A stretch of DNA of 64,000 bases from an uncultured Acidobacteriota bacterium (GCA_963843885.1 CAWJMJ010000015.1:127822-191821), one strand, 5' to 3'. Positions 1 through 64,000 are shown, counted from the stretch's first letter. The notes: generated by a model not told the origin, from the letters alone. Numbers and translations: made by a program.

Positions 1-765
1 CTGGACCACACCTCGTCGCAACACCGCGCGCCGCGCCGCTGCGGCAGCGTCGCGATCCGCCGGGCCGGCCGGCGTCTCGATGACCGGTCCCGAGGCCGCT
101 TCGCGTGCGATTTCCCGCACGCTCGTGCCGGTCTCGTCGAGCGTGATCTCTTCGGTGAGCCGCCATAAGGTGTCGGCGACGAGCTGCACGCGCACCCGCT
201 GGAACGTCTCGGGTGGCCGCGCGCCAGCGCGGACCACGCGCACGCCGATGTCAGCGGGCACGGCCCGCGCGTCGGCCATGTCCAGGCGGCCGCGCGTCAG
301 CGGCGCCACGATGACGATCTCGCGGCGGGTCAGGCCGTGCCCCTGCAGCCACGCCGACGCATCCGCCACGCCGGCACGCAGGTCGGCGGTGACGAAGCGC
401 CGCAGGTCGCCGCCGGCGTCACGGCGCCCGGCCGCGGCCACGGCGGGGTCCGACGCGACCTCCGGGGTGGTCACGATCGCGCGCGCGATGACCGCGTCCC
501 AGCGCGCTTGCCGGGTGGCGGTGACGAGCACCGGGCCGGCCAGGGCAACCGCGATCGCCAGGACGATGGCCACGCGCACGGCCAGCAGCCCGGGGTCGCG
601 CAGCCGCAGGTGGCGGCGAGCCGGTGCCGCCGACGGGTCGAGGAAGCGGGTGGTCGGAAAGCGCACCTGCCGGCGCCGGGGCCGCGACCGCAGGTGCGCG
701 GCGATCGGCAGCACGACCAGCGCCGCCAGCCACAGCGCCGCCGGCACGAGCCAGGCCGCGCGCAT
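1..765 (-). CDS. BatA-like aerotolerance-operon membrane protein, 5' part only (gene runs off the left edge)
   Basis: Absent from the ORF track because no stop lies in the window. Hand translation from ATG 765..763 gives MRAAWLVPAALWLAALVVLPIAAHLRSRPRRRQVRFPTTRFLDPS..., i.e. a TM helix plus the HLxxRxRRRxVxFPxxxFL signature of BatA N-terminal domain proteins. The ATG overlaps the DUF58 stop (ATGA). The position after moxR-DUF58 is canonical. Confidence 0.6.
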   Translation of the reverse strand, partial: MRAAWLVPAALWLAALVVLPIAAHLRSRPRRRQVRFPTTRFLDPSAAPARRHLRLRDPGLLAVRVAIVLAIAVALAGPVLVTATRQARWDAVIARAIVTTPEVASDPAVAAAGRRDAGGDLRRFVTADLRAGVADASAWLQGHGLTRREIVIVAPLTRGRLDMADARAVPADIGVRVVRAGARPPETFQRVRVQLVADTLWRLTEEITLDETGTSVREIAREAASGPVIETPAGPADRDAAAAARRAVLRRGVVQ

Positions 766-1624
766 CACGCCCCTCCGCGCCGCGCCAGCAGGAAGCGGCG
801 CAGCACCCGGTCGAGCCGGTCGGCCGTGGAGATACTCACCGGCTCGATGCCGTCGCGCCGCAGCGACCGGCGCAGATGGTCCCGCCAGGCGGTCAGGCGC
901 TCCTGGTAGGCGGCCCGTCCGCCCTCGGCCGCCAGCGGCCGCACCTGACCGGTCTCGGCGTCGACCAGCTCCACGTCGTCATCGACGGCCAGGGTCTGCT
1001 CTTCGACGGCCAGCGTCTGCACGGCCACGACGTCGTGGCCGGCGCGGGCGAGCCGGCGCAGCACCGGCAGGGCCGAGGTGTCGTCGTAGAAGTCGGACAC
1101 GGCGATGACCACGCCGTGACGCGGCAGGCGCGGCCCAACGCGGGCCAGCACCTCCGAGAAGGGCGCGAGCCCGTCGGGCACGAGCCGGGTCAGGCCGGCC
1201 AGCAGACGCGCCATGTGGACCACGCCGCGGCCGGCCGGCACGTGCACGGACCGCGTGCCGAGCGCCATCAGCCCGGCGGCGTCGCCTTGGTCGACGGCCA
1301 GCATGGCCAGGGCCGCCGCCACCGTCCGGGCCAGCGCGAACTTGCCGAGGAAGTCCATCGACGCCGAAGCATCGACGACCACCATCGCCACCAGGTTGGT
1401 GGTCTCGGTGAAGCGCCGCGTGTAGAGCGTCCGGGTGCGGGCGTAGACTTTCCAGTCCACGTGTTTCAGGTCGTCGCCGGGCCGGTAGTGGCGGTACTCG
1501 CGGAACTCGGCGCCGAAGCCGTGGAGGGGGCTGGCGTGCGGGCCGTGCCGCGCGCCGGTGACGGCCACGCGGGCGCGCAGTTCCAGGTCGCGGATGGCCG
1601 CGAAGTCGACGCCGTAGTCGGGCG

Positions 1625-1628
<4 letters not shown>
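765..1628 (-). CDS. DUF58 (vWA-like) protein, MoxR partner
   Basis: ORF 765..2078 trimmed to ATG 1628..1626 (MTPDYGVDFAAIRDLELRARV...), which overlaps the moxR stop (ATGA). HGFGAEFREYRHYRPGDDLKHVDWKVYARTRTLYTRRF and VVVDASASM are typical DUF58 motifs. Confidence 0.85.
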
Positions 1629-2646
<1,018 letters not shown>

Positions 2647-2652
2647 GGGCAA

Positions 2653-2658
2653 ATCTTA
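2653..2658 (-). promoter_or_regulatory. Candidate -10 box TAAGAT, 6 nt upstream of GTG 2646 (leaderless-type moxR promoter)
   Basis: Minus strand reads TAAGAT-ttgccc-GTG. It belongs to the recurrent TAnnnT-6/8-start pattern seen across the window. Confidence 0.3.
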
Positions 2659-2709
2659 CCCGACGGCCGCGGACTTCGGCGCTCTGCGCTGCACTCGGCC
2701 GTGAGGCGG

Positions 2710-3463
2710 TCAGGGCTCGGGCGGGTCGGACCGGTAGGGTTCGTGCAATCCCACCGGCTGGCCGGCCGGGCGCACGCGCAGGTTGATGACCTCGACGAAC
2801 ACCGAGAAACCCATCGCGAAGTAGACGTAGCCCTTCGGGATGTGATGACCGAGCCCCTCGCCGACCAGCGAGAGGCCGATGAGCATCAGGAAGCTGAGCG
2901 CGAGCACCTTCACGGTCGGATGCTGTCTGCACGAACGACGCCACCGAATCGGCCGACAGCATCATGATGCCGACGGCCAAGACCACGGCAATGACCATCA
3001 CCGTGATCGACTCGGCCATGCCCACCGCGGTGATCACCGAGTCCAGCGAGAAGACGATGTCGAGCAGCATGATCTGGAAGATGACGGCGCCAAACGACGG
3101 CGCCACGCGGGCCGACCGCTCCCCTTCCACGCCTTCGAGCTTCTCGTGGATCTCGAGGGTGGCCTTGGCCAGCAGGAACAGGCCGCCGCCAAGCAGGATC
3201 AGGTCGCGGCCCGAGATGTCGCGGCCGAACACCGAGAAGAGCGGTTCGGTGAGCCGCACGATCCACGCCAGCGAGAACAGCAGCAGGATGCGCATGACCA
3301 TGGCGGCCATGAGGCCGACGCGGCGGGCGCGGGCCTGATCCTTCTCGGGCAGTTTGCCAGCCAGGATCGAGATGAAGATGACGTTGTCGACGCCCAGCAC
3401 GACCTCGAGGGCCGTCAGGGTGACGAGCGCAATGAGGTTGTCGGCGGTGAGGAGCGCGTCCAT
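2710..3463 (-). pseudogene. TerC-family integral membrane protein with one frameshift near 2925
   Basis: The N-terminal 180 aa lie in ORF 1625..3463 (MDALLTADNLIALVTLTALEVVLGVDNVIFISILAGKLP...). The C-terminus lies in ORF 2710..2913 ([44 protein letters not shown]). Removing one base around 2923-2929 joins them (..[13 protein letters not shown]..). Length is 3n+1. Confidence 0.8.
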
Positions 3464-3481
3464 GGCCGGTTCCCGGTGTGG

Positions 3482-3850
3482 CTACGCGCCCGCTGGCCGT
3501 CGCGGCTTGTGGGCGCAGGTGCTGCTGTTCACGCAGGCGTCGGCCAGGCGCAGCCGCTCGACCGGTTCGCCCCGGAGCAGATGCCGGTCGACGATGTCGG
3601 CGACGTCGGCCGCCGTGACGTGGCCGTACCAGACGCCTTCCGGGTAGACCACCACGGTCGGACCGTGTTCGCACTGGTCGAGGCAGCCCGCCTTGTTGGC
3701 GCGCACGGTGCGCTGCAGCCCGCGTTCGGCGACGGCCTGCTTGAAGAGCTTGTGAAGCACTCCGTCGCCGGCCGGGTCGCACGAACCGCGCGGATGCCCA
3801 GGCTCCCGGGTGTTGCCGCAAACGAAGACGTGACGGGCATACGGCGGCAT
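3482..3850 (-). CDS. Thioredoxin-like [2Fe-2S] ferredoxin
   Basis: ORF 3482..3913 trimmed to ATG 3850 (MPPYARHVFVCGNTREPGHPRGSCDPAGDG...CLDQCEHGPTVVVYPEGVWYGHV). The Cys pattern and the VVYPEG.WY motif fit the (2Fe-2S) ferredoxin family. The start overlaps the upstream stop (ATGA). Confidence 0.75.
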   Translation of the reverse strand: MPPYARHVFVCGNTREPGHPRGSCDPAGDGVLHKLFKQAVAERGLQRTVRANKAGCLDQCEHGPTVVVYPEGVWYGHVTAADVADIVDRHLLRGEPVERLRLADACVNSSTCAHKPRRPAGA

Positions 3851-4359
3851 CAGCCGCGCTCGGCCAGTTCGGGGCGATCCTGCAGCGCGCCCCAGGTGTC
3901 GGGGTCCTGCCACAGCAGCGTCCAGAAGTAGCGCCCGACGTCGGCCTTCGGGTAGGCCGCCGACAGCGTGTCGGCCGCCGTCGCGATCTGCTCGGCCGTG
4001 GGCGTCTTGGGCGTCTCGTCTTCGATCAGCCCATCGACGTGCGCGATGCCAAGGGCGTCGAGGAACGCACCCATCATCGGCCGCTGGTGCTCGAGGTGAT
4101 AGACGACCAGGAGGCGGGCGGCCAGCAGGTCGGAGACCTGCGGCAGCCCGGCCAGGTACTTGGCCCGGCGATCGGTGGACAGCGTCTGGACGCTGCGCGG
4201 CCGGAACTTGATCTGCCGGGCGATGAGCGCGATCGCTTCGGCCTGCTCGAGGGCGGCGTTCTCGTCGGACCAGAAGGCGGTGGCGGCAGCGGTCTTCACG
4301 GCGGCAGGCATCGACCGCCAGAGCTTGGCGGGCCGCATTTCCTCGGACATGGACGACAT
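3850..4359 (-). CDS. Hypothetical soluble protein (169 aa), translationally coupled to the ferredoxin
   Basis: Intact ORF with normal, non-Arg/Pro-biased composition and no TM segment. I recognise no motif. Confidence 0.55.
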   Translation of the reverse strand: MSSMSEEMRPAKLWRSMPAAVKTAAATAFWSDENAALEQAEAIALIARQIKFRPRSVQTLSTDRRAKYLAGLPQVSDLLAARLLVVYHLEHQRPMMGAFLDALGIAHVDGLIEDETPKTPTAEQIATAADTLSAAYPKADVGRYFWTLLWQDPDTWGALQDRPELAERG

Positions 4360-4369
4360 AAGCGTTCCC

Positions 4370-4378
4370 AGGATAGCA
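4370..4378 (-). promoter_or_regulatory. Candidate extended -10 TGcTATCCT, 10 nt upstream of ATG 4359
   Basis: Minus strand reads TGCTATCCT-gggaacgctt-ATG, directly after the mreB hairpin. Confidence 0.3.
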
Positions 4379-4380
4379 AA

Positions 4381-4399
4381 CCCCCGAGCGCGGCGGGGG
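4381..4399 (-). terminator. Weak intrinsic-terminator-like hairpin after mreB
   Basis: Minus-strand RNA: CCCCCG-ccgcgcu-CGGGGG followed by UUUGCU. The stem is 6 GC pairs and the U tract is short. Confidence 0.3.
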
Positions 4400-4489
4400 A
4401 ATGTCGGAACGCGCCCGCGCAGGCGGCGCTAGGCGCCGCGGGCGCGGCTGCCCTGGCCCGGCCCCTTCACGACCGCGGGCGGCGGGCCG

Positions 4490-5515
4490 CTACGACGCGC
4501 ACGCGACACGGCGCAGCAAGGCCATGTCGCTGAGCATCCGCCCCGCGCCTTGCACGACCGAGGTCAGCGGATCGGCGGCCACCTGGACGGGCACGCCGGT
4601 TTCCTGACGCAGCCGCTCGTCGAGCCGGGTCAGCAGGGCTCCGCCGCCGGTGAGGACCATGCCCTGCCCGTAGATGTCAGCGGCGATTTCAGGCGGCACG
4701 CACTCGAGCGCGTTCCTGACCGCGGTGCAGATGGCACGCACCGGATCGGCCAGGGCCTCGCGCACTTCGGTCTCGGTGATGTCGACGATGCGCGGGCGGC
4801 CTTCCCGCATGCAGCGGCCGCGCACTTCCATCTCGCGCACGGGCTCGCCGGCGCAGGCCGAACCGAGGCGGATCTTCACGTCCTCGGCAGTGCGCTCGCC
4901 GATGAGCAGGCCGTGGCGGCGACGCATGAAGCTGATGATGGCGTCGTCCATGTGGTTGCCGGCGATCCGGATGGCGCTCGTGTAGACCATGCCGCCAAGC
5001 GAGATGACGGCGATGTCGGTGGTGCCGCCGCCGATGTCGACGACCATGCTGCCGGTGGCCTCCGTGACCGGCAGGCCGGCGCCGATGGCCGCGGCCATCG
5101 GCTCCTCCACCAGGTGCACTTCGCTGGCCCGGGCGCGGTAGGCGCTGTCGACCACGGCGCGGCGTTCCACCTGGGTGATGCTCGAGGGGATGCCGATGAC
5201 CAGGCGCGTGCGCCGCCAGGTGACGCTGCCCTGTGCCTTGCGGATCAGGTGGCTGAGCAACCGCTCGGCGGCTTCGAAGTCGGCGATGACGCCGTCGCGC
5301 AGCGGCCGGATGGTGGTGATGTTGGCCGGGGTGCGGCCGAGCATGGCATGCGCCGCGTGGCCGACCGCTTCGGTCTTGTCGCTCTGGGTGTTGATGGCGA
5401 CAATCGAGGGTTCGTCGACGACGATGCCCCGCCCCAAGGCGAAGACCACCGTGTTGGCGGTACCGAGATCCACGGCGAAATCGCGGGCGGCGAAGGGCAG
5501 AACGTTCAGCAGCAT
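4490..5515 (-). CDS. mreB: Rod-shape-determining actin homologue MreB
   Basis: ORF 4490..5644 trimmed to ATG 5515 (MLLNVLPFAARDFAVDLGTANTVVFALGRGIVVDEPS...MVVDIGGGTTDIAVISLGG...GMVLTGGGALL). These are the classic MreB/actin-fold phosphate and adenosine motifs. Confidence 0.9.
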   Translation of the reverse strand: MLLNVLPFAARDFAVDLGTANTVVFALGRGIVVDEPSIVAINTQSDKTEAVGHAAHAMLGRTPANITTIRPLRDGVIADFEAAERLLSHLIRKAQGSVTWRRTRLVIGIPSSITQVERRAVVDSAYRARASEVHLVEEPMAAAIGAGLPVTEATGSMVVDIGGGTTDIAVISLGGMVYTSAIRIAGNHMDDAIISFMRRRHGLLIGERTAEDVKIRLGSACAGEPVREMEVRGRCMREGRPRIVDITETEVREALADPVRAICTAVRNALECVPPEIAADIYGQGMVLTGGGALLTRLDERLRQETGVPVQVAADPLTSVVQGAGRMLSDMALLRRVACAS

Positions 5516-5691
5516 GGCTCGGTTACTCGGGGGAATGGGGCGCGATGGTAGCGGCGGTGGTGGCAAGTGACGTGCCGGAACGGCTGACCCGGCACATTTT
5601 CCGCGTCGCCCCGTGCAATCATGGGTGAAGTCGGCCAGTTCCAACGGTTTTCACCGGGTTGGCGCCATGTCGGGCGGCCGGTCTCGACGGG

Positions 5692-5697
5692 TAGGAT
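5692..5697 (+). promoter_or_regulatory. Possible -10 box TAGGAT for gdh (about 95-nt leader)
   Basis: This is the only TAnnnT on the plus strand in the mreB/gdh divergent region. gdh itself has an AGGAG Shine-Dalgarno 9 nt upstream of its ATG. Confidence 0.25.
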
Positions 5698-5725
5698 TGA
5701 CGGCGGCCAGACAATTTTGTCGAAA

Positions 5726-5745
5726 AGTGTCAACCGGCTGACACT
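5726..5745. promoter_or_regulatory. Perfect 7-bp inverted repeat AGTGTCA-n6-TGACACT in the gdh leader (operator or RNA hairpin candidate)
   Basis: Read directly. It lies about 50 nt upstream of gdh ATG 5794. A second small palindrome, GACAA-tt-TTGTC, lies at 5710-5721. Confidence 0.25.
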
Positions 5746-5793
5746 GCCCGGCTGGCCGGCCGAGCGGCCGGCGACTGCTCAGGAGCCTAACAG

Positions 5794-7212
5794 ATGAGTG
5801 CCACGACCGAGAGCTTCTTTGATCAGGTCACCCGCTATTTCGACGACGCGGCCCGGTTCACCAGTTACCCGGAGGGGCTGCTGAGCCAGATCCGGTGCTG
5901 CAACAGCATCTACCGCTTCGATTTCCCGCTGCGCCGCGCCGACGGCCGGATCGAGGTGATCCGGGCCTGGCGGGTCGAGCACAGCCATCACAAGCTGCCG
6001 ACCAAAGGCGGCATCCGCTTCGCGCCTGACGTGCACGAGGAAGAAGTGATGGCGCTGGCCGCGCTCATGACCTACAAGTGCTCGATTGTCGACGTGCCCT
6101 ACGGCGGCGCCAAGGGCGGCATCAAGATCGACCCGAAGGACTACACGGTCGAGGAACTCGAGCGCATCACCCGGCGCTACACCCACGAACTGGTGAAGAA
6201 GAGCTTCATCGGTCCGGGCATCGACGTGCCGGCGCCCGACTACGGCACCGGCGAACGCGAGATGGCGTGGATCGCCGACACCTATTCGGCGCTCCACCCG
6301 GGCGACCTCGACGCCATCGGCTGCGTCACCGGCAAGCCGCTGGCCCAGGGCGGCGTGAACGGCCGGCGCGAGGCCACCGGGCGCGGCCTGTTCTTCGCCA
6401 TCCGCGAAGCGTGCGCGCAGGCCGACGACATGAAGAAGCTCGGCCTGCCCCCCGGCCTCGAGGGCAAACGGGTGGTCGTGCAGGGGCTCGGCAACGTCGG
6501 CTATCACGCCGCCAAGTTCTGCCGGGAGGCCGGCGCGCTGATTGTCGCCATCGCCGAACGCGAAGGCGCCATCGCCAACCCGAACGGGCTGCACGAAGAC
6601 GAGGTGTTCCAGCACCGGAAAAACGGCGGCTCGATCCTCACCTTCCCCGGGGCCACCCCGCTGGCCGATACCGCCGCCGCGCTCGAGATGGCGTGCGACA
6701 TCCTCATCCCGGCCGCCCTCGAAAACCAGTTCACCGCCGACAACGCGCCGCGCGTGCAGGCGAAGATCATCCTGGAAGGCGCCAACGGCCCGACCACGCC
6801 CGACGCCGATCCCATCTTCCGGCAGAAAGGCGTGCTGGTCATTCCCGACATCTACGCCAACGCCGGCGGCGTCACCGTGTCGTACTTCGAGTGGTTGAAG
6901 AACCTGTCGCACGTGCGCTTCGGGCGTCTGTCGAAGCGCCACGAGGAAGCCAACGAGCGGCAGATGCTCAAGGCCATCGAGCTGGCCACCGGCAAGCCGT
7001 TCACCGACGAGCAGCGCGCCGATCTGGCCAAGGGCCCCTCCGAACTCGACCTCGTGAACTCAGGGCTCGAGGAGACGATGATCAACGCCTACCACGGCCT
7101 GCGCGACACGCGGGCGTCGCACCCCGAGGTGCCCGACCTGCGCACCGCCGCGTTCCTGACCGCCATCCACAAGGTGGCGCGCAGCTACATGGAGCTGGGT
7201 ATCTTCCCGTAA
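5794..7212 (+). CDS. gdh: Glutamate dehydrogenase (Glu/Leu/Phe/Val dehydrogenase family)
   Basis: Intact 472-aa [47 protein letters not shown] contains the catalytic Lys region. [12 protein letters not shown] is the Rossmann motif. Confidence 0.9.
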
Positions 7213-7233
7213 GCGGCCACGGCGGCCGCTTAC
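7209..7233. terminator. 10-bp perfect hairpin between convergent gdh and the S9 peptidase gene
   Basis: GTAAGCGGCC-acggc-GGCCGCTTAC. The gdh stop TAA lies inside the stem. There is no U tract on either strand. Confidence 0.45.
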
Positions 7234-7235
7234 GC

Positions 7236-9506
7236 TCAGCGCCGCGGAGCCTTGAGGTAGCGGTCGAAGTACTGCGTGAGCTTGCGGAAGAAGTAGACGG
7301 CGTAGTGCTCGCGCGCCGACCAGGCGTGGGTGGCCGCCGGCGCGGTGGCGAGGTCGAAGTCCTGGCCGAGCAGCATGAGCCGTTCGGCCAGGGCCAGGGT
7401 GGTGCGGAAGGGCACCACGTCGTCCATCATGCCGTGGATGATGAGCAGGTGGTCGCGCAGGTCGGCCCCCAGTTCCTGCGCCGAGCCGCGGACGAAGGCC
7501 TCGGGGTGGGTATCGGGCGCGCGCGTGATGGCCACGTCGTCGGGACCGAAGGCGTAGGGGTCGGTGGCCGGGGCGCCGGCCACGCCGACGGCGAACATGC
7601 CCGGGCGCTTGAGCAGGGCGTAGGCGCTCAGCAGCCCGCCGTAGCTGCTGCCGAAGATGCCCATGCGTTGTCCGTCCACGTAGGGCAACGCCTTCAGCCC
7701 GTCGACGACGGCCTGCAGGTCGTCGAGATCCTTGCCGCCGTAGTCCATCAGGAACGCCTCGCGGAAGGCGCGCCCGTAGCCGACGCTGCCGCGCACGTCC
7801 ACCTGCACCACGATGTAGCCCTGCTGCACCAGGAACTGCTGCAGCGTGCCGTTCACGCCGCCCCACCGGTTGCGCACGGTGTTCGAGTAGATCGGCCCGA
7901 AGATCACCGGATGCCGCTTGCTGCGGTCGAGGTCGGCCGGTTCCTGAATGCGGGCGTGCACCGTGAAGCCGTCGACGCGGTTGGTGAACGTCTGGTAGCG
8001 CGCGCGCACCCAGCGCTGCGCCGCGAACTCCGGCGGTGGCGAGGTGGTGACCCGGGTCAGCATGCTGCCCGGCCGGGCCTCCCCCACCAGCAGTTCGGGC
8101 GGGGTGACGTCGTCGGACCACAACGACGCGAGCGTGCGGCCGTCGGGTGACAGCACCGGGACGTGGACCCCGGGCCGCGACGTCAGGGCCACCGGAGCGG
8201 TGTCGTCCGGGCCGAGCCGGTAGACGTGCCGCTCGTACGGACTTCGGCCCGTGCCCGTGAAGTAGAGCGCCCTGGTCGCAGCGTGGGCGATGACGGTAGC
8301 GGCGCCACGCTCGCCGGCCACGTCCCAGGTGCCGGGGGTGAGCGCGACCGGCGCCGGCCGGACGGCATCGGGGTCGATGGCGAAAAGTTGGTCGCGCTCG
8401 CCGAGGTCGGCGACCACGACGATGCGCGTGCCGTCCGGGTGCCAGCGGGCCACGTAAGCGGGATAGATGCGCGAGTCGCGGCGGTCGTGCCAGACGACCT
8501 TCGGCGTGGCCGTGCCGGGCTCGACGACGTAGAGCCAGCGCTCGGCGCCGGTGTCCGACACCTGATCGATGAGCAGCCGCCCCGACGGCGACCACTGGAA
8601 GTCGCTGATGCCACGCCGTCCCGGCGCCTCCAGGGCGACCGGCTCGATCGTGCCGGTGTCGACGCGCAGCAGCGACAGCGTCCGCCGCTCGTTCTCGTCG
8701 CCGGGATAGCCGCGGCGCAGCGCGTTCTCGACCGTCTCGGGGCCGAGGTAATACGGAAACGGCACCGCCCGCAGGTGCCGGCGGTCCGAGGCATGGAACG
8801 CGATCGTCCGGCCGTCGGGCGACCACGCGTAAGGCAGCCAGTCGGCGCCCCACACGCCGGTGCCGACCTCGCGATCGGGTTTGTTGTAGCTGCCGAGCGG
8901 CACCGTGCCGATGCCCGCGACGCCGATCGTGGTCAGGCGCGCGGCCGTGGCCGCGCCGCGAGTCCACAGCCACAAGTCGCCGTCGCGCAGGAACGTGATG
9001 CGGGCGCCGTCGGGCGAGAGCGCCACGTCCGACACGTCCTCCCCCACCGGCAGACGCTCGGGCGCCCCGCCGCTGGCGGCGACGCGGAAGAGGCGGCCGC
9101 GATGCACGACCAGCAGCGCGCCGTCGGGCGTCCACAGCAGTTCGCTGGCGCCGGTGCGGGCGCGCGCGGCCACGCGGGCGGCGAGGTCGGCGGTGCGGTT
9201 CCCCGCTGGCAGCGCGGGCGGGGGCTCGACGCGCTGGAAGTCGGTGACGCGGCGCAGGCCGGTGCCGTCGGCGGCCGCCGTCCACACGTCGCGGTAGGGC
9301 CAGCCGCCGTCATTCCACAGGAACGCGACGCGGCTGCTGTCGGGCGCCCAGGTGATTGCCGTCGGGGCCGTGCCAATCAGGCTCGGCAGAGAGGCCACGC
9401 GTTCGACGGTCAGGACCGGCGCCGTCGCGGACTGGCTCGAGCCCGCGGCCGGCAGTGCCAGCAGGCCGGGAATCAACAGCAGGAGGGGAAGGGACACGCG
9501 CGCCAT
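7236..9506 (-). CDS. Secreted S9-family serine peptidase (beta-propeller plus alpha/beta-hydrolase)
   Basis: ORF 7236..9827 trimmed to ATG 9506 (MARVSLPLLLLIPGLLALPAAGSS signal). Repeated SPDG propeller motifs are present. The C-terminal domain carries GIFGSSYGG (nucleophile elbow) and HGMMDDVV. Confidence 0.85.
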   Translation of the reverse strand: MARVSLPLLLLIPGLLALPAAGSSQSATAPVLTVERVASLPSLIGTAPTAITWAPDSSRVAFLWNDGGWPYRDVWTAAADGTGLRRVTDFQRVEPPPALPAGNRTADLAARVAARARTGASELLWTPDGALLVVHRGRLFRVAASGGAPERLPVGEDVSDVALSPDGARITFLRDGDLWLWTRGAATAARLTTIGVAGIGTVPLGSYNKPDREVGTGVWGADWLPYAWSPDGRTIAFHASDRRHLRAVPFPYYLGPETVENALRRGYPGDENERRTLSLLRVDTGTIEPVALEAPGRRGISDFQWSPSGRLLIDQVSDTGAERWLYVVEPGTATPKVVWHDRRDSRIYPAYVARWHPDGTRIVVVADLGERDQLFAIDPDAVRPAPVALTPGTWDVAGERGAATVIAHAATRALYFTGTGRSPYERHVYRLGPDDTAPVALTSRPGVHVPVLSPDGRTLASLWSDDVTPPELLVGEARPGSMLTRVTTSPPPEFAAQRWVRARYQTFTNRVDGFTVHARIQEPADLDRSKRHPVIFGPIYSNTVRNRWGGVNGTLQQFLVQQGYIVVQVDVRGSVGYGRAFREAFLMDYGGKDLDDLQAVVDGLKALPYVDGQRMGIFGSSYGGLLSAYALLKRPGMFAVGVAGAPATDPYAFGPDDVAITRAPDTHPEAFVRGSAQELGADLRDHLLIIHGMMDDVVPFRTTLALAERLMLLGQDFDLATAPAATHAWSAREHYAVYFFRKLTQYFDRYLKAPRR

Positions 9507-9514
9507 GGGCCACC

Positions 9515-9520
9515 ACGATA
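9515..9520 (-). promoter_or_regulatory. Candidate -10 box TATCGT, 8 nt upstream of ATG 9506
   Basis: Minus strand reads TATCGT-ggtggccc-ATG. No Shine-Dalgarno is present. Confidence 0.35.
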
Positions 9521-9581
9521 AACCGATTGGCGTGGGCCCGTCGCCTCGCGCCGGCGGCTGGCCCCATCCTCGGCCCTCGGG

Positions 9582-9587
9582 TAGACT
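9582..9587 (+). promoter_or_regulatory. Candidate -10 box TAGACT, 8 nt upstream of ATG 9596
   Basis: Plus strand reads TAGACT-ggccggcg-ATG. It is divergent from the S9 promoter within a 90-bp gap. Confidence 0.35.
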
Positions 9588-9595
9588 GGCCGGCG

Positions 9596-11290
9596 ATGCG
9601 CTCCTCACTGGTCCGGGTGGTCGTCGGCACCGCGCTCGCCATCGTCGGTCTGGCCGGGTCGGCCGCCGCCGATCCGCTCGACGATCTGGCCCGCGATTTC
9701 TGGACGTGGCGGGCCGTGACGCAGCCATCGTCGAGCGACGACATCCCGCGCCTCGACCGCCCCGCCGGCTGGCTGCCGGACTGGTCGGCCGCGGCCATGG
9801 CCAGCCGCCGCGCCACCCTGGCGGCACTGACCGCGCGCCATGCCGCGCTCGACGCGTCGTCGTGGCCGGTGCCGCGCCAGGTCGATCATCGGCTGATCGG
9901 CTCGGCCCTGGCGCGCGTGCGCTGGGAACTCGACGGCGCGCCGGCGTGGCGCCGCGACCCGGCCTTCTACATCCAGCAGGCGCTCGGGCCGGTGTTCGAC
10001 GTGCTCGTGCCGGTGCCGCCGGTGAGCGCGGCGCGCGCCGACCTCGTCGTGGAGCGGCTCGCGCACGTGCCGCGGATGGTCGAGCAGGCGAAAGCCAACC
10101 TCGACGACGCCCGCGCGCCCTTTGCCCGCCTGGCCATCGACACGCTCGCCGACATCGACACGCGGCTGACGACGCTGGCCCGCGAACTCGACGCCGCCGT
10201 GCCCAGCCACCGCGGCCGCTTCGCCGCGCCGGCCGCCACCGCCGCCACGGCGCTCATCGACCTGCGCCGCTGGCTCGACGCGCGGCTGCCGCAGATGAAC
10301 GCCGACACCGTGGTCGGCCGCGAGGCCTACGTGCGCTTCCTGCGCGAGGTGGCGCTCGTGCCCTACGCGCCCGACGAGCTGCTGGCCATGGGCCGGCAGG
10401 AATGGGAACGCGCCGTGGCCTTCGAGGCGTTGGAGCAGGCCCGCAACCGGGCGCTGCCGCCGCTGCCGATTTTTCCCGATGCCGCCACGCAGGTCGCGAC
10501 CTCGGCCCGGCAGGAAGGCGAGATCCGCCAGTTCCTCGAACGCGCCGACCTGCTCACCGTGCCGCCGGGGGTGCAGCACTACCTGAACCAGCTGCTGCCG
10601 CCGTACCTGGCGCCGCTGGCGTTTCTCGGGGTGACCGACGACCTCACCGGGCCGGCGCGCCTGCACGAGAACGCGGTCAGCTACATCCGCGCGCCCCGTC
10701 CCGACCTGCCCTACTTCTACTTGTCAACGGCCCGCGACCCGCGGCCGATCATCGTGCACGAGGGCGTGCCGGGCCACTATCTGCAGCTGGCCATCGCCTG
10801 GGCACACGAGAATCCCATTCGCCGCCATTACTACGACTCGGGCGCCAACGAAGGGCTGGGGTTCTACGCCGAGGAGATGATGCTGCAGGCCGGGCTGTGG
10901 GCCGACAGCCCGCGCACCCGCGAGATCATCTACAACTTCGCGCGGTTGCGCTCGCTGCGCGTCGAAGTCGACGTCAAGCTGGCGACCGGGATGTTCACCA
11001 TCGCGCAGGCCGCCGATTACCTCGAGAAGACGGTGCCGATGGACCATGGCACCGCGCTCGACGAAGCCGCGTCGTTTGCCGCCGGTCCCGGTCAGGGCAT
11101 CACCTATCAGATCGGCAAGCTCCAGATCACGAGCCTGCTCGCCGACGCGCGGCGGGTGCAGGGCGAGCGCTTCTCGCTGCGCGCGTTCCATGACTTCCTG
11201 TGGAAGAACGGCAACGTGCCGCTCGCGTTGCTGCGCTGGGAACTGCTCGGCGACCGACGCGACATCGACCGGCTGGACACGCCGCACTGA
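9596..11290 (+). CDS. DUF885-family secreted metallo-hydrolase-like protein
   Basis: ORF 9356..11290 trimmed to ATG 9596 (MRSSLVRVVVGTALAIVGLAGSAAA signal). HEGVPGHYLQ matches the DUF885 HExxPGHxxQ motif. The C-terminus is GQGITYQIGKLQI...FHDFLWKNGNVPLALL. Confidence 0.8.
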   Translation: MRSSLVRVVVGTALAIVGLAGSAAADPLDDLARDFWTWRAVTQPSSSDDIPRLDRPAGWLPDWSAAAMASRRATLAALTARHAALDASSWPVPRQVDHRLIGSALARVRWELDGAPAWRRDPAFYIQQALGPVFDVLVPVPPVSAARADLVVERLAHVPRMVEQAKANLDDARAPFARLAIDTLADIDTRLTTLARELDAAVPSHRGRFAAPAATAATALIDLRRWLDARLPQMNADTVVGREAYVRFLREVALVPYAPDELLAMGRQEWERAVAFEALEQARNRALPPLPIFPDAATQVATSARQEGEIRQFLERADLLTVPPGVQHYLNQLLPPYLAPLAFLGVTDDLTGPARLHENAVSYIRAPRPDLPYFYLSTARDPRPIIVHEGVPGHYLQLAIAWAHENPIRRHYYDSGANEGLGFYAEEMMLQAGLWADSPRTREIIYNFARLRSLRVEVDVKLATGMFTIAQAADYLEKTVPMDHGTALDEAASFAAGPGQGITYQIGKLQITSLLADARRVQGERFSLRAFHDFLWKNGNVPLALLRWELLGDRRDIDRLDTPH

Positions 11291-11328
11291 GCGCGGGCGG
11301 GCTGGCTGGTGGTTCGGGGACCCCGTTC

Positions 11329-12117
11329 ATGAGCACCTACCGCATCGCTCTCGCCAACCTGCCCTTCCCCGCCACGCCCGACGAGTCGGTGGCCCTGGCC
11401 GTGGAGGCGATCGCGCACGCCGGCCGGGAGCAGGCCGGTGTCATCTGCTTTCCCGAGTGCTACGTGCCCGGCTACCGCGCACCGGGCCGAGCCGTGCCGC
11501 CGCCCGACCGGGCGTTCCTGACGCGCGCCTGGAAGGCGGTGGCGGCCGCCGCCGCCAGCGCCGACATCACGGTGGCGCTCGGCACCGAGCGCTTCGCCGC
11601 CGGCGGCATGCGCACGCCATGCTGGTCGTGAACCGCGACGGGACCATCGCCGGCGTGCAGGACAAGGTGCAGCTCGACCCGTCGGAAGAGCCGCGGTTAC
11701 TGGCCGGTGACGAGCGCCGCGTCTTCCAGGCCGGCCCGCTCACCTTCGGCTTCGCCATCTGCCACGAAGGCTGGCGTTACCCGGAAGCCGCGCGCTGGGC
11801 GGCGCGGCGGGGCGCGCAGGTGGTCTTCATCCGCATTTCCACGAAGCCGAGCCGGGCGGCTACCGGCCGGACGCGTTCGCGAGATCCGGCCAACAGCTTT
11901 CACGAGAAGGCCATCCTGTGCCGCGCCGCCGAGAACACCTGCTGGTTCGCGGCCGTCAACTTCGCCGGCGACGGCTCGCCGACGACGTCGGCCGTCGTCC
12001 GTCCCGACGGCACCGTCCACGCTATCAGCCCTACGGGCAGCCGGGGTGCTGCTGGCCGACATCGACCTCGGCCTGGCGACGGGCCTGCTCGCCTCGCGCT
12101 GCCGCGCCTATCCGTGA
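11329..12117 (+). pseudogene. Carbon-nitrogen hydrolase (nitrilase superfamily) with at least 4 frame changes
   Basis: Frame 1: MSTYRIALANLPFPATPDES...GVICFPECYVPGY. Frame 0: MLVVNRDGTIAGVQDKVQLDPSEE...FGFAICHEGWRYPE (catalytic Cys). Frame 2: HPHFHEAEPGGYRPDAF. Frame 0: DPANSFHEKAILCRAAENTCWFAAVNFAG. Frame 1: VLLADIDLGLATGLLASRCRAYP*. Shifts lie near 11615, 11828, 11880 and 12025. Confidence 0.8.
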
Positions 12118-12212
12118 CCGGCCACTGGCGCACGCGGCCACGCCGCGAGCGAGAGCGCGGCCGGCCTCGCGTCAACCACCCGCCGGACAGGCAGACATCC
12201 GGGCCGTACATG

Positions 12213-12243
12213 CGAAGGGCCGGTCCATGAGACCGGCCCTTCG
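12213..12243. terminator. 13-bp perfect hairpin between convergent nitrilase and PQQ-dehydrogenase genes
   Basis: CGAAGGGCCGGTC-catga-GACCGGCCCTTCG, with every pair checked by hand. No U tract. Confidence 0.55.
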
Positions 12244-12252
12244 TGACTGACA

Positions 12253-12267
12253 CGCGCCCGAGGCGCG
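12253..12267 (-). terminator. Small hairpin immediately after the PQQ-dehydrogenase stop
   Basis: CGCGCC-cga-GGCGCG, 5 nt downstream (minus sense) of stop 12272-12274. It is short and GC-only, so weak on its own. Confidence 0.3.
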
Positions 12268-12271
12268 GAAG

Positions 12272-14353
12272 CTACGGCAGCGCCAGCGTCTGGTAGCCGC
12301 CGGTCACCGGCATCACGATGTACTGCTTGCCGGCGTGCAGGTAGGTCATCAGGCCGTACTGGCCGAGCCGTGGGGTCGGGATGGCGCCCACGCGCTTGCC
12401 GGTCTTCTTGTCGATAGCGAACAGGTTGGGCTTGTTGTCGGCCGTCTGGCCGGCCGAGAACAGCAGCGTCGAGCTGGCGGCCACCGCCGCGGTGCCGCGC
12501 CGGCCCCAGTTGGTGTCGACCTCGACGCCCTTGAGCAGCGGGTTGTTCTTGAAGGCGTCCTGCTGCCCCTGCGCCATGTCGCCGTAAGGGATCATCCACA
12601 GGTGCTCGCCGGTGTTCATGTCGATGGCCGTGATGCGGCCGATCGGCCCCTTGAAGATGTCGGGGATACCCGCCAGCGGGTCGCTCGCCATCGGCGGATC
12701 GGGCCGGTTCGGCTCGTGGGTGCTGATCCACTGCGCCAGCGTCTTGCCGGTCATTTGCGGGGTGTCGCGTTCCGCCGCCGGCGCCAGGGTCGTCGGCGAG
12801 CAGCCGCTCATCGACGGGATGAAGATGACGCCGGTGGCCGGGTCGGCCGCGGGCGGGCCGGTGATGTTGGCGCCGCCGCCGCCGCCCGGGCAGATGTTGG
12901 CGGCCTTGCGTCCCTCGGCATTGCCGCGGTGCACCGGGGGCGCAAAGAGCGGGTCGAGCAGGTCGAGCTTCTTGGCGCGCTCCAGGGCCAGTTTCCTGAC
13001 CTCGGGCGTGTAGTCGATGAGGTGCGCCTCGGTGCGCCCCTGCAGGTCGTAGGGCGCCGGCTTGGTGACGAAGGGCTGCGTCGTCGACAGTTTTTCGCCG
13101 GGCACCTTGGACGCGGGCACGGGCCGGTCTTCCATCGGCCAGATCGGCTCGCCGGTCAGGCGGTTGTAGGAGTAGACCCACGACTGCTTGGTGATCTGGA
13201 ACAGCCCCGGGATGCGCCGGCCGCCGACGGTGACGTCGAGCAGGATGGGCGCGGTCGGGTTGTCGTAGTTCCAGATGTCGTGCTTGACCTGCTGCTGGTG
13301 CCAGACGCGCTTGCCGGTCTTCACGTCGAGCGCGATGATGCTCGTGCTGAACAGGTTGTCGCCCGGGCGGAAGCCGCCGAAGTAGTCGATGGTCGCGCCG
13401 TTGGTGGGCACGTAGACCAGCCCGCGGGCCGGGTCGGCTGACATCGGCGCCCACGACGAGACGTCGCCGGTCCACCGCCACGCGTCGTTCTCCCACGTCT
13501 CATGGCCGAACTCGCCCGGCCGCGGAATGACGTGGAACTTCCACAGGAACTTGCCGGTCTTCAGGTCGTAGCCGAGGATGTCGCCGGGCACGTTCTCGAT
13601 GCGGGTCTGGTTGTAGCCCTGCTCGGCCGAGTTGCCGACCACGAGCACGTCGTTGACGACAATCGGCGGCGACGAACTGGTGATGTAGCCCAGCTCGAGC
13701 GGCAGGCCCTTGGCCGCGTCGTACTTCTGCTCGGACTGCTTCCACGGGTTCCAGTCGGCGATGACGTCCTTCAGCAGGTCGATCGAGCCCGACTTGGGGA
13801 AGCCGGCGACCGGGACGTTCGTGCCCCACCCTTCGAGCGGCTTGCCGGTCTTGGCGTCGAGCGCGTGCAGGAAGAAGCCGGGCGTGACCACGATGACCGC
13901 GTCGCGGCCGTTGATCTTGGCAAACGCCACGCCCTTGCCGTGATTCGAGCGCATCGAATATTCGTGGCGCGGCGTGAGCGGTTCCTGGAAGGCCCAGATG
14001 GTCTTGCCGGTGGCCGGGTCGAGCGACACCACGGTGCGGCGCGGGCCCGACACGGTGATGAGCATCCCGTTCACGTAGATCGGCAGGCCGCGGCCGTTGA
14101 CCTCGCCCAGTTCCATGCCTGGCGGCAGGTCGGCCCCTTTCCACTCCCACGCCACCTTGAGCGAGCCGAAGTTGTCGGCGTTGATCTGGTCGAGCGGGGA
14201 ATAACGCGTGGACGCGTCACCGCCGGTGATGGTCGTCCAGTCGCTCTTCTGCTGCGCGTCGCCACTGAGGCTGGCGACGATCATGACCACCACGGCGGCG
14301 GCCGTACCGAGCAGTGCGTGCGGGATCCAGTTGCGGGCCTGAGCTGACGTCAT
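12272..14353 (-). CDS. PQQ-dependent (quinoprotein) dehydrogenase, membrane-anchored or secreted
   Basis: Intact ORF with ATG 14353 ([29 protein letters not shown] anchor). Eight-bladed propeller-type W-rich repeats are present (LKVAWEW, GKTIWAF, GKFLWKF, GKRVWHQ, GEPIWPM, GEHLWMI). GGGAG lies 11 nt upstream. Confidence 0.8.
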
Positions 14354-14519
14354 GTGCACCTATGCTCCCTCGGAATCGGTGGGAGAACTATGGGAATAGC
14401 CGGCCAAGAATGCTGTGCCGGACGGCTCATTGTCAACAGCCGTCTCCGGCCGCCGCCCCGGCGGTTGCAGGCGGACGAGCGGTGGTGTACAAACGCGCAG
14501 GCCCGCAGTTCCTTCTCAG

Positions 14520-16121
14520 ATGTCCCCCGCTACCCGCTCGAAACGGGCACCCGCCGCCGGTCCGCCCGCGATTCCGCCGTCTGCGCCCGCCTCGACGGCG
14601 GCGCTAGCCGTGCCATGTGCGCTCACCGCGGGTTTGCTGGCCATGTCGCTGCTGCCCAGGGTGCACGGCAATCCCCGGCTGAGCGCCGCCTTCTGGGCTG
14701 CCGGCGCGGTGCTGCTCGTGTGGCAGGCGGTGCTGCTCCGGCGCGGCCAGGGCCGGCTGCCCGGCTTCGTCAGCGTGCCGCCGCGGCCGCAGCACTACAT
14801 CCAGATGTGCTGTCACTTGGCCGTCTACGCCTATTGGGGCTACTACTGGCCGCCCGTCTATCCCTATCTGCCCCTGCTCCTGGCCCAGGTGCTCTTCGCC
14901 TACGCCTTCGACATCCTGCTCTCGTGGTCGCGCCGCCGCCCGTTCGCCACCGGCTTCGGGCCCTTCCCGATCGTGTTGAGCACGAACCTGTTCCTGTGGT
15001 TTCGCGATGACTGGTTCGCCTTCCAGTTCCTCCTGATTGCCGTCGGCTTCCTGGGCAAGACCTTCATCCAGTGGGAGCGCGGCGGCCGCCGCGTGCACAT
15101 CTTCAATCCGTCCGCCTTCTCTCTGGCCCTGTTCTCGCTGCTGCTGATTGTCACCGGCACCACCTCGATCACCTGGGCCCAGGAAATCAACACCACCTTC
15201 GGGCTCGGGCCGCACATCTACAAGGTGCTGTTCCTGATCGGCCTGGTCGTCATGTATTTCTTCTCGACCACTTACGTGACCGCGTCGGCGGCGGTGACGC
15301 TCTTCGGGTTGAGCGCGCTCTATCACGCCCTCACCGGCGTCCCGTACTTCGTCGACAGCGAAATCCCGACGGCGGTGTTCCTGGGCCTGCACCTGCTCGT
15401 GACCGATCCGTCCACCTCGCCGCACACGCCGCTCGGCCGGGTCATCTTCGGCGTGGCCTACGGCGTCGGCGTGTTCGCCCTCTACGCCCTGCTCGGCGCC
15501 TTGGGCGTGCCGACCTTCTACGACAAGCTGCTGTGCGTGCCGCTCCTGAACCTGCTCGTGCCGTCGATCGACCGGCTGGTCGTGCGGCTCGGCGAGCGGC
15601 CGTGGATCGGCGCCCTCGGCCTGCGTCCGCCGCTCGGGCACCGGAACCTGGCCCACATGGCCGCCTGGATCGTCTTCTTCGCGGTCATGACCGCGGCCGG
15701 CCGCACCGACGGGATGCAGCCTGGCGACGCGCTGCCTTTCTGGGTCGAGGCCTGCGCCGCCGACCGTCCGCAGGCCTGCGAGCGGCTGCTGCGCATCGAG
15801 GGGTCGTACTGCACCGACAACGCCGGCTGGGCGTGTAATGAACTGGGCGTGCACTACGCGGCCGGCACCCTGGTGCCGGCCGATCCGGACCGCGCCCTCG
15901 CCTACTTCTCGCGCGCGTGCGAAGGGCGCTTCCAGGCCGGCTGCGTCAACCTGCTCGACCCGGCGGCGCCGACGCGCGCCAACCCGCGCGCCTTCGACCT
16001 GCGGCTGCTGGTGCGCGAGGGCGGCCTGAACCTGACCGACGCCTCCGAGACCGAGCTCTACGCGCGCGCCTGCCGCCACGGCTGGGAGTTCGCGTGTGCC
16101 AGGGCGTCGGCGTCGCGATGA
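14520..16121 (+). CDS. Polytopic RnfD/NqrB-fold membrane protein with C-terminal Cys-rich Sel1-like repeat domain
   Basis: ORF 14415..16121; the start is uncertain (ATG 14520 chosen). VHIFNPSAFSLALF, LHLLVTDPSTSPHTPLGRVIFGVAYGVG and LLNLLVPSIDRLV mirror the RnfD/NqrB FNPA, TDPxTxP...GRxIFG and VPLID blocks. The tail is YCTDNAGWACNELGVHYAAG...DPDRALAYFSRACEGRFQAGC. Confidence 0.65.
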   Translation: MSPATRSKRAPAAGPPAIPPSAPASTAALAVPCALTAGLLAMSLLPRVHGNPRLSAAFWAAGAVLLVWQAVLLRRGQGRLPGFVSVPPRPQHYIQMCCHLAVYAYWGYYWPPVYPYLPLLLAQVLFAYAFDILLSWSRRRPFATGFGPFPIVLSTNLFLWFRDDWFAFQFLLIAVGFLGKTFIQWERGGRRVHIFNPSAFSLALFSLLLIVTGTTSITWAQEINTTFGLGPHIYKVLFLIGLVVMYFFSTTYVTASAAVTLFGLSALYHALTGVPYFVDSEIPTAVFLGLHLLVTDPSTSPHTPLGRVIFGVAYGVGVFALYALLGALGVPTFYDKLLCVPLLNLLVPSIDRLVVRLGERPWIGALGLRPPLGHRNLAHMAAWIVFFAVMTAAGRTDGMQPGDALPFWVEACAADRPQACERLLRIEGSYCTDNAGWACNELGVHYAAGTLVPADPDRALAYFSRACEGRFQAGCVNLLDPAAPTRANPRAFDLRLLVREGGLNLTDASETELYARACRHGWEFACARASASR

Positions 16122-16948
16122 GGATGCGGGCGTGGCTGGGCGCCAGCCTGTTGGGCGCGCTGGCCACGGCGCTGGCCGCGCAGACCCCGCCCGGCGACCG
16201 GGCGCAGCCCGAGTTCGTGGCCATCCCGGCCGGTCCGGCGGTCATCGGCGCCGGGCCCGGCAGCGACCCGCAGGCGTTCCCCAACGAGCGATGGTCGGCC
16301 GCGCAGGACGCCGGGACCCTCGACCTGCCGCTCTTCTATCTCGGCCGCCACGAAGTCACGGTGGCGGCGTTCACCGCGTTCGTGAACGCCACCGGCTGGA
16401 AGGTCGACCGCCGCGCCCTCGAGGCCCCGGCCACGCACCCCGTCGCCTTCGTGTCGTGGCCCGATGCGCTGGCCTACTGTCGCTGGCTCGAAGCGTCGCT
16501 GAAGTCCACCGGCAGCGTGCCGCCCGAGATCGCCGAGAAGCTCCGCCAGGGCTGGCACGTGACGCTGCCGAGCGAAGTGCAGTGGGAGAAGGCGGCGCGG
16601 GGCGGCGACCGGCGCATCTATCCGTGGGGCGACCTGCCCCGCCCCGACCGCGCCAACTTCGCGAGCACGGCGGTCGGCCCGGTCGGCCGGTTCGCGTGTC
16701 CGGAGTGCGCCTTCGGGCTGGCCGACATGGCCGGCAACGTGTGGGAGTGGACGCGCAGTCCCTATCAGCCGTATCCCTACGACGAAAGCGACGACGGCAC
16801 CAACCTCGACGCCGATGCGCTGTGGGTGATGCGCGGCGGCGCCTTCAACGACCCGGCACGGCTGGTGCGCAGCGCCGCCCGCGGGGCGGCCGAGCCGGGC
16901 GCGCGCCGGGCGTTCATTGGCTTCCGTGTCGCGCTCGTGCCGCGCTGA
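16118..16948 (+). CDS. Secreted formylglycine-generating-enzyme (SUMF1/FGE) family protein
   Basis: ORF 15917..16948 trimmed to ATG 16118 (MRMRAWLGASLLGALATALAAQ signal), which overlaps the upstream stop (ATGA). Motifs: HPVAFVSWPDALAYCRWL, MAGNVWEWT, MRGGAFND, IGFRVA. Confidence 0.85.
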   Translation: MRMRAWLGASLLGALATALAAQTPPGDRAQPEFVAIPAGPAVIGAGPGSDPQAFPNERWSAAQDAGTLDLPLFYLGRHEVTVAAFTAFVNATGWKVDRRALEAPATHPVAFVSWPDALAYCRWLEASLKSTGSVPPEIAEKLRQGWHVTLPSEVQWEKAARGGDRRIYPWGDLPRPDRANFASTAVGPVGRFACPECAFGLADMAGNVWEWTRSPYQPYPYDESDDGTNLDADALWVMRGGAFNDPARLVRSAARGAAEPGARRAFIGFRVALVPR

Positions 16949-16951
16949 GGC

Positions 16952-17865
16952 TCAGCGGCCCGACCAGGCCGCGGCGATGCGGCCGGCCTCGGCCAGCGCC
17001 GCTTCGTCCTCGGGCCGCGTCCCGTGCGAGCGGCGGCTGCTGTCGAAATAGGCGGTGACGACCAGCGGGGCGCGGCCCGGCGGCCACGCCACCGCGACGT
17101 CGTTGACTTTGTCGGTCATCGCCGCGGTTTGCGCCGTGCCGGTCTTGTCGCCGGCGCGCCAGCCGGCCGGCAGGCCGGCCCGGATGCGCTTGGTTCCAGT
17201 GGTCGTCGCCACCATCCAGCCGGCGAGCCGCTCGCGGGCCGGCGCCGTCAGCACGTCACTGGTGAGCAACCGCCCGACCAGGCGAGCCATGGCCAGCGGT
17301 GTCGTGGTGTCGCGCGGATCGCCAGGAAGCACCAGGTTCAAGTCGGGCTCCAGCCGGTCGAGACGGGTGGTGCCGTCACCGAGCGCGCGGAGCGCCGCCG
17401 TGAAGGCCGCGGGGCCACCCAGACGCGTCAGGAGCAGATTGGCGGCGGTGTTGTCGCTGGTCGTCTGCGCCGCTTCGGCGAGCGCGGCCACGGTCATGCC
17501 GCCCTCGGCCACGTGCTGGGAGGTGACCGGGGCATACGACAGCAGGTCGGCCCGCGTGAACGCCAGCCGTTCGTCGAGACGCAGCCGGCCGGCGCCGGCC
17601 TCGCGGAGCACCACCGCCGCCAGCGGCAGCTTGAAGGTCGAGCACATGGCGAAGCGCTCGTCGAGCCGGTGCCCGGTCGAGCGGCCGGTGCCGGTATCGA
17701 GCATGGCCACGCCGAGCCGTCCGCCGGCGCGCGCTTCGAGCGCGGCCAGCGCCGCCGCCGGAGCCTGGCCCCGCGCCGCGGCCTCGGGGGCCTGCCCCCG
17801 CGCCGCCACCGGTGGCACGAGCAGCCCCGCCGTGACGGCGAGGATCTGCCGGCGCGTGAGGGACA

Positions 17866-17866
<1 letters not shown>
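16952..17866 (-). CDS. bla: Class A beta-lactamase with twin-arginine signal peptide
   Basis: ORF 16952..17998 trimmed to ATG 17866 ([16 protein letters not shown]). S-T-F-K (CSTFK), S-D-N (TSDNTAAN), the Glu of the omega loop (RLEPDLN) and K-T-G (DKTGT) are all present. The ATG overlaps the typA stop (TAATG). Confidence 0.85.
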
Positions 17867-19728
<1,862 letters not shown>

Positions 19729-19734
19729 ACATCC

Positions 19735-19740
19735 TCCCAG
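19735..19740 (-). promoter_or_regulatory. Candidate -10 box TATACT, 6 nt upstream of typA ATG
   Basis: Minus strand reads TGTATACT-gggagg-ATG. The GGGAGG abuts the ATG, which is too close to act as a Shine-Dalgarno. Confidence 0.4.
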
Positions 19741-19770
19741 TATACAGGCGGGCAGCCGGCCGCCACCCCG

Positions 19771-20955
19771 TCAGAAGATGGGATGGAGCGTCGTGAACAG
19801 GGTCAAGGCCAGCCCGTAGAGGAGGCCGTAGCCGGCGTAGACGACCGCGCGGCCGCTGTCGGTCGCGACGGCGGCCACCCGAATCTGGAACGGGAACAGC
19901 ACCGCGGAGTAGCGTCCCAGCCCTTCGAATTGCCCGGAACTGAGCGGCAGGGCCAGATTGGCGGCGATGAGCAGGGCGTAGCCGGCGCCCAGGCGATGCC
20001 ACAGCCAGGGCAGCGTGGCGACCATGATCAGGGGGAAGAGACCGTTGAGGAGGTCGTAGGGCGCGGCGTGCTCGCTGACCAGGTAGTCGTAGGGACGCGT
20101 CGCCAGGTTGGTCAGCAACGACACGAGCGGGTTCCCGGCCACGGTCGCGCCCGGATGGTAGCCCCAGCGCGTGATGGCGTGGTACCACTCGAATGGATCG
20201 CCGGCGATGCGCCAGTTGTAGACGGAGTAGGCGGCACAGCCCAGGCTCGTGGCCAGGCCCGCCAGCACCGCGCGGGAACGGCCTGCGGCGGTCGGCGCGG
20301 CCGCCACCCACGCCAGCCACATCAGCGCCGGCACGGCCATCACGCCGTTCACGCGGGTGGCGGTCATGAGCGCGCCGCAAGCTGCACCGAGCAGCCAGCG
20401 CCGTGTCCGCAGGCCGAAGATCGCCCCGGCCAGCGCGCACACGAACAGCGCCTCCGAATACACGACGCCAAAGAAGAACGCGAACGGGAAGACGCACGTG
20501 AGCAGAGCCGCGTGCCACGCCCGCTCCCGTTCCAGGTCGAGGCGGGCGGTGGCGTAGACCAGGCCGATGACGCCCATCGATGCCAGCCACGACACGACGA
20601 CGCCGCCGAAATAGACGTCGGCCTGCGTGCCGCCAAAGAGCCGGCCGACCAGCCCCATCAGCAGCGGGTAGGCCGGGAAGAACGCCAGGTTGTTGCGGCC
20701 CTCGGCCACCCACTGGTAGCCGCGCGAGGCGATGCCGTAATACCACCCCGAGTCGTTGCGGGCGAAGGTATCCCAGAAGAGGTGCGTGTCGGCCAGCACG
20801 GTGAACTGCTCGGGGCGCTCGAGCGGAAAGGTGGCATTGATGAAGAAAGCCACCAGCGCCGTAGCCACCCGCAGCGCGAGCGCCAACAGCATCAACTGCG
20901 TCACTGCGCGGGCGTCGTCATCCGTCCAGGCGGAGGCAGGCGGAGGGGCGGACAC
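19771..20955 (-). CDS. Polytopic membrane glycosyltransferase-like protein (PIG-V/DUF2029-type mannosyltransferase family)
   Basis: This is the C-terminal 394 aa of ORF 19771..21774; the upstream part is Arg/Ala-rich junk. About 10 hydrophobic helices, plus NLAFFPAYPLLMGLVGRLFG and FPFAFFFGVVYSEALF. Start is GTG 20955, supported by the -10 box; ATG MLLALAL is the alternative. Confidence 0.6.
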   Translation of the reverse strand: MSAPPPASAWTDDDARAVTQLMLLALALRVATALVAFFINATFPLERPEQFTVLADTHLFWDTFARNDSGWYYGIASRGYQWVAEGRNNLAFFPAYPLLMGLVGRLFGGTQADVYFGGVVVSWLASMGVIGLVYATARLDLERERAWHAALLTCVFPFAFFFGVVYSEALFVCALAGAIFGLRTRRWLLGAACGALMTATRVNGVMAVPALMWLAWVAAAPTAAGRSRAVLAGLATSLGCAAYSVYNWRIAGDPFEWYHAITRWGYHPGATVAGNPLVSLLTNLATRPYDYLVSEHAAPYDLLNGLFPLIMVATLPWLWHRLGAGYALLIAANLALPLSSGQFEGLGRYSAVLFPFQIRVAAVATDSGRAVVYAGYGLLYGLALTLFTTLHPIF

Positions 20956-20962
20956 GGAAAAG

Positions 20963-20968
20963 ATTTTA
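20963..20968 (-). promoter_or_regulatory. Candidate -10 box TAAAAT, 7 nt upstream of GTG 20955
   Basis: Minus strand reads TAAAAT-cttttcc-GTG, an isolated AT patch in GC-rich DNA. Confidence 0.3.
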
Positions 20969-21023
20969 TCCGCTCGCGGCGCGACGGCAACGGGGCGGCG
21001 TGGGCGCGCGCACCGGCGAGCGT

Positions 21024-23270
21024 CTACTGCGGCTCGAACACGAACACCTGCGCCGCCGAGCGGGACGAGGCGTCGATGTCGAAGCCGCGGGTCATGAGAT
21101 CGTCGGCCGACGCCTGACCGAGCACGCCGTGGTCGAGCGAGCGGATGCGGTAGGTCGCCCCGGTCCGCAGACGCGACAGCATCACGTGCACGCTCCGCCC
21201 GGCCCGCGGGCTGCGGAAGACGTAGACCGTGACCACGCCGGACACCGGGTTCACTTCCTCCAGCACGTCCCATTCGGGCCCGCCGCCCGAGACGCCCACC
21301 GGCTCGGTCAAGGTCACGGCAAAGGGCGCGCCGCGCAGTTGGCGCAGCGTCTTGTACTCCGCGATGTGCGCCGCCAGCTGGTCGGAGTCGTCCTGGCCGA
21401 GCCTGCCGAAATCCACGGTCAGGCCGAGCACGCCGGGCATGCGGCTGCGCGCCAGCAAGGGCAGATCGTCGTCGCCCGGCAGCGGCTCGTCCTCGTGCGG
21501 CAGCAGATACGAGAGCAGCGCCGAGGGCGGCAGCAGCTCGGTCAGCAACTCCAGGTGGTGGCGCACGCGCGCGGCCGGCGCAGTGCGGTCGTCCATCCAG
21601 TTGGCGTCGGTGCGGGTCAGCAGCTCGGCGTCGATGCGCCGGGCCCCGCCGGACACGTTCTCGAGCCACATCGCTGGGTACCGCTCGCGCAAGGCCGCGA
21701 GCAGCCGGTAGTAGCCCACCGTGTGCGCGAAGTTCCCGCCGTCGGCAGGATGCCCGTGGTCGGGCCGCGTGCATACCAGATGGCCGTTGAGGTCGATCTT
21801 CAGATAATCAGGGCGGGCTTCGTCGAGGAACGCGAACATGCGGTCGCGCACCCAACGCCAGGCGTCGTCGTAGCCCAGGCAGATCTGGGCCTGGTCGGCC
21901 TGGGTATTGGCACGTCCGGGCTGGTAGTCGCCGCCGCTCGTGGCCAGAAACGTCTCGAGCGCCATGCCGGCCCGGCCGACCGTGCCCATGTCGACCCGCT
22001 CGGGTTCGATCCACACGCCGAAGCGCAGCCCGCGTTCGTGCGCGTGGTCCGAGAGGGCGCCCAGGCCTCGAGGGAAGCGCTCGCGATCGAGCTGCCATGA
22101 ACCGAGGCCGGAAGTGAAGTCGAAGCGGTCGCGGGCGTCGTCCGGCGGATACCATCCGGCGTCGAGTTCGAAGAGCTCGCCGCCGATGTCGGCAAAGCCG
22201 TCCATCTGCCGCCGGATCAACGCGTCGTCGATGGCGATGCCGAAGGCGAACCAGGTGTTGTAGGTGGCAAACGCCGGGAAGGGCCGGCCGTTACGGCGTC
22301 CCGCCAGCCACGCGGTGAAGGCCTCGGCCTCGGCGCCACGGGCATCGGCGGTGATGCCGAGGAAGCCGTGCGGAAACTCGACGGGGTGGCCCGGCCCGGC
22401 GACGGCCGACATGCCGCGCAGTCCGAGTTCGAGCCGCGAGCCGGCACCGGTGCCGTCGAGCGACGCCCGCCACGCCCCCGACCAGGCGATGCCGGCAAAG
22501 ACGCGGCTCTCGCCGCCAGTCAGGCCGAACCACGGCAGGTGTTCCTGCGCCGACAGCACCGGGCTGCCGAACTCTTCGTGGTGGCCCTGATCGAGGTGGG
22601 CGGTACGACGGGTGAACGGGCCGCCCTCCTCGTCGCCGGTTTCGAGCCCGCGCTGCCACCAGGCGTCGCGCGCGCCGGCGACTTCGACGTTCATGGCGCT
22701 GAGGTCGCGCAGCGTCGTGTCCACCTCCGCGTCGACCGAGGTCCACATCTCGATCACGGGCGCGCCGGGCACGACCGCGTAGCGCCGCTCCACCATCACT
22801 CCTGGACGCGTGCGCAAGGCGAAGCCGAGCGTGAGCACGACGCGGCGATCGACCACCGCGGCTTCGGCGCCCAGGTAGCGGAAGCGTTCGTCGCCGAAGG
22901 CGCCGCGGTCGTCGTCGATCGTGAACATGGCGTCGCTGCCGCCGGGGACGAGGGCGGTGGGCAGGTCGCCGCGGGTCAAACCGCGCACTTCCAGCTGGCC
23001 CGACGCGTTCACGCCCAGGGAGTAGGTGATGGCGGCGTTGCCGATGTCCCAGCGCCGGCCGTCAGCCGATTCGCGCACGAAGGCGTCGTCGAGGCTGGCC
23101 GAGGCGTCGGCGTGGAGCCCAGGCCCCGGAGCGGTGACCAGGGCCGCCAGCACGATGACGGCAACCCGACACCGCGCCGTCTCCCATCCCCGGGATGTCC
23201 CCCGCAAATCGGTTGTCGCGGCCACTTCGTCCCCATTGTCGGACGGTTTCACGCTTGACGAATGGGACAT
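21024..23270 (-). CDS. GH36-family alpha-galactosidase-like glycoside hydrolase
   Basis: Intact 748-aa ORF. The central TIM-barrel region reads FELDAGWY...GLRFGVWIEPERV...DYLKIDLNG...WLENVSGGARRID, with the KxD and SGGGR-like motifs typical of melibiase/GH36. Confidence 0.75.
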   Translation of the reverse strand: MSHSSSVKPSDNGDEVAATTDLRGTSRGWETARCRVAVIVLAALVTAPGPGLHADASASLDDAFVRESADGRRWDIGNAAITYSLGVNASGQLEVRGLTRGDLPTALVPGGSDAMFTIDDDRGAFGDERFRYLGAEAAVVDRRVVLTLGFALRTRPGVMVERRYAVVPGAPVIEMWTSVDAEVDTTLRDLSAMNVEVAGARDAWWQRGLETGDEEGGPFTRRTAHLDQGHHEEFGSPVLSAQEHLPWFGLTGGESRVFAGIAWSGAWRASLDGTGAGSRLELGLRGMSAVAGPGHPVEFPHGFLGITADARGAEAEAFTAWLAGRRNGRPFPAFATYNTWFAFGIAIDDALIRRQMDGFADIGGELFELDAGWYPPDDARDRFDFTSGLGSWQLDRERFPRGLGALSDHAHERGLRFGVWIEPERVDMGTVGRAGMALETFLATSGGDYQPGRANTQADQAQICLGYDDAWRWVRDRMFAFLDEARPDYLKIDLNGHLVCTRPDHGHPADGGNFAHTVGYYRLLAALRERYPAMWLENVSGGARRIDAELLTRTDANWMDDRTAPAARVRHHLELLTELLPPSALLSYLLPHEDEPLPGDDDLPLLARSRMPGVLGLTVDFGRLGQDDSDQLAAHIAEYKTLRQLRGAPFAVTLTEPVGVSGGGPEWDVLEEVNPVSGVVTVYVFRSPRAGRSVHVMLSRLRTGATYRIRSLDHGVLGQASADDLMTRGFDIDASSRSAAQVFVFEPQ

Positions 23271-23314
23271 CGACCGATTTCATGCAAGCGGCACGCCCGC
23301 TGGCGGCACTCGCC

Positions 23315-24181
23315 TCAGCGCGGAATGAGCACCGTGAACGGCAGGTCGGTGAGGGTGCCCGACGAGTTGTACGTGTGCACGCTGAACGAATACCCGGCCT
23401 GACTGCAGACCGTGTTGTAGAGCGCGGACACCACGGCGATGCCCGCTTGCCCGCCCATATTGAACAACTGCTGCACCGTCGCCACGGCGCCTTTTTCCTG
23501 AAGGCCGGTATTGAACGGCAAGCTGAAGCAATACACGCCCACGGGATAGCCGGCAATGCGCTGGACCGTGGCCCCTGCCAGATTGGCGGACCGGGCATTG
23601 AAGGTCGCATTGCTGTAGACCGCCATCCAGCCCTCGCGCGGGGCATTGGCCGCAGCCGTGTCGACGTAGCTCTTGTTGGCGGCATCCGTCCCGGCGGTGG
23701 GGGCGCCGACGTCGGTGAGGCGCGCATTCACCATCGAGGCGCCGGCGGCAAATGCCGGCTTGGGCGCCGGCCGCGGGACGCCCGGCGCGACCGCGGGATT
23801 GAACACGAACACGCCGGCGTTGCCGGAACTGTCCTGCCATGGACCGCTGATGTTGGTCGTGGCGATTGAAGCGCTGATGTGGACGGGCACGCCGGTCGGC
23901 GCCAGCACCACGTTCAGCCCGAAGCCAATGGTGCCGTCGGGTTTGGGGAACGCCAGGCCCACGACCGCTGACGGCGACAGCGTGGTGCCGCACAGGTCGT
24001 CGGTGCCATCAACGGTGAAGTTGCTGCCGGTCTGCGTGATAGTCAAGGTCAGCACGTTGCAGTACGGCTGCAGTTGCCAGCGGAAGGTGCCGAGCGTCTG
24101 CGCAGACGCGGGTTCGGCGTGGGCGAAAACGACGGCGGCGGCGATGACGGCCAGGATGGAGAACGACGGACGGATGCTCAT
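23315..24181 (-). CDS. Secreted hypothetical protein carrying a phage-tail-fibre-like motif
   Basis: ORF 23315..24226 trimmed to ATG 24181 (MSIRPSFSILAVIAAAVVFAHAEPASA signal). LTDVGAPTAGTDAANKSYVD resembles the xDPxxxxDAxxKxYVD collar motif of tail fibres. I do not recognise the rest. Confidence 0.6.
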   Translation of the reverse strand: MSIRPSFSILAVIAAAVVFAHAEPASAQTLGTFRWQLQPYCNVLTLTITQTGSNFTVDGTDDLCGTTLSPSAVVGLAFPKPDGTIGFGLNVVLAPTGVPVHISASIATTNISGPWQDSSGNAGVFVFNPAVAPGVPRPAPKPAFAAGASMVNARLTDVGAPTAGTDAANKSYVDTAAANAPREGWMAVYSNATFNARSANLAGATVQRIAGYPVGVYCFSLPFNTGLQEKGAVATVQQLFNMGGQAGIAVVSALYNTVCSQAGYSFSVHTYNSSGTLTDLPFTVLIPR

Positions 24182-24297
24182 GTGCGATTCCCTTGTCGGA
24201 GACCACGGCAGGCGGCCCCCCGCCACCCACCGCTTTCATCAGCGAGGAAACCAGCACGCCCGCCTCAGGGCCGCGCCGGGCGCCGCACGCCTTGCGG

Positions 24298-24303
24298 TAT
24301 CCT
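24298..24303 (+). promoter_or_regulatory. Candidate -10 box TATCCT, 6 nt upstream of ATG 24310
   Basis: Plus strand reads TATCCT-cttgcc-ATG. Confidence 0.35.
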
Positions 24304-24309
24304 CTTGCC

Positions 24310-24537
24310 ATGCCTCTCTACGAATACCGCTGCCAGGAGTGCGATCACGGCTTCGAGCTGCTGGTGCGCGAGAGCACCACCTACGAATGCCCGTCGTGTC
24401 ACGGGCAGAAGCTCGAAAAGCAGCTCTCGGTCTTCGCCGTCGGCGCCGAGGGCCGCGGCGGACGCGCGCCGGTGGCCATGAGCGGCTGCGGTTCGTGCGG
24501 TCACCCCGGCGGCCCGGGCTCCTGCTCGGTGAACTAG
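24310..24537 (+). CDS. FmdB-family zinc-ribbon putative regulatory protein
   Basis: MPLYEYRCQECDHGFELLVRESTTYECPSCHGQKLEKQLS has the CxxC...CxxC pattern of the FmdB / CxxC_CxxC_SSSS family. Confidence 0.85.
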   Translation: MPLYEYRCQECDHGFELLVRESTTYECPSCHGQKLEKQLSVFAVGAEGRGGRAPVAMSGCGSCGHPGGPGSCSVN

Positions 24538-24541
24538 TGTC

Positions 24542-25159
24542 GTGACCATCCTGCGCCTCGTCTGGCACGTGCTGGCCGTCGTCGGCGTGATGACCGTGGC
24601 TGGCGTGGCGTGGTTTGCCAGTCAGGGCGTGAGCGCCCGGCGCGCGCCTGGCGCGATCGAGACAGCGGGCGCGCGGGCGGCGCGGCATTGGCTGGTGCCG
24701 GCTGAGGCGCGAGCGCGGGTCAGCCCCGACCCCGGGACGCCCGACACGCTCCAGGAGGGGATGGCTCACTGGGCCGACCACTGCGCCAGCTGTCATGGCA
24801 ACGACGGGAGCGGCCAGACGGCCATGGGGCAGGGGCTCTATCCCAAGGCGCCCGACATGCGGCTCCCGGCCACGCAGGCCCTGAACGACGGCGAGCTCTT
24901 CTACCTCATCGAACACGGCGTCAAGCTCACCGGCATGCCCGCCTGGGGCACCGGCACGCCCGCTGGTGAGCAGGCGTCCTGGCACCTCGTCCAGTTCATC
25001 CGCCGGCTGCCGTCGCTGAGCGACGACGAGGTCACCGCGATGGAGGATTTGAACCCGCGCGGCCGTTCCGAGTGGCAGGCACTCGAGGAGGAACGGCGCT
25101 TCCTGTCTGGTACACTCGACATCCCCGAGCCGACGCCCGGGCACGTGCACCGCCCCTGA
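24542..25159 (+). CDS. Membrane-anchored mono-haem c-type cytochrome
   Basis: GTG start with an N-terminal TM helix. A single CxxCH is present (HCASCHGNDG), with GMPAWG downstream (Met ligand region). Confidence 0.8.
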   Translation: MTILRLVWHVLAVVGVMTVAGVAWFASQGVSARRAPGAIETAGARAARHWLVPAEARARVSPDPGTPDTLQEGMAHWADHCASCHGNDGSGQTAMGQGLYPKAPDMRLPATQALNDGELFYLIEHGVKLTGMPAWGTGTPAGEQASWHLVQFIRRLPSLSDDEVTAMEDLNPRGRSEWQALEEERRFLSGTLDIPEPTPGHVHRP

Positions 25160-25172
25160 CCCTGGAGCCGCC

Positions 25173-25491
25173 ATGAACCGTCGCACCTTCGTCCTGACCC
25201 TGCCGCTCGTCGCCGTCGCGCTGCCCGCCGTCGCCCACGAGGGCCACGACCACAAGCTGCTCGGCACGCTCACGGAAGTGGCCGCCGACAAGATCGTGGT
25301 CAAGGCCACGAAAGACGGCGCGCTGTCGACCGTCAGCCGTGGTCGCCAAGACCAAGATCACCCGCGGCAAGACGACCGTCTCGGCGGCAGACCTGAAAGT
25401 CGGCGACCGGGTGGTCGTGAACATCGGCAACGGCAAGGCGCCGCTCTCGGCCAAGGCCATTCAGGTCGGCCCGGCGCCGACCGCGCGCTGA
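25173..25491 (+). pseudogene. Small secreted His-rich protein, one frameshift near 25338
   Basis: MNRRTFVLTLPLVAVALPAVAHEGHDHKLLGTLTEVAADKIVVKATKDGALSTV continues in the +1 frame as VVAKTKITRGKTTVSAADLKVGDRVVVNIGNGKAPLSAKAIQVGPAPTAR* (stop 25489-25491). Length is 3n+1. The track shows it fused to the next gene. Confidence 0.55.
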
Positions 25492-25517
25492 CCCTCGCGC
25501 CGACCGCCCGGCATCGT

Positions 25518-26408
25518 ATGGCCCTGCCCTCGTCCGTCCTCTGTCCGATTGACTTCTCGGTCCACGCCGAACGGGCGTTGCGTCACGCCGTGGCGCTGTG
25601 CGGTGCGTTCCACGCCCGGCTCACCGTCGTCACCGTCAACGACCCCATGCTGGTCGACAGCGCGGCCGCGGCCGGACACGCTGGCACCCTGCAGGGCCAG
25701 GTCGAGGCGGCCCTGCGCGAGTTGATGGCGCGCGTGCCGGCACCGCCTGGCGCGGCACCCACCCTCGACGTCGCCACCGGCCCTGCGGCCGACCAGATCC
25801 TGAAAGCCGCCGAGCGGGCGCACGCCGAACTCATCGTGATGGGCTCGCAGGGCCTCGGCGGCACGAGCAAGCTGTTCTTCGGCTCGACCGCCGAACGGGT
25901 GATGCGCACCTCCACGATGCCCGTGCTGGCCGTGCCCGAGCACTCGCCCGAGCGCATCGTCGTCGCCGATGGCGCCGCCCGGTTCGCGCCGGGTGCCATC
26001 GTCGCCGCCGTGGGCTTCGATCACCTCGACGGCGTGGTGGCCGCTACTGGGGCGGAATGGGCCGCCGCGACCGGCGCGCCGCTGGTGCTCACGCACGTGT
26101 GCCACGAGGCGCCGGCCCCGGGCTGGTGGCCGTTCCCGAGCGGGGCGCAACCGCCGACATCGCTCGACGCCGCCACCGCGAAACTGGCCGCCGTGGCGGC
26201 CGCGCTACCGGACGGCGCCGCCGTCGAGATCGACGTCCGCCGTGGCCAGGTGCCGCCAGGAGTGGCCGCGGTGACCCGCGATCGTGACGCTGGCCTGCTC
26301 GTGGTCTCGCGCGGCGGGGGCGGACATCGCCTGGGCGCCGTGGCGTATCGCATCATGTGCGAGGCGGCGCTGCCGACGCTCGTCGTCGACACGGACCCGC
26401 GTCAGTAG
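25518..26408 (+). CDS. Tandem-domain universal stress protein (UspA family)
   Basis: ATG 25518 lies inside ORF 25173..26408 (MALPSSVLCPIDFSVHAERALRHAV...). ELIVMGSQGLGGTSKLFFGSTAERVMRTSTMPVLAV is the Usp ATP-binding motif. A second, more degenerate Usp domain follows. Confidence 0.8.
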   Translation: MALPSSVLCPIDFSVHAERALRHAVALCGAFHARLTVVTVNDPMLVDSAAAAGHAGTLQGQVEAALRELMARVPAPPGAAPTLDVATGPAADQILKAAERAHAELIVMGSQGLGGTSKLFFGSTAERVMRTSTMPVLAVPEHSPERIVVADGAARFAPGAIVAAVGFDHLDGVVAATGAEWAAATGAPLVLTHVCHEAPAPGWWPFPSGAQPPTSLDAATAKLAAVAAALPDGAAVEIDVRRGQVPPGVAAVTRDRDAGLLVVSRGGGGHRLGAVAYRIMCEAALPTLVVDTDPRQ

Positions 26409-28123
26409 CCCGCCAGCAGCGCGGCCGCCGCCGTGAAACGCGGCGCGATGTCCACCGGCACCTCGCTCAGCTGGTCGAAGACCGCTTTGGTGCTCGGCCG
26501 CACCACGCCCAGCGTCTCGAGCATCGCCTTGGCCGCAGCGTAGTTGCCCTCGGCCTCGATCATCAGCAGATCGCGGGTCAAGGCGGTGACGCCCTCGCGA
26601 ATCCTGCCGGCGTCGACCGCGAAGGTGCCATCGGCGTTGACGGTGAAGGCGCCGCGGTCGAGCAGGTAGTTGAGTTGCACCGCCTGCCCGCGGCCGTGCG
26701 CCTCGGTGATGCCGAAGCGGATCGAGCGGAATGCCGAGGCCAGGAACGTGGTGTAGATGGTGCGTTCCATGGTCTTCGGCAACGTCCCTTTGTCGATCAG
26801 GAACTGCAGGGCGAACAGCCCGGCCGCATCCGCCTTGGCTTCTTCGATGGCGCTGTAGGTGTCCTTCAGCTCCTGCCGCACCGTGGTCGCGCGCCCGCCG
26901 ACGGTGATGCCGTGCGGACCCAGACCGTGCACCAGTTCGTGCATGAGGATGTGAGTGAAGAACGCGTCGAAGGCCACGTTCGGCCGGTCCGCCGGAGCCA
27001 GCGCCACCTGCGCGATGGGCAGCAGCACCTGGTCGAACTTGGCCTGCTGGTTGTTCTTCAGCATCACCCGCTTGCTGCCCTTCTCCCGGATGACCCGCTC
27101 GTCGTTGGGCAGGTTGAAGGCCGCCGTCTGCACGCCGCGGTTGGCGTCGCCGGCCGAGAACACCGTGTTCACGACGGCGATGGGCGCCAGCGCCCCGAGC
27201 GCCGGGTTGCGGTACCTGGCCTCGATCGGCAGGTTGTTCTCGATCTCCTGCAAGGCCCCGGCGAACTGCTGGAGCTTGGCCGACTCGGCCTGGTCCTTGA
27301 CGGTGATGAAGGCCTCGAACGCCGCCTTGTAGTTGAACCACTCGTCTTCGTAGACCTCGTAAGGGCCGATGGTCGGCTCGATCGAGGCGTCGAGTTCCAT
27401 CCACTTCACGTCGCTGTCGTAGTAGTCGTTCGACAGGAACGCGGCCGCGCGGGCTTCGAGATACGCCTTCAACGTGGGCTGAGTGGTGGCGGCGGCCGCC
27501 TCGCGCAGGTGGCGCGCCGCCACCGCCAGCTCGCCTTGATACTCGACGCTGTAAGGCACGGCCATCAGCCGGCCGTCGGAGCCACGACGAATGGTCGTGA
27601 AGAACCCGGTCGCGGCCTGGCGCGCCGGCCCGCTCAAGGTGGCGATCCACCGCTCGACGTCGTCCTTGGTGGCATCTGGCGGATAGAAGTTGGCCGCCGC
27701 CGGCTTGGGCGGCACGCCGGGCACGAACGGCTGGTTGTGGTCGAGGCGCGACCACGGCCCCTTGTTGACCAGGAAGTACTCGAGCCGGGCCCGGCCGAGC
27801 GGCGTGTCGTCGGCGACCAGTGCCGTCAGCAGCGCTTCGTTGCCGGCCCACACCTGGCGCAGGAAGAGCGCGTCCATCACCTGCGCGGCGCGCACCATGT
27901 GCGCCAGCGCCCGGCGTTCGCTCTCAGGCAAAGCCGCGACGTCCGCCGTCAGGTCGGTGGGCGCAAACCGGGCCGACTGCGTGTGGATGGCGGCCACGGC
28001 GGGATCGACGCGGTCGGCAGCGGCAGGGGCCGGGGCGCCGGCGTCGGCGCCGGCACCGCGACCGCAGGCGGTGATGCTCATCAGGAACGCTCCAGCACAG
28101 ACGGCTCGCAGGAATGTAGACAT
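26402..28123 (-). CDS. Zinc metallopeptidase lipoprotein, dipeptidyl-peptidase III (M49)-like
   Basis: Intact 573-aa ORF with lipobox LMSITAC. HELVHGLGPH plus the downstream EEAKAD resembles the HExxxH / EExxAx zinc sites of the M49-like family. Confidence 0.6.
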   Translation of the reverse strand: MSTFLRAVCAGAFLMSITACGRGAGADAGAPAPAAADRVDPAVAAIHTQSARFAPTDLTADVAALPESERRALAHMVRAAQVMDALFLRQVWAGNEALLTALVADDTPLGRARLEYFLVNKGPWSRLDHNQPFVPGVPPKPAAANFYPPDATKDDVERWIATLSGPARQAATGFFTTIRRGSDGRLMAVPYSVEYQGELAVAARHLREAAAATTQPTLKAYLEARAAAFLSNDYYDSDVKWMELDASIEPTIGPYEVYEDEWFNYKAAFEAFITVKDQAESAKLQQFAGALQEIENNLPIEARYRNPALGALAPIAVVNTVFSAGDANRGVQTAAFNLPNDERVIREKGSKRVMLKNNQQAKFDQVLLPIAQVALAPADRPNVAFDAFFTHILMHELVHGLGPHGITVGGRATTVRQELKDTYSAIEEAKADAAGLFALQFLIDKGTLPKTMERTIYTTFLASAFRSIRFGITEAHGRGQAVQLNYLLDRGAFTVNADGTFAVDAGRIREGVTALTRDLLMIEAEGNYAAAKAMLETLGVVRPSTKAVFDQLSEVPVDIAPRFTAAAALLAGY

Positions 28124-28154
28124 GGGCGGGGCCCCAATCCGTGAGGCGGATGGA

Positions 28155-28712
28155 CTAGTGCACGCCCGGACTGCCGAGCAGATGGGCGGGATCGGCGCCG
28201 AGCCGTTCGATGGCCCTGTTCCACATCTCCGCCGAGGCCGCGCCGAAGATCAGGTCGGCGCCGACCGGCGCCATGAGCCACGACGACTGCGCCAGTTCGG
28301 CGTCGAGTTGACCGGCGGCCCAGCCGGCATATCCGACCAGCACCTTCATGCCGTGCCCGGGCGGCGTCTGCAGCGCCGTGCGGATGGCGGAGGGCGAGGC
28401 CGAGAGGAACACGCCGTCGGCGACCTCCGTGGCGTCGGTGTCGAGCGAGGGACGCGAGGTGAGCACCCACGCCCGCATCGGCTCGACCGGCCCGCCCGTG
28501 AACAAGTGCACGTCCTCGCGGATGTCGATGGCCGGCTCGGTGTGCACCATCTCGTGCGCCGGCTTGGCCATGGGCTTGTTGACGATCAGACCGAATGCCC
28601 CGTCGGTGCCGTACTCGCAGAGCAGCACCACCGTGCGTGAGAAGTTCGGATCCGCCAGTTGCGGCATCGAGATGAGCATCATGGGCGTCATCGCCTCCTC
28701 GCCGTCGGACAT
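28155..28712 (-). CDS. YqgE/AlgH-family (UPF0301) protein
   Basis: MLISMPQLADPNFSRTVVLLCEYGTDGAFGLIVNKP...GGPV...VLVGYAGWAAGQLDAEL is the family signature. Confidence 0.85.
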   Translation of the reverse strand: MSDGEEAMTPMMLISMPQLADPNFSRTVVLLCEYGTDGAFGLIVNKPMAKPAHEMVHTEPAIDIREDVHLFTGGPVEPMRAWVLTSRPSLDTDATEVADGVFLSASPSAIRTALQTPPGHGMKVLVGYAGWAAGQLDAELAQSSWLMAPVGADLIFGAASAEMWNRAIERLGADPAHLLGSPGVH

Positions 28713-28718
28713 ACGTCC

Positions 28719-28724
28719 ATCCTA
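28719..28724 (-). promoter_or_regulatory. Candidate -10 box TAGGAT, 6 nt upstream of ATG 28712
   Basis: Minus strand reads TAGGAT-ggacgt-ATG. Confidence 0.35.
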
Positions 28725-28812
28725 CTCCAGCCGTCCCCCACCAGCTCCCGCATCGTCCCGGCGCTGGTCCCGGCCGCTCGCGCGCCGGGCCCGCGCCTCC
28801 AGGCAAAGCCGG

Positions 28813-28818
28813 TATAGT
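28813..28818 (+). promoter_or_regulatory. Candidate -10 box TATAGT, 6 nt upstream of ATG 28825
   Basis: Plus strand reads TATAGT-gcgccc-ATG. Confidence 0.4.
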
Positions 28819-28824
28819 GCGCCC

Positions 28825-30891
28825 ATGACGCTCCCCCGCTTCGTGCTCGCCGCCCTGCTGGCCACCGGCGCGGTCACGGCCGCCGCCCAGCCCGCGGCCG
28901 CGCCGCGCCGCCTGACCCTCGACGACCACACCCGCCTCGTGACGCTCGGCGATCCGCAACGGTCGCCGGACGGCGTGTGGGTGGCCTATACGGTGGCCAC
29001 GGTCGACGCCGAGAAGGACACCCGCAATACCGACCTGTGGATGGCGCGCTGGGACGGCACGGCGCAGCAGCGTCTCACCTCGTCGCCCGACAGCGAGACG
29101 TCGCCGCGCTGGAGTCCCGACGGCAAGTACCTGGCGTTCCTGTCCTCGCGCGGCAGCGACGAGGACAAGAAGAAGGGCGCGCAGCTGTGGCTGCTGCCGC
29201 GGCAGGGCGGCGAGGCGCAGAAAATCAGCGACGTGAAGGGCGGGCTGGCCGACATCCAGTGGGCTCCCGACAGCACCCGCCTGGCCTGTGTCATCAGCGA
29301 CGTCGATCCGGCCGACGAGCCGGAGAAGATGGACGGCTGGCAGCGCAAGACGGCGCCGCCGATTGTGCTCGACCGTTATCACTTCAAGGAGGACCGGACC
29401 GGTTACCTCAAGCGCTTCTATTCGCACCTCGCCCTCTTCGACCTGGCGACCAGGACCGCCACCGCCATCACCTCCGGGCAGGTGGACGACGAGAGCCCGG
29501 CGTGGTCGCCCGACGGCACACGGCTGGCCTTCATCAGCAAGCGCGCGCACGCCGACCCGGACCGCACCACCAACAGCGACGTGTGGGTGGTCGAGGCCCG
29601 GCCCGGCGCCACGCCCAGACAGATGACCAACACCCCGGAAGGCGAGAGCGGCCGGCCGGTGTGGAGTCCCGACGGTTCGCGCCTGGCGGTGCTGGTCGGC
29701 GACACCGACGCCAACTACGCCTACGACCTCAACAAGCTCGGGGTCATCGCCGCCGGGGCGCCCGGGCCGACGGCCGTCCGGCTGCTCTCGCCCACGCTCG
29801 ACCGGGCCGTGTTCGCGCCCTCGTGGTCCAGCGACGGCCGGCGGCTGTCGTTCCTGCTCGAGGACGACCGCTCGCAGTACGCCGCAAGCATGCCCGCCGA
29901 GGGCGGCACGCCCACGCGGCTCACGGGCGACGGCATGGTCGTGACGGCCATCAGTCCGGGCGCGCTGGACGCGGATCGCCACGCCGCCGTGATGAGCACC
30001 TCGAACACGCTGCCGGAGCTGTGGGCGCTGGACGGCGCCGCGCCGCGCCAGCTGACCCATCACAACGACGCCCTGCAGAGGCAGTTGCAGTTGTCGGTGG
30101 CCGAGAACGTCACCTCGACCAGTGCCGACGGCACCGAGGTGCACAGCCTCCTGATGAAGCCGGCGGGCTATGTGGCCGGACGCCCTTACCCGACCGTGCT
30201 CTACATCCACGGCGGGCCCAACGGCCAGGACGACCACGCCTTCAGCTTCACCCACCAGTGGCTGGCGGCGCGGGGCTACGCCGTGCTGTCGGTCAACTAC
30301 CGCGGCAGCGCCGGGCGCGGCGCCGCCTACCAACGCGCCATTCACGGCGACTGGGGCCACCTCGAGGTGATGGACCTGCTCGGCGCCGTCGACCAGGTGG
30401 TCAAGATGGGCGTCGCCGACCCCGCTCGCCTGGGCATCGGCGGGTGGAGCTACGGCGGCATCTCGACCAACTACACCATCGCCACCGACGCGCGCTTCAA
30501 GGCCGCGGTGAGCGGCGCTGGCAGTTCGCTGCAGCTCACGATGTACGGGCTGGACCAGTACGTCGTGCAGTACGACCAGGAGCTCGGGCCGCCGTGGAAG
30601 AATCCCGAGGCGTGGATCAAGGTGTCGTACCCCTTCTTTCACGCCGATCGCATCAAGACGCCCACGCTGTTCCTGGGTGGCGAGAAGGACTTCAACGTGC
30701 CCATTGCCGGCGGCGAGCAGATGTACCAGGCGCTGAAGAGTCTGGGCGTGGACACGCAGCTGGTCATCTACCCCGGCCAGTTCCATGGCCTCACGGTGCC
30801 CAGCTACGAGCGCGACCGGCTGCAGCGCTACGTGGACTGGTTCGACAAGTACCTGCAGCCGGCGGCGGCCACGGCGGCGCGGCGCGACTGA
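28825..30891 (+). CDS. Secreted S9-family serine peptidase (second copy, paralogous to 7236-9506)
   Basis: ORF 28348..30891 trimmed to ATG 28825 (MTLPRFVLAALLATGAVTAAAQ signal). SPDG propeller repeats are present. The catalytic domain carries GIGGWSYGG, GGEKDFNVP and YPGQFHG. Confidence 0.85.
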   Translation: MTLPRFVLAALLATGAVTAAAQPAAAPRRLTLDDHTRLVTLGDPQRSPDGVWVAYTVATVDAEKDTRNTDLWMARWDGTAQQRLTSSPDSETSPRWSPDGKYLAFLSSRGSDEDKKKGAQLWLLPRQGGEAQKISDVKGGLADIQWAPDSTRLACVISDVDPADEPEKMDGWQRKTAPPIVLDRYHFKEDRTGYLKRFYSHLALFDLATRTATAITSGQVDDESPAWSPDGTRLAFISKRAHADPDRTTNSDVWVVEARPGATPRQMTNTPEGESGRPVWSPDGSRLAVLVGDTDANYAYDLNKLGVIAAGAPGPTAVRLLSPTLDRAVFAPSWSSDGRRLSFLLEDDRSQYAASMPAEGGTPTRLTGDGMVVTAISPGALDADRHAAVMSTSNTLPELWALDGAAPRQLTHHNDALQRQLQLSVAENVTSTSADGTEVHSLLMKPAGYVAGRPYPTVLYIHGGPNGQDDHAFSFTHQWLAARGYAVLSVNYRGSAGRGAAYQRAIHGDWGHLEVMDLLGAVDQVVKMGVADPARLGIGGWSYGGISTNYTIATDARFKAAVSGAGSSLQLTMYGLDQYVVQYDQELGPPWKNPEAWIKVSYPFFHADRIKTPTLFLGGEKDFNVPIAGGEQMYQALKSLGVDTQLVIYPGQFHGLTVPSYERDRLQRYVDWFDKYLQPAAATAARRD

Positions 30892-30971
30892 ACCCGCGCG
30901 GCCCGGGCTGCCCCGGGGCGCGCGTCGTCGATCGGCGCGGCGGAGGCGGACCGTTGGCACAGCCCGCCGGG

Positions 30972-32030
30972 TCAGCGGTCGGACAGAGAACCCGGAACGC
31001 GCGCCTTGGCCCAGGCCACGGCATCGCGGACCGCGGCGCCGTCGGCGCTGAACGCCGCGTGGGTCACCCCGCCGCCAGGGCGGTCGAGCACGGCCGGCGC
31101 CGTCGGTTCCGCCTCTGCGCCGATGGCCAGCGCCAGGTTGCGCCGCAGCTGTCCCAGCGGCGCATGGGTGAGGGCGCTGCCGGCAACGAAGTCGCGCAGC
31201 CGATCGTCGGGGCGTTGCCACAGCTCGTGCGCATCAGGCGCCTCGCGGGTGGCGCGCGGCTGCCACGCGGCATCGGCGGTGCGGGCGGGCGCCAGGTTCC
31301 ACGGACAGACGTCCTGGCACACGTCGCAGCCGAACAGATGCCCGGCCACGGCCGTTTTCTCCCCGTCGCTGAGCACGCCGCCCTTCTCGATGGTCAGGTA
31401 GCTGATGCACTTCCGGGCGTCGACCTCGCGCGCGTCGACGATGGCGCCGGTGGGACACGCATCGAGGCACAGCGTGCACGCACCGCACTGGTCGGCGACC
31501 AGTTGGTCGGGCGTGAGCGGCAGCGACGTCGCGATGCCGGCCAGAAGCAGCCACGAGCCGAGGTCGCGGTTGATGAGCAGCGAGTGTTTGCCGATCCAGC
31601 CCAGGCCGGCGTAGGCCGCGACCACGCGCTCCTGCACCCAGTGCTTGTCCACGAACACCGCGGCGTCGAACGGCTGGTCGGTCGTCTCGCGCATCCAGGC
31701 AAGCAGCGCCTCGAGCCGCTGCTCGAGCACCAGGTGATAGTCCTGGCCGCGCGCATACCGCGCCACCGAGGCTGGCGGGGGCGGCTCGGGATCGGGACCG
31801 GTGAAGTAATTGGTGGCGGTCATGACCACCGAGCGCGCGCCCGGCAGGAACGCCGTCACGTCGGCGCGCACCTCGGCCGAGCGTTCGAGGTAGCGCATCT
31901 CGCCGTGGTGGCCGCGCGCCACCCAGTCGTGGATGCGCGCCAGCTCCGGCATGCCGGTGGCCGGCGCGATGCCGCAGCCATCGAAGCCGAGGGTCCGGGC
32001 CCGTTCCTTGACCGCCGACGACGTCAACAC
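30972..32030 (-). CDS. queG: Epoxyqueuosine reductase
   Basis: Intact ORF (GTG start). Two 4Fe-4S motifs are present (CGACTLCLDACPTGAI, CDVCQDVCPWN), with GWIGKHSLLINRDLGSW and CISYLTIE. Confidence 0.85.
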   Translation of the reverse strand: MLTSSAVKERARTLGFDGCGIAPATGMPELARIHDWVARGHHGEMRYLERSAEVRADVTAFLPGARSVVMTATNYFTGPDPEPPPPASVARYARGQDYHLVLEQRLEALLAWMRETTDQPFDAAVFVDKHWVQERVVAAYAGLGWIGKHSLLINRDLGSWLLLAGIATSLPLTPDQLVADQCGACTLCLDACPTGAIVDAREVDARKCISYLTIEKGGVLSDGEKTAVAGHLFGCDVCQDVCPWNLAPARTADAAWQPRATREAPDAHELWQRPDDRLRDFVAGSALTHAPLGQLRRNLALAIGAEAEPTAPAVLDRPGGGVTHAAFSADGAAVRDAVAWAKARVPGSLSDR

Positions 32031-32118
32031 GGCGAGTACCTGCCGGCGCGCGGCCTGCCGGCCGGGCCGGCGGATCGCGACCGGCGGCCGGACGCACGCG
32101 TCAGCGCCACCTCCGTGT

Positions 32119-34800
<2,682 letters not shown>

Positions 34801-34807
34801 TCGCGCG

Positions 34808-34816
34808 ATGATATCA
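34808..34816 (-). promoter_or_regulatory. Candidate extended -10 TGaTATCAT, 7 nt upstream of acnA ATG
   Basis: Minus strand reads TGATATCAT-cgcgcga-ATG. Confidence 0.45.
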
Positions 34817-35019
34817 GCCCCGAGGCGCGTCTGTCCGCTGGCAGGCGCACCGACCAGGCTCGTGCGCCGGCCGTTCCCGGTCACCCTCGTCCCGCCCGTG
34901 AACACCCGGTCGCGGCGGCCAGGCCGTGACGTGCGCCGGCCTCCCCCACGGGCCGGCAATTCCGGCCAGAATCCTGGCGCGCTGTCGCCCCTGGGCGGGA
35001 TCGCCCGCTGGCACGCTAT

Positions 35020-35028
35020 TGGTAACGT
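35020..35028 (+). promoter_or_regulatory. Candidate extended -10 TGgTAACGT, 8 nt upstream of ATG 35037
   Basis: Plus strand reads TGGTAACGT-cgtcgggc-ATG. Confidence 0.4.
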
Positions 35029-35036
35029 CGTCGGGC

Positions 35037-37488
35037 ATGCGCGACCTGATCTTCGGCTTCAAACAGTGGCGTCACGCGCCGCTGCTGGCCGCTGCCGCCA
35101 TCCTGTCGATCGGCCTGGGCGTCGGCGCCACCACCGCCATCTTCGGCGTGGTCCGGCACGTGCTGCTGCGGCCGTTGCCCTTTGCCGACGCGGACCGGCT
35201 GGTCATGGCCTGGGAGACGTCGCCCGACAGCCCGGCGCGCTGGGTGGCGCCGGCCAATTTCCTCGACTGGCGACGGGACACCAGCCACGTCTTCTCGGAA
35301 CTGGCCGCCTTCGATTCGTTCTCGGCCGCGCTCACGAACGCCGGCACGCCCGAACGGGTGCGCGGCGTGTCGGCCTCGGGCAACTTCTTCGCGCACGCTG
35401 CGCCAGGTGCCGGCCGAGGGCCGCCTGCTCGTGCCCGACGACGACCAGCCCGGCGCGCCGTGCGTGGCGGCGATCAGCGACGGCCTGCGCCAGCGGCGCT
35501 TTGCCGGTGTTGCCACGGCCGTGGGGGCCGGGCTCGTGCTCGATGGCCGCCTCTGCACCATCGTCGGCGTCCTGCCGGCGGCGTTCGTCTTCCCGCTCCA
35601 GCCGCTGGCCGAGGTGTGGACCAACGGCGACCGCGGCGTGCCGCTCACCTCGCCCGTGCCCGGCGACGTCACCACGGTGCGCGACGTGCATCTGCTCTTC
35701 GTCCTCGGGCGCCTGCACCAGGGCGTGAGTCCGGCCACGGCCGAACGAGAGTTGCAGGCCGTGGCGGCCCGGCTGGCGACGGCCTACCCCGAGACCAACG
35801 CCGGACTGGGCGCGCACGTCGAGAGTCTGCATCAGGCCGTCGTCGGCGACGTGCAGCCGGTGCTGTGGCTGCTCCAGATCACCGTCGTCGTGCTGCTGCT
35901 GGTGGCCTCGGCCAACGTCGCGCATCTGCTGCTCGGACAGGCGGCGCGGCGCCGGCAGGAACTGGCCGTGCGGGCGTCGCTCGGGGCCGACCGCGGCGCG
36001 CTCGTCCGGCAATTGCTGGCCGAAGCCTTTGCCCTGGCCATTCCCGGCGCGCTGCTCGGACTGCTGATGGCCGCGTGGGGCGTCGATGTGTTGGTGGCGC
36101 TCGCGCCCGCCTCGGTGCCGCGGCTGACGGAGGTGGCCGTCGATCCACTCGTGCTGGCCTTCGGACTGCTCATCACCGGCGCCGCCACCGTCGGCTGCGC
36201 CCTCGTGCCGGCCCTGACGGCGTCGGCCCCCGACGCCATGCCGGCCGTGGGGCACGGCGCGCGTCTGGCCGGACGTCGGCACACGGGATGGCATCGCGCC
36301 TTCGTCATCGGCGAGCTGGCGCTGGCCCACGTGCTGGTCGTCGGCGCGTTGCTGCTCGCGGCCAGCCTGCTGGCGGTCACGCGCGTCGACCTCGGCTTCG
36401 TCCCCGAGGGGCGGCTCACGGCCCAGCTCAATCTGGTCAAGGATCCGTATCTGCAGCCCGCGCCTGGCGGCGGTGAGTTCTCCGCCGACCCGGGGCCGCG
36501 TCAGCGTCTGATCGACGGCGTCCTCGAGCAGATGAACGCGCTGCCCGGCGTGCGCGCCGCGGCCGCCTCCTTTACCGCGCCGCTCGGCGGCGCGCCCAAC
36601 CGCGGCATCCACATCGAGGGCACCCCCGCCCCTCTGCCCGGCGAGGAGCCGGCGGCCGACTTCCAGGCGGTGACTCCCGACTTCTTCCGGACGCTGGGCA
36701 TCGTGCTCGCCGAGGGCCGCGCCTTCACTGCCGCCGACGGGGCGCGCTCGCAGCCAGTGGCCATCGTCAACCGGACCTTCGCGAGCCGTTATCTGGCGGG
36801 CCGGGCCGCGGTGGGCAGCGTCGTGGAGTTCGGCGGCGACCGCCGGCACCTCGTCGTCGGCGTCGTCGGCGACACGCGCAACCGCCAGGTGGAGCGGCCG
36901 CCCGAGCCGGCGTTCTACGTGCCGTTCACGCAGAACGACGAGGCCTGGCCCTACCTGGCCGTCACCATCTGGGCCGACGGCGACGCGGCGGCCCTGGCCC
37001 CGGCCCTGCGCGCCGCCTTTGCAGCCGCGGCCCCGGCGCAGCCGCTGTCGAGCGTGCGGCCGGTCGACGCGCTGCTTGCCGACCAGCTCGCCCCGCGCCG
37101 GTTCACGACCGCGCTCGTGACCCTCTTCGGCGCGCTGGCCCTGCTGCTGGCCGTCATCGGCGCCTACGGCGTGCTGGCGTCCTCGGTAGCCTTGCGCCGG
37201 CGCGAGATCGGCGTGCGCAGCGCCCTCGGGGCGTCGGCCGCGCGGCTCCGCGGTCTGGTGCTGGGCGAGGCGGCGGTGCTGGCGGCGTCCGCCGTGGCGG
37301 TGGGCGCCGTCGTGGCCGTCGTCGCTGGCCGCCTGACTCAGGCCCTGCTCTTCGAGGTCTCGGCGACCAACCCGGGCCTGCTGGCGGGTGCGGCCGTGGC
37401 CGTCGTCGTGCCCGCGCTCGTGGCCGCCTACGGGCCGGCGCAGCGAGCGGCCCGCACGCCGCCGATCGAGGCGCTCCGCGGCGAGTGA
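35037..37488 (+). pseudogene. ADOP-type duplicated FtsX/MacB-like ABC permease, single frameshift near 35391
   Basis: The N-terminal 118 aa lie in ORF 34926..36476 ([56 protein letters not shown]...VSASGNFF). The remaining ~700 aa lie in ORF 35182..37488 (RTLRQVPAEGRLL...). The join reads TTC TTC g CGC ACG. Length is 3n+1. Confidence 0.85.
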
Positions 37489-37502
37489 CGACTACGGCGC
37501 TG

Positions 37503-38480
37503 CTAGCAGCGCCGAGTCAGCACCCAGTGGGCCAGGTCGACGAGATGATGTTCGACCAGGGCGCATTGGGCCAGAGCCTGTTCGGCGGCCGCGATGTGCG
37601 CGGCGGCCATCCGGCGCGACGCTTCCAGGCCCGCCAGCGACGGATAGGTCGGCTTGGCCGCAGCCGCGTCCTGGCCGCTCGCCTTCCCGGTCTCGGCGCT
37701 GCCGCCCTCGACGTCGAGGATGTCGTCGACGATCTGGAAGGCGACTCCGATGTTGGCGGCGAACCGCTCCACGCCGGCGACCTGCACGGGGTCGCCGCCG
37801 GCCATGATCGCGCCGCCGACGGCAGCGGCGCGGATGAGGCCGCCGGTCTTGCGGGTGTGCATGTCCTCCAAGCCGGCAAGGTCGAGGGCGGGAGTGGCCT
37901 CGTGCGCCGCGCCGGCGCCGGCATGCGCCAGGTCGATCGCCTGGCCGGCCACCATTCCGGCGGCCCCGACCGCCGCGCCGAGTTCGGCGATCACGCGCAG
38001 CTTCCGGCCCATCACCTCATGACCGGCGTGAGGCTGCGGCTCGCGCGCCAGCAGGCCGAACGCCTCGGTCAAGAGCGCGTCGCCGATCAGCATGGCCAGC
38101 CCGGCGCCGTAGCGCACGTGCAGGGTCGGATGGCCGCGCCGCAGCACGGCGTTGTCCATGGCTGGCAGGTCGTCGTGCGCGAGCGACTGGGTGTGCACGA
38201 GTTCGACGGCGCAGGCCAGCGGCAGCGCCAGGCGACGCGCGTCGTCGAGAGCCGCTTCACCGCCGCCGCGGGCGGACGCGATGGCCTCGGCCGCCGCCAG
38301 CGTCAGCAACGGACGGAAGCGCTTGCCGCCGGCGCTCACCGCGTAGCGCATGCCCTCGGCCAGCACCACGGGACAGCGCGGCGAGCGCGGCAGCCAGCCG
38401 TCGAGCGCCCGGTCGATTTCCGTCCGTCTGCTGGCGATGAAATCGAGAAAGGGGCGCTGACGCGCGGCGGTTTCAGTCAT
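37503..38480 (-). CDS. crtE: Polyprenyl (geranylgeranyl/farnesyl) diphosphate synthase
   Basis: ORF 37503..38510; ATG 38480 is preferred (MTETAARQRPFLDF...). Both Asp-rich motifs are present (LAHDDLPAMDN, FQIVDDILD). The crtE label is inferred only from proximity to crtYIBZ. Confidence 0.75.
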   Translation of the reverse strand: MTETAARQRPFLDFIASRRTEIDRALDGWLPRSPRCPVVLAEGMRYAVSAGGKRFRPLLTLAAAEAIASARGGGEAALDDARRLALPLACAVELVHTQSLAHDDLPAMDNAVLRRGHPTLHVRYGAGLAMLIGDALLTEAFGLLAREPQPHAGHEVMGRKLRVIAELGAAVGAAGMVAGQAIDLAHAGAGAAHEATPALDLAGLEDMHTRKTGGLIRAAAVGGAIMAGGDPVQVAGVERFAANIGVAFQIVDDILDVEGGSAETGKASGQDAAAAKPTYPSLAGLEASRRMAAAHIAAAEQALAQCALVEHHLVDLAHWVLTRRC

Positions 38481-38642
38481 GTCGGACCAAGTCATCGACT
38501 CGCAAAGCAAACCCCCGAGCCCAGGCCCGTATTCCGGCGGGGCCGCCGCCGTGGTTCACCAGACGCGCCGCCGGGCGCGAAGCGGATCGGTTCCCGTGCT
38601 GGTGATCAGCGCCGACGCGGGCAGGTCGGTGATTGGCCGGCG

Positions 38643-39875
38643 TCATGCCGTCGCGGCGCGCCGGAAGCAATGCCGCGCCACCACCCAGCCGGTGGCGCCC
38701 GCCGCCACGAGCACGCCCGCGGCCCGCCACGCCGGCAGTCCCCCGGGCGCCGCGTCCAGGGCCCGCGCGAATCCCTCGATGGCCCACGCATGCGGCGTGA
38801 GCCAGCCGAGTTGCTGGAGCCACGGCGGCATCAGGAAACGAGGCACCATGCTCCCGCCTACCGCCGCCGCGACCAGCACGGCGATGTTCGAGACCGTGGT
38901 GGCCTGCCTGGCGGTGCCGCATGCCGCGGCGATGGCCAGCGTCAACCCGGCGGAGGCCGCCGCCAACGCGACGGCTACGGCCAGCCACGGCCACGGTGTG
39001 GCCGGCGCCGGCACGCCGGCGTGAATCCAGGCCACCGCGAAGATCACGCCAGCCTGCGCGACGCCCTGGGCCATCAGGAACAGGGCCCGGCCATCGACCA
39101 GGACCGCCACGCCACCCGGACCAGCCACTGCGCGATCGGCAACCCCGGAGCTCAGTTCGTCATGAAGTGACGCCGCCACCGGGACGGCCGACAGCAGGAT
39201 GAAGAGCGCCGCGACCGCCCCGGCGTAGTAGGCGGCAACCGACGCCGCTTGCACCGCCCCCGGCAGCACGGCCGGCTCGACCAGCGCGCCAAACGCGGCC
39301 GCCTCGCCGTCGCTCTCCCCTTCCGCGGGCGCCATCGCTTCCAGCACGCCGGCGGCGTCCGCCCGCTGCGCCTCGCTCAAGGGAACGACCATCTCGTCCA
39401 CCAGCGTCACCGCCCCGCGCAGCGCCGCATCGGGCAGGGCCGCGAAGTAGGCGCGCTGCACCACTCCGCTCACGATCCCGCCGGCGACGGCCCGGGCCGG
39501 ATGGGTCACGACCACGACCGGCGGCGGCGCGTCGCCCACCAGGGTGTCGAGGGGCCGTCCGCCGCGCCGGATGACAGCCGCCACATCCACCGTGCCGGCC
39601 GCCACCAGCGCCGCGGCCGCCGCCGCCGTGTCGGGCTCGGCTCGGGTCACACGCAGCGCCCCGTCGCGCTCGATGGCGGCCACGAGGCGCCGCGACAAGG
39701 GCGTGGCCACCTCGTCGGCGAGTGCGACCGTCAAACGCAAATCGTCGCCCGAGGCGCTGGCGAAGATGGCCGCGAAGACGACGTAGACCACGACCGGCAG
39801 GACGAAGCTCATGACTAGCGCGCCGCGGTCGCGCACCAGGGCGAGCCACTGCGTGTAGCAGGCTGCCCGCCTCAC
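38643..39875 (-). CDS. ABC-2-type transporter permease
   Basis: This is the C-terminal 410 aa of ORF 38643..40775. The GTG start overlaps the ATPase stop (GTGA). There is an N-terminal TM helix, a large loop, and then 5 TM helices (..ALFILLSAVPVAASL..FLMAQGVAQAGVIFAVAW..LAIAAACGTARQATTVSNIAVLVAAAVGG..). Confidence 0.7.
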   Translation of the reverse strand: MRRAACYTQWLALVRDRGALVMSFVLPVVVYVVFAAIFASASGDDLRLTVALADEVATPLSRRLVAAIERDGALRVTRAEPDTAAAAAALVAAGTVDVAAVIRRGGRPLDTLVGDAPPPVVVVTHPARAVAGGIVSGVVQRAYFAALPDAALRGAVTLVDEMVVPLSEAQRADAAGVLEAMAPAEGESDGEAAAFGALVEPAVLPGAVQAASVAAYYAGAVAALFILLSAVPVAASLHDELSSGVADRAVAGPGGVAVLVDGRALFLMAQGVAQAGVIFAVAWIHAGVPAPATPWPWLAVAVALAAASAGLTLAIAAACGTARQATTVSNIAVLVAAAVGGSMVPRFLMPPWLQQLGWLTPHAWAIEGFARALDAAPGGLPAWRAAGVLVAAGATGWVVARHCFRRAATA

Positions 39876-40831
39876 TGCGTTGCCTTCGCCGCAACGCGCG
39901 CGCGGGCGGTTGCGGTCGCCACCGCGCCGGCCAGGGTCGGGCGGCGCACGCGCAGTTCCATCAGCGACAGCGCGTGCGCGGTCAGGCGCCGTTCGACCTC
40001 CGCCAGCTCGTCGGCCGAGCCGCCGCCGGAGCGCGACCACGCGCCGTCGCCGGCGGCGACGAAACCCTCGGCCGTCAGCACCCGGTCCACCGATGCACCG
40101 GGCACCGGCACGACCACGATCTCGGACGTCGACCCGCACCACGCCGCAATCAGCGCCGCCACGGTGCCGCGCGCCAGGACGGCGCCCGCCTCGATCAGCG
40201 CCACCTCGTCGCAGAGCTCGGCGGCTTCCTGCAGATCGTGCGTGACGATGAGCACGCCCGTGCCGTGGCCGCGCAGGTCGCGCAGCAGTTCGTAGAGCCG
40301 CGCGCGCGACTCGGCATCGACCCCGACGGTGGGCTCGTCGAGCAGCACCAGCGCCGGCCGGTGCAGGACCCCGGCCACGAGGTTGACTCGCCGCCGCATG
40401 CCGCCCGAGAGCGCGGCCACACGCGTCGAGGCCCGATCGGCCAGGCCCGCCCAGTGCAGCCCGTCGACGACGCGGGCGTCGACCTGGCGGCGCGGCGTGC
40501 CGGCCAGGGTGGCCCAGAGCGCCAGATTCTCGCGCACCGTCAGGTAGGAGTGGAGCGCGAGATCCTGCGGCACCACACCGAGCCGGCCGGCGCCACGGGC
40601 CGCGGCGGCGTCCATGCCGTCGATCTCCACGGTGCCGGCGTGGAGCCGCCACCGGCCGCCGATCGCCCGAAGGAGCGACGACTTCCCCGCGCCATTGGCG
40701 CCCGCCAGCCCCACGATCGATCCGGGCGCGACGCTCAGGTCGACGTGGTCGAGCACGGCCCTCCCGCCGCGCCACATGACGGCCGCGGTCACGCGCAGAG
40801 CGGCGTCGCGGTGGTCACGCGAGGACGGCAC
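39872..40831 (-). CDS. ABC transporter ATP-binding protein
   Basis: Walker A GANGAGKSS, signature LSGGMRRR, Walker B LVLLDEPTVGVD, H-loop VTHD. GTG 40831 was chosen because TATACT lies 6 nt upstream. The maximal ORF extends to 40879. Confidence 0.85.
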   Translation of the reverse strand: MPSSRDHRDAALRVTAAVMWRGGRAVLDHVDLSVAPGSIVGLAGANGAGKSSLLRAIGGRWRLHAGTVEIDGMDAAAARGAGRLGVVPQDLALHSYLTVRENLALWATLAGTPRRQVDARVVDGLHWAGLADRASTRVAALSGGMRRRVNLVAGVLHRPALVLLDEPTVGVDAESRARLYELLRDLRGHGTGVLIVTHDLQEAAELCDEVALIEAGAVLARGTVAALIAAWCGSTSEIVVVPVPGASVDRVLTAEGFVAAGDGAWSRSGGGSADELAEVERRLTAHALSLMELRVRRPTLAGAVATATARARVAAKATQ

Positions 40832-40837
40832 CCCGCC

Positions 40838-40843
40838 AGTATA
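40838..40843 (-). promoter_or_regulatory. Candidate -10 box TATACT, 6 nt upstream of GTG 40831
   Basis: Minus strand reads TATACT-ggcggg-GTG. Confidence 0.4.
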
Positions 40844-40886
40844 TCCACCGGGCCATACCCGCAGACCCACCGCCCGCATACCCGCG

Positions 40887-40895
40887 TGATAGGCT
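40887..40895 (+). promoter_or_regulatory. Candidate extended -10 TGaTAGGCT, 7 nt upstream of crtY GTG
   Basis: Plus strand reads TGATAGGCT-ggccgca-GTG. Confidence 0.4.
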
Positions 40896-40902
40896 GGCCG
40901 CA

Positions 40903-42042
40903 GTGACCGTCGATGTGCTGATCGTCGGAGGCGGCCTGGCCGGCAGCCTCGCGGCGTGGCGGCTCAGCCGGCGTCATGCCGCGCTGCGCGTGCACCTGCT
41001 CGAGGCCGGCACGACGCTCGGCGGCAATCACACCTGGTCGTTGCACGCCACCGACTTGTCGCCCGCGGCGCGCGAGTGGATCACGCCGCTCGTCGAGGCG
41101 CGGTGGAGCCGTTACGCAGTGGCGTTTCCCAACCATCGCCGGGTCCTCGAGCACGAGTACTTATCCCTGTCCTCGCGGCGCCTGCACGACGTGGTCGCCG
41201 GAGCGCTGGGCGATCGGGTGAGCTACGGCTGCGAGGCGTCGGTGGTGACGCCGTCGCGCGTCCGTACCAGCGACGGCCGCGAGTTCCTGGCGCGGGTCGT
41301 GATCGACGCGCGCGGGGCCACGGCCGTGGGCGTGCCGCTCGGCTGGCAGACATTCCTCGGCCAGGAGGTCGAGTGCGCCGAGCCGCACGGCGTGAGCATG
41401 CCGATGCTGATGGACGCAACCGTGCCGCAGACCGGCGCCTTCAGGTTCATCTACGTCCTGCCGTTCACGCCCGAACGTCTGCTCATCGAGGATACGGCCT
41501 ACGCCGACGGTCCCAGCGTGGACCCGGCCCGATCGCGCGCGGCCGTCGCGGCCTATGCCTCCGCTCGGGGCTGGTCGATTCGCCGGGTCGTGCGCGAAGA
41601 GTCCGGCAGCCTGCCGCTGCCCCTGGGCGGTGACATCGACGCCTTCTGGCCCGACCAGGTCGCGCGCGTCGGCATGCGGGCCGGGCTCTTCCATCCCACC
41701 ACCGGCTACTCGTTGCCGGATGCGGCGGCCACGGCCGACCTGCTGGCCGGCCTCTACGACGCGGTGAATCCCCCCAGCGCCGAGCGCGTCTATTCAGAGG
41801 TGCGGCACTTCGCGGCCACGCGGTGGCAGACCCGCGGCTTCTTCAGGCTGCTCAACCGGTGGTTGTTCAGGGCCGCGGCACCCGAGCAACGGGTCCGCGT
41901 CCTCGAGCAGTTCTATCGCCGCTCGCCGGCGCTCATCGCCCGCTTCTACGCCGCCACGCTCACGCCCTTCGATTGCGTCCGGGTGCTGGCCGGGCGTCCT
42001 CCCGTCGGGGTGCTGCGCGCCTTGGCGCACCTCCGGGACTAG
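40903..42042 (+). CDS. crtY: Lycopene beta-cyclase (CrtY type)
   Basis: Intact 379-aa ORF. VDVLIVGGGLAGSLAA is the FAD motif. FLGQE, FRFIYVLPF..LLIEDT and GLFHPTTGYSLP are conserved CrtY blocks. Confidence 0.85.
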   Translation: MTVDVLIVGGGLAGSLAAWRLSRRHAALRVHLLEAGTTLGGNHTWSLHATDLSPAAREWITPLVEARWSRYAVAFPNHRRVLEHEYLSLSSRRLHDVVAGALGDRVSYGCEASVVTPSRVRTSDGREFLARVVIDARGATAVGVPLGWQTFLGQEVECAEPHGVSMPMLMDATVPQTGAFRFIYVLPFTPERLLIEDTAYADGPSVDPARSRAAVAAYASARGWSIRRVVREESGSLPLPLGGDIDAFWPDQVARVGMRAGLFHPTTGYSLPDAAATADLLAGLYDAVNPPSAERVYSEVRHFAATRWQTRGFFRLLNRWLFRAAAPEQRVRVLEQFYRRSPALIARFYAATLTPFDCVRVLAGRPPVGVLRALAHLRD

Positions 42043-42048
42043 CCGTTG

Positions 42049-43558
<1,510 letters not shown>

Positions 43559-43559
43559 C

Positions 43560-44513
43560 GTGGACGCGCCGCTGCCCACCGTCGCCACCGAGGCCGCCAT
43601 CCGCGCCGGCTCGAAGAGCTTCGCGCTGGCCGCGCGGTTGTTTCCGACGCCGACGCGCGCGCTGGTGTGGGACCTCTATGCCTGGTGCCGCCACTGCGAC
43701 GACGCGGTCGACGGCCAGACCCTCGGCCATGGTCACGACCCGCACGTCAATCGCCTGGCCGCCCTGGCCGAGCTCCGCGACGGCACGGCGGCGGCGCTGG
43801 CGGGGCGGGCGGGTGACACCGGACCCTTCGCCGCGCTCCAGCGGGTGGTGCTCACGTGCCACCTGCCGCCGGCGTTCGTCCGCGACCATCTCGACGGCTT
43901 CGCCATGGACGCGGCCGGCCGCGGCTACGCCACCCTCGACGACACGCTCGACTACTGCTACCACGTGGCCGGCGCCGTCGGCCTGATGATGGCCTGGGTC
44001 ATGGGCGTGCGTGACACGCCGACGCTGTGCCGGGCGTCCGACCTGGGCATGGCGTTCCAATTGACCAACATCGCGCGCGATGTCGCCGACGACCTGACGG
44101 CCGGGCGGGTCTACCTCCCCGCTCAGTGGCTCGACGCCGCCGGGCTGGCACTCGTGCCGCCCCACGCGCTCGACGACGCCGCGGCGGCGCGCCTCGCGCC
44201 GCTGGTGGCGCGTTTGCTCGACGAGGCCGATCGCTACTACCGCTCGGCGCGCCACGGGCTGCCGCACTTGCCGTGGCGGGCGTCGTGGGCGGTGGCCACC
44301 GCCGCTCACGTCTACCGCGACATCGGCCTGGAGGTACGGCGCCGCGGCAGCCGCGCGTGGCGCGAGCGCGTCGTCATCGCCGCTCCGGTCAAGGCCGCGC
44401 GCCTGCTGCACGCGGGCCTGGAGGCAAGCTGGGCGGCGACGATCGGCGCCAGGGCCGCGGGCGCGGCGCGTCAGGGTCTGTTCACACCGGCCGCGTTGGC
44501 CGGGCGGGGGTGA
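43560..44513 (+). CDS. crtB: Phytoene synthase
   Basis: Intact ORF (GTG start). Motifs: SKSFALAARLF, YAWCRHCDDAVD, LDYCYHVAGAVGLMMA, FQLTNIARDVADD. Confidence 0.9.
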   Translation: MDAPLPTVATEAAIRAGSKSFALAARLFPTPTRALVWDLYAWCRHCDDAVDGQTLGHGHDPHVNRLAALAELRDGTAAALAGRAGDTGPFAALQRVVLTCHLPPAFVRDHLDGFAMDAAGRGYATLDDTLDYCYHVAGAVGLMMAWVMGVRDTPTLCRASDLGMAFQLTNIARDVADDLTAGRVYLPAQWLDAAGLALVPPHALDDAAAARLAPLVARLLDEADRYYRSARHGLPHLPWRASWAVATAAHVYRDIGLEVRRRGSRAWRERVVIAAPVKAARLLHAGLEASWAATIGARAAGAARQGLFTPAALAGRG

Positions 44514-44962
44514 TGGCAATGTGGTGGTGGTCGTTTGCCGGCTGGTTCCTGCTGGCGCTCATCGCGATGGAAGGCGTGGCCTACGTCGCCCACCGCTTCC
44601 TGATGCACGGGCCGTTGTGGTTCCTGCACCGCTCCCATCACGTGCCGCACGACGGCGGCTGGGAATGGAACGACCTCTTCGGGCTGCTCTTTGCGGTGCC
44701 CTCGATCCTGCTCATCAAGGCCGGCGTGGACGCGGGCGGGTCGTGGCTCCTGCCGATCGGCCTGGGCATGACCGCCTACGGCGCCATCTACGTCGTGTTT
44801 CACGACATCGTCGTGCACCGCCGCGTCGCCGTCCGCAACATCCCCCAGTGGAAGTACCTGCGGCGCATCATCATGGCGCACCTGGTGCACCACCGCACCC
44901 ACGGCAAGCGCGGCGCCGTGTCGTTCGGCTTCCTCTACGCGCCCCGCGACCTGCCCAAGTAG
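44513..44962 (+). CDS. crtZ: Beta-carotene hydroxylase
   Basis: The ATG overlaps the crtB stop (TGATG). His boxes: AHRFLMHGPLWFLHRSHH, FHDIVVHRR, HLVHH. Confidence 0.85.
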   Translation: MAMWWWSFAGWFLLALIAMEGVAYVAHRFLMHGPLWFLHRSHHVPHDGGWEWNDLFGLLFAVPSILLIKAGVDAGGSWLLPIGLGMTAYGAIYVVFHDIVVHRRVAVRNIPQWKYLRRIIMAHLVHHRTHGKRGAVSFGFLYAPRDLPK

Positions 44963-44987
44963 CGGCCCACCTCGGCCCAATGGCCGC

Positions 44988-46493
44988 TCACCGCGGCATG
45001 GTCATCAGGGCGGCCAGCATCTCTATTCCCTCCCACAGATTCTGCAGCCGCAGGTTCTCGTCGGGTCCGTGCTGGTTGTTGTCGAAGTTGACGATTGACA
45101 CCCCCACCGTCGGCATCTTGTAGAGGTCGCTGAAGGTGCCAAACGGCAGGCCGCCGCCGAGGGTGGGCAGCTGGACCGGCGGCACGCCGCGCATGGTCAG
45201 CGCTTTGACCACGGCCTGCGCGTTCGGATCGTCCATCGAGACCCGCGACGCGGCCGAGCCGCGCCGGGCGTCGACGCGGGCAATGAGCGCGTGGCGGCGG
45301 CGTTCCTCGTCGGTCGGTTCGCGGTTGGCGATGACGAAGTAGCCCTGGGCCCGCACGTGCTCGGTGATGCGGGCGTTGACCGTCTCGGGCACGAGGTCCT
45401 TGACCATCCGCACCTCGATGCGCGCCGTCGCCGATCCGGGAATCGCGGAGCGGCCGGAGATGCCGCTCGTGGACATCTCGAGGATGCTCAGCGTCGGCTC
45501 GTTGAGCTTGGCTTCGAGCCGCTGGTCGGGACGTTCGGGCCGGGCCACGCCGAAGTCGCGCGCCAGCACCGCCTCGACGTCGGGCGCGGCCGCCAGCGCC
45601 GCGCGCTCGGTCGGCGTCAGCGGACGCACATCGGTGTAGAAGTCCTTGATGAGAACGCGGCCCTGGTCGTCTTTCATGGTGGCCAGCAGCTTGGCCAGCC
45701 GCATCGACGGATCGGGCGCCCAGTTGCCGTAGTTCCCGGAGTGCAGGTCGCTCTTGGCTCCGTAGATGGTGACGGTCACGCCGGCGCCACCGCGCACGCC
45801 GAAGTAGACAGTGGGCCGGCCGCTCGGATGCCGCGGCCCGTCGAGCGTCACCGCCAGGTCGGTCTTGAGCGCGTTGGGCCGGGCCTCGGCAAAGCGCCGG
45901 AAGTTGGCCGAGCCGGCCTCTTCCTCGCCGTCGAGGACCACCCGCACGTTCCAGGTCCGCGCCGTGCCGGTGGCCGCGAGCGCATCGACGGCGTTCAAGA
46001 GCGCCACGATCGGCCCCTTGTCGTCGGAGGTCGAGCGGCCGTAGAGCCGCCACTCGGGGTCGAAGGTGGTGCGCGCCGGGTCGGCCGGCACCGCGCCGGC
46101 GGCGCTGAACAGGCAGGGCGTGAACGGCTGGCAGCGCGTCCATTCGGACGGGTCGACCGGCTGGCCGTCGTAGTGGATGTAGAAGGTCAGCGTGCCGACG
46201 GCGTTGGGCGTATCGAGCTGACCGAAGACCACGGGCGAGCCTGGCCCGCCCACCGTCTCGACCTTGAAGCCGCGCTTGCTCAACAGGCCCGACAGATGGT
46301 CGGCGTTCTTCTTCATGTCGGCGTCGTTGCCGGCGACGTTGGGCAGCGAGACGAGGCCGACCAGTTCGTCGACGATGGCCCGTTCGTGCGCGGCGCGCCA
46401 GGCGCTGACGCCAGCCGGCTGCGCCGCCGCGCTGGCAACGAGCAGCGGCGCGGTCGCCATGAGAGCCAGCGCGATTCGAGCCATCTGCCGCAT
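44988..46493 (-). CDS. Secreted M20-family dipeptidase / peptidase
   Basis: Intact 501-aa ORF with a signal peptide. Motifs: HYDGQP, GRSTSDDKGPI, DGEEEAGS, NQHGPDE. GGAGGAGG Shine-Dalgarno upstream. Confidence 0.8.
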   Translation of the reverse strand: MRQMARIALALMATAPLLVASAAAQPAGVSAWRAAHERAIVDELVGLVSLPNVAGNDADMKKNADHLSGLLSKRGFKVETVGGPGSPVVFGQLDTPNAVGTLTFYIHYDGQPVDPSEWTRCQPFTPCLFSAAGAVPADPARTTFDPEWRLYGRSTSDDKGPIVALLNAVDALAATGTARTWNVRVVLDGEEEAGSANFRRFAEARPNALKTDLAVTLDGPRHPSGRPTVYFGVRGGAGVTVTIYGAKSDLHSGNYGNWAPDPSMRLAKLLATMKDDQGRVLIKDFYTDVRPLTPTERAALAAAPDVEAVLARDFGVARPERPDQRLEAKLNEPTLSILEMSTSGISGRSAIPGSATARIEVRMVKDLVPETVNARITEHVRAQGYFVIANREPTDEERRRHALIARVDARRGSAASRVSMDDPNAQAVVKALTMRGVPPVQLPTLGGGLPFGTFSDLYKMPTVGVSIVNFDNNQHGPDENLRLQNLWEGIEMLAALMTMPR

Positions 46494-46529
46494 CGAACAC
46501 CTCCTCCACGAAAGCGAGACCGGGCGATT

Positions 46530-48230
46530 CTACTGTCGCCGGGGTTTGCGCAGGGCCGCCGGGGTGAGCCAGGTTTGCGCCCCGGCCAGGGTCACGTCGA
46601 CGAGCACGGCCAGCATCGCCGCGGGAATCGCGCCCGACAGGACCATCCGGGTGTCGGCCAGGGCCAGGCCGGCGACGATCGGATCGCCGAGCCCGCCGCC
46701 CCCGACGAACGCCGCCAGGGTGGCGGTGCCCACGTTGATGACGGCCGCCGTGCGTACCCCGGCCATGATCACCGGCATGGCCAGCGGCACGCGCACCCAG
46801 GTCAGCACCTGCCACGGCGTCATGCCCAGCGCTTCGGCGGCGGCGATGGCGCCGCGGTCGGCCTCGCGCACGCCGGTCACCGTGTTGCGGGTGATGGGAT
46901 AGAGCGAGTAGAGGAACAGCGCGGCGATGGCCGGCGCGGTACCGATGCCGAGGACCGGCAGCATGAATGCCAGCAAGGCGATGCCGGGCACGGTTTGCAG
47001 CAGGCCCACGCCGCGCGTGACCGGTTCGGCAAAGCGCGTGCGGCTGAGCGCCACCCCGCCGGCGATGCCTGCGAGGATGGCCGCCGCCAGCGACACTCCG
47101 GCCAGCCACAGGTGGCGCGCGCTCATCGCCGCGATCGCCGCCCGCCGCTCCCACAGGTAGCGGGCCAGCGACACCTCCCCCGCGGTCGTGACCGGCCTGC
47201 CCACCGGCGCGCCGCCGCGCACCAGTCCGAGGTCGACCAGCGCGTCGTGGGCCACCGTGGCGATGGCCTCGCCGTTCACTTCGACGCGAGCGTTGAGCGA
47301 GCGCATGCGTTTCACGTCGAGCCGGCCGCTCAGTTCGGCCAACGCCGCCACCGCCCCTGGCCGCGCCCGCGCCACCGCCCCCCGGACCATGGCCGCCGCG
47401 TCGTAGGGCGGGAAGAAGCGCCGGTCGTCCTCGAGCACCGTCAGGGGATAACGGGCCAGCAAGCCGTCGGTCGAGTAGGCGTCGATGATGTCGACCTCGC
47501 CGTCCACGAGCGCGCGGTACTTCACCGCCGGAGCCAGCGCGCTCACCGTCTTCGGCGCCAGGCCGTAGGCGCGGCGCAAGCCGGGCAACCCGTCGGGCAA
47601 GCCGATGAAGTCGGCGGTGAACCCAGCCCGCATGTCGCCGCTGACCGCCGCGAAGTCGCTGAGCGTGCGCAGCCCGAGGCGCTGCGCCATCTCGGTGCGC
47701 ACCGACATCGCATAGGTGTTCTCGAAGCCGAGCGGCGCCAGCCAGCGGACGTCGAACTGCCGCGCGAACTCGCGCGAGACCGTGTCGAACACGACCGCGG
47801 GATCGCTTTCGACGGGCGCCTTGAGGATCACCAGCAGGCCGGTACCGGTGTACTCCGGAAAGACGTCGATGGCGCCCTGGCGCAGGGCCGGGAAGGCAAT
47901 CTCGGTGCCGCCGAGGCCGAAGCGGCGCGTCACCGGCAGGCCGCGGGCCTCGAGAATCTGCGCGAACAGCTCGGCCAGCAGGTAGGACTCGCCGAACGGC
48001 TTGGAGCCGACCACGACGGGCCGGTCCAGGTCGCCCGGCGCGTCGACCGGTCGGGCGCCGTCCGTCGGCGTATCGACCTGTCGAGCGTCGCCCGGCGCGT
48101 CGACCTGGCGGGCGGCGGCACCCGTGGCCAGCGCTGCGACAAGCAGCGCCGCCAGCCCCCACCACACACCAGCACGGCGGGCCGGCCAGATCGCGGCGTC
48201 GTTCGCGATGACGCGGGCCCGGCCGATCAT
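46530..48230 (-). CDS. Glycine-betaine/osmoprotectant-type ABC transporter, fused substrate-binding and permease protein
   Basis: Intact 566-aa ORF. The OpuAC-like binding domain reads VVVGSKPFGESYLLAELFAQILE...DVFPEYTGTGL. It is followed by a 5-6 TM permease with the EAA-type loop AAEALGMTPWQVLTWVRVPLAMP. Confidence 0.8.
   Translation of the reverse strand: MIGRARVIANDAAIWPARRAGVWWGLAALLVAALATGAAARQVDAPGDARQVDTPTDGARPVDAPGDLDRPVVVGSKPFGESYLLAELFAQILEARGLPVTRRFGLGGTEIAFPALRQGAIDVFPEYTGTGLLVILKAPVESDPAVVFDTVSREFARQFDVRWLAPLGFENTYAMSVRTEMAQRLGLRTLSDFAAVSGDMRAGFTADFIGLPDGLPGLRRAYGLAPKTVSALAPAVKYRALVDGEVDIIDAYSTDGLLARYPLTVLEDDRRFFPPYDAAAMVRGAVARARPGAVAALAELSGRLDVKRMRSLNARVEVNGEAIATVAHDALVDLGLVRGGAPVGRPVTTAGEVSLARYLWERRAAIAAMSARHLWLAGVSLAAAILAGIAGGVALSRTRFAEPVTRGVGLLQTVPGIALLAFMLPVLGIGTAPAIAALFLYSLYPITRNTVTGVREADRGAIAAAEALGMTPWQVLTWVRVPLAMPVIMAGVRTAAVINVGTATLAAFVGGGGLGDPIVAGLALADTRMVLSGAIPAAMLAVLVDVTLAGAQTWLTPAALRKPRRQ
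48030..48105. repeat. Imperfect ~28-bp tandem repeat (3 units) encoding the (A)RQVDxPxD linker of the binding protein
   Basis: GTCGCCCGGCGCGTCGACC occurs exactly at 48030-48048 and 48087-48105, with a diverged unit (GTCCGTCGGCGTATCGACC) between them. The peptide is ARQVDAPGDARQVDTPTDGARPVDAPGD. Confidence 0.6.
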
Positions 48231-48970
48231 GCCGAGGCTCCGACGCGGGCGCGCCGCAGCAGTTCGGCGACGTAGGGCGTGGCCGGCGCCGACACCAGCC
48301 CTTCAGGCGTGGCCACCTGCGCGATCCGGCCGTCGTGCATCACCGCCACGCGGTCGGCGACCAGGAACGCCTCGTGCAGGTCGTGCGTGACCAGCAAGGC
48401 CGCCATGCCGGTGCGACGGCGCAGCGCCAGGAACAGCTCCTGCACGTCGCCGCGGGTGATGGCATCGAGGGCCCCGAACGGCTCGTCGAGCAGCACGATG
48501 CGCGGCCCGGCCGCGAGGGCGCGCGCGAAGGCCACGCGCTGGCGCTGCCCACCCGAGAGTTCGTGCGGCCAGCGCGCCCCGAACTGCTCCGGCGGCAGGC
48601 CCACGCTGTCGAGGGCGGCGGCGGCCAGCGCCGCGCTGTCGGCCCGCCCGGTCAGCACCGGCACGAGCGCGGCATTGCGGCTCACGGTCCAGTGCGGCAA
48701 GAGCCCGCCGTCCTGCGGCACGTAGCCCACGGCCCGACGCAGCGCCACCGGGTCGGCGGTGGCCACGTCCTCGCCGTCCACGCGCGCTTCACCGGCATCC
48801 ATCCGCGTCAGCGCATTGAAGACGCGCAGCAGCGTGCTCTTGCCCGAGCCGCTTTCGCCGACCAGGGCCACGCATTCCCCGTGCGCCACGGCCAGCGACA
48901 CGGCGTCGAGGGCGGTCACCGGGCCGAACCGCCGGGTCACGCCGCGCGCGTCGAGCGCCAGGGTCGCCAC
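48227..48970 (-). CDS. ABC transporter ATP-binding protein (osmoprotectant uptake type)
   Basis: Walker A GESGSGKST, signature LSGGQRQR, Walker B IVLLDEPFGALD, H-loop VTHD. The stop overlaps the permease start (ATGA). Confidence 0.85.
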   Translation of the reverse strand: MATLALDARGVTRRFGPVTALDAVSLAVAHGECVALVGESGSGKSTLLRVFNALTRMDAGEARVDGEDVATADPVALRRAVGYVPQDGGLLPHWTVSRNAALVPVLTGRADSAALAAAALDSVGLPPEQFGARWPHELSGGQRQRVAFARALAAGPRIVLLDEPFGALDAITRGDVQELFLALRRRTGMAALLVTHDLHEAFLVADRVAVMHDGRIAQVATPEGLVSAPATPYVAELLRRARVGASA

Positions 48971-48973
48971 GAC

Positions 48974-49693
48974 TCAGAAGCCCACGAACATGCCCACGGC
49001 CGCCGCCGGCGCCGAACGGGCGCCTTCGGTGAAGGCGATGCCGGCCGTCCGCCACACCCAGCGGAGTTCGCCGGTCACACCGACCGGCCGGATGCGGCCG
49101 GAGCCGCCGCGCAGCCACCAGCGCAGCCCGGCGCCGCCGTGCCAGGTGCGGCCGGTGTCCACCAGGACGTTGTCCGCGTGGAGCTGCCGCAGGTAGCCGC
49201 CTCCGGCGGTCAGGTACGATCGGACCCGCCGGCCGCCCACCCGCGGCAGTTGATAGAGGAGGGCGACGTCGATGACGTAGTCCGACACCCGCTCGGTGGC
49301 CGCGACGTTGGGAGCGCCTTCGGCGTCGGCCGAAATCGCCGTCGTGAGCGTAGGCCGCGACGCGGCTGCCCGCAGCGACACCGCCCACCTCCGGCTGATC
49401 GGCACGGCCATCGACAGTTCTCCGCCCCCGCTCCCGCCCAGCGTGCTGTCGGTCGCAAACAAGGTGAACGGCGCCGCCGTGGCCGGCCCGACCGCGGCCG
49501 GGCGCATGGTGGCATCGACGCGGCCCAGGTCCTGTGACCCCAGCCACGCCGCGGCGACGCTGATCACCGGACGCCAGCGACGCAGCGCCGGCTCGGTGGG
49601 CGCGCCGTCCTGCGCCTGCACCGCGCCCGGCGCCAGCCCGAGCAGCAGGGCCGCCGCCACGACGAGCGTGAACGCGGCACGCCCGGCGGTCAT
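48974..49693 (-). CDS. Putative outer-membrane beta-barrel protein
   Basis: Signal peptide MTAGRAAFTLVVAAALLLGLAPGAVQA. The pattern of alternating hydrophobic residues fits beta strands, and the C-terminus is ...AAVGMFVGF (terminal Phe). Confidence 0.5.
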   Translation of the reverse strand: MTAGRAAFTLVVAAALLLGLAPGAVQAQDGAPTEPALRRWRPVISVAAAWLGSQDLGRVDATMRPAAVGPATAAPFTLFATDSTLGGSGGGELSMAVPISRRWAVSLRAAASRPTLTTAISADAEGAPNVAATERVSDYVIDVALLYQLPRVGGRRVRSYLTAGGGYLRQLHADNVLVDTGRTWHGGAGLRWWLRGGSGRIRPVGVTGELRWVWRTAGIAFTEGARSAPAAAVGMFVGF

Positions 49694-50685
49694 CGTGGCC
49701 GCGCCTCGATCACGACCGGGGCGGTGGTGCCGCCGCCTTGCACGACCACCACCTTGGCGGCGTAGGTCACGGCAAAGTCGATGTCGACGCGTCCCGGGGC
49801 GAAGAAGCTTTCTACGTCGGCGTCGTCGAGCGGCTCGACGCGCAGCACGTAGGGCCCGGGCGCCAACCCCCCGATCACGAACCCGCCGTCGTCGCCCAGC
49901 GCGAACCCGCCGATCAGCGCGCCCGAGACCAGTTGAAACGCCACCACGTGCGCGCCGTAGACCCCGCGGCCGCCCTTGGTCACCCGGCCCTGGATGCTGC
50001 CGACTTCGCCGTCGGGCGTCGCGTCGTAGAGGTCGCGCACGCCGGCGAGGTCATCGGGCTGAAGCGCCCGGTCCACGACGCTGCCCGCCGGCATGGCAAT
50101 CGGGAACATGATCGAGCCGCTCGCCAGCATGCGCCGGCCGGAGCCGCTGACCTCGGTCTCGCCGATAGCCGAGTGGCCGAGGCCGAGCAGGTGTCCGAGT
50201 TCGTGCAGGGCCACCGCTTCCAGGTCGTTGGCGCCGGCATCGCCAGCCGCGGCGGTGGACCAGCGGAAGCGCGTGTTGAAGTAGACATCGGCTTCGAGGA
50301 TCTGCCCGGTGACGGCGTCGAGCAGGAACGTCGTGGCGCCGAGCACGCGCTCCTGATCGGGCCGGTCGAGGAAGCCGATGGTCGAGCGGCCGTCGGTTTC
50401 GTTTGGTTGACTGCGCGTCAGCCCCTGGGCGCTGAACGACACGGGCAGTCCCGGGGTGCGGCTCCACGTGGCCGCCGCCCGGCCAATCGCGTCGCTGAAC
50501 GCCTGGGGCGAGATGCCGCCGAACTCGCGTTCGGTGATGAAGTACGGAATCGGCCCGGCCGCCCAGCGGACCGGCACGACCCGGTCGCCCACCTCGACGC
50601 CGAACTTCAGATAGGCGTGGGCCGGGACGGCCAGCGGCGCCACCAGCAGCAGCGCCACGAGCAGGCGGTGCGCGGCCCGGCTCAT
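49690..50685 (-). CDS. Secreted matrixin-like (M10) zinc metalloprotease with C-terminal carboxypeptidase-regulatory-like domain
   Basis: HELGHLLGLGHS matches HExxHxxGxxH, followed by a Met-turn candidate (SIMFP). The C-terminal GSIQGRVT...VLRVEP fits a beta-sandwich domain. Start and stop both overlap neighbours by ATGA. Confidence 0.8.
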   Translation of the reverse strand: MSRAAHRLLVALLLVAPLAVPAHAYLKFGVEVGDRVVPVRWAAGPIPYFITEREFGGISPQAFSDAIGRAAATWSRTPGLPVSFSAQGLTRSQPNETDGRSTIGFLDRPDQERVLGATTFLLDAVTGQILEADVYFNTRFRWSTAAAGDAGANDLEAVALHELGHLLGLGHSAIGETEVSGSGRRMLASGSIMFPIAMPAGSVVDRALQPDDLAGVRDLYDATPDGEVGSIQGRVTKGGRGVYGAHVVAFQLVSGALIGGFALGDDGGFVIGGLAPGPYVLRVEPLDDADVESFFAPGRVDIDFAVTYAAKVVVVQGGGTTAPVVIEARPR

Positions 50686-51224
50686 CGCGCGTCACCGACG
50701 GCGCGCACGTCGGCGGCAAAGGTCGCCAGCGAGCGCACGACGCGGGCTGACGTGCCGCGCGTGACCGGGGTCGGCACGGCGGCCGCGTGGATGGGCGACG
50801 GCACGACCATCGATCGGCCGGGCGTGGCTGCGGCCGAGACGCGGTAGACGCCAAGCGACAGCCCCACCGGCTCGGGCAGGAGGGGCGCGCGTCCGCGCAG
50901 GAACACGACCACCTCGTCGCCGGCGCGGAAGACCGGCGCCCCGGGCACGACCAGGATGCGGCCGCCGGCTTCCCCGCCCGGCACCACGAAGGTGGCCGTC
51001 TCGGTGGCGGTGCCCTTGAAGGCGTCGACGACCTCGAGCGTGACCGTGGACTGGATGGTGCGGCGGTCGGCGGTCCACGCCGCCTCGACGCGCCGGACCC
51101 GGCCGTGCACGACCGACGCCGACTCGCGCACCAGTTCCTCGAAGGTGGCCGGCAGCACGGTGAGCGCGCCGGCCGGGGCCGGCACCATCATCGTCAGAAG
51201 CATCGCCATCGCCGTCATGCGCAT
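50682..51224 (-). CDS. Secreted hypothetical protein, first gene of the protease operon
   Basis: Intact 180-aa ORF with signal peptide MRMTAMAMLLTMMVPAPAGA. No recognised motif. Confidence 0.5.
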   Translation of the reverse strand: MRMTAMAMLLTMMVPAPAGALTVLPATFEELVRESASVVHGRVRRVEAAWTADRRTIQSTVTLEVVDAFKGTATETATFVVPGGEAGGRILVVPGAPVFRAGDEVVVFLRGRAPLLPEPVGLSLGVYRVSAAATPGRSMVVPSPIHAAAVPTPVTRGTSARVVRSLATFAADVRAVGDAR

Positions 51225-51230
51225 GGCTTG

Positions 51231-51236
51231 AGTCTA
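51231..51236 (-). promoter_or_regulatory. Candidate -10 box TAGACT, 6 nt upstream of ATG 51224
   Basis: Minus strand reads TAGACT-caagcc-ATG. Confidence 0.4.
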
Positions 51237-51275
51237 CCCTGCGGCTCGGCGGCGGCGCCGGGCACGCGCACGAGA

Positions 51276-52439
51276 TCAGCGCCGGCCGCGGTCGGCCACG
51301 TCGAGGACGGCCGCGGCCACGCGCGCGGCCAATCCCGGCGGCCCGAGCTTGGCGCGCGTTTCAGCCAGCCGCGCCCGCGTGCGTTCCCAGCGATCGCGAT
51401 CGCGCAGGAAGGCGGTCGTCTCGGCCGCCACCGCTTCCGGAGTGCACGCGTCCTGGATCAGCTCGGGCACGATGCGCTCGCCCGCCACCAGGTTGGCCAT
51501 GGCGTAGGTGTCGATGGTGACGAGCGGCTTGCCGAGCGCGTAGGTGAGCGGCGAGAGCTTGTAGACCACCACCATGGGCCGCTCGTGCAGCGCGGTCTGC
51601 GCAGTGGCGGTTCCCGAGGCGGTCACGACCACGTCGGCCGCGCGCAAGACGTCGTCGGTGCGGCTCTCGACGATCGGGAGTCCGGCCACGGCGGCGGTGA
51701 GCGGCGCGAACTCGGCGTCGTGACGGCCAGGGGCGCGGGCCACGACGAACTGCACGCCCGGCACCTGCGCCGCGATGATCGGGATGGCGGCGGCCAGCAC
51801 CGGCACCAGCCGTGCCAGTTCGTTGTGGCGGCTTCCGGGCAACAAGGCAACCACCGGGCGGGCCGGGTCGAGAGCCATCGACACCCGCAGCGCCGCCTGC
51901 TCCGCGGCGGCCTGCGCGGGGTCGGCCGGCACCGCCGGCACCGCGTCGACCAGGGGATGGCCGAGGAACTGCACCGGCACGCCCGCCCGTTCGTAGAGCG
52001 CGGCTTCGAACGGGAAGATGGGCAGCGCCAGGGTGACGTGGCGGCGCATCGTCGTCATGCGTTTGGGCCGCCACGCCCACAGCTGTGGCGTGACGTAGTA
52101 GACCACCGGGATGCCGCGGGTGGCCAGGCGCGACATCAACTGGAAGTTGAAGTCGGGATAGTCGATGAGCACGACCGCATCCGGCCGCGTCTCTTCACAG
52201 GCCGCGACCAGCCGGCGCAGCATGCGGAAGGTGGCCGGCAGCACGCGCAACGCTTCGGTCAGGCCGGTCACCGACAGGCCGGCGTACTCGCCCACCAGGC
52301 GGACCCCGGCCGCGGCGCAGCGCGGACCGCCGAAGCCGAACACGTCCAGGCCGGGCCGGGCCGCGCCCAGGGCCCGGGCCAGGTCCGCCGCGTAATGATC
52401 GCCGGACGGCTCGCCGCACGAGACCATCACCCGGGTCAT
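51276..52439 (-). CDS. lpxB: Lipid-A-disaccharide synthase
   Basis: Intact 387-aa ORF. Motifs: VSCGEPSGDHYAADLARAL, LIDYPDFNF, YYVTPQLWAWRPKR, LLPGSRHNE. Confidence 0.9.
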   Translation of the reverse strand: MTRVMVSCGEPSGDHYAADLARALGAARPGLDVFGFGGPRCAAAGVRLVGEYAGLSVTGLTEALRVLPATFRMLRRLVAACEETRPDAVVLIDYPDFNFQLMSRLATRGIPVVYYVTPQLWAWRPKRMTTMRRHVTLALPIFPFEAALYERAGVPVQFLGHPLVDAVPAVPADPAQAAAEQAALRVSMALDPARPVVALLPGSRHNELARLVPVLAAAIPIIAAQVPGVQFVVARAPGRHDAEFAPLTAAVAGLPIVESRTDDVLRAADVVVTASGTATAQTALHERPMVVVYKLSPLTYALGKPLVTIDTYAMANLVAGERIVPELIQDACTPEAVAAETTAFLRDRDRWERTRARLAETRAKLGPPGLAARVAAAVLDVADRGRR

Positions 52440-52467
52440 GCCGGTCCCTGGCGTGGCGATGACCGGC

Positions 52468-53986
52468 CTACTGCTGCGCGCCGGGGCGCACCCGGCGCAG
52501 ATCGGCGGCGGTGAGGTCGAGCTCGGTGATGGGAATGCGCTCGATGTTGGTGAAACCGGCGCCCGCCAGACCGGACATGAACTTGTCGGCGTCGCCCACG
52601 AGCACCACCGACAACTGCGCCGGCTTCAGCCAGGCGCGGGCCACGCGCTGCACGTCGTCGACCGTGACCGTGCGCACGCGCTCGGGGTAGGCCGGCAGGT
52701 CGTCCAGCGGCAGCTCGTAGAACAACTGATTGAGCACCCGCGTGGCGATGGCGTCGGGCGACTCGACCGACAGCGGGAAGCTGCCAGCCAGGAAGTCCTG
52801 TGCGCCTTCGAGTTCGCCCTCGTAGACCCGCTCGCGCTGCAGGCGCGCGAACTCATCGACGACCGTGCGCAGGGCCTCGACGGTGCCCTCGGTGCGCGTG
52901 TCGGTCTCGGCCACCACGGCCCCCGAGTCACTTGTAGGCGTCGAGGTCGGCGGAGGCGCCGTAGGTCAGGGCTTTCTGTGAGCGCAGCACCTGCTGCAGG
53001 CGGTTGCCGCCTTCGCCACCCAGAATCTTGACCGCCTGGTCGAGCGGCAGGTGGTCGGGATGGCGGCGCGGGATCGCCAGGTTGCCGGCGCGGATCTCGG
53101 TCTGCACCGAGCCGGGCTTGTCGATCGACGACCAGGCGGCGCACGGGCGGCGGCGGCTCGATCGGCAGGTAGGGCGGCACCGTGCCCTTGACCCACCCGC
53201 CGAACACCCGCTCCACCTGCTTGAACGCTTCGTCGGGCGTGATGTCGCCGACCAGCGCGATGAAGGCGTTGTTCGGCACGAACCAGGTCTTGTGGAAGTC
53301 GACGAAGTCCTCGTCGCGTCAAGCGTGGCCAGCGACTCGGCGTGCCGCCCGACGGCATGCCGTAGGGATGGAAGCCGAAGATCAGCCGGTCGATGACCTG
53401 CGAGGCGACGGTATCGGGATCGTCGGCCGCGACCGTGAGCGACGACACGGCCTGCGAGCGCTGCCGCTCAATCTCTTCCGCCGCGAAGGCCGGGTGCCGC
53501 ACGACGTCGGCCATCAGGTCGAGCGCCGCGCCCAGACCGTCCTTCATGCTGACCGCGTTGACGAAGCTCAGGTCGGACCCGGCGCCCGGTGCCCATCAGG
53601 CCGCCCATGAAGTCGATCTCTTCGGCGACCTGTGCCGGCCGACCGCGTGGCCGTGCCCTGGTCGAGCAGCGCCGCCGTCAGCATGCGCCAGGCCGGCCTT
53701 GCCCTTGGGGTCCTGCGCCGCGCCGGCGCGCACCAGCAGCCGGGCGCTGACAATCGGCTGTTCGTTCTGGCTGCACGACCACGACCTGCAGGCCGTTGGC
53801 GAGCGTGCGAATCTCGTAGGGCGGGAACTTGACCGGCTTGGCGGCAGCGGCCGGGGCGGACGCTCGGAAGGCCAGCGCAGGGCGTCGGCGCCGCGCTGAC
53901 CGGCCGAGCGACCGACGCACGCCACCATCACGACGATGGCGGCGACGAGCGACGACTGCGGTGACGCGAAACGCTCGGCGGCTCAT
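52468..53986 (-). pseudogene. M16-family peptidase, second (non-HxxEH) subunit, many frame changes
   Basis: Fragments lie in at least 5 ORFs. Examples: KPVKFPPYEIRTLANGLQVVVVQ; NEQPIVSARLLVRAGAAQDPKGKAGLA; MKDGLGAALDLMADVVRHPAFAAEEIERQRSQ...FGFHPYG; NNAFIALVGDITPDEAFKQVERVFGGW; the C-terminal 149 aa are intact (52468..52917). The ATG overlaps the upstream stop (ATGA). Confidence 0.75.
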
Positions 53987-55384
53987 GGGCGGGTTCCCGC
54001 GGCCTTGGGCAGCACGTGCATGACCAGGCGGGACTCGGGCACGAAGTAGGTCTTGGCCACGCGCTGCACGTCGGCGCGCGTCATGTTCTGGAAGATGTCG
54101 AACTCGCCGTCGGCGGTCTTGATGTCGTCGTGCAGGACTTCGGCGTGCGCCAGCGACGCCGGCCTTGTCCTGCGACCGACTCGCGGCCGAGGATGTAGTC
54201 GCGCGCGAACTGGTTCTTGGCGCGCTGCAGCTCGCGCTCGGTGATGCCGCTGCGGCCGCAGCTTGTCGAGCTCGGCGATCAGCGCCTTCTCCACCTCGTC
54301 GGGCGATCTGCCCGGGATTGACGATGCGCGACCGTGTAGAAGAGGTTCGGGTGCTCGATCAGGTTGCCGCTGCCGAAGGCGGCCACGCGCCAGCCGCTTC
54401 TCGTAGACCAGCTTGCGATAGATGCGCGAGCTGTTGCCGTCGGAGAGCACCTTGGCGAGCACGTGCAGCGGATACGAGTCGGGGTGGCCGTCGTAGGTGA
54501 TGTGGTAGCGCCACGATCACCGCCGGCAGCGGCCACGGCTCTTCGAGCGTGACCCGGCGTTCCTCGGTCTGCTTGGGCTCTTCCGGGATGTCGCGCGGCA
54601 CCGTGCCCGGTCCGCCTCGGGATACGCGCCGATAGTAGCGCGTGACCAGGTCGGTCGTCTCGGCCACGTCGAAGTCGCCGACGATCACCATGGTGGCGTT
54701 CGCCGGGCACGTAGTAGGTGTCGAAGAAGTCGCGGACGTCGTCGATGGTGGCGGCATCGAGGTCGGCCATGCTGCCGATCGACCGGGTGCTTGTAGGGAT
54801 GGACGGTGAAGGCGTGCCGGTAGAGCAGCTCGTTGAGGCTGCCGAACGGCTGGTTGTCGACGCGCATGCGCCGCTCCTCCTTCACCACTTCGCGCTCGCT
54901 GATGAAGGTCTGCTCGTCGATGCGCAGCGAGCCCATACGGTCGGCTTCCATCCACAGCACCAGCGGCAGGTACTGGGACGGGACGGTGTGCCAGTAGACG
55001 GTGGCGTCTTCGTTGGTGTAGGCGTTGGCGCTGTCCGCCGACCGACGACACGATCGAGGTGTGCTGCTCCGGCTCGACGTTCTTCGAGCCCTTGAACATC
55101 ATGTGCTCGAAGAGGTGCGCGAAGCCGGTGCGGCCCGGCTGCTCGTTCTTCGAGCCGACGTGGTACCAGAGTCTGGACGTGCACGATCGGCGTGGAGCTG
55201 GTCGAGGTGCAGGATGACGGTGAGGCCGTTCGGCGAGCGTGAAGCGCTGGTACTCGAGCTTCGGCGGAGCCACCGCCGCGCTGAGCGGCGTCCATAGGGC
55301 CGCCAGCGCGAGTCGGCCGGCGCATACGGCCAGGAGCGCCCGGCGCCGGACGCGGTCAACGACGGGGGCGACAAACATGTTCAT
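53983..55384 (-). pseudogene. M16-family zinc peptidase (HxxEH subunit), many frame changes
   Basis: Fragments: MNMFVAPVVDRVRRRALLAV...; YHVGSKNEQPGRTGFAHLFEHMMFKGSKN (HxxEH); LWMEADRMGSLRIDEQTFISEREVVKEERRMRVDNQPFG; ANATMVIVGDFDVAETTDLVTRYY; LAKVLSDGNSSRIYRKLVYEKRLA; the C-terminus is ...VAKTYFVPESRLVMHVLPK. They are spread over at least 6 ORFs. Confidence 0.8.
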
Positions 55385-55395
55385 GGGTGCTTCGA

Positions 55396-56455
55396 TTATG
55401 GCACGGGGGTGCCGGCGTCCCGGGCGGCTCCCGCGGCCGCGCTTCGAGCGCCGCGAGCCGCCGTCGAGGTCGAGCAGATGGCGCCGGTCTCGGGCAGCCG
55501 TCCGACCAGCACGGCGGCCTTGCGCCATTCTCGGTTGTCGATGGCCGGACAGCCCGAGATGAACCTGCCCGCGGCGACCGAGTTGGTGATGCCGGTCTGG
55601 CCGGTCGCGATCGACGCGGTCGCCGATGGTGATGTGGCCGGCGACGCCGACCTGGCCGGCCAGCACCACCGCGTCGCCGACCGTCGTGCTGCCCGAGATG
55701 CCGACTTGCGCGGCCAGCAGCACGCTCGCGCCCGAGCACCACGCCGTGGGCGATCTGCACCAGGTTGTCGATCTTGGTGCCCGGCCTTGATGCGCGTCTC
55801 GCCCACCGCCGGCCGGTCGATGGTGGTGTTGGCGCCAATCTCGACGTCGTCCTCGATCACCACCGGGCCCGTCTGCGGGATCTTCTCGTGCGGCGCCGTC
55901 GGCATGGTGCGCGAAGCCGAAGCCGTCGGCGCCGATGACGGCGCCGTTCTGCACCACCACGCGATCGCCGAGACGGCAGCGCTCGCGGATCGAGACATGT
56001 CCGTGCACCAGGCAGTCGTCGCCGATGACGGCTTCCGGCCCGACCACCGCGTGCGCCTCGATGACCGTGCGCGCCCCGAGGCGCGCGCCGCGGCCGATGA
56101 CGGCCAGTGGCCCGATGCCGACGCCCTCGCCGAGCACGACGTCGTCCCCGAGGACGGCCGTGGGATGCACGCCCACCGGCAACACCGACGGCGGGGCCAG
56201 GGCCTGCGCGGCCCGGGCGAAGGCCAGATACGGGTTGTCGACGCGCAGCACCGCGCACGGCGCGGGCGGACCGCTGGCGCCGAGGATGACCGCCGACGCC
56301 TTGGTGCCGGCCACGCCGGCGGCGTACTTCTGGTTGGCCAGGAACGTGACATCGCCGGGGCCGGCCGTATCGAGCGCGGCCACGCGCGCAACGGCGAGGG
56401 TGCCGTCGCCTTCCAGGCGAGCGCCGATGCGCTCGGCCAGCTGCTGCAGGGTCAC
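55396..56455 (-). pseudogene. lpxD: UDP-3-O-acylglucosamine N-acyltransferase, several frame changes
   Basis: The N-terminal ~190 aa are intact ([18 protein letters not shown]...hexapeptide repeats...[10 protein letters not shown]). Then [88 protein letters not shown] and [11 protein letters not shown]...REWRKAAVL lie in different frames. The 3' end is approximate. Confidence 0.8.
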
Positions 56456-56468
56456 GGGGCTGAGCCTA

Positions 56469-57155
56469 TCACGCAGGCCGAACCCCCAGCCGCTCCACGA
56501 ACGTCGTCAGGTGGCGCAGACCCAGACGTTCGGCCGCGTCGTGCAGGCGGTCTTCCCGGGCGGGCGAGGCCAGGGCCAGGGCTGCGCGCACGTCGGCCAT
56601 GTGCGGGTTGGCGGCCACGCGCCACTGGACGCGATGCAGGGCTTGCTGCGCGCCGCGCCAGGCCAGCAGGTGACCGACGGTCGTGAAGGTAAAAAAGTAG
56701 CCGAGCAGGTTCGGGCCGGGCACGATCACCAGCGCAATCGACACGACCAGGCCGAGCAGGTGGACCATGAACCAGCGCAGGTGGCGTTCGGAATCGCGCT
56801 TCAGACCCTGCCGCAGGATGGTCATCGCCTGATCGTGCGGCAGATCGGCGGGCACTTCGAGGACGGCCTCGGTGGCCGTGCGCAGGTGCCAGAGCAGGCG
56901 CTGTTCGGCGGCGCGCTCGACAATCCAGCGCAGCAACTTGCCGCGCCAGCGGGCCACCATCCCGACGGTGGCCTCGTCGACCGGCTCGTGGCACCGGTGC
57001 CGTTCGGCCTCGGCCTCACGCAGCATCTCCGACAGCCGGCGCCGCTGGCGGCTCAGCCAGCCCTCGCCCTCGACGGGCGGTTCCTCGACGCCCTCGACCG
57101 GCTCGAAGTACGGCTCGTAGCGGTCGGGGCCGATGGGAATCAGGAACACGTGCAT
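56469..57155 (-). CDS. Hypothetical membrane protein (2 predicted TM helices)
   Basis: ORF 56469..57305 trimmed to ATG 57155 (MHVFLIPIGPDRYEPYF...). The hydrophobic pair is WFMVHLLGLVVSIALVIVPGPNLLGYFFTFTTVGHLLAW. Family not recognised. Confidence 0.5.
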   Translation of the reverse strand: MHVFLIPIGPDRYEPYFEPVEGVEEPPVEGEGWLSRQRRRLSEMLREAEAERHRCHEPVDEATVGMVARWRGKLLRWIVERAAEQRLLWHLRTATEAVLEVPADLPHDQAMTILRQGLKRDSERHLRWFMVHLLGLVVSIALVIVPGPNLLGYFFTFTTVGHLLAWRGAQQALHRVQWRVAANPHMADVRAALALASPAREDRLHDAAERLGLRHLTTFVERLGVRPA

Positions 57156-57219
57156 GATGGTGTGACGCCGCGCGAGGGGCCGGAGTTCGCGTCCCTCTGC
57201 ACCGCTATGGTTCGTGCCG

Positions 57220-58128
57220 CTACGGTCCCGGCGCCTTCGGCACGCGCCGCGGAGCGCGGCTGAGCGCCACCGGAACGACGGGCTTGCCCGCCCGCTCCCA
57301 GGCACCGGTGATGAACGCGGCCGCGGTGGCCGTCGAGTCGGCGATGCGCTGGTCGACGACCGGCAGCGCCTCGACCCTGAACGCCTCGTAGAAGGTGTCG
57401 TCGTAGAACTCCCGCCCGGCCGCCGCCTTGCGGTCGGCGGCCAGCACCGGCGCCGCCAGGCGATTGCTGTCGAGCAGGACCTGGAACATGGCGCCGCGCG
57501 GATCCGTGACCGGCGCCCGCGCCGCCGGCGCCACCCGCAACTGCGTGGCGTAGCGCTCGAACAGATCCGTTTCGAAGCGTCCGTGCGCGCCCGGCTGGCC
57601 GGTCAATTGCCCGTCGTAGTTCTTGACCGCATGCAGCGGCACGTGGCCGTCGCTGACGTAGTGGGCCAGCACGGCGGCGTAGAGCACGATGTTGTCGAGC
57701 GCATACGGCGACGGCGACGGGCGCTTGAGCGACGCGAACTCGCGCGCCAGCTTGCCGTAGAACTCGGCGGTGCGCCACGGCAGAGTGCCTTCGCGCTCGA
57801 CCACGTCCCGGCCGAACTTTTCCACGGCCAGGTCGTAGTCCCGCGGCAGCGCCGCGAACGGATAGGCGCCGTAGGGCTCGGCGTCGAAATCGAGGAAGTG
57901 GTTGGGCGGCTCGCTGTCCCAGCCGACGTTGCGCCACAGGTCGGGATCGACCGACCGCTCGACGATGAACTGCTGCCGGGCCGCAAACAGCGGCCGCAGT
58001 TCCGCGGGCAGGAGGGCGATCATGCCGGCGGCGATGTGCTTGTGCGCGGCAAAGCCCCAGCCCGCGACCGGCGCCGGCAGCGTGACCAGCAACGCCAGGG
58101 CGATCGTCCAGGGAGCTGCCGTTCGCAT
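57220..58128 (-). CDS. Secreted S1/P1-nuclease / zinc phospholipase-C-like protein
   Basis: The signal MRTAAPWTIALALLVTLPAPVAG is followed by WGFAAHKHIA (mature N-terminal Trp plus His, as in S1/P1 nucleases). HYVSDGHVPLH is a metal motif. ATG 58128 is preferred over 58137 because of the -10 box. Confidence 0.55.
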   Translation of the reverse strand: MRTAAPWTIALALLVTLPAPVAGWGFAAHKHIAAGMIALLPAELRPLFAARQQFIVERSVDPDLWRNVGWDSEPPNHFLDFDAEPYGAYPFAALPRDYDLAVEKFGRDVVEREGTLPWRTAEFYGKLAREFASLKRPSPSPYALDNIVLYAAVLAHYVSDGHVPLHAVKNYDGQLTGQPGAHGRFETDLFERYATQLRVAPAARAPVTDPRGAMFQVLLDSNRLAAPVLAADRKAAAGREFYDDTFYEAFRVEALPVVDQRIADSTATAAAFITGAWERAGKPVVPVALSRAPRRVPKAPGP

Positions 58129-58135
58129 GCCTGTC

Positions 58136-58141
58136 ATTCTA
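58136..58141 (-). promoter_or_regulatory. Candidate -10 box TAGAAT, 7 nt upstream of ATG 58128
   Basis: Minus strand reads TAGAAT-gacaggc-ATG. The hexamer overlaps the alternative ATG 58137. Confidence 0.4.
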
Positions 58142-58155
58142 TCGAGGCGGAGCCG

Positions 58156-59094
58156 TCACGGCACGTCGATGACCACGCCGGCCCAGCCGTCGCGGCCCGA
58201 GGGGCCCGAGTAGCGGGCGTCGTTCACGAGCACCGTGTGTCCGGATGCCGTCGGCGTCACGACGAAGAACGGGAAGCGCGACCAGCCGAGGAACTGCCGA
58301 CCCAGTTCGGTGGCAGCCGCGGCCCGGGCCGCCGGATGGCCGGCGTTCTTGATCACGCCGTAGCCGGCCGGACGGAAATGCGGCGCCGGCGCGAAGACCA
58401 GGAATCCCTTCTCGTAGCGATCGCCGAGATCGACGAGCACCTCGCGACGGAACGGGTTGACCGGTACCGGCGTGACCATGAAGCGCGCGTGGCCCTGACC
58501 GGCCCGCGTCAGGCCGGCGCCGACCTCGGCTCGCGCCCACAGGTTCGAACCGTACATGAGCGCCACATAGAGCGTGGCGGCCGCCAGCGTGACCCGGGCG
58601 GCGCGTGTGCCGGCGGCAGCGACGCGCGCGCGCACCGCCCACGCCACGCCGAGGCCGAGCAGCAGGTAGAGCCAGGGATCGACGATGTAGAGCGCGTCGC
58701 CGTAGAACCAGCGCTGCGAGAACGGCATCAGCAGGCGGACGCCGTAGCTGTTCATGTAGTCGAGCAGGGGATGCGACCAGGTGCCGAGCGCGGCCAGCCA
58801 CAGCACCTGCATCGGCGCCACCGGCCCGGGCGCCGGGCGGCGGCGCTGCCGCACGAACCGGTCGTAGGCCATGACCAGGCCGGTGAGAGCCAGCGGCAGC
58901 AGCGCCATCGCCAGCGGCCCATGCGTCCAGCCGCGCCGGAAAGACATCTGCAACGTGCCGGTGGCCAGCACGGCGATGTCGATATCGGGCGCATTGGCCG
59001 CCAGCGCCAGCGTGGTCAAGGCCAGGGGCGTGCGCCGCTTCAATCCGGCGTGGCCCATGGCCAGGCCGGTGAGCGTGTGACAGAGCGGGTCCAT
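58156..59094 (-). CDS. Membrane-bound metal-dependent hydrolase (YdjM/DUF457-like)
   Basis: [17 protein letters not shown]...GWTHGPL...[20 protein letters not shown] is the typical DUF457 N-terminal half. Confidence 0.7.
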
Positions 59095-59104
59095 GGGTGG
59101 CGCG

Positions 59105-60826
59105 TTATCCGGAGGGGGCCAGGTCGCGCAGGTCCTTGCGCAGCACCTTCCCCACTGGCGACTTGGGGAGGTCGTCGCGGAAGCGGACGACCCGCGGCAC
59201 TTTGTAGGCGGTCAGCGACTCGCGGCAGAAGGCGCGCACCGCGGCTTCGGTCAGCGCCGGATCGCGGCGCACGACAAAGGCGCACACCACTTCGCCCGCA
59301 CATCTCGTCGGGGGTGCCGACGACCGCCACCTCGGCGACCCCGGGATGCGCGGCAATCACCGCCTCGACTTCGTTCGGGTAGACGTTGAAGCCGCTGACC
59401 AGGATCATGTCCTTCTTGCGGTCGACGATGTACAGATAAGTGTCTTCGTCGGCCGTGGCGCACGTCGCCGGTCGACAGCCAGCCGTCCCGCAGCACGCGC
59501 GCCGTTTCGTCGGGCCGCTGCCAATAGCCGGCCATCACCTGCGGCCCGCGCACCAGCAGCTCGCCGGGTTGGCCCATCGGCCACGTCGTGGCCGTCGCTC
59601 GTCGACGATGCGGCACGTCGGTGCCCGGCACCGGCACGCCGATCGAGTCGCGTCTTGTTGCGATGGAAGGGCATGAGCGCACCACCGGCGAGGTCTCGGT
59701 CAGGCCGTAGCCTTGATAGATCGGCGTCCGGGTCATCGCTTCCCAGCGCTCGCCCACCACCGGCACCAGCGCCATGCCGCCGGCCACCGTGCCCTTGAGC
59801 GTGAAGCCGGCCTGCTGCTGGAACCACGGCTCGTGCATCAACCCGGCAAAGAGCGTGTTCACGCCGGTGAGCCAGGTGGCCTGTTCGCTGGTCAGCGCCT
59901 GTCTTCAAGTTGGTCAACGGGCGCGGGCTGGGCAGGAGGATGTTGCGGCCGCCGAACACGAAGAACACCATCAGGTTCGCCGTGAACGCGAAGATATGGT
60001 ACAGCGGCAGCGCGGTAGATCACCGTCTCCTGTCCGGCAATCACGCCCGGCTTCCACACCTCGATGCACTGGACGATGTTGGCGAGCAGGTTGCGCTGCG
60101 GTGAGCACCGCGCCCTTGCGACGCCGGTCGTGCCGCCGGTGTACTGCAGCGCGGCGATGCGGTCGTGGCCCAGGCCTTCGAGATAGCGCCGCGGATCGAT
60201 GCCGGCGGCGAGCGCGCGCAGAGCCCTGGGCGATGGCGCGGTCGAAGGTGGTGTAGGCGAAGGTCGCCGCCGGCACCTGTCTTCTTCACGTAACGCTGCG
60301 CCGCGCGCACGACCGTCCGCTTCAGCCACGGCAACAGGTCGGCGATGGTGACCAGCACCACCGTGCGGATGGCCGTCCTGGCCAGCACCTTGGCGACCTT
60401 GTCGGCAAACAGGTCGATGACCACCAGCCCGGTGGCGCCGCTGTCGACGAACTGGTGCTCCATCTCGGGCGCGGTGTAGAGCGGGTTGGTGTTGACCATC
60501 ACCACCCCGGCCTTGAGCGCGCCGAAGACCACGACGGGATAGGCCAGGCAGTTGGGCATCTGCACGGCCACGCGGTCACCCGGGCCGAAGCCGGCGACCT
60601 CGCGCAGGTAGACGGCAAAGGCATCCGACAGCCGGTCGACCTCGGCGAAGGTGAGCGCGCCGCGCGTGCCGTTGGGCAGCAGCAGCGTGAACGCCTCCTG
60701 CTGCGCGTAGGTGGCGGCCGACTCCCGCACCAGCGCGGCCACCGTGGGCCAGCGGAGCGGCGGCAGGTCCTGCGCCGTCGCGGGAGCGTAGAAGCGCGTC
60801 CAGGGTCGGGTGGCCAGTGACGTCAT
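59105..60826 (-). pseudogene. fadD: Long-chain-fatty-acid--CoA ligase; 5' third intact, 3' two-thirds with many frame changes
   Basis: The N-terminal ~185 aa are in one frame (MTSLATRPWTRFYAP...VAVQMPNCLAYPVVVFGALKAGVVMVNTNPLYTAPEMEHQF...). After about 60275, fragments lie in at least 5 ORFs: LQYTGGTTGVAKG-like, [72 protein letters not shown]. Confidence 0.8.
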
Positions 60827-60846
60827 GCGTGCGCCAACTGGGACGC

Positions 60847-60852
60847 ATTGTA
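60847..60852 (-). promoter_or_regulatory. Possible -10 box TACAAT, 20 nt upstream of fadD ATG
   Basis: Minus strand reads TACAAT-n20-ATG. The box is conserved in the mirrored copy (63596-63601, plus strand). Confidence 0.3.
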
Positions 60853-60932
60853 ATGGCGACCGGCTTCCCGACCGAAACACTCCACGAGCACTCCGTGAGA
60901 ACAGGGCATCAACCTTGCAAACGCTACGTCCA

Positions 60933-61809
60933 ATGACCCGACTGTTTCGCGGCGCCGCCGGCGCCGCTCTCCTCCTGGGTGCCGCCGCCTGCAGCAAGTC
61001 GCCCGAATCCCCCACCTCGCCCTCGGTCCCCGGCCCTTCGTCAGTGACCCTGACCGCCATTGGCGCCAGCGATGCCCTGGGCGTCGGCTCGGCGGTGGTG
61101 TGCGCGCCCTTCGACCTGCAGTGCACCAACGGCACCGGCTGGGTGCAGGTGCTGTTTCGGCGGCTGCAGGCCAACGGCACGGCTACGCTGGCCAATCTGG
61201 GCGTGCCCGGCTCGGTGTTGAGCCCCGCCATCGAGACCCTGGGCCGACGCGTCGGTCGCACCTATCCGGGTAATTTCCTGACCAATCAGGCACCTTTACA
61301 TCCACCGCCAGCACGGTGGTGACGGTGTTCGCCGGCGGCAACGACGCCAACACCATCGGCCAGGTGGTGCAGGCGCAGCAGGCCGGCGACGACCCGCGAG
61401 CCTTCATCGATCAGCAGGTCGCTCAATGGGGCGACGACATGGCCGCGCTGCTGCGCGTCGTGCGCCAGCGGGCGCCGACTACCAAGATCGTGCTCCTCAA
61501 CCTGCCCAACCTCGCCGGCGCGCCCTACCTGTCGCGCAACTCGGCGCTCGAGCGCGGCATCATGCAGCGCATCGCGGTGGGGATGAGCGAGCGCGTCAAC
61601 GCGCTGGTCGCTCCAAACGTCTTCGTCGTGGACCTGATGTGCGACGCGCGTATCCTCGAGCCGGCCAGCTTCTCGAGCGACGGCTTCCATCCGAGCGATC
61701 GCGGCTACGCGCTCATGGCCGACCTGGCCTACACCGCCGTGACGAGCGCCACCTATCCCGCGCCCGCGGCCGATTGCGCGCTGAAACGCGTCGCGCCGAT
61801 CTACTCGAG
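60933..61809 (+). pseudogene. SGNH/GDSL-family hydrolase lipoprotein, two 1-nt indels in this copy
   Basis: MTRLFRGAAGAALLLGAAAC (lipobox) ...VTLTAIGASDALGVG (GDS-like block)... then a frame change at T-run 61295-61297. Next comes VVTVFAGGNDAN ... FSSDGFHPSDRGYALMA (DxxH block). The expected stop (..APIY*) is lost through an extra C near 61807. Confidence 0.7.
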
Positions 61810-61862
61810 GCCGATCCGAACCTCAACCCGGCGCCAAGCGCCTGCCCTGCCCGTCTCGCCGC

Positions 61863-62253
61863 CTACGGCACCACGACGACGACATCCGCCGACGGCGCGC
61901 CGCTGCCGGCGCTGGTGATGGCTCGCGCCCGCACGTAGTAGACGCCCGGCGGCACGTCCGAAACCACGAACGACGGGCTGGCGCCGATGGTGGCGGCGCC
62001 GATGTTGACGAGGCCAGGGGCCGAGCCGGCTTCGAGCACGTAGCCGAGGACCGGACCCGCCGGCGCGTTCCATGACAGCGTCAGCGTCGAGCCGCTCACG
62101 CTCGATGTGAGATGCGTCGGCGCGGCCGGCAGCGCATCCGACGCGCCGATGGTGAAGAACACTTCCCCGCTGGGCGCACTTGTGCCACACGCGTTGGTGG
62201 CCTGCACGCGCGCATGGAAGCTCCCCGCCGGGACCGTGCCGCTGATCGACGTG
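61863..62253 (-). CDS. 3' fragment of a fibronectin-type-III-repeat protein gene, cut off at the foldback loop
   Basis: ISGTVPAGSFHARVQATNACGTSAPSGEVFFTIG, then PAAPTHLTSSVSGSTLTLSWNAPAGPVLGYVLEAGSAPG...PPGVYYVRARAITSAGSGAPSADVVVVVP* (Fn3 hallmarks W, Y.V.V, G.S). The upstream part of the gene is missing because the sequence folds back at 62201-62253. Confidence 0.6.
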
Positions 62254-63700
62254 CCACCAACGCGTGTGGCACAAGTGCGCCCAGCGGGGAAGTGTTCTTC
62301 ACCATCGGCGCGTCGGATGCGCTGGGGGCCGCGCCGACGCATCTCGCATCAACGTAGCAGCTCGACGCTGACGCTGTCATGGAACGCGCCGGCGGGTCCA
62401 GTTGCCTCGCTACGTGCTCGAAGCCGGCTCGGCCCCTGGCCTCGTCGACTTTGGCACCGCCCACCATCGGCGCCAGCCCATCGTTCGTGGTTTCGGACGT
62501 GCCGCCGGGCGTCTACTACGTCGGGCGCGAGCCATCACCAGCGCCGGCAGCGGCGCGCCGTCGGCGGATGTCGTCGTCGTGGTGCCGTAGGCGGGGAGAC
62601 GGGCAGGGCAGGCGCTTGGCGCCGGGTTGAGGTTCGGATCGGCCTCAGTAATCGGCGCGACGCGTTTCAGCGCGCAATCGGCCGCGGGCGCGGGATAGGT
62701 GGCGCTCGTCACCGCGGTGTAGGCCAGGTCGGCCATGAGCGCGTAGCCGCGATCGCTCGGATGGAAGCCGTCGCTCGAGAAGCTGGCCGGCTCGAGGATA
62801 CGCGCGTCGCACATCAGGTCCACGACGAAGACGTTTGGAGCGACCAGCGCGTTGACGCGCTCGCTCATCCCCACCGCGATGCGCTGCATGATGCCGCGCT
62901 CGAGCGCCGAGTGCGCGACAGGTAGGGCGCGCCGGCGAGTTAGGGCAGGTTGAGGAGCACGATCTTGGTAGTCGGCGCCGGCTGGCGCACGACGCGCAGC
63001 AGCGCGGCCATGTCGTCGCCCCATTGAGCGACCTGTGATCGATGAAGGCTCGCGGTCGTCGCCCGGCCTGCTGCGCCTGCACCACCTGGCCGATGGCGTT
63101 GGCGTCGTTGCCGCCGGCAAACACCTCACCACCGTGCTGGCGGTGGATGTAAAAGGTGCCTGATTGGTCAGGAAATTACCCGGATAGGTGCGACCGACGC
63201 GTCGCCCAGGTGCTCGATGGCGGGGCTCAAGACCGAGCCCGGCACGCCCAGATTGGTCAGCGTAGCCGTGCCGTTCGCTTGCAGCCGCCGAAAGAGCACC
63301 TGCACCCAGCCGGTGCCGTTGGTGCACTGCAGGTCGAAGGGCGCGCACACCACCGCCGGAACCGACGGCCAGGCCATCGCAAGGACAATGGCGGTCAGGG
63401 TCACCGACGAAGGGCCGGGGCCCGAGGGCGAGGTGGGGGATTCGGGCGACTTGCTGCAGGCGGCGGCAGCCAGGAGGAGGGCGGCGCCGGCGGCGCCGCG
63501 AAACAGTCGGGTGATTGGCTGTAGCTTCTGCAAGGTTGATGCCCTGATTCTCACGGAGTGCTCGTGGACTCGTTCGGTCGGGAAGCCGGTCCGCATACAA
63601 TGCGTCCCAGTTGGCGCACGCATGACGTCACTGGCCACCAACCCTGGACGCGCTTCTACGCTCCGCGACGGCGCAGGACCTGCCGCCGCTCCACTGGCCC
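62254..63700. repeat. Right arm of the foldback (mirror copy with substitutions and indels; no intact gene)
   Basis: It mirrors the Fn3 3' end (62254-62590), the SGNH gene (about 62645-63515, minus; ATG replaced by ATC at 63513-63515) and the fadD promoter plus first ~26 codons (ATG 63622, plus). About 1 in 10 positions differ in a hand-aligned 120-nt sample. Confidence 0.9.
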
Positions 63701-64000
63701 ATAAATGTAGTCATTTTGACGAGTGATCAAAATCAAAAAAAGCGTATCGGGAAGTTTAAATCAGCACATAAATAGGTGCTCAATTGACGAAAATCAGTTT
63801 TTTTCGGTTTAGTAAATGTTTTCTTTATCTTCTAGGTAATTACCCTCCGAGTGTTTAAAAAAGCCATCACTCAATACGGAGTGGCAGGCATCTCACTTTC
63901 TAAACGAATGATTGTTCCTCGCTAGAGCGAAAAAATTTTTCGATCCCGCTAGAGCAAAAATTTTAATTAATCGATTCAAAAATGTTGTTAAGTGCTGTCC
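63701..64000. other. AT-rich (~35% GC) non-coding segment of foreign composition
   Basis: Hand count: 104 G+C in 300 nt, against 71 in the preceding 100 nt. No ORF is present. It contains a 7-bp IR ATTTTGA/TCAAAAT (63713-63719 / 63727-63733) and a direct repeat CGCTAGAGC(G)A5-6T4-5 at 63920 and 63947. Confidence 0.85.

Follow-up and report, generated by a model that had tools for sequence, protein, structure and literature searches.

What does it mean when a bacterial sequence turns back on itself in the middle of a gene and the same 1.45 kb then follows a second time in reverse? In this work we have analysed a stretch of 64,000 nucleotides (the window) from a soil bacterium of the Vicinamibacterales (Acidobacteriota), near the end of which such a structure occurs. 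The original prediction took it for an assembly or chimeric-read foldback whose second pass was left unpolished, and this view is supported by the related genomes, by the changes private to one arm, by the noise of the contig and by the anatomy of the repeat. We consider it very probable that one foldback chimeric long read, or very few of them, were built into a low-coverage metagenome contig and that the genome itself lacks the inverted duplication.

A repeat search and a global alignment showed that positions 60745-62200 (1456 nt) are the reverse complement of 62254-63701 (1448 nt), so the predicted arm ends, 60746 and 63700, were correct within 1 nt, and both methods returned the predicted 53-nt loop at 62201-62253. 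The perfect complementarity claimed for 62151-62200 and 62254-62303 is also real, and the perfect stretch actually covers 62130-62200. Overall the arms are about 95% identical, with 48 substitutions and 21 indels of 1-2 bases between them; relative to the left arm, the right arm has 14 deletions and 7 insertions, each arm thus having indels that the other lacks, as had been noticed. The differences are unevenly spread, with one in the 262 nt at 61539-61800 and about 7% elsewhere in the arms. A match of 1.45 kb at 95% identity cannot be chance, and besides this inverted pair there are no repeats of at least 60 nt in the whole window. The features of the region are the following.

59117-60827, minus strand: fadD (AMP-binding, long-chain acyl-CoA ligase), a noise patch adjoining the foldback
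60745-62200, unstranded: left arm in native orientation, with the fadD 5' end, an SGNH/GDSL lipoprotein gene and the 3' end of an Fn3 gene
60827-60825, minus strand: ATG of fadD, within the left arm
60933 to about 61808, plus strand: SGNH/GDSL lipoprotein gene of the left arm
Stop at 61863-61865, minus strand: last ~112 codons of the Fn3 gene, left arm
62201-62253, minus strand: loop of 53 nt without a second copy, native Fn3 coding sequence containing ISGTVPAGSFHARVQ, with the turn-back at 62253/62254
62254-63701, unstranded: right arm, reverse-complement copy of 60745-62200 at roughly single-read quality
63702-64000, unstranded: tail of 299 nt with 35% GC

Pfam recognised Lipase_GDSL_2, fn3 and AMP-binding domains on the left arm. 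The translation of the loop continues the left-arm reading frame on the minus strand and is homologous to the closest related genome (TAIGGTVPGGTFFVRV); it is within the penultimate Fn3 domain that the sequence turns back. The inverted repeat is neighboured by YdjM and fadD on one side and by the tail on the other. The claim that no transposase, integrase or terminal inverted repeats flank the structure is borne out by the content of the arms, flanks and tail, in which we saw none of these; the arms hold only fadD, SGNH and Fn3 sequence. We also looked for ONT and PacBio adapter remnants and found none in the loop or at 63701/63702, where local-alignment scores were those of chance. A simple concatenation of the "missed adapter" or "template then complement" type is therefore unsupported, and a foldback at the level of the molecule fits better.

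The related genomes tell what should follow the turn-back point. The closest one (L002, 88% nucleotide identity) is collinear with the window from 57000 to 62248 and continues beyond it into the body of a gene of about 1,030 amino acids with PQQ_2 and fn3 domains (PQQ-propeller/Fn3), which extends ~2.7 kb further. This is the comparison that the original prediction had proposed, and it agrees with the claim that the Fn3 gene lacks its 5' half because the sequence turns back inside the gene, since the relatives carry the full gene and are collinear through that point. The Fn3 gene is also present at this place in two other genomes, L004 and L013. Positions 62253-63701 align to L002 as well (6887-8346), in the opposite orientation and with an identity of 84.2%, against 88% for the left side. 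A genomic duplication might be expected in independent genomes, but in the 12 relatives that match best the collinear alignment is confined to the left side, and no inverted repeats of at least 60 nt were found in the five relatives searched (L002, L003, L004, L009 and L013). The protein collection holds no second sequence of the same species besides the source, the next best match being 85% identical, and among the GTDB species representatives the best match has 89% amino-acid identity, with no match at 100%. In the nanopore loci of two relatives (L027 and L041) we found no contig-end foldbacks, a sample too small to mean anything.

Could the assembly have read through the covalently closed hairpin telomere of a linear replicon? 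Such telomeres, known from Borrelia, the linear chromosome of Agrobacterium and N15-type phages, give exactly this topology in long-read assemblies: the assembly turns back and the terminal sequence is duplicated inversely. Here, however, the turn is not at a replicon end but in the interior of a conserved Fn3 gene that runs on for ~2.7 kb in the relatives; the loop is 53 nt of asymmetric, ordinary coding sequence and not a telomere-resolvase site, and the inverted copy is followed by unrelated, foreign DNA and not by the end of the sequence. A non-exhaustive look at the window revealed no telomere resolvase nearby. We regard this explanation as exceedingly improbable.

The polarity of the differences between the arms was assigned against four outgroups. 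Of the 84 alignment columns that show a difference, approximately 65 (50 substitution and 15 indel columns) are private to the right arm, mostly at sites which are identical across all outgroups, and 12 to the left arm. Several details of the original prediction were found again in the arm alignment: the 12 differences within 60821-60940, the ATG of the SGNH gene (60933-60935) that reads ATC in the right arm (63513-63515), and the TTT at 61295-61297 opposite AAAA at 63151-63154. The right-arm genes are indeed broken, with six frameshifts in SGNH and about three in the Fn3 part (one and none, respectively, in the left arm), or about nine across the arm. The left arm had been described as near-intact, but this did not hold. 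It lacks one T at 61295-61297, which shifts the SGNH frame, and an extra C at 61806 changes the end of this gene from TAC TGA to TAC TCG AGG and destroys the stop. The right arm keeps the TGA but misses 2 nt just upstream. At 60920-60929 the left arm deviates at four sites at which the right arm equals L002. As both arms are damaged at conserved sites, they look like independent noisy readings of one template and not like a copy and its decaying descendant.

The differences are essentially unselected. Of 38 coding substitutions, 16 are synonymous, where 11.2 would be expected under random placement (randomisation test, P = 0.056), a slight and non-significant excess. G<->C transversions make up 15 of 36 right-private substitutions (42%), transitions account for ~38% of all substitutions, deletions are twice as numerous as insertions (14 against 7), and the changes are often clustered. 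A rough calculation puts this spectrum close to random replacement given 70% GC. It is unlike natural decay; bacterial mutations in nature are rich in transitions and tend to turn GC into AT. Purifying selection in a diverged strain was rejected as the main source of the right arm, since only 42% of the coding substitutions are synonymous and frameshifts are many, although the arm could contain a minor strain-level component, for which the four sites at 60920-60929 are a candidate.

Is it possible, as the original prediction allowed in its alternative of a decaying duplication, that the duplication is old, that it borders a horizontally acquired AT-rich element and that its right copy is decaying as a pseudogene region? 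The arms have diverged by ~5%, most of the changes lie in the right arm and all of its genes are broken, AT-rich DNA abuts it, the patchy identity could represent gene-conversion tracts, and the slight synonymous excess points the same way. However, such a history should leave a natural mutation pattern and one functional copy, whereas the transversions dominate over the few transitions and the supposedly functional left copy is broken too. It is also implausible that a kilobase palindrome would survive until 4-5% of neutral divergence had accumulated. The damage, moreover, extends beyond the repeat, as the following paragraph describes, and neither mobile-element genes nor a plasmid or phage match accompany the structure. 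Taken as a whole, we find an old duplication very improbable.

In fadD there are about 13-14 frameshifts between 59297 and 60277, outside the repeat; tblastn splits this gene into four frame segments, yet a frameshift-aware alignment that allows 14 frameshifts gives 85% amino-acid identity to the protein of a relative (L003). We counted 9 frameshifts in a second gene, at 52.45-54.0 kb, and 20 in a third, at 53.95-56.45 kb, and the housekeeping gene typA/bipA (17.9-19.7 kb) is split across frames, while the genes lying between the noise patches have none. With fadD, typA and two more genes all broken in a similar way, the frame-breaking changes here appear to be technical. The patches are of kilobase scale, with ~1% indel errors, and contain indels only. 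The right arm has in addition mismatches to L002 that exceed those of the equivalent left-arm bins by 0.5-5 percentage points, so it is rawer than the worst consensus of the contig, which is consistent with support from a single read.

The GC content of the tail is 35% as opposed to 70% in the window, its sequence bears no relation to anything else in the window, and the composition switches abruptly, exactly at the end of the right arm (63701/63702). On the minus strand an ORF that starts past the end of the window contributes its final 35 codons, and a terminator-like hairpin (63868-63883) comes after them. The tail had no blastn match in plasmids, phages and E. coli genomes, nor in the fetched loci and the rest of the window; exact scans with 28-mers and 20-mers in metagenome contigs, and with 20-mers in viral contigs, found nothing, and the 35-aa ORF end matched neither plasmids (tblastn) nor any of 1.84 billion representative proteins (phmmer). 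The sole Rfam match, Ref68, was below threshold (18 bits, where the gathering score is 44) and was treated as chance. Most likely the tail is another chimeric piece, or DNA of a different organism that was joined on by mistake. In the other reading a real kilobase duplication, its arms 53 nt apart, would have formed where the chromosome meets a 35% GC element acquired horizontally, the divergence of the right arm being partly or wholly technical. We think this very unlikely. A mobile element would be expected to bring a transposase or integrase with terminal inverted repeats, none of which we saw in the arms, flanks or tail, and the tail has no plasmid or phage match.

The noise asymmetry alone does not prove an artefact. 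In a real and perfect palindrome reads map equally well to both arms, and a polisher may for this reason leave one of them uncorrected. Perhaps, then, replication template switching or break repair produced a recent fold-back inversion with near-identical arms, of which the right one remained unpolished? The structure does exist in the deposited sequence, and, to judge from the 262-nt near-perfect patch, the right arm reaches consensus quality in places. Uniform raw-read noise is insufficient to explain this patch; a foldback read would need partial polishing, and a real duplication could invoke gene conversion. The probable source contig is 198,304 nt long, so the foldback may be internal and not at a contig end, and the contig may extend past the structure. 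On the other hand, reads spanning the loop of a real duplication would have polished both arms. The inversion would also truncate the ~1,030-aa gene that is intact in the relatives, it ends exactly at unrelated 35% GC sequence, and it was seen in no relative searched. Bacteria are expected not to keep a near-perfect 1.45-kb palindrome with so short a spacer (53 nt) stably; this knowledge comes from E. coli and not from the present lineage, and it concerns SbcCD cleavage and replication slippage. Real bacterial palindromes, the substrates of SbcCD, share with our structure the two kilobase arms and the short spacer, but every read supports them, their two arms are equally good in sequence quality, and they usually arise at short inverted repeats or mobile elements. 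Here the second arm is of about raw-read quality, mobile-element features are missing and the relatives lack the structure. Finally, foldback reads are a documented and frequent artefact (PMC12870357). A recent inversion thus appears distinctly unlikely.

How well does the structure agree with known foldback artefacts? In long reads these have symmetric arms, the second segment lying on the other strand no more than 200 bp away and usually with no adapter in between, and they make up to 0.61% of ONT genomic-DNA reads (PMC12870357). The Breakinator tool recognises them by a breakpoint within 10% of the read midpoint at a site which other reads span unbroken (PMC12870357). In our case the copy resumes on the opposite strand at the partner of 62200, 53 nt back, the loop is native in-frame Fn3 coding sequence with no adapter, and the arms of 1456 and 1448 nt, the right one stopping at 63701, are as a symmetric read from near 60745 would give. 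The likeness covers the nearly equal arms, which would make a palindrome about the midpoint, and the lack of an adapter between the segments. Artefact reads of this kind are known to tangle assembly graphs; the difference is that here the foldback is fixed in an assembled contig and known from the contig, not from reads, and that a 35% GC piece follows the second arm. The palindromic chimeras of phi29/MDA (Pacasus, Warris et al., PMC6218980) are similar in their inverted join to the self-complement with a short native spacer, but they come from whole-genome amplification, and nothing here indicates an amplified library.

We return to the foldback read, whose course may be pictured as follows. 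The native order would be fadD, the SGNH lipase gene and the 3' end of the ~1,030-aa PQQ-propeller/Fn3 gene. At 62253, within the penultimate Fn3 domain, the read would switch to the opposite strand 53 nt back and read the same 1.45 kb again as the reverse complement, up to 63701. The first pass would have been corrected to consensus quality with few residual errors, whereas the second, for want of other supporting reads, would keep roughly raw-read accuracy (~3.3% substitutions, ~1.4% indels). The remainder of the Fn3 gene would be missing from the contig and not deleted from the genome. The collinear relatives, the foldback anatomy, the asymmetric and unselected differences and the patchy contig noise are what we observed; from these we infer a long-read platform and the support of a single read, and also the origin of the molecule, which may be a snap-back during library preparation or a template switch, the routes that PMC12870357 proposes. 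Raw R9.4 nanopore errors are transition-rich (PMC8486125), and the G<->C-rich, transition-poor noise of the right arm differs from this profile.

What does this mean for the organism? If the structure is a foldback read, it has no biological import: no gene is truncated in the bacterium, and neither a palindrome-tolerant bacterium nor a foreign island has been demonstrated. Its value lies in quality control, as the deposited contig seems to hold a foldback mis-join followed by DNA of other composition, and the indel patches that break fadD, typA and other genes are a concern of the same kind. An annotation pipeline would report pseudogenes at this place, together with an SGNH lipase in duplicate and an Fn3 protein cut short, and the tail could be misread as horizontal transfer. 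Should the structure nevertheless be real, we would have one of the rare cases in which a bacterial chromosome keeps a long palindrome. Next to a 35% GC element it would imply an unusual tolerance of long palindromes, perhaps through weak SbcCD-type surveillance, and the acquisition of DNA from a very distant donor.

The inverted duplication near the end of the window is very probably the product of a foldback read. A repeat search and global alignment showed that 62254-63701 is the reverse complement of 60745-62200, with a unique stretch of 53 nt (62201-62253) between the two. The left arm measures 1456 nt and the right arm 1448 nt, and they are about 95% identical, with 48 substitutions and 21 short indels between them; taking the left arm as reference, the right has 14 deletions and 7 insertions. 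This is the sole repeat of at least 60 nt within the 64-kb window. The original prediction had described the structure well: the perfect core adjoining the loop was confirmed, 12 differences do fall within 60821-60940, the SGNH start codon is indeed changed from ATG to ATC at 63513-15, the arms differ in homopolymer length (TTT vs AAAA), and the proposed arm ends lie at most 1 nt from those of the alignment. Pfam scans and an ORF map placed the following genes in and beside the left arm.

58156-59094, minus strand: YdjM-family membrane hydrolase
about 59117-60827, minus strand: fadD, AMP-binding acyl-CoA ligase
60933 to about 61808, plus strand: GDSL/SGNH lipoprotein gene
stop at 61863-65, minus strand: 3' end (~129 codons) of an Fn3-domain gene

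The loop itself is in-frame Fn3 coding sequence, so that the turn-back interrupts a domain midway and coincides with no recognisable site. Next to the YdjM gene, 57220-58137 (minus strand) encodes an intact, secreted-looking protein of 305 aa with a signal-like N-terminus and a WGFAAHKHIA motif; no Pfam family matched it at E <= 0.001, and relatives keep it beside YdjM.

How does this region look in related genomes? Scanning species-representative genomes with the window's YdjM protein gave 55 loci, most of them in metagenome-assembled genomes of Acidobacteriota/Vicinamibacterales. A protein 100% identical to this YdjM is recorded (NCBI and ENA, one contig); the next closest protein is only 85% identical, which leaves the species with no second genome for comparison. 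The closest locus, L002 (CAWIBL010000012.1), comes from a Microflora Danica nanopore genome and is collinear with window positions 57000-62248 at 88% nucleotide identity. Past the turn-back point the Fn3 gene runs on in L002 for another ~2.7 kb; its product of ~1,030 aa combines a PQQ-type propeller with Fn3 domains at the C-terminus. By contrast, window positions 62253-63701 re-align to L002 6887-8346 in the opposite orientation at only 84% identity. The Fn3 gene stands at the same position in L004 and L013. Thus the absent 5' part of this gene does follow the equivalent of 62253 in relatives, which the original prediction had put forward as a check, and no inverted repeat of at least 60 nt was present in the five relatives examined. 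Read-through of a hairpin telomere would be another source of such a turn, and we regard it as the least credible of the accounts considered here. L002 carries two tandem paralogues of ~1,000 aa (PQQ-propeller and Fn3; 1077-7489) upstream of its SGNH gene. Its own fadD, SGNH and Fn3 genes contain frameshifts too, which indicates that such errors are common in nanopore metagenome-assembled genomes of this kind. Three further loci, L011, L018 and L024 (CAYUAX010000005.1, CAZNOC010000099.1 and CAZUGF010000004.1), belong to third-party-annotated MAG records titled 'uncultured Bifidobacteriaceae'. Their YdjM homologues, 56-66% identical to that of the window, were found among the Vicinamibacterales matches, and the YdjM-fadD-SGNH locus of the window has a collinear counterpart in L011; the taxonomic labels look wrong.

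Foldback artefacts of long reads have been defined by Heinz, Meyerson and Li, whose definition includes a breakpoint near the read midpoint (PMC12870357). Library preparation is their probable origin; they account for as much as 0.61% of ONT reads of genomic DNA and can tangle assembly graphs, and in fewer than half of them are the two halves separated by over 11 bp of sequence that does not align, such as adapter (PMC12870357). The window resembles them in its strand switch 53 nt back, its arms of equal length and its lack of adapter, local alignment to ONT and PacBio adapter sequences having given chance scores only; in these testable features its structure agrees with that definition. Palindromic chimeras from whole-genome amplification, described with Pacasus (PMC6218980), have the same topology.

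To determine which arm had changed, both were aligned with four outgroups. Changes seen in the right arm alone occupied 50 substitution columns and 15 indel columns, mostly where all outgroups agree, those in the left arm alone occupied 12 substitution columns, and 7 columns were ambiguous. The left arm is nevertheless not free of damage: it lacks one T at 61295-97, which shifts the SGNH frame, through an added C at 61806, TAC TGA (the SGNH stop as kept by the right arm and L002) has become TAC TCG AGG, and within 60920-29 the right arm equals L002 at four sites where the left arm differs. We therefore rejected the idea that one arm served as template for the other; each arm keeps the conserved state where the other is damaged, and the two are independent, imperfect readings of one sequence.

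The nature of the differences is also telling. Read in the correct frames, the arms differ by 38 coding substitutions, 16 of them synonymous, compared with 11.2 expected under random placement (P = 0.056); with purifying selection the synonymous share should be about three quarters or higher, and selection has thus left essentially no mark. Frameshift-aware protein-to-DNA alignment found one frameshift in the left SGNH copy and six in the right; in the Fn3 part, the left arm had none of the window's own and the right arm about three. Transitions account for only ~38% of all arm substitutions, G<->C transversions for 15 of 36 right-private substitutions, and changes are often clustered (GC to CG, GG to CC). 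Mutation in bacteria naturally favours transitions and runs from GC towards AT; the mix seen here, by a rough estimate, is about what random replacement would give in sequence of 70% GC. Since raw R9.4 nanopore errors are transition-rich (PMC8486125) and the arm substitutions are unlike that profile, we claim no platform. The differences are unevenly spread, with 1 in 262 nt at 61539-61800 vs ~7% elsewhere. This needs partial polishing or, if the arms were an old, decaying duplication beside a foreign element, gene conversion; we hold such a history to be very improbable.

Are there signs of poor polishing elsewhere in the contig? Frameshifts were counted by frameshift-aware alignment to proteins of relatives assembled with short-read assemblers.

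59117-60827 (about), minus strand, fadD: 14 frameshifts, of which 13 lie at 59297-60277, beyond the repeat
58156-59094, minus strand, YdjM: 0
57220-58137, minus strand, 305-aa gene: 0
51.3-52.5 kb, gene: 0
52.45-54.0 kb, minus strand, gene: 9
53.95-56.45 kb, minus strand, gene: 20

The last two genes are adjacent and form a patch at 52900-55900, while no frameshifts occur in the genes on its two sides, at 51.3-52.5 kb and 56.5-59.1 kb. GC content at third codon positions, scanned for changes of coding phase, revealed a further patch at 17.9-19.7 kb. It falls in typA/bipA (minus strand, 17860-19730), a housekeeping GTPase gene that has EFG_C in ORF 18122-18571 and BipA_C in an overlapping ORF, 17869-18291, in a different frame, with ~7 phase changes in 1.9 kb, which we read as uncorrected indel errors. 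The fadD product matches its homologue at 85% identity when frameshifts are permitted, so the frameshifts are errors and not the marks of decaying pseudogenes. The patches measure kilobases and have sharp edges, as though polishing coverage had been uneven. Could the duplication then be real and recent, with technical noise? In principle, polishing might correct only one arm of a genuine palindrome; we consider a real duplication improbable. The patches are indel-only, and the mismatch rate of the fadD patch to L002 is not raised; the right arm exceeds the corresponding bins of the left arm by 0.5 to 5 percentage points in mismatches and has more indels as well, which places its quality below the worst consensus sequence of the contig. 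Support by a single foldback read, which we infer, would give such quality.

Directly after 63701 comes an abrupt change to 299 nt with a GC content of 35% (63702-64000); GC per 1-kb bin is 67-77% throughout the window except in the last bin. The minus strand of the tail holds the final 35 codons of an ORF that comes in from past the window end, then a terminator-like hairpin (63868-63883). The ORF end reads …FALARNNHSFRK followed by the stop, and the motif GCTCTAGCG occurs twice in the tail. Nothing similar to it was found in plasmids, phages, E. coli genomes, metagenome and viral contigs (by exact k-mers), the relatives' loci, the rest of the window or, for the 35-aa ORF end, 1.84 billion representative proteins, and the sole Rfam match was far below threshold. 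The simplest reading of the tail is another chimeric segment or a mis-join to DNA from a different organism; a genuine insertion of foreign DNA is less likely. The foldback may lie inside a longer contig, with AT-rich sequence continuing past the window end. The original observation was thus an accurate one, and what it describes is a defect of assembly whose biological interest is low.
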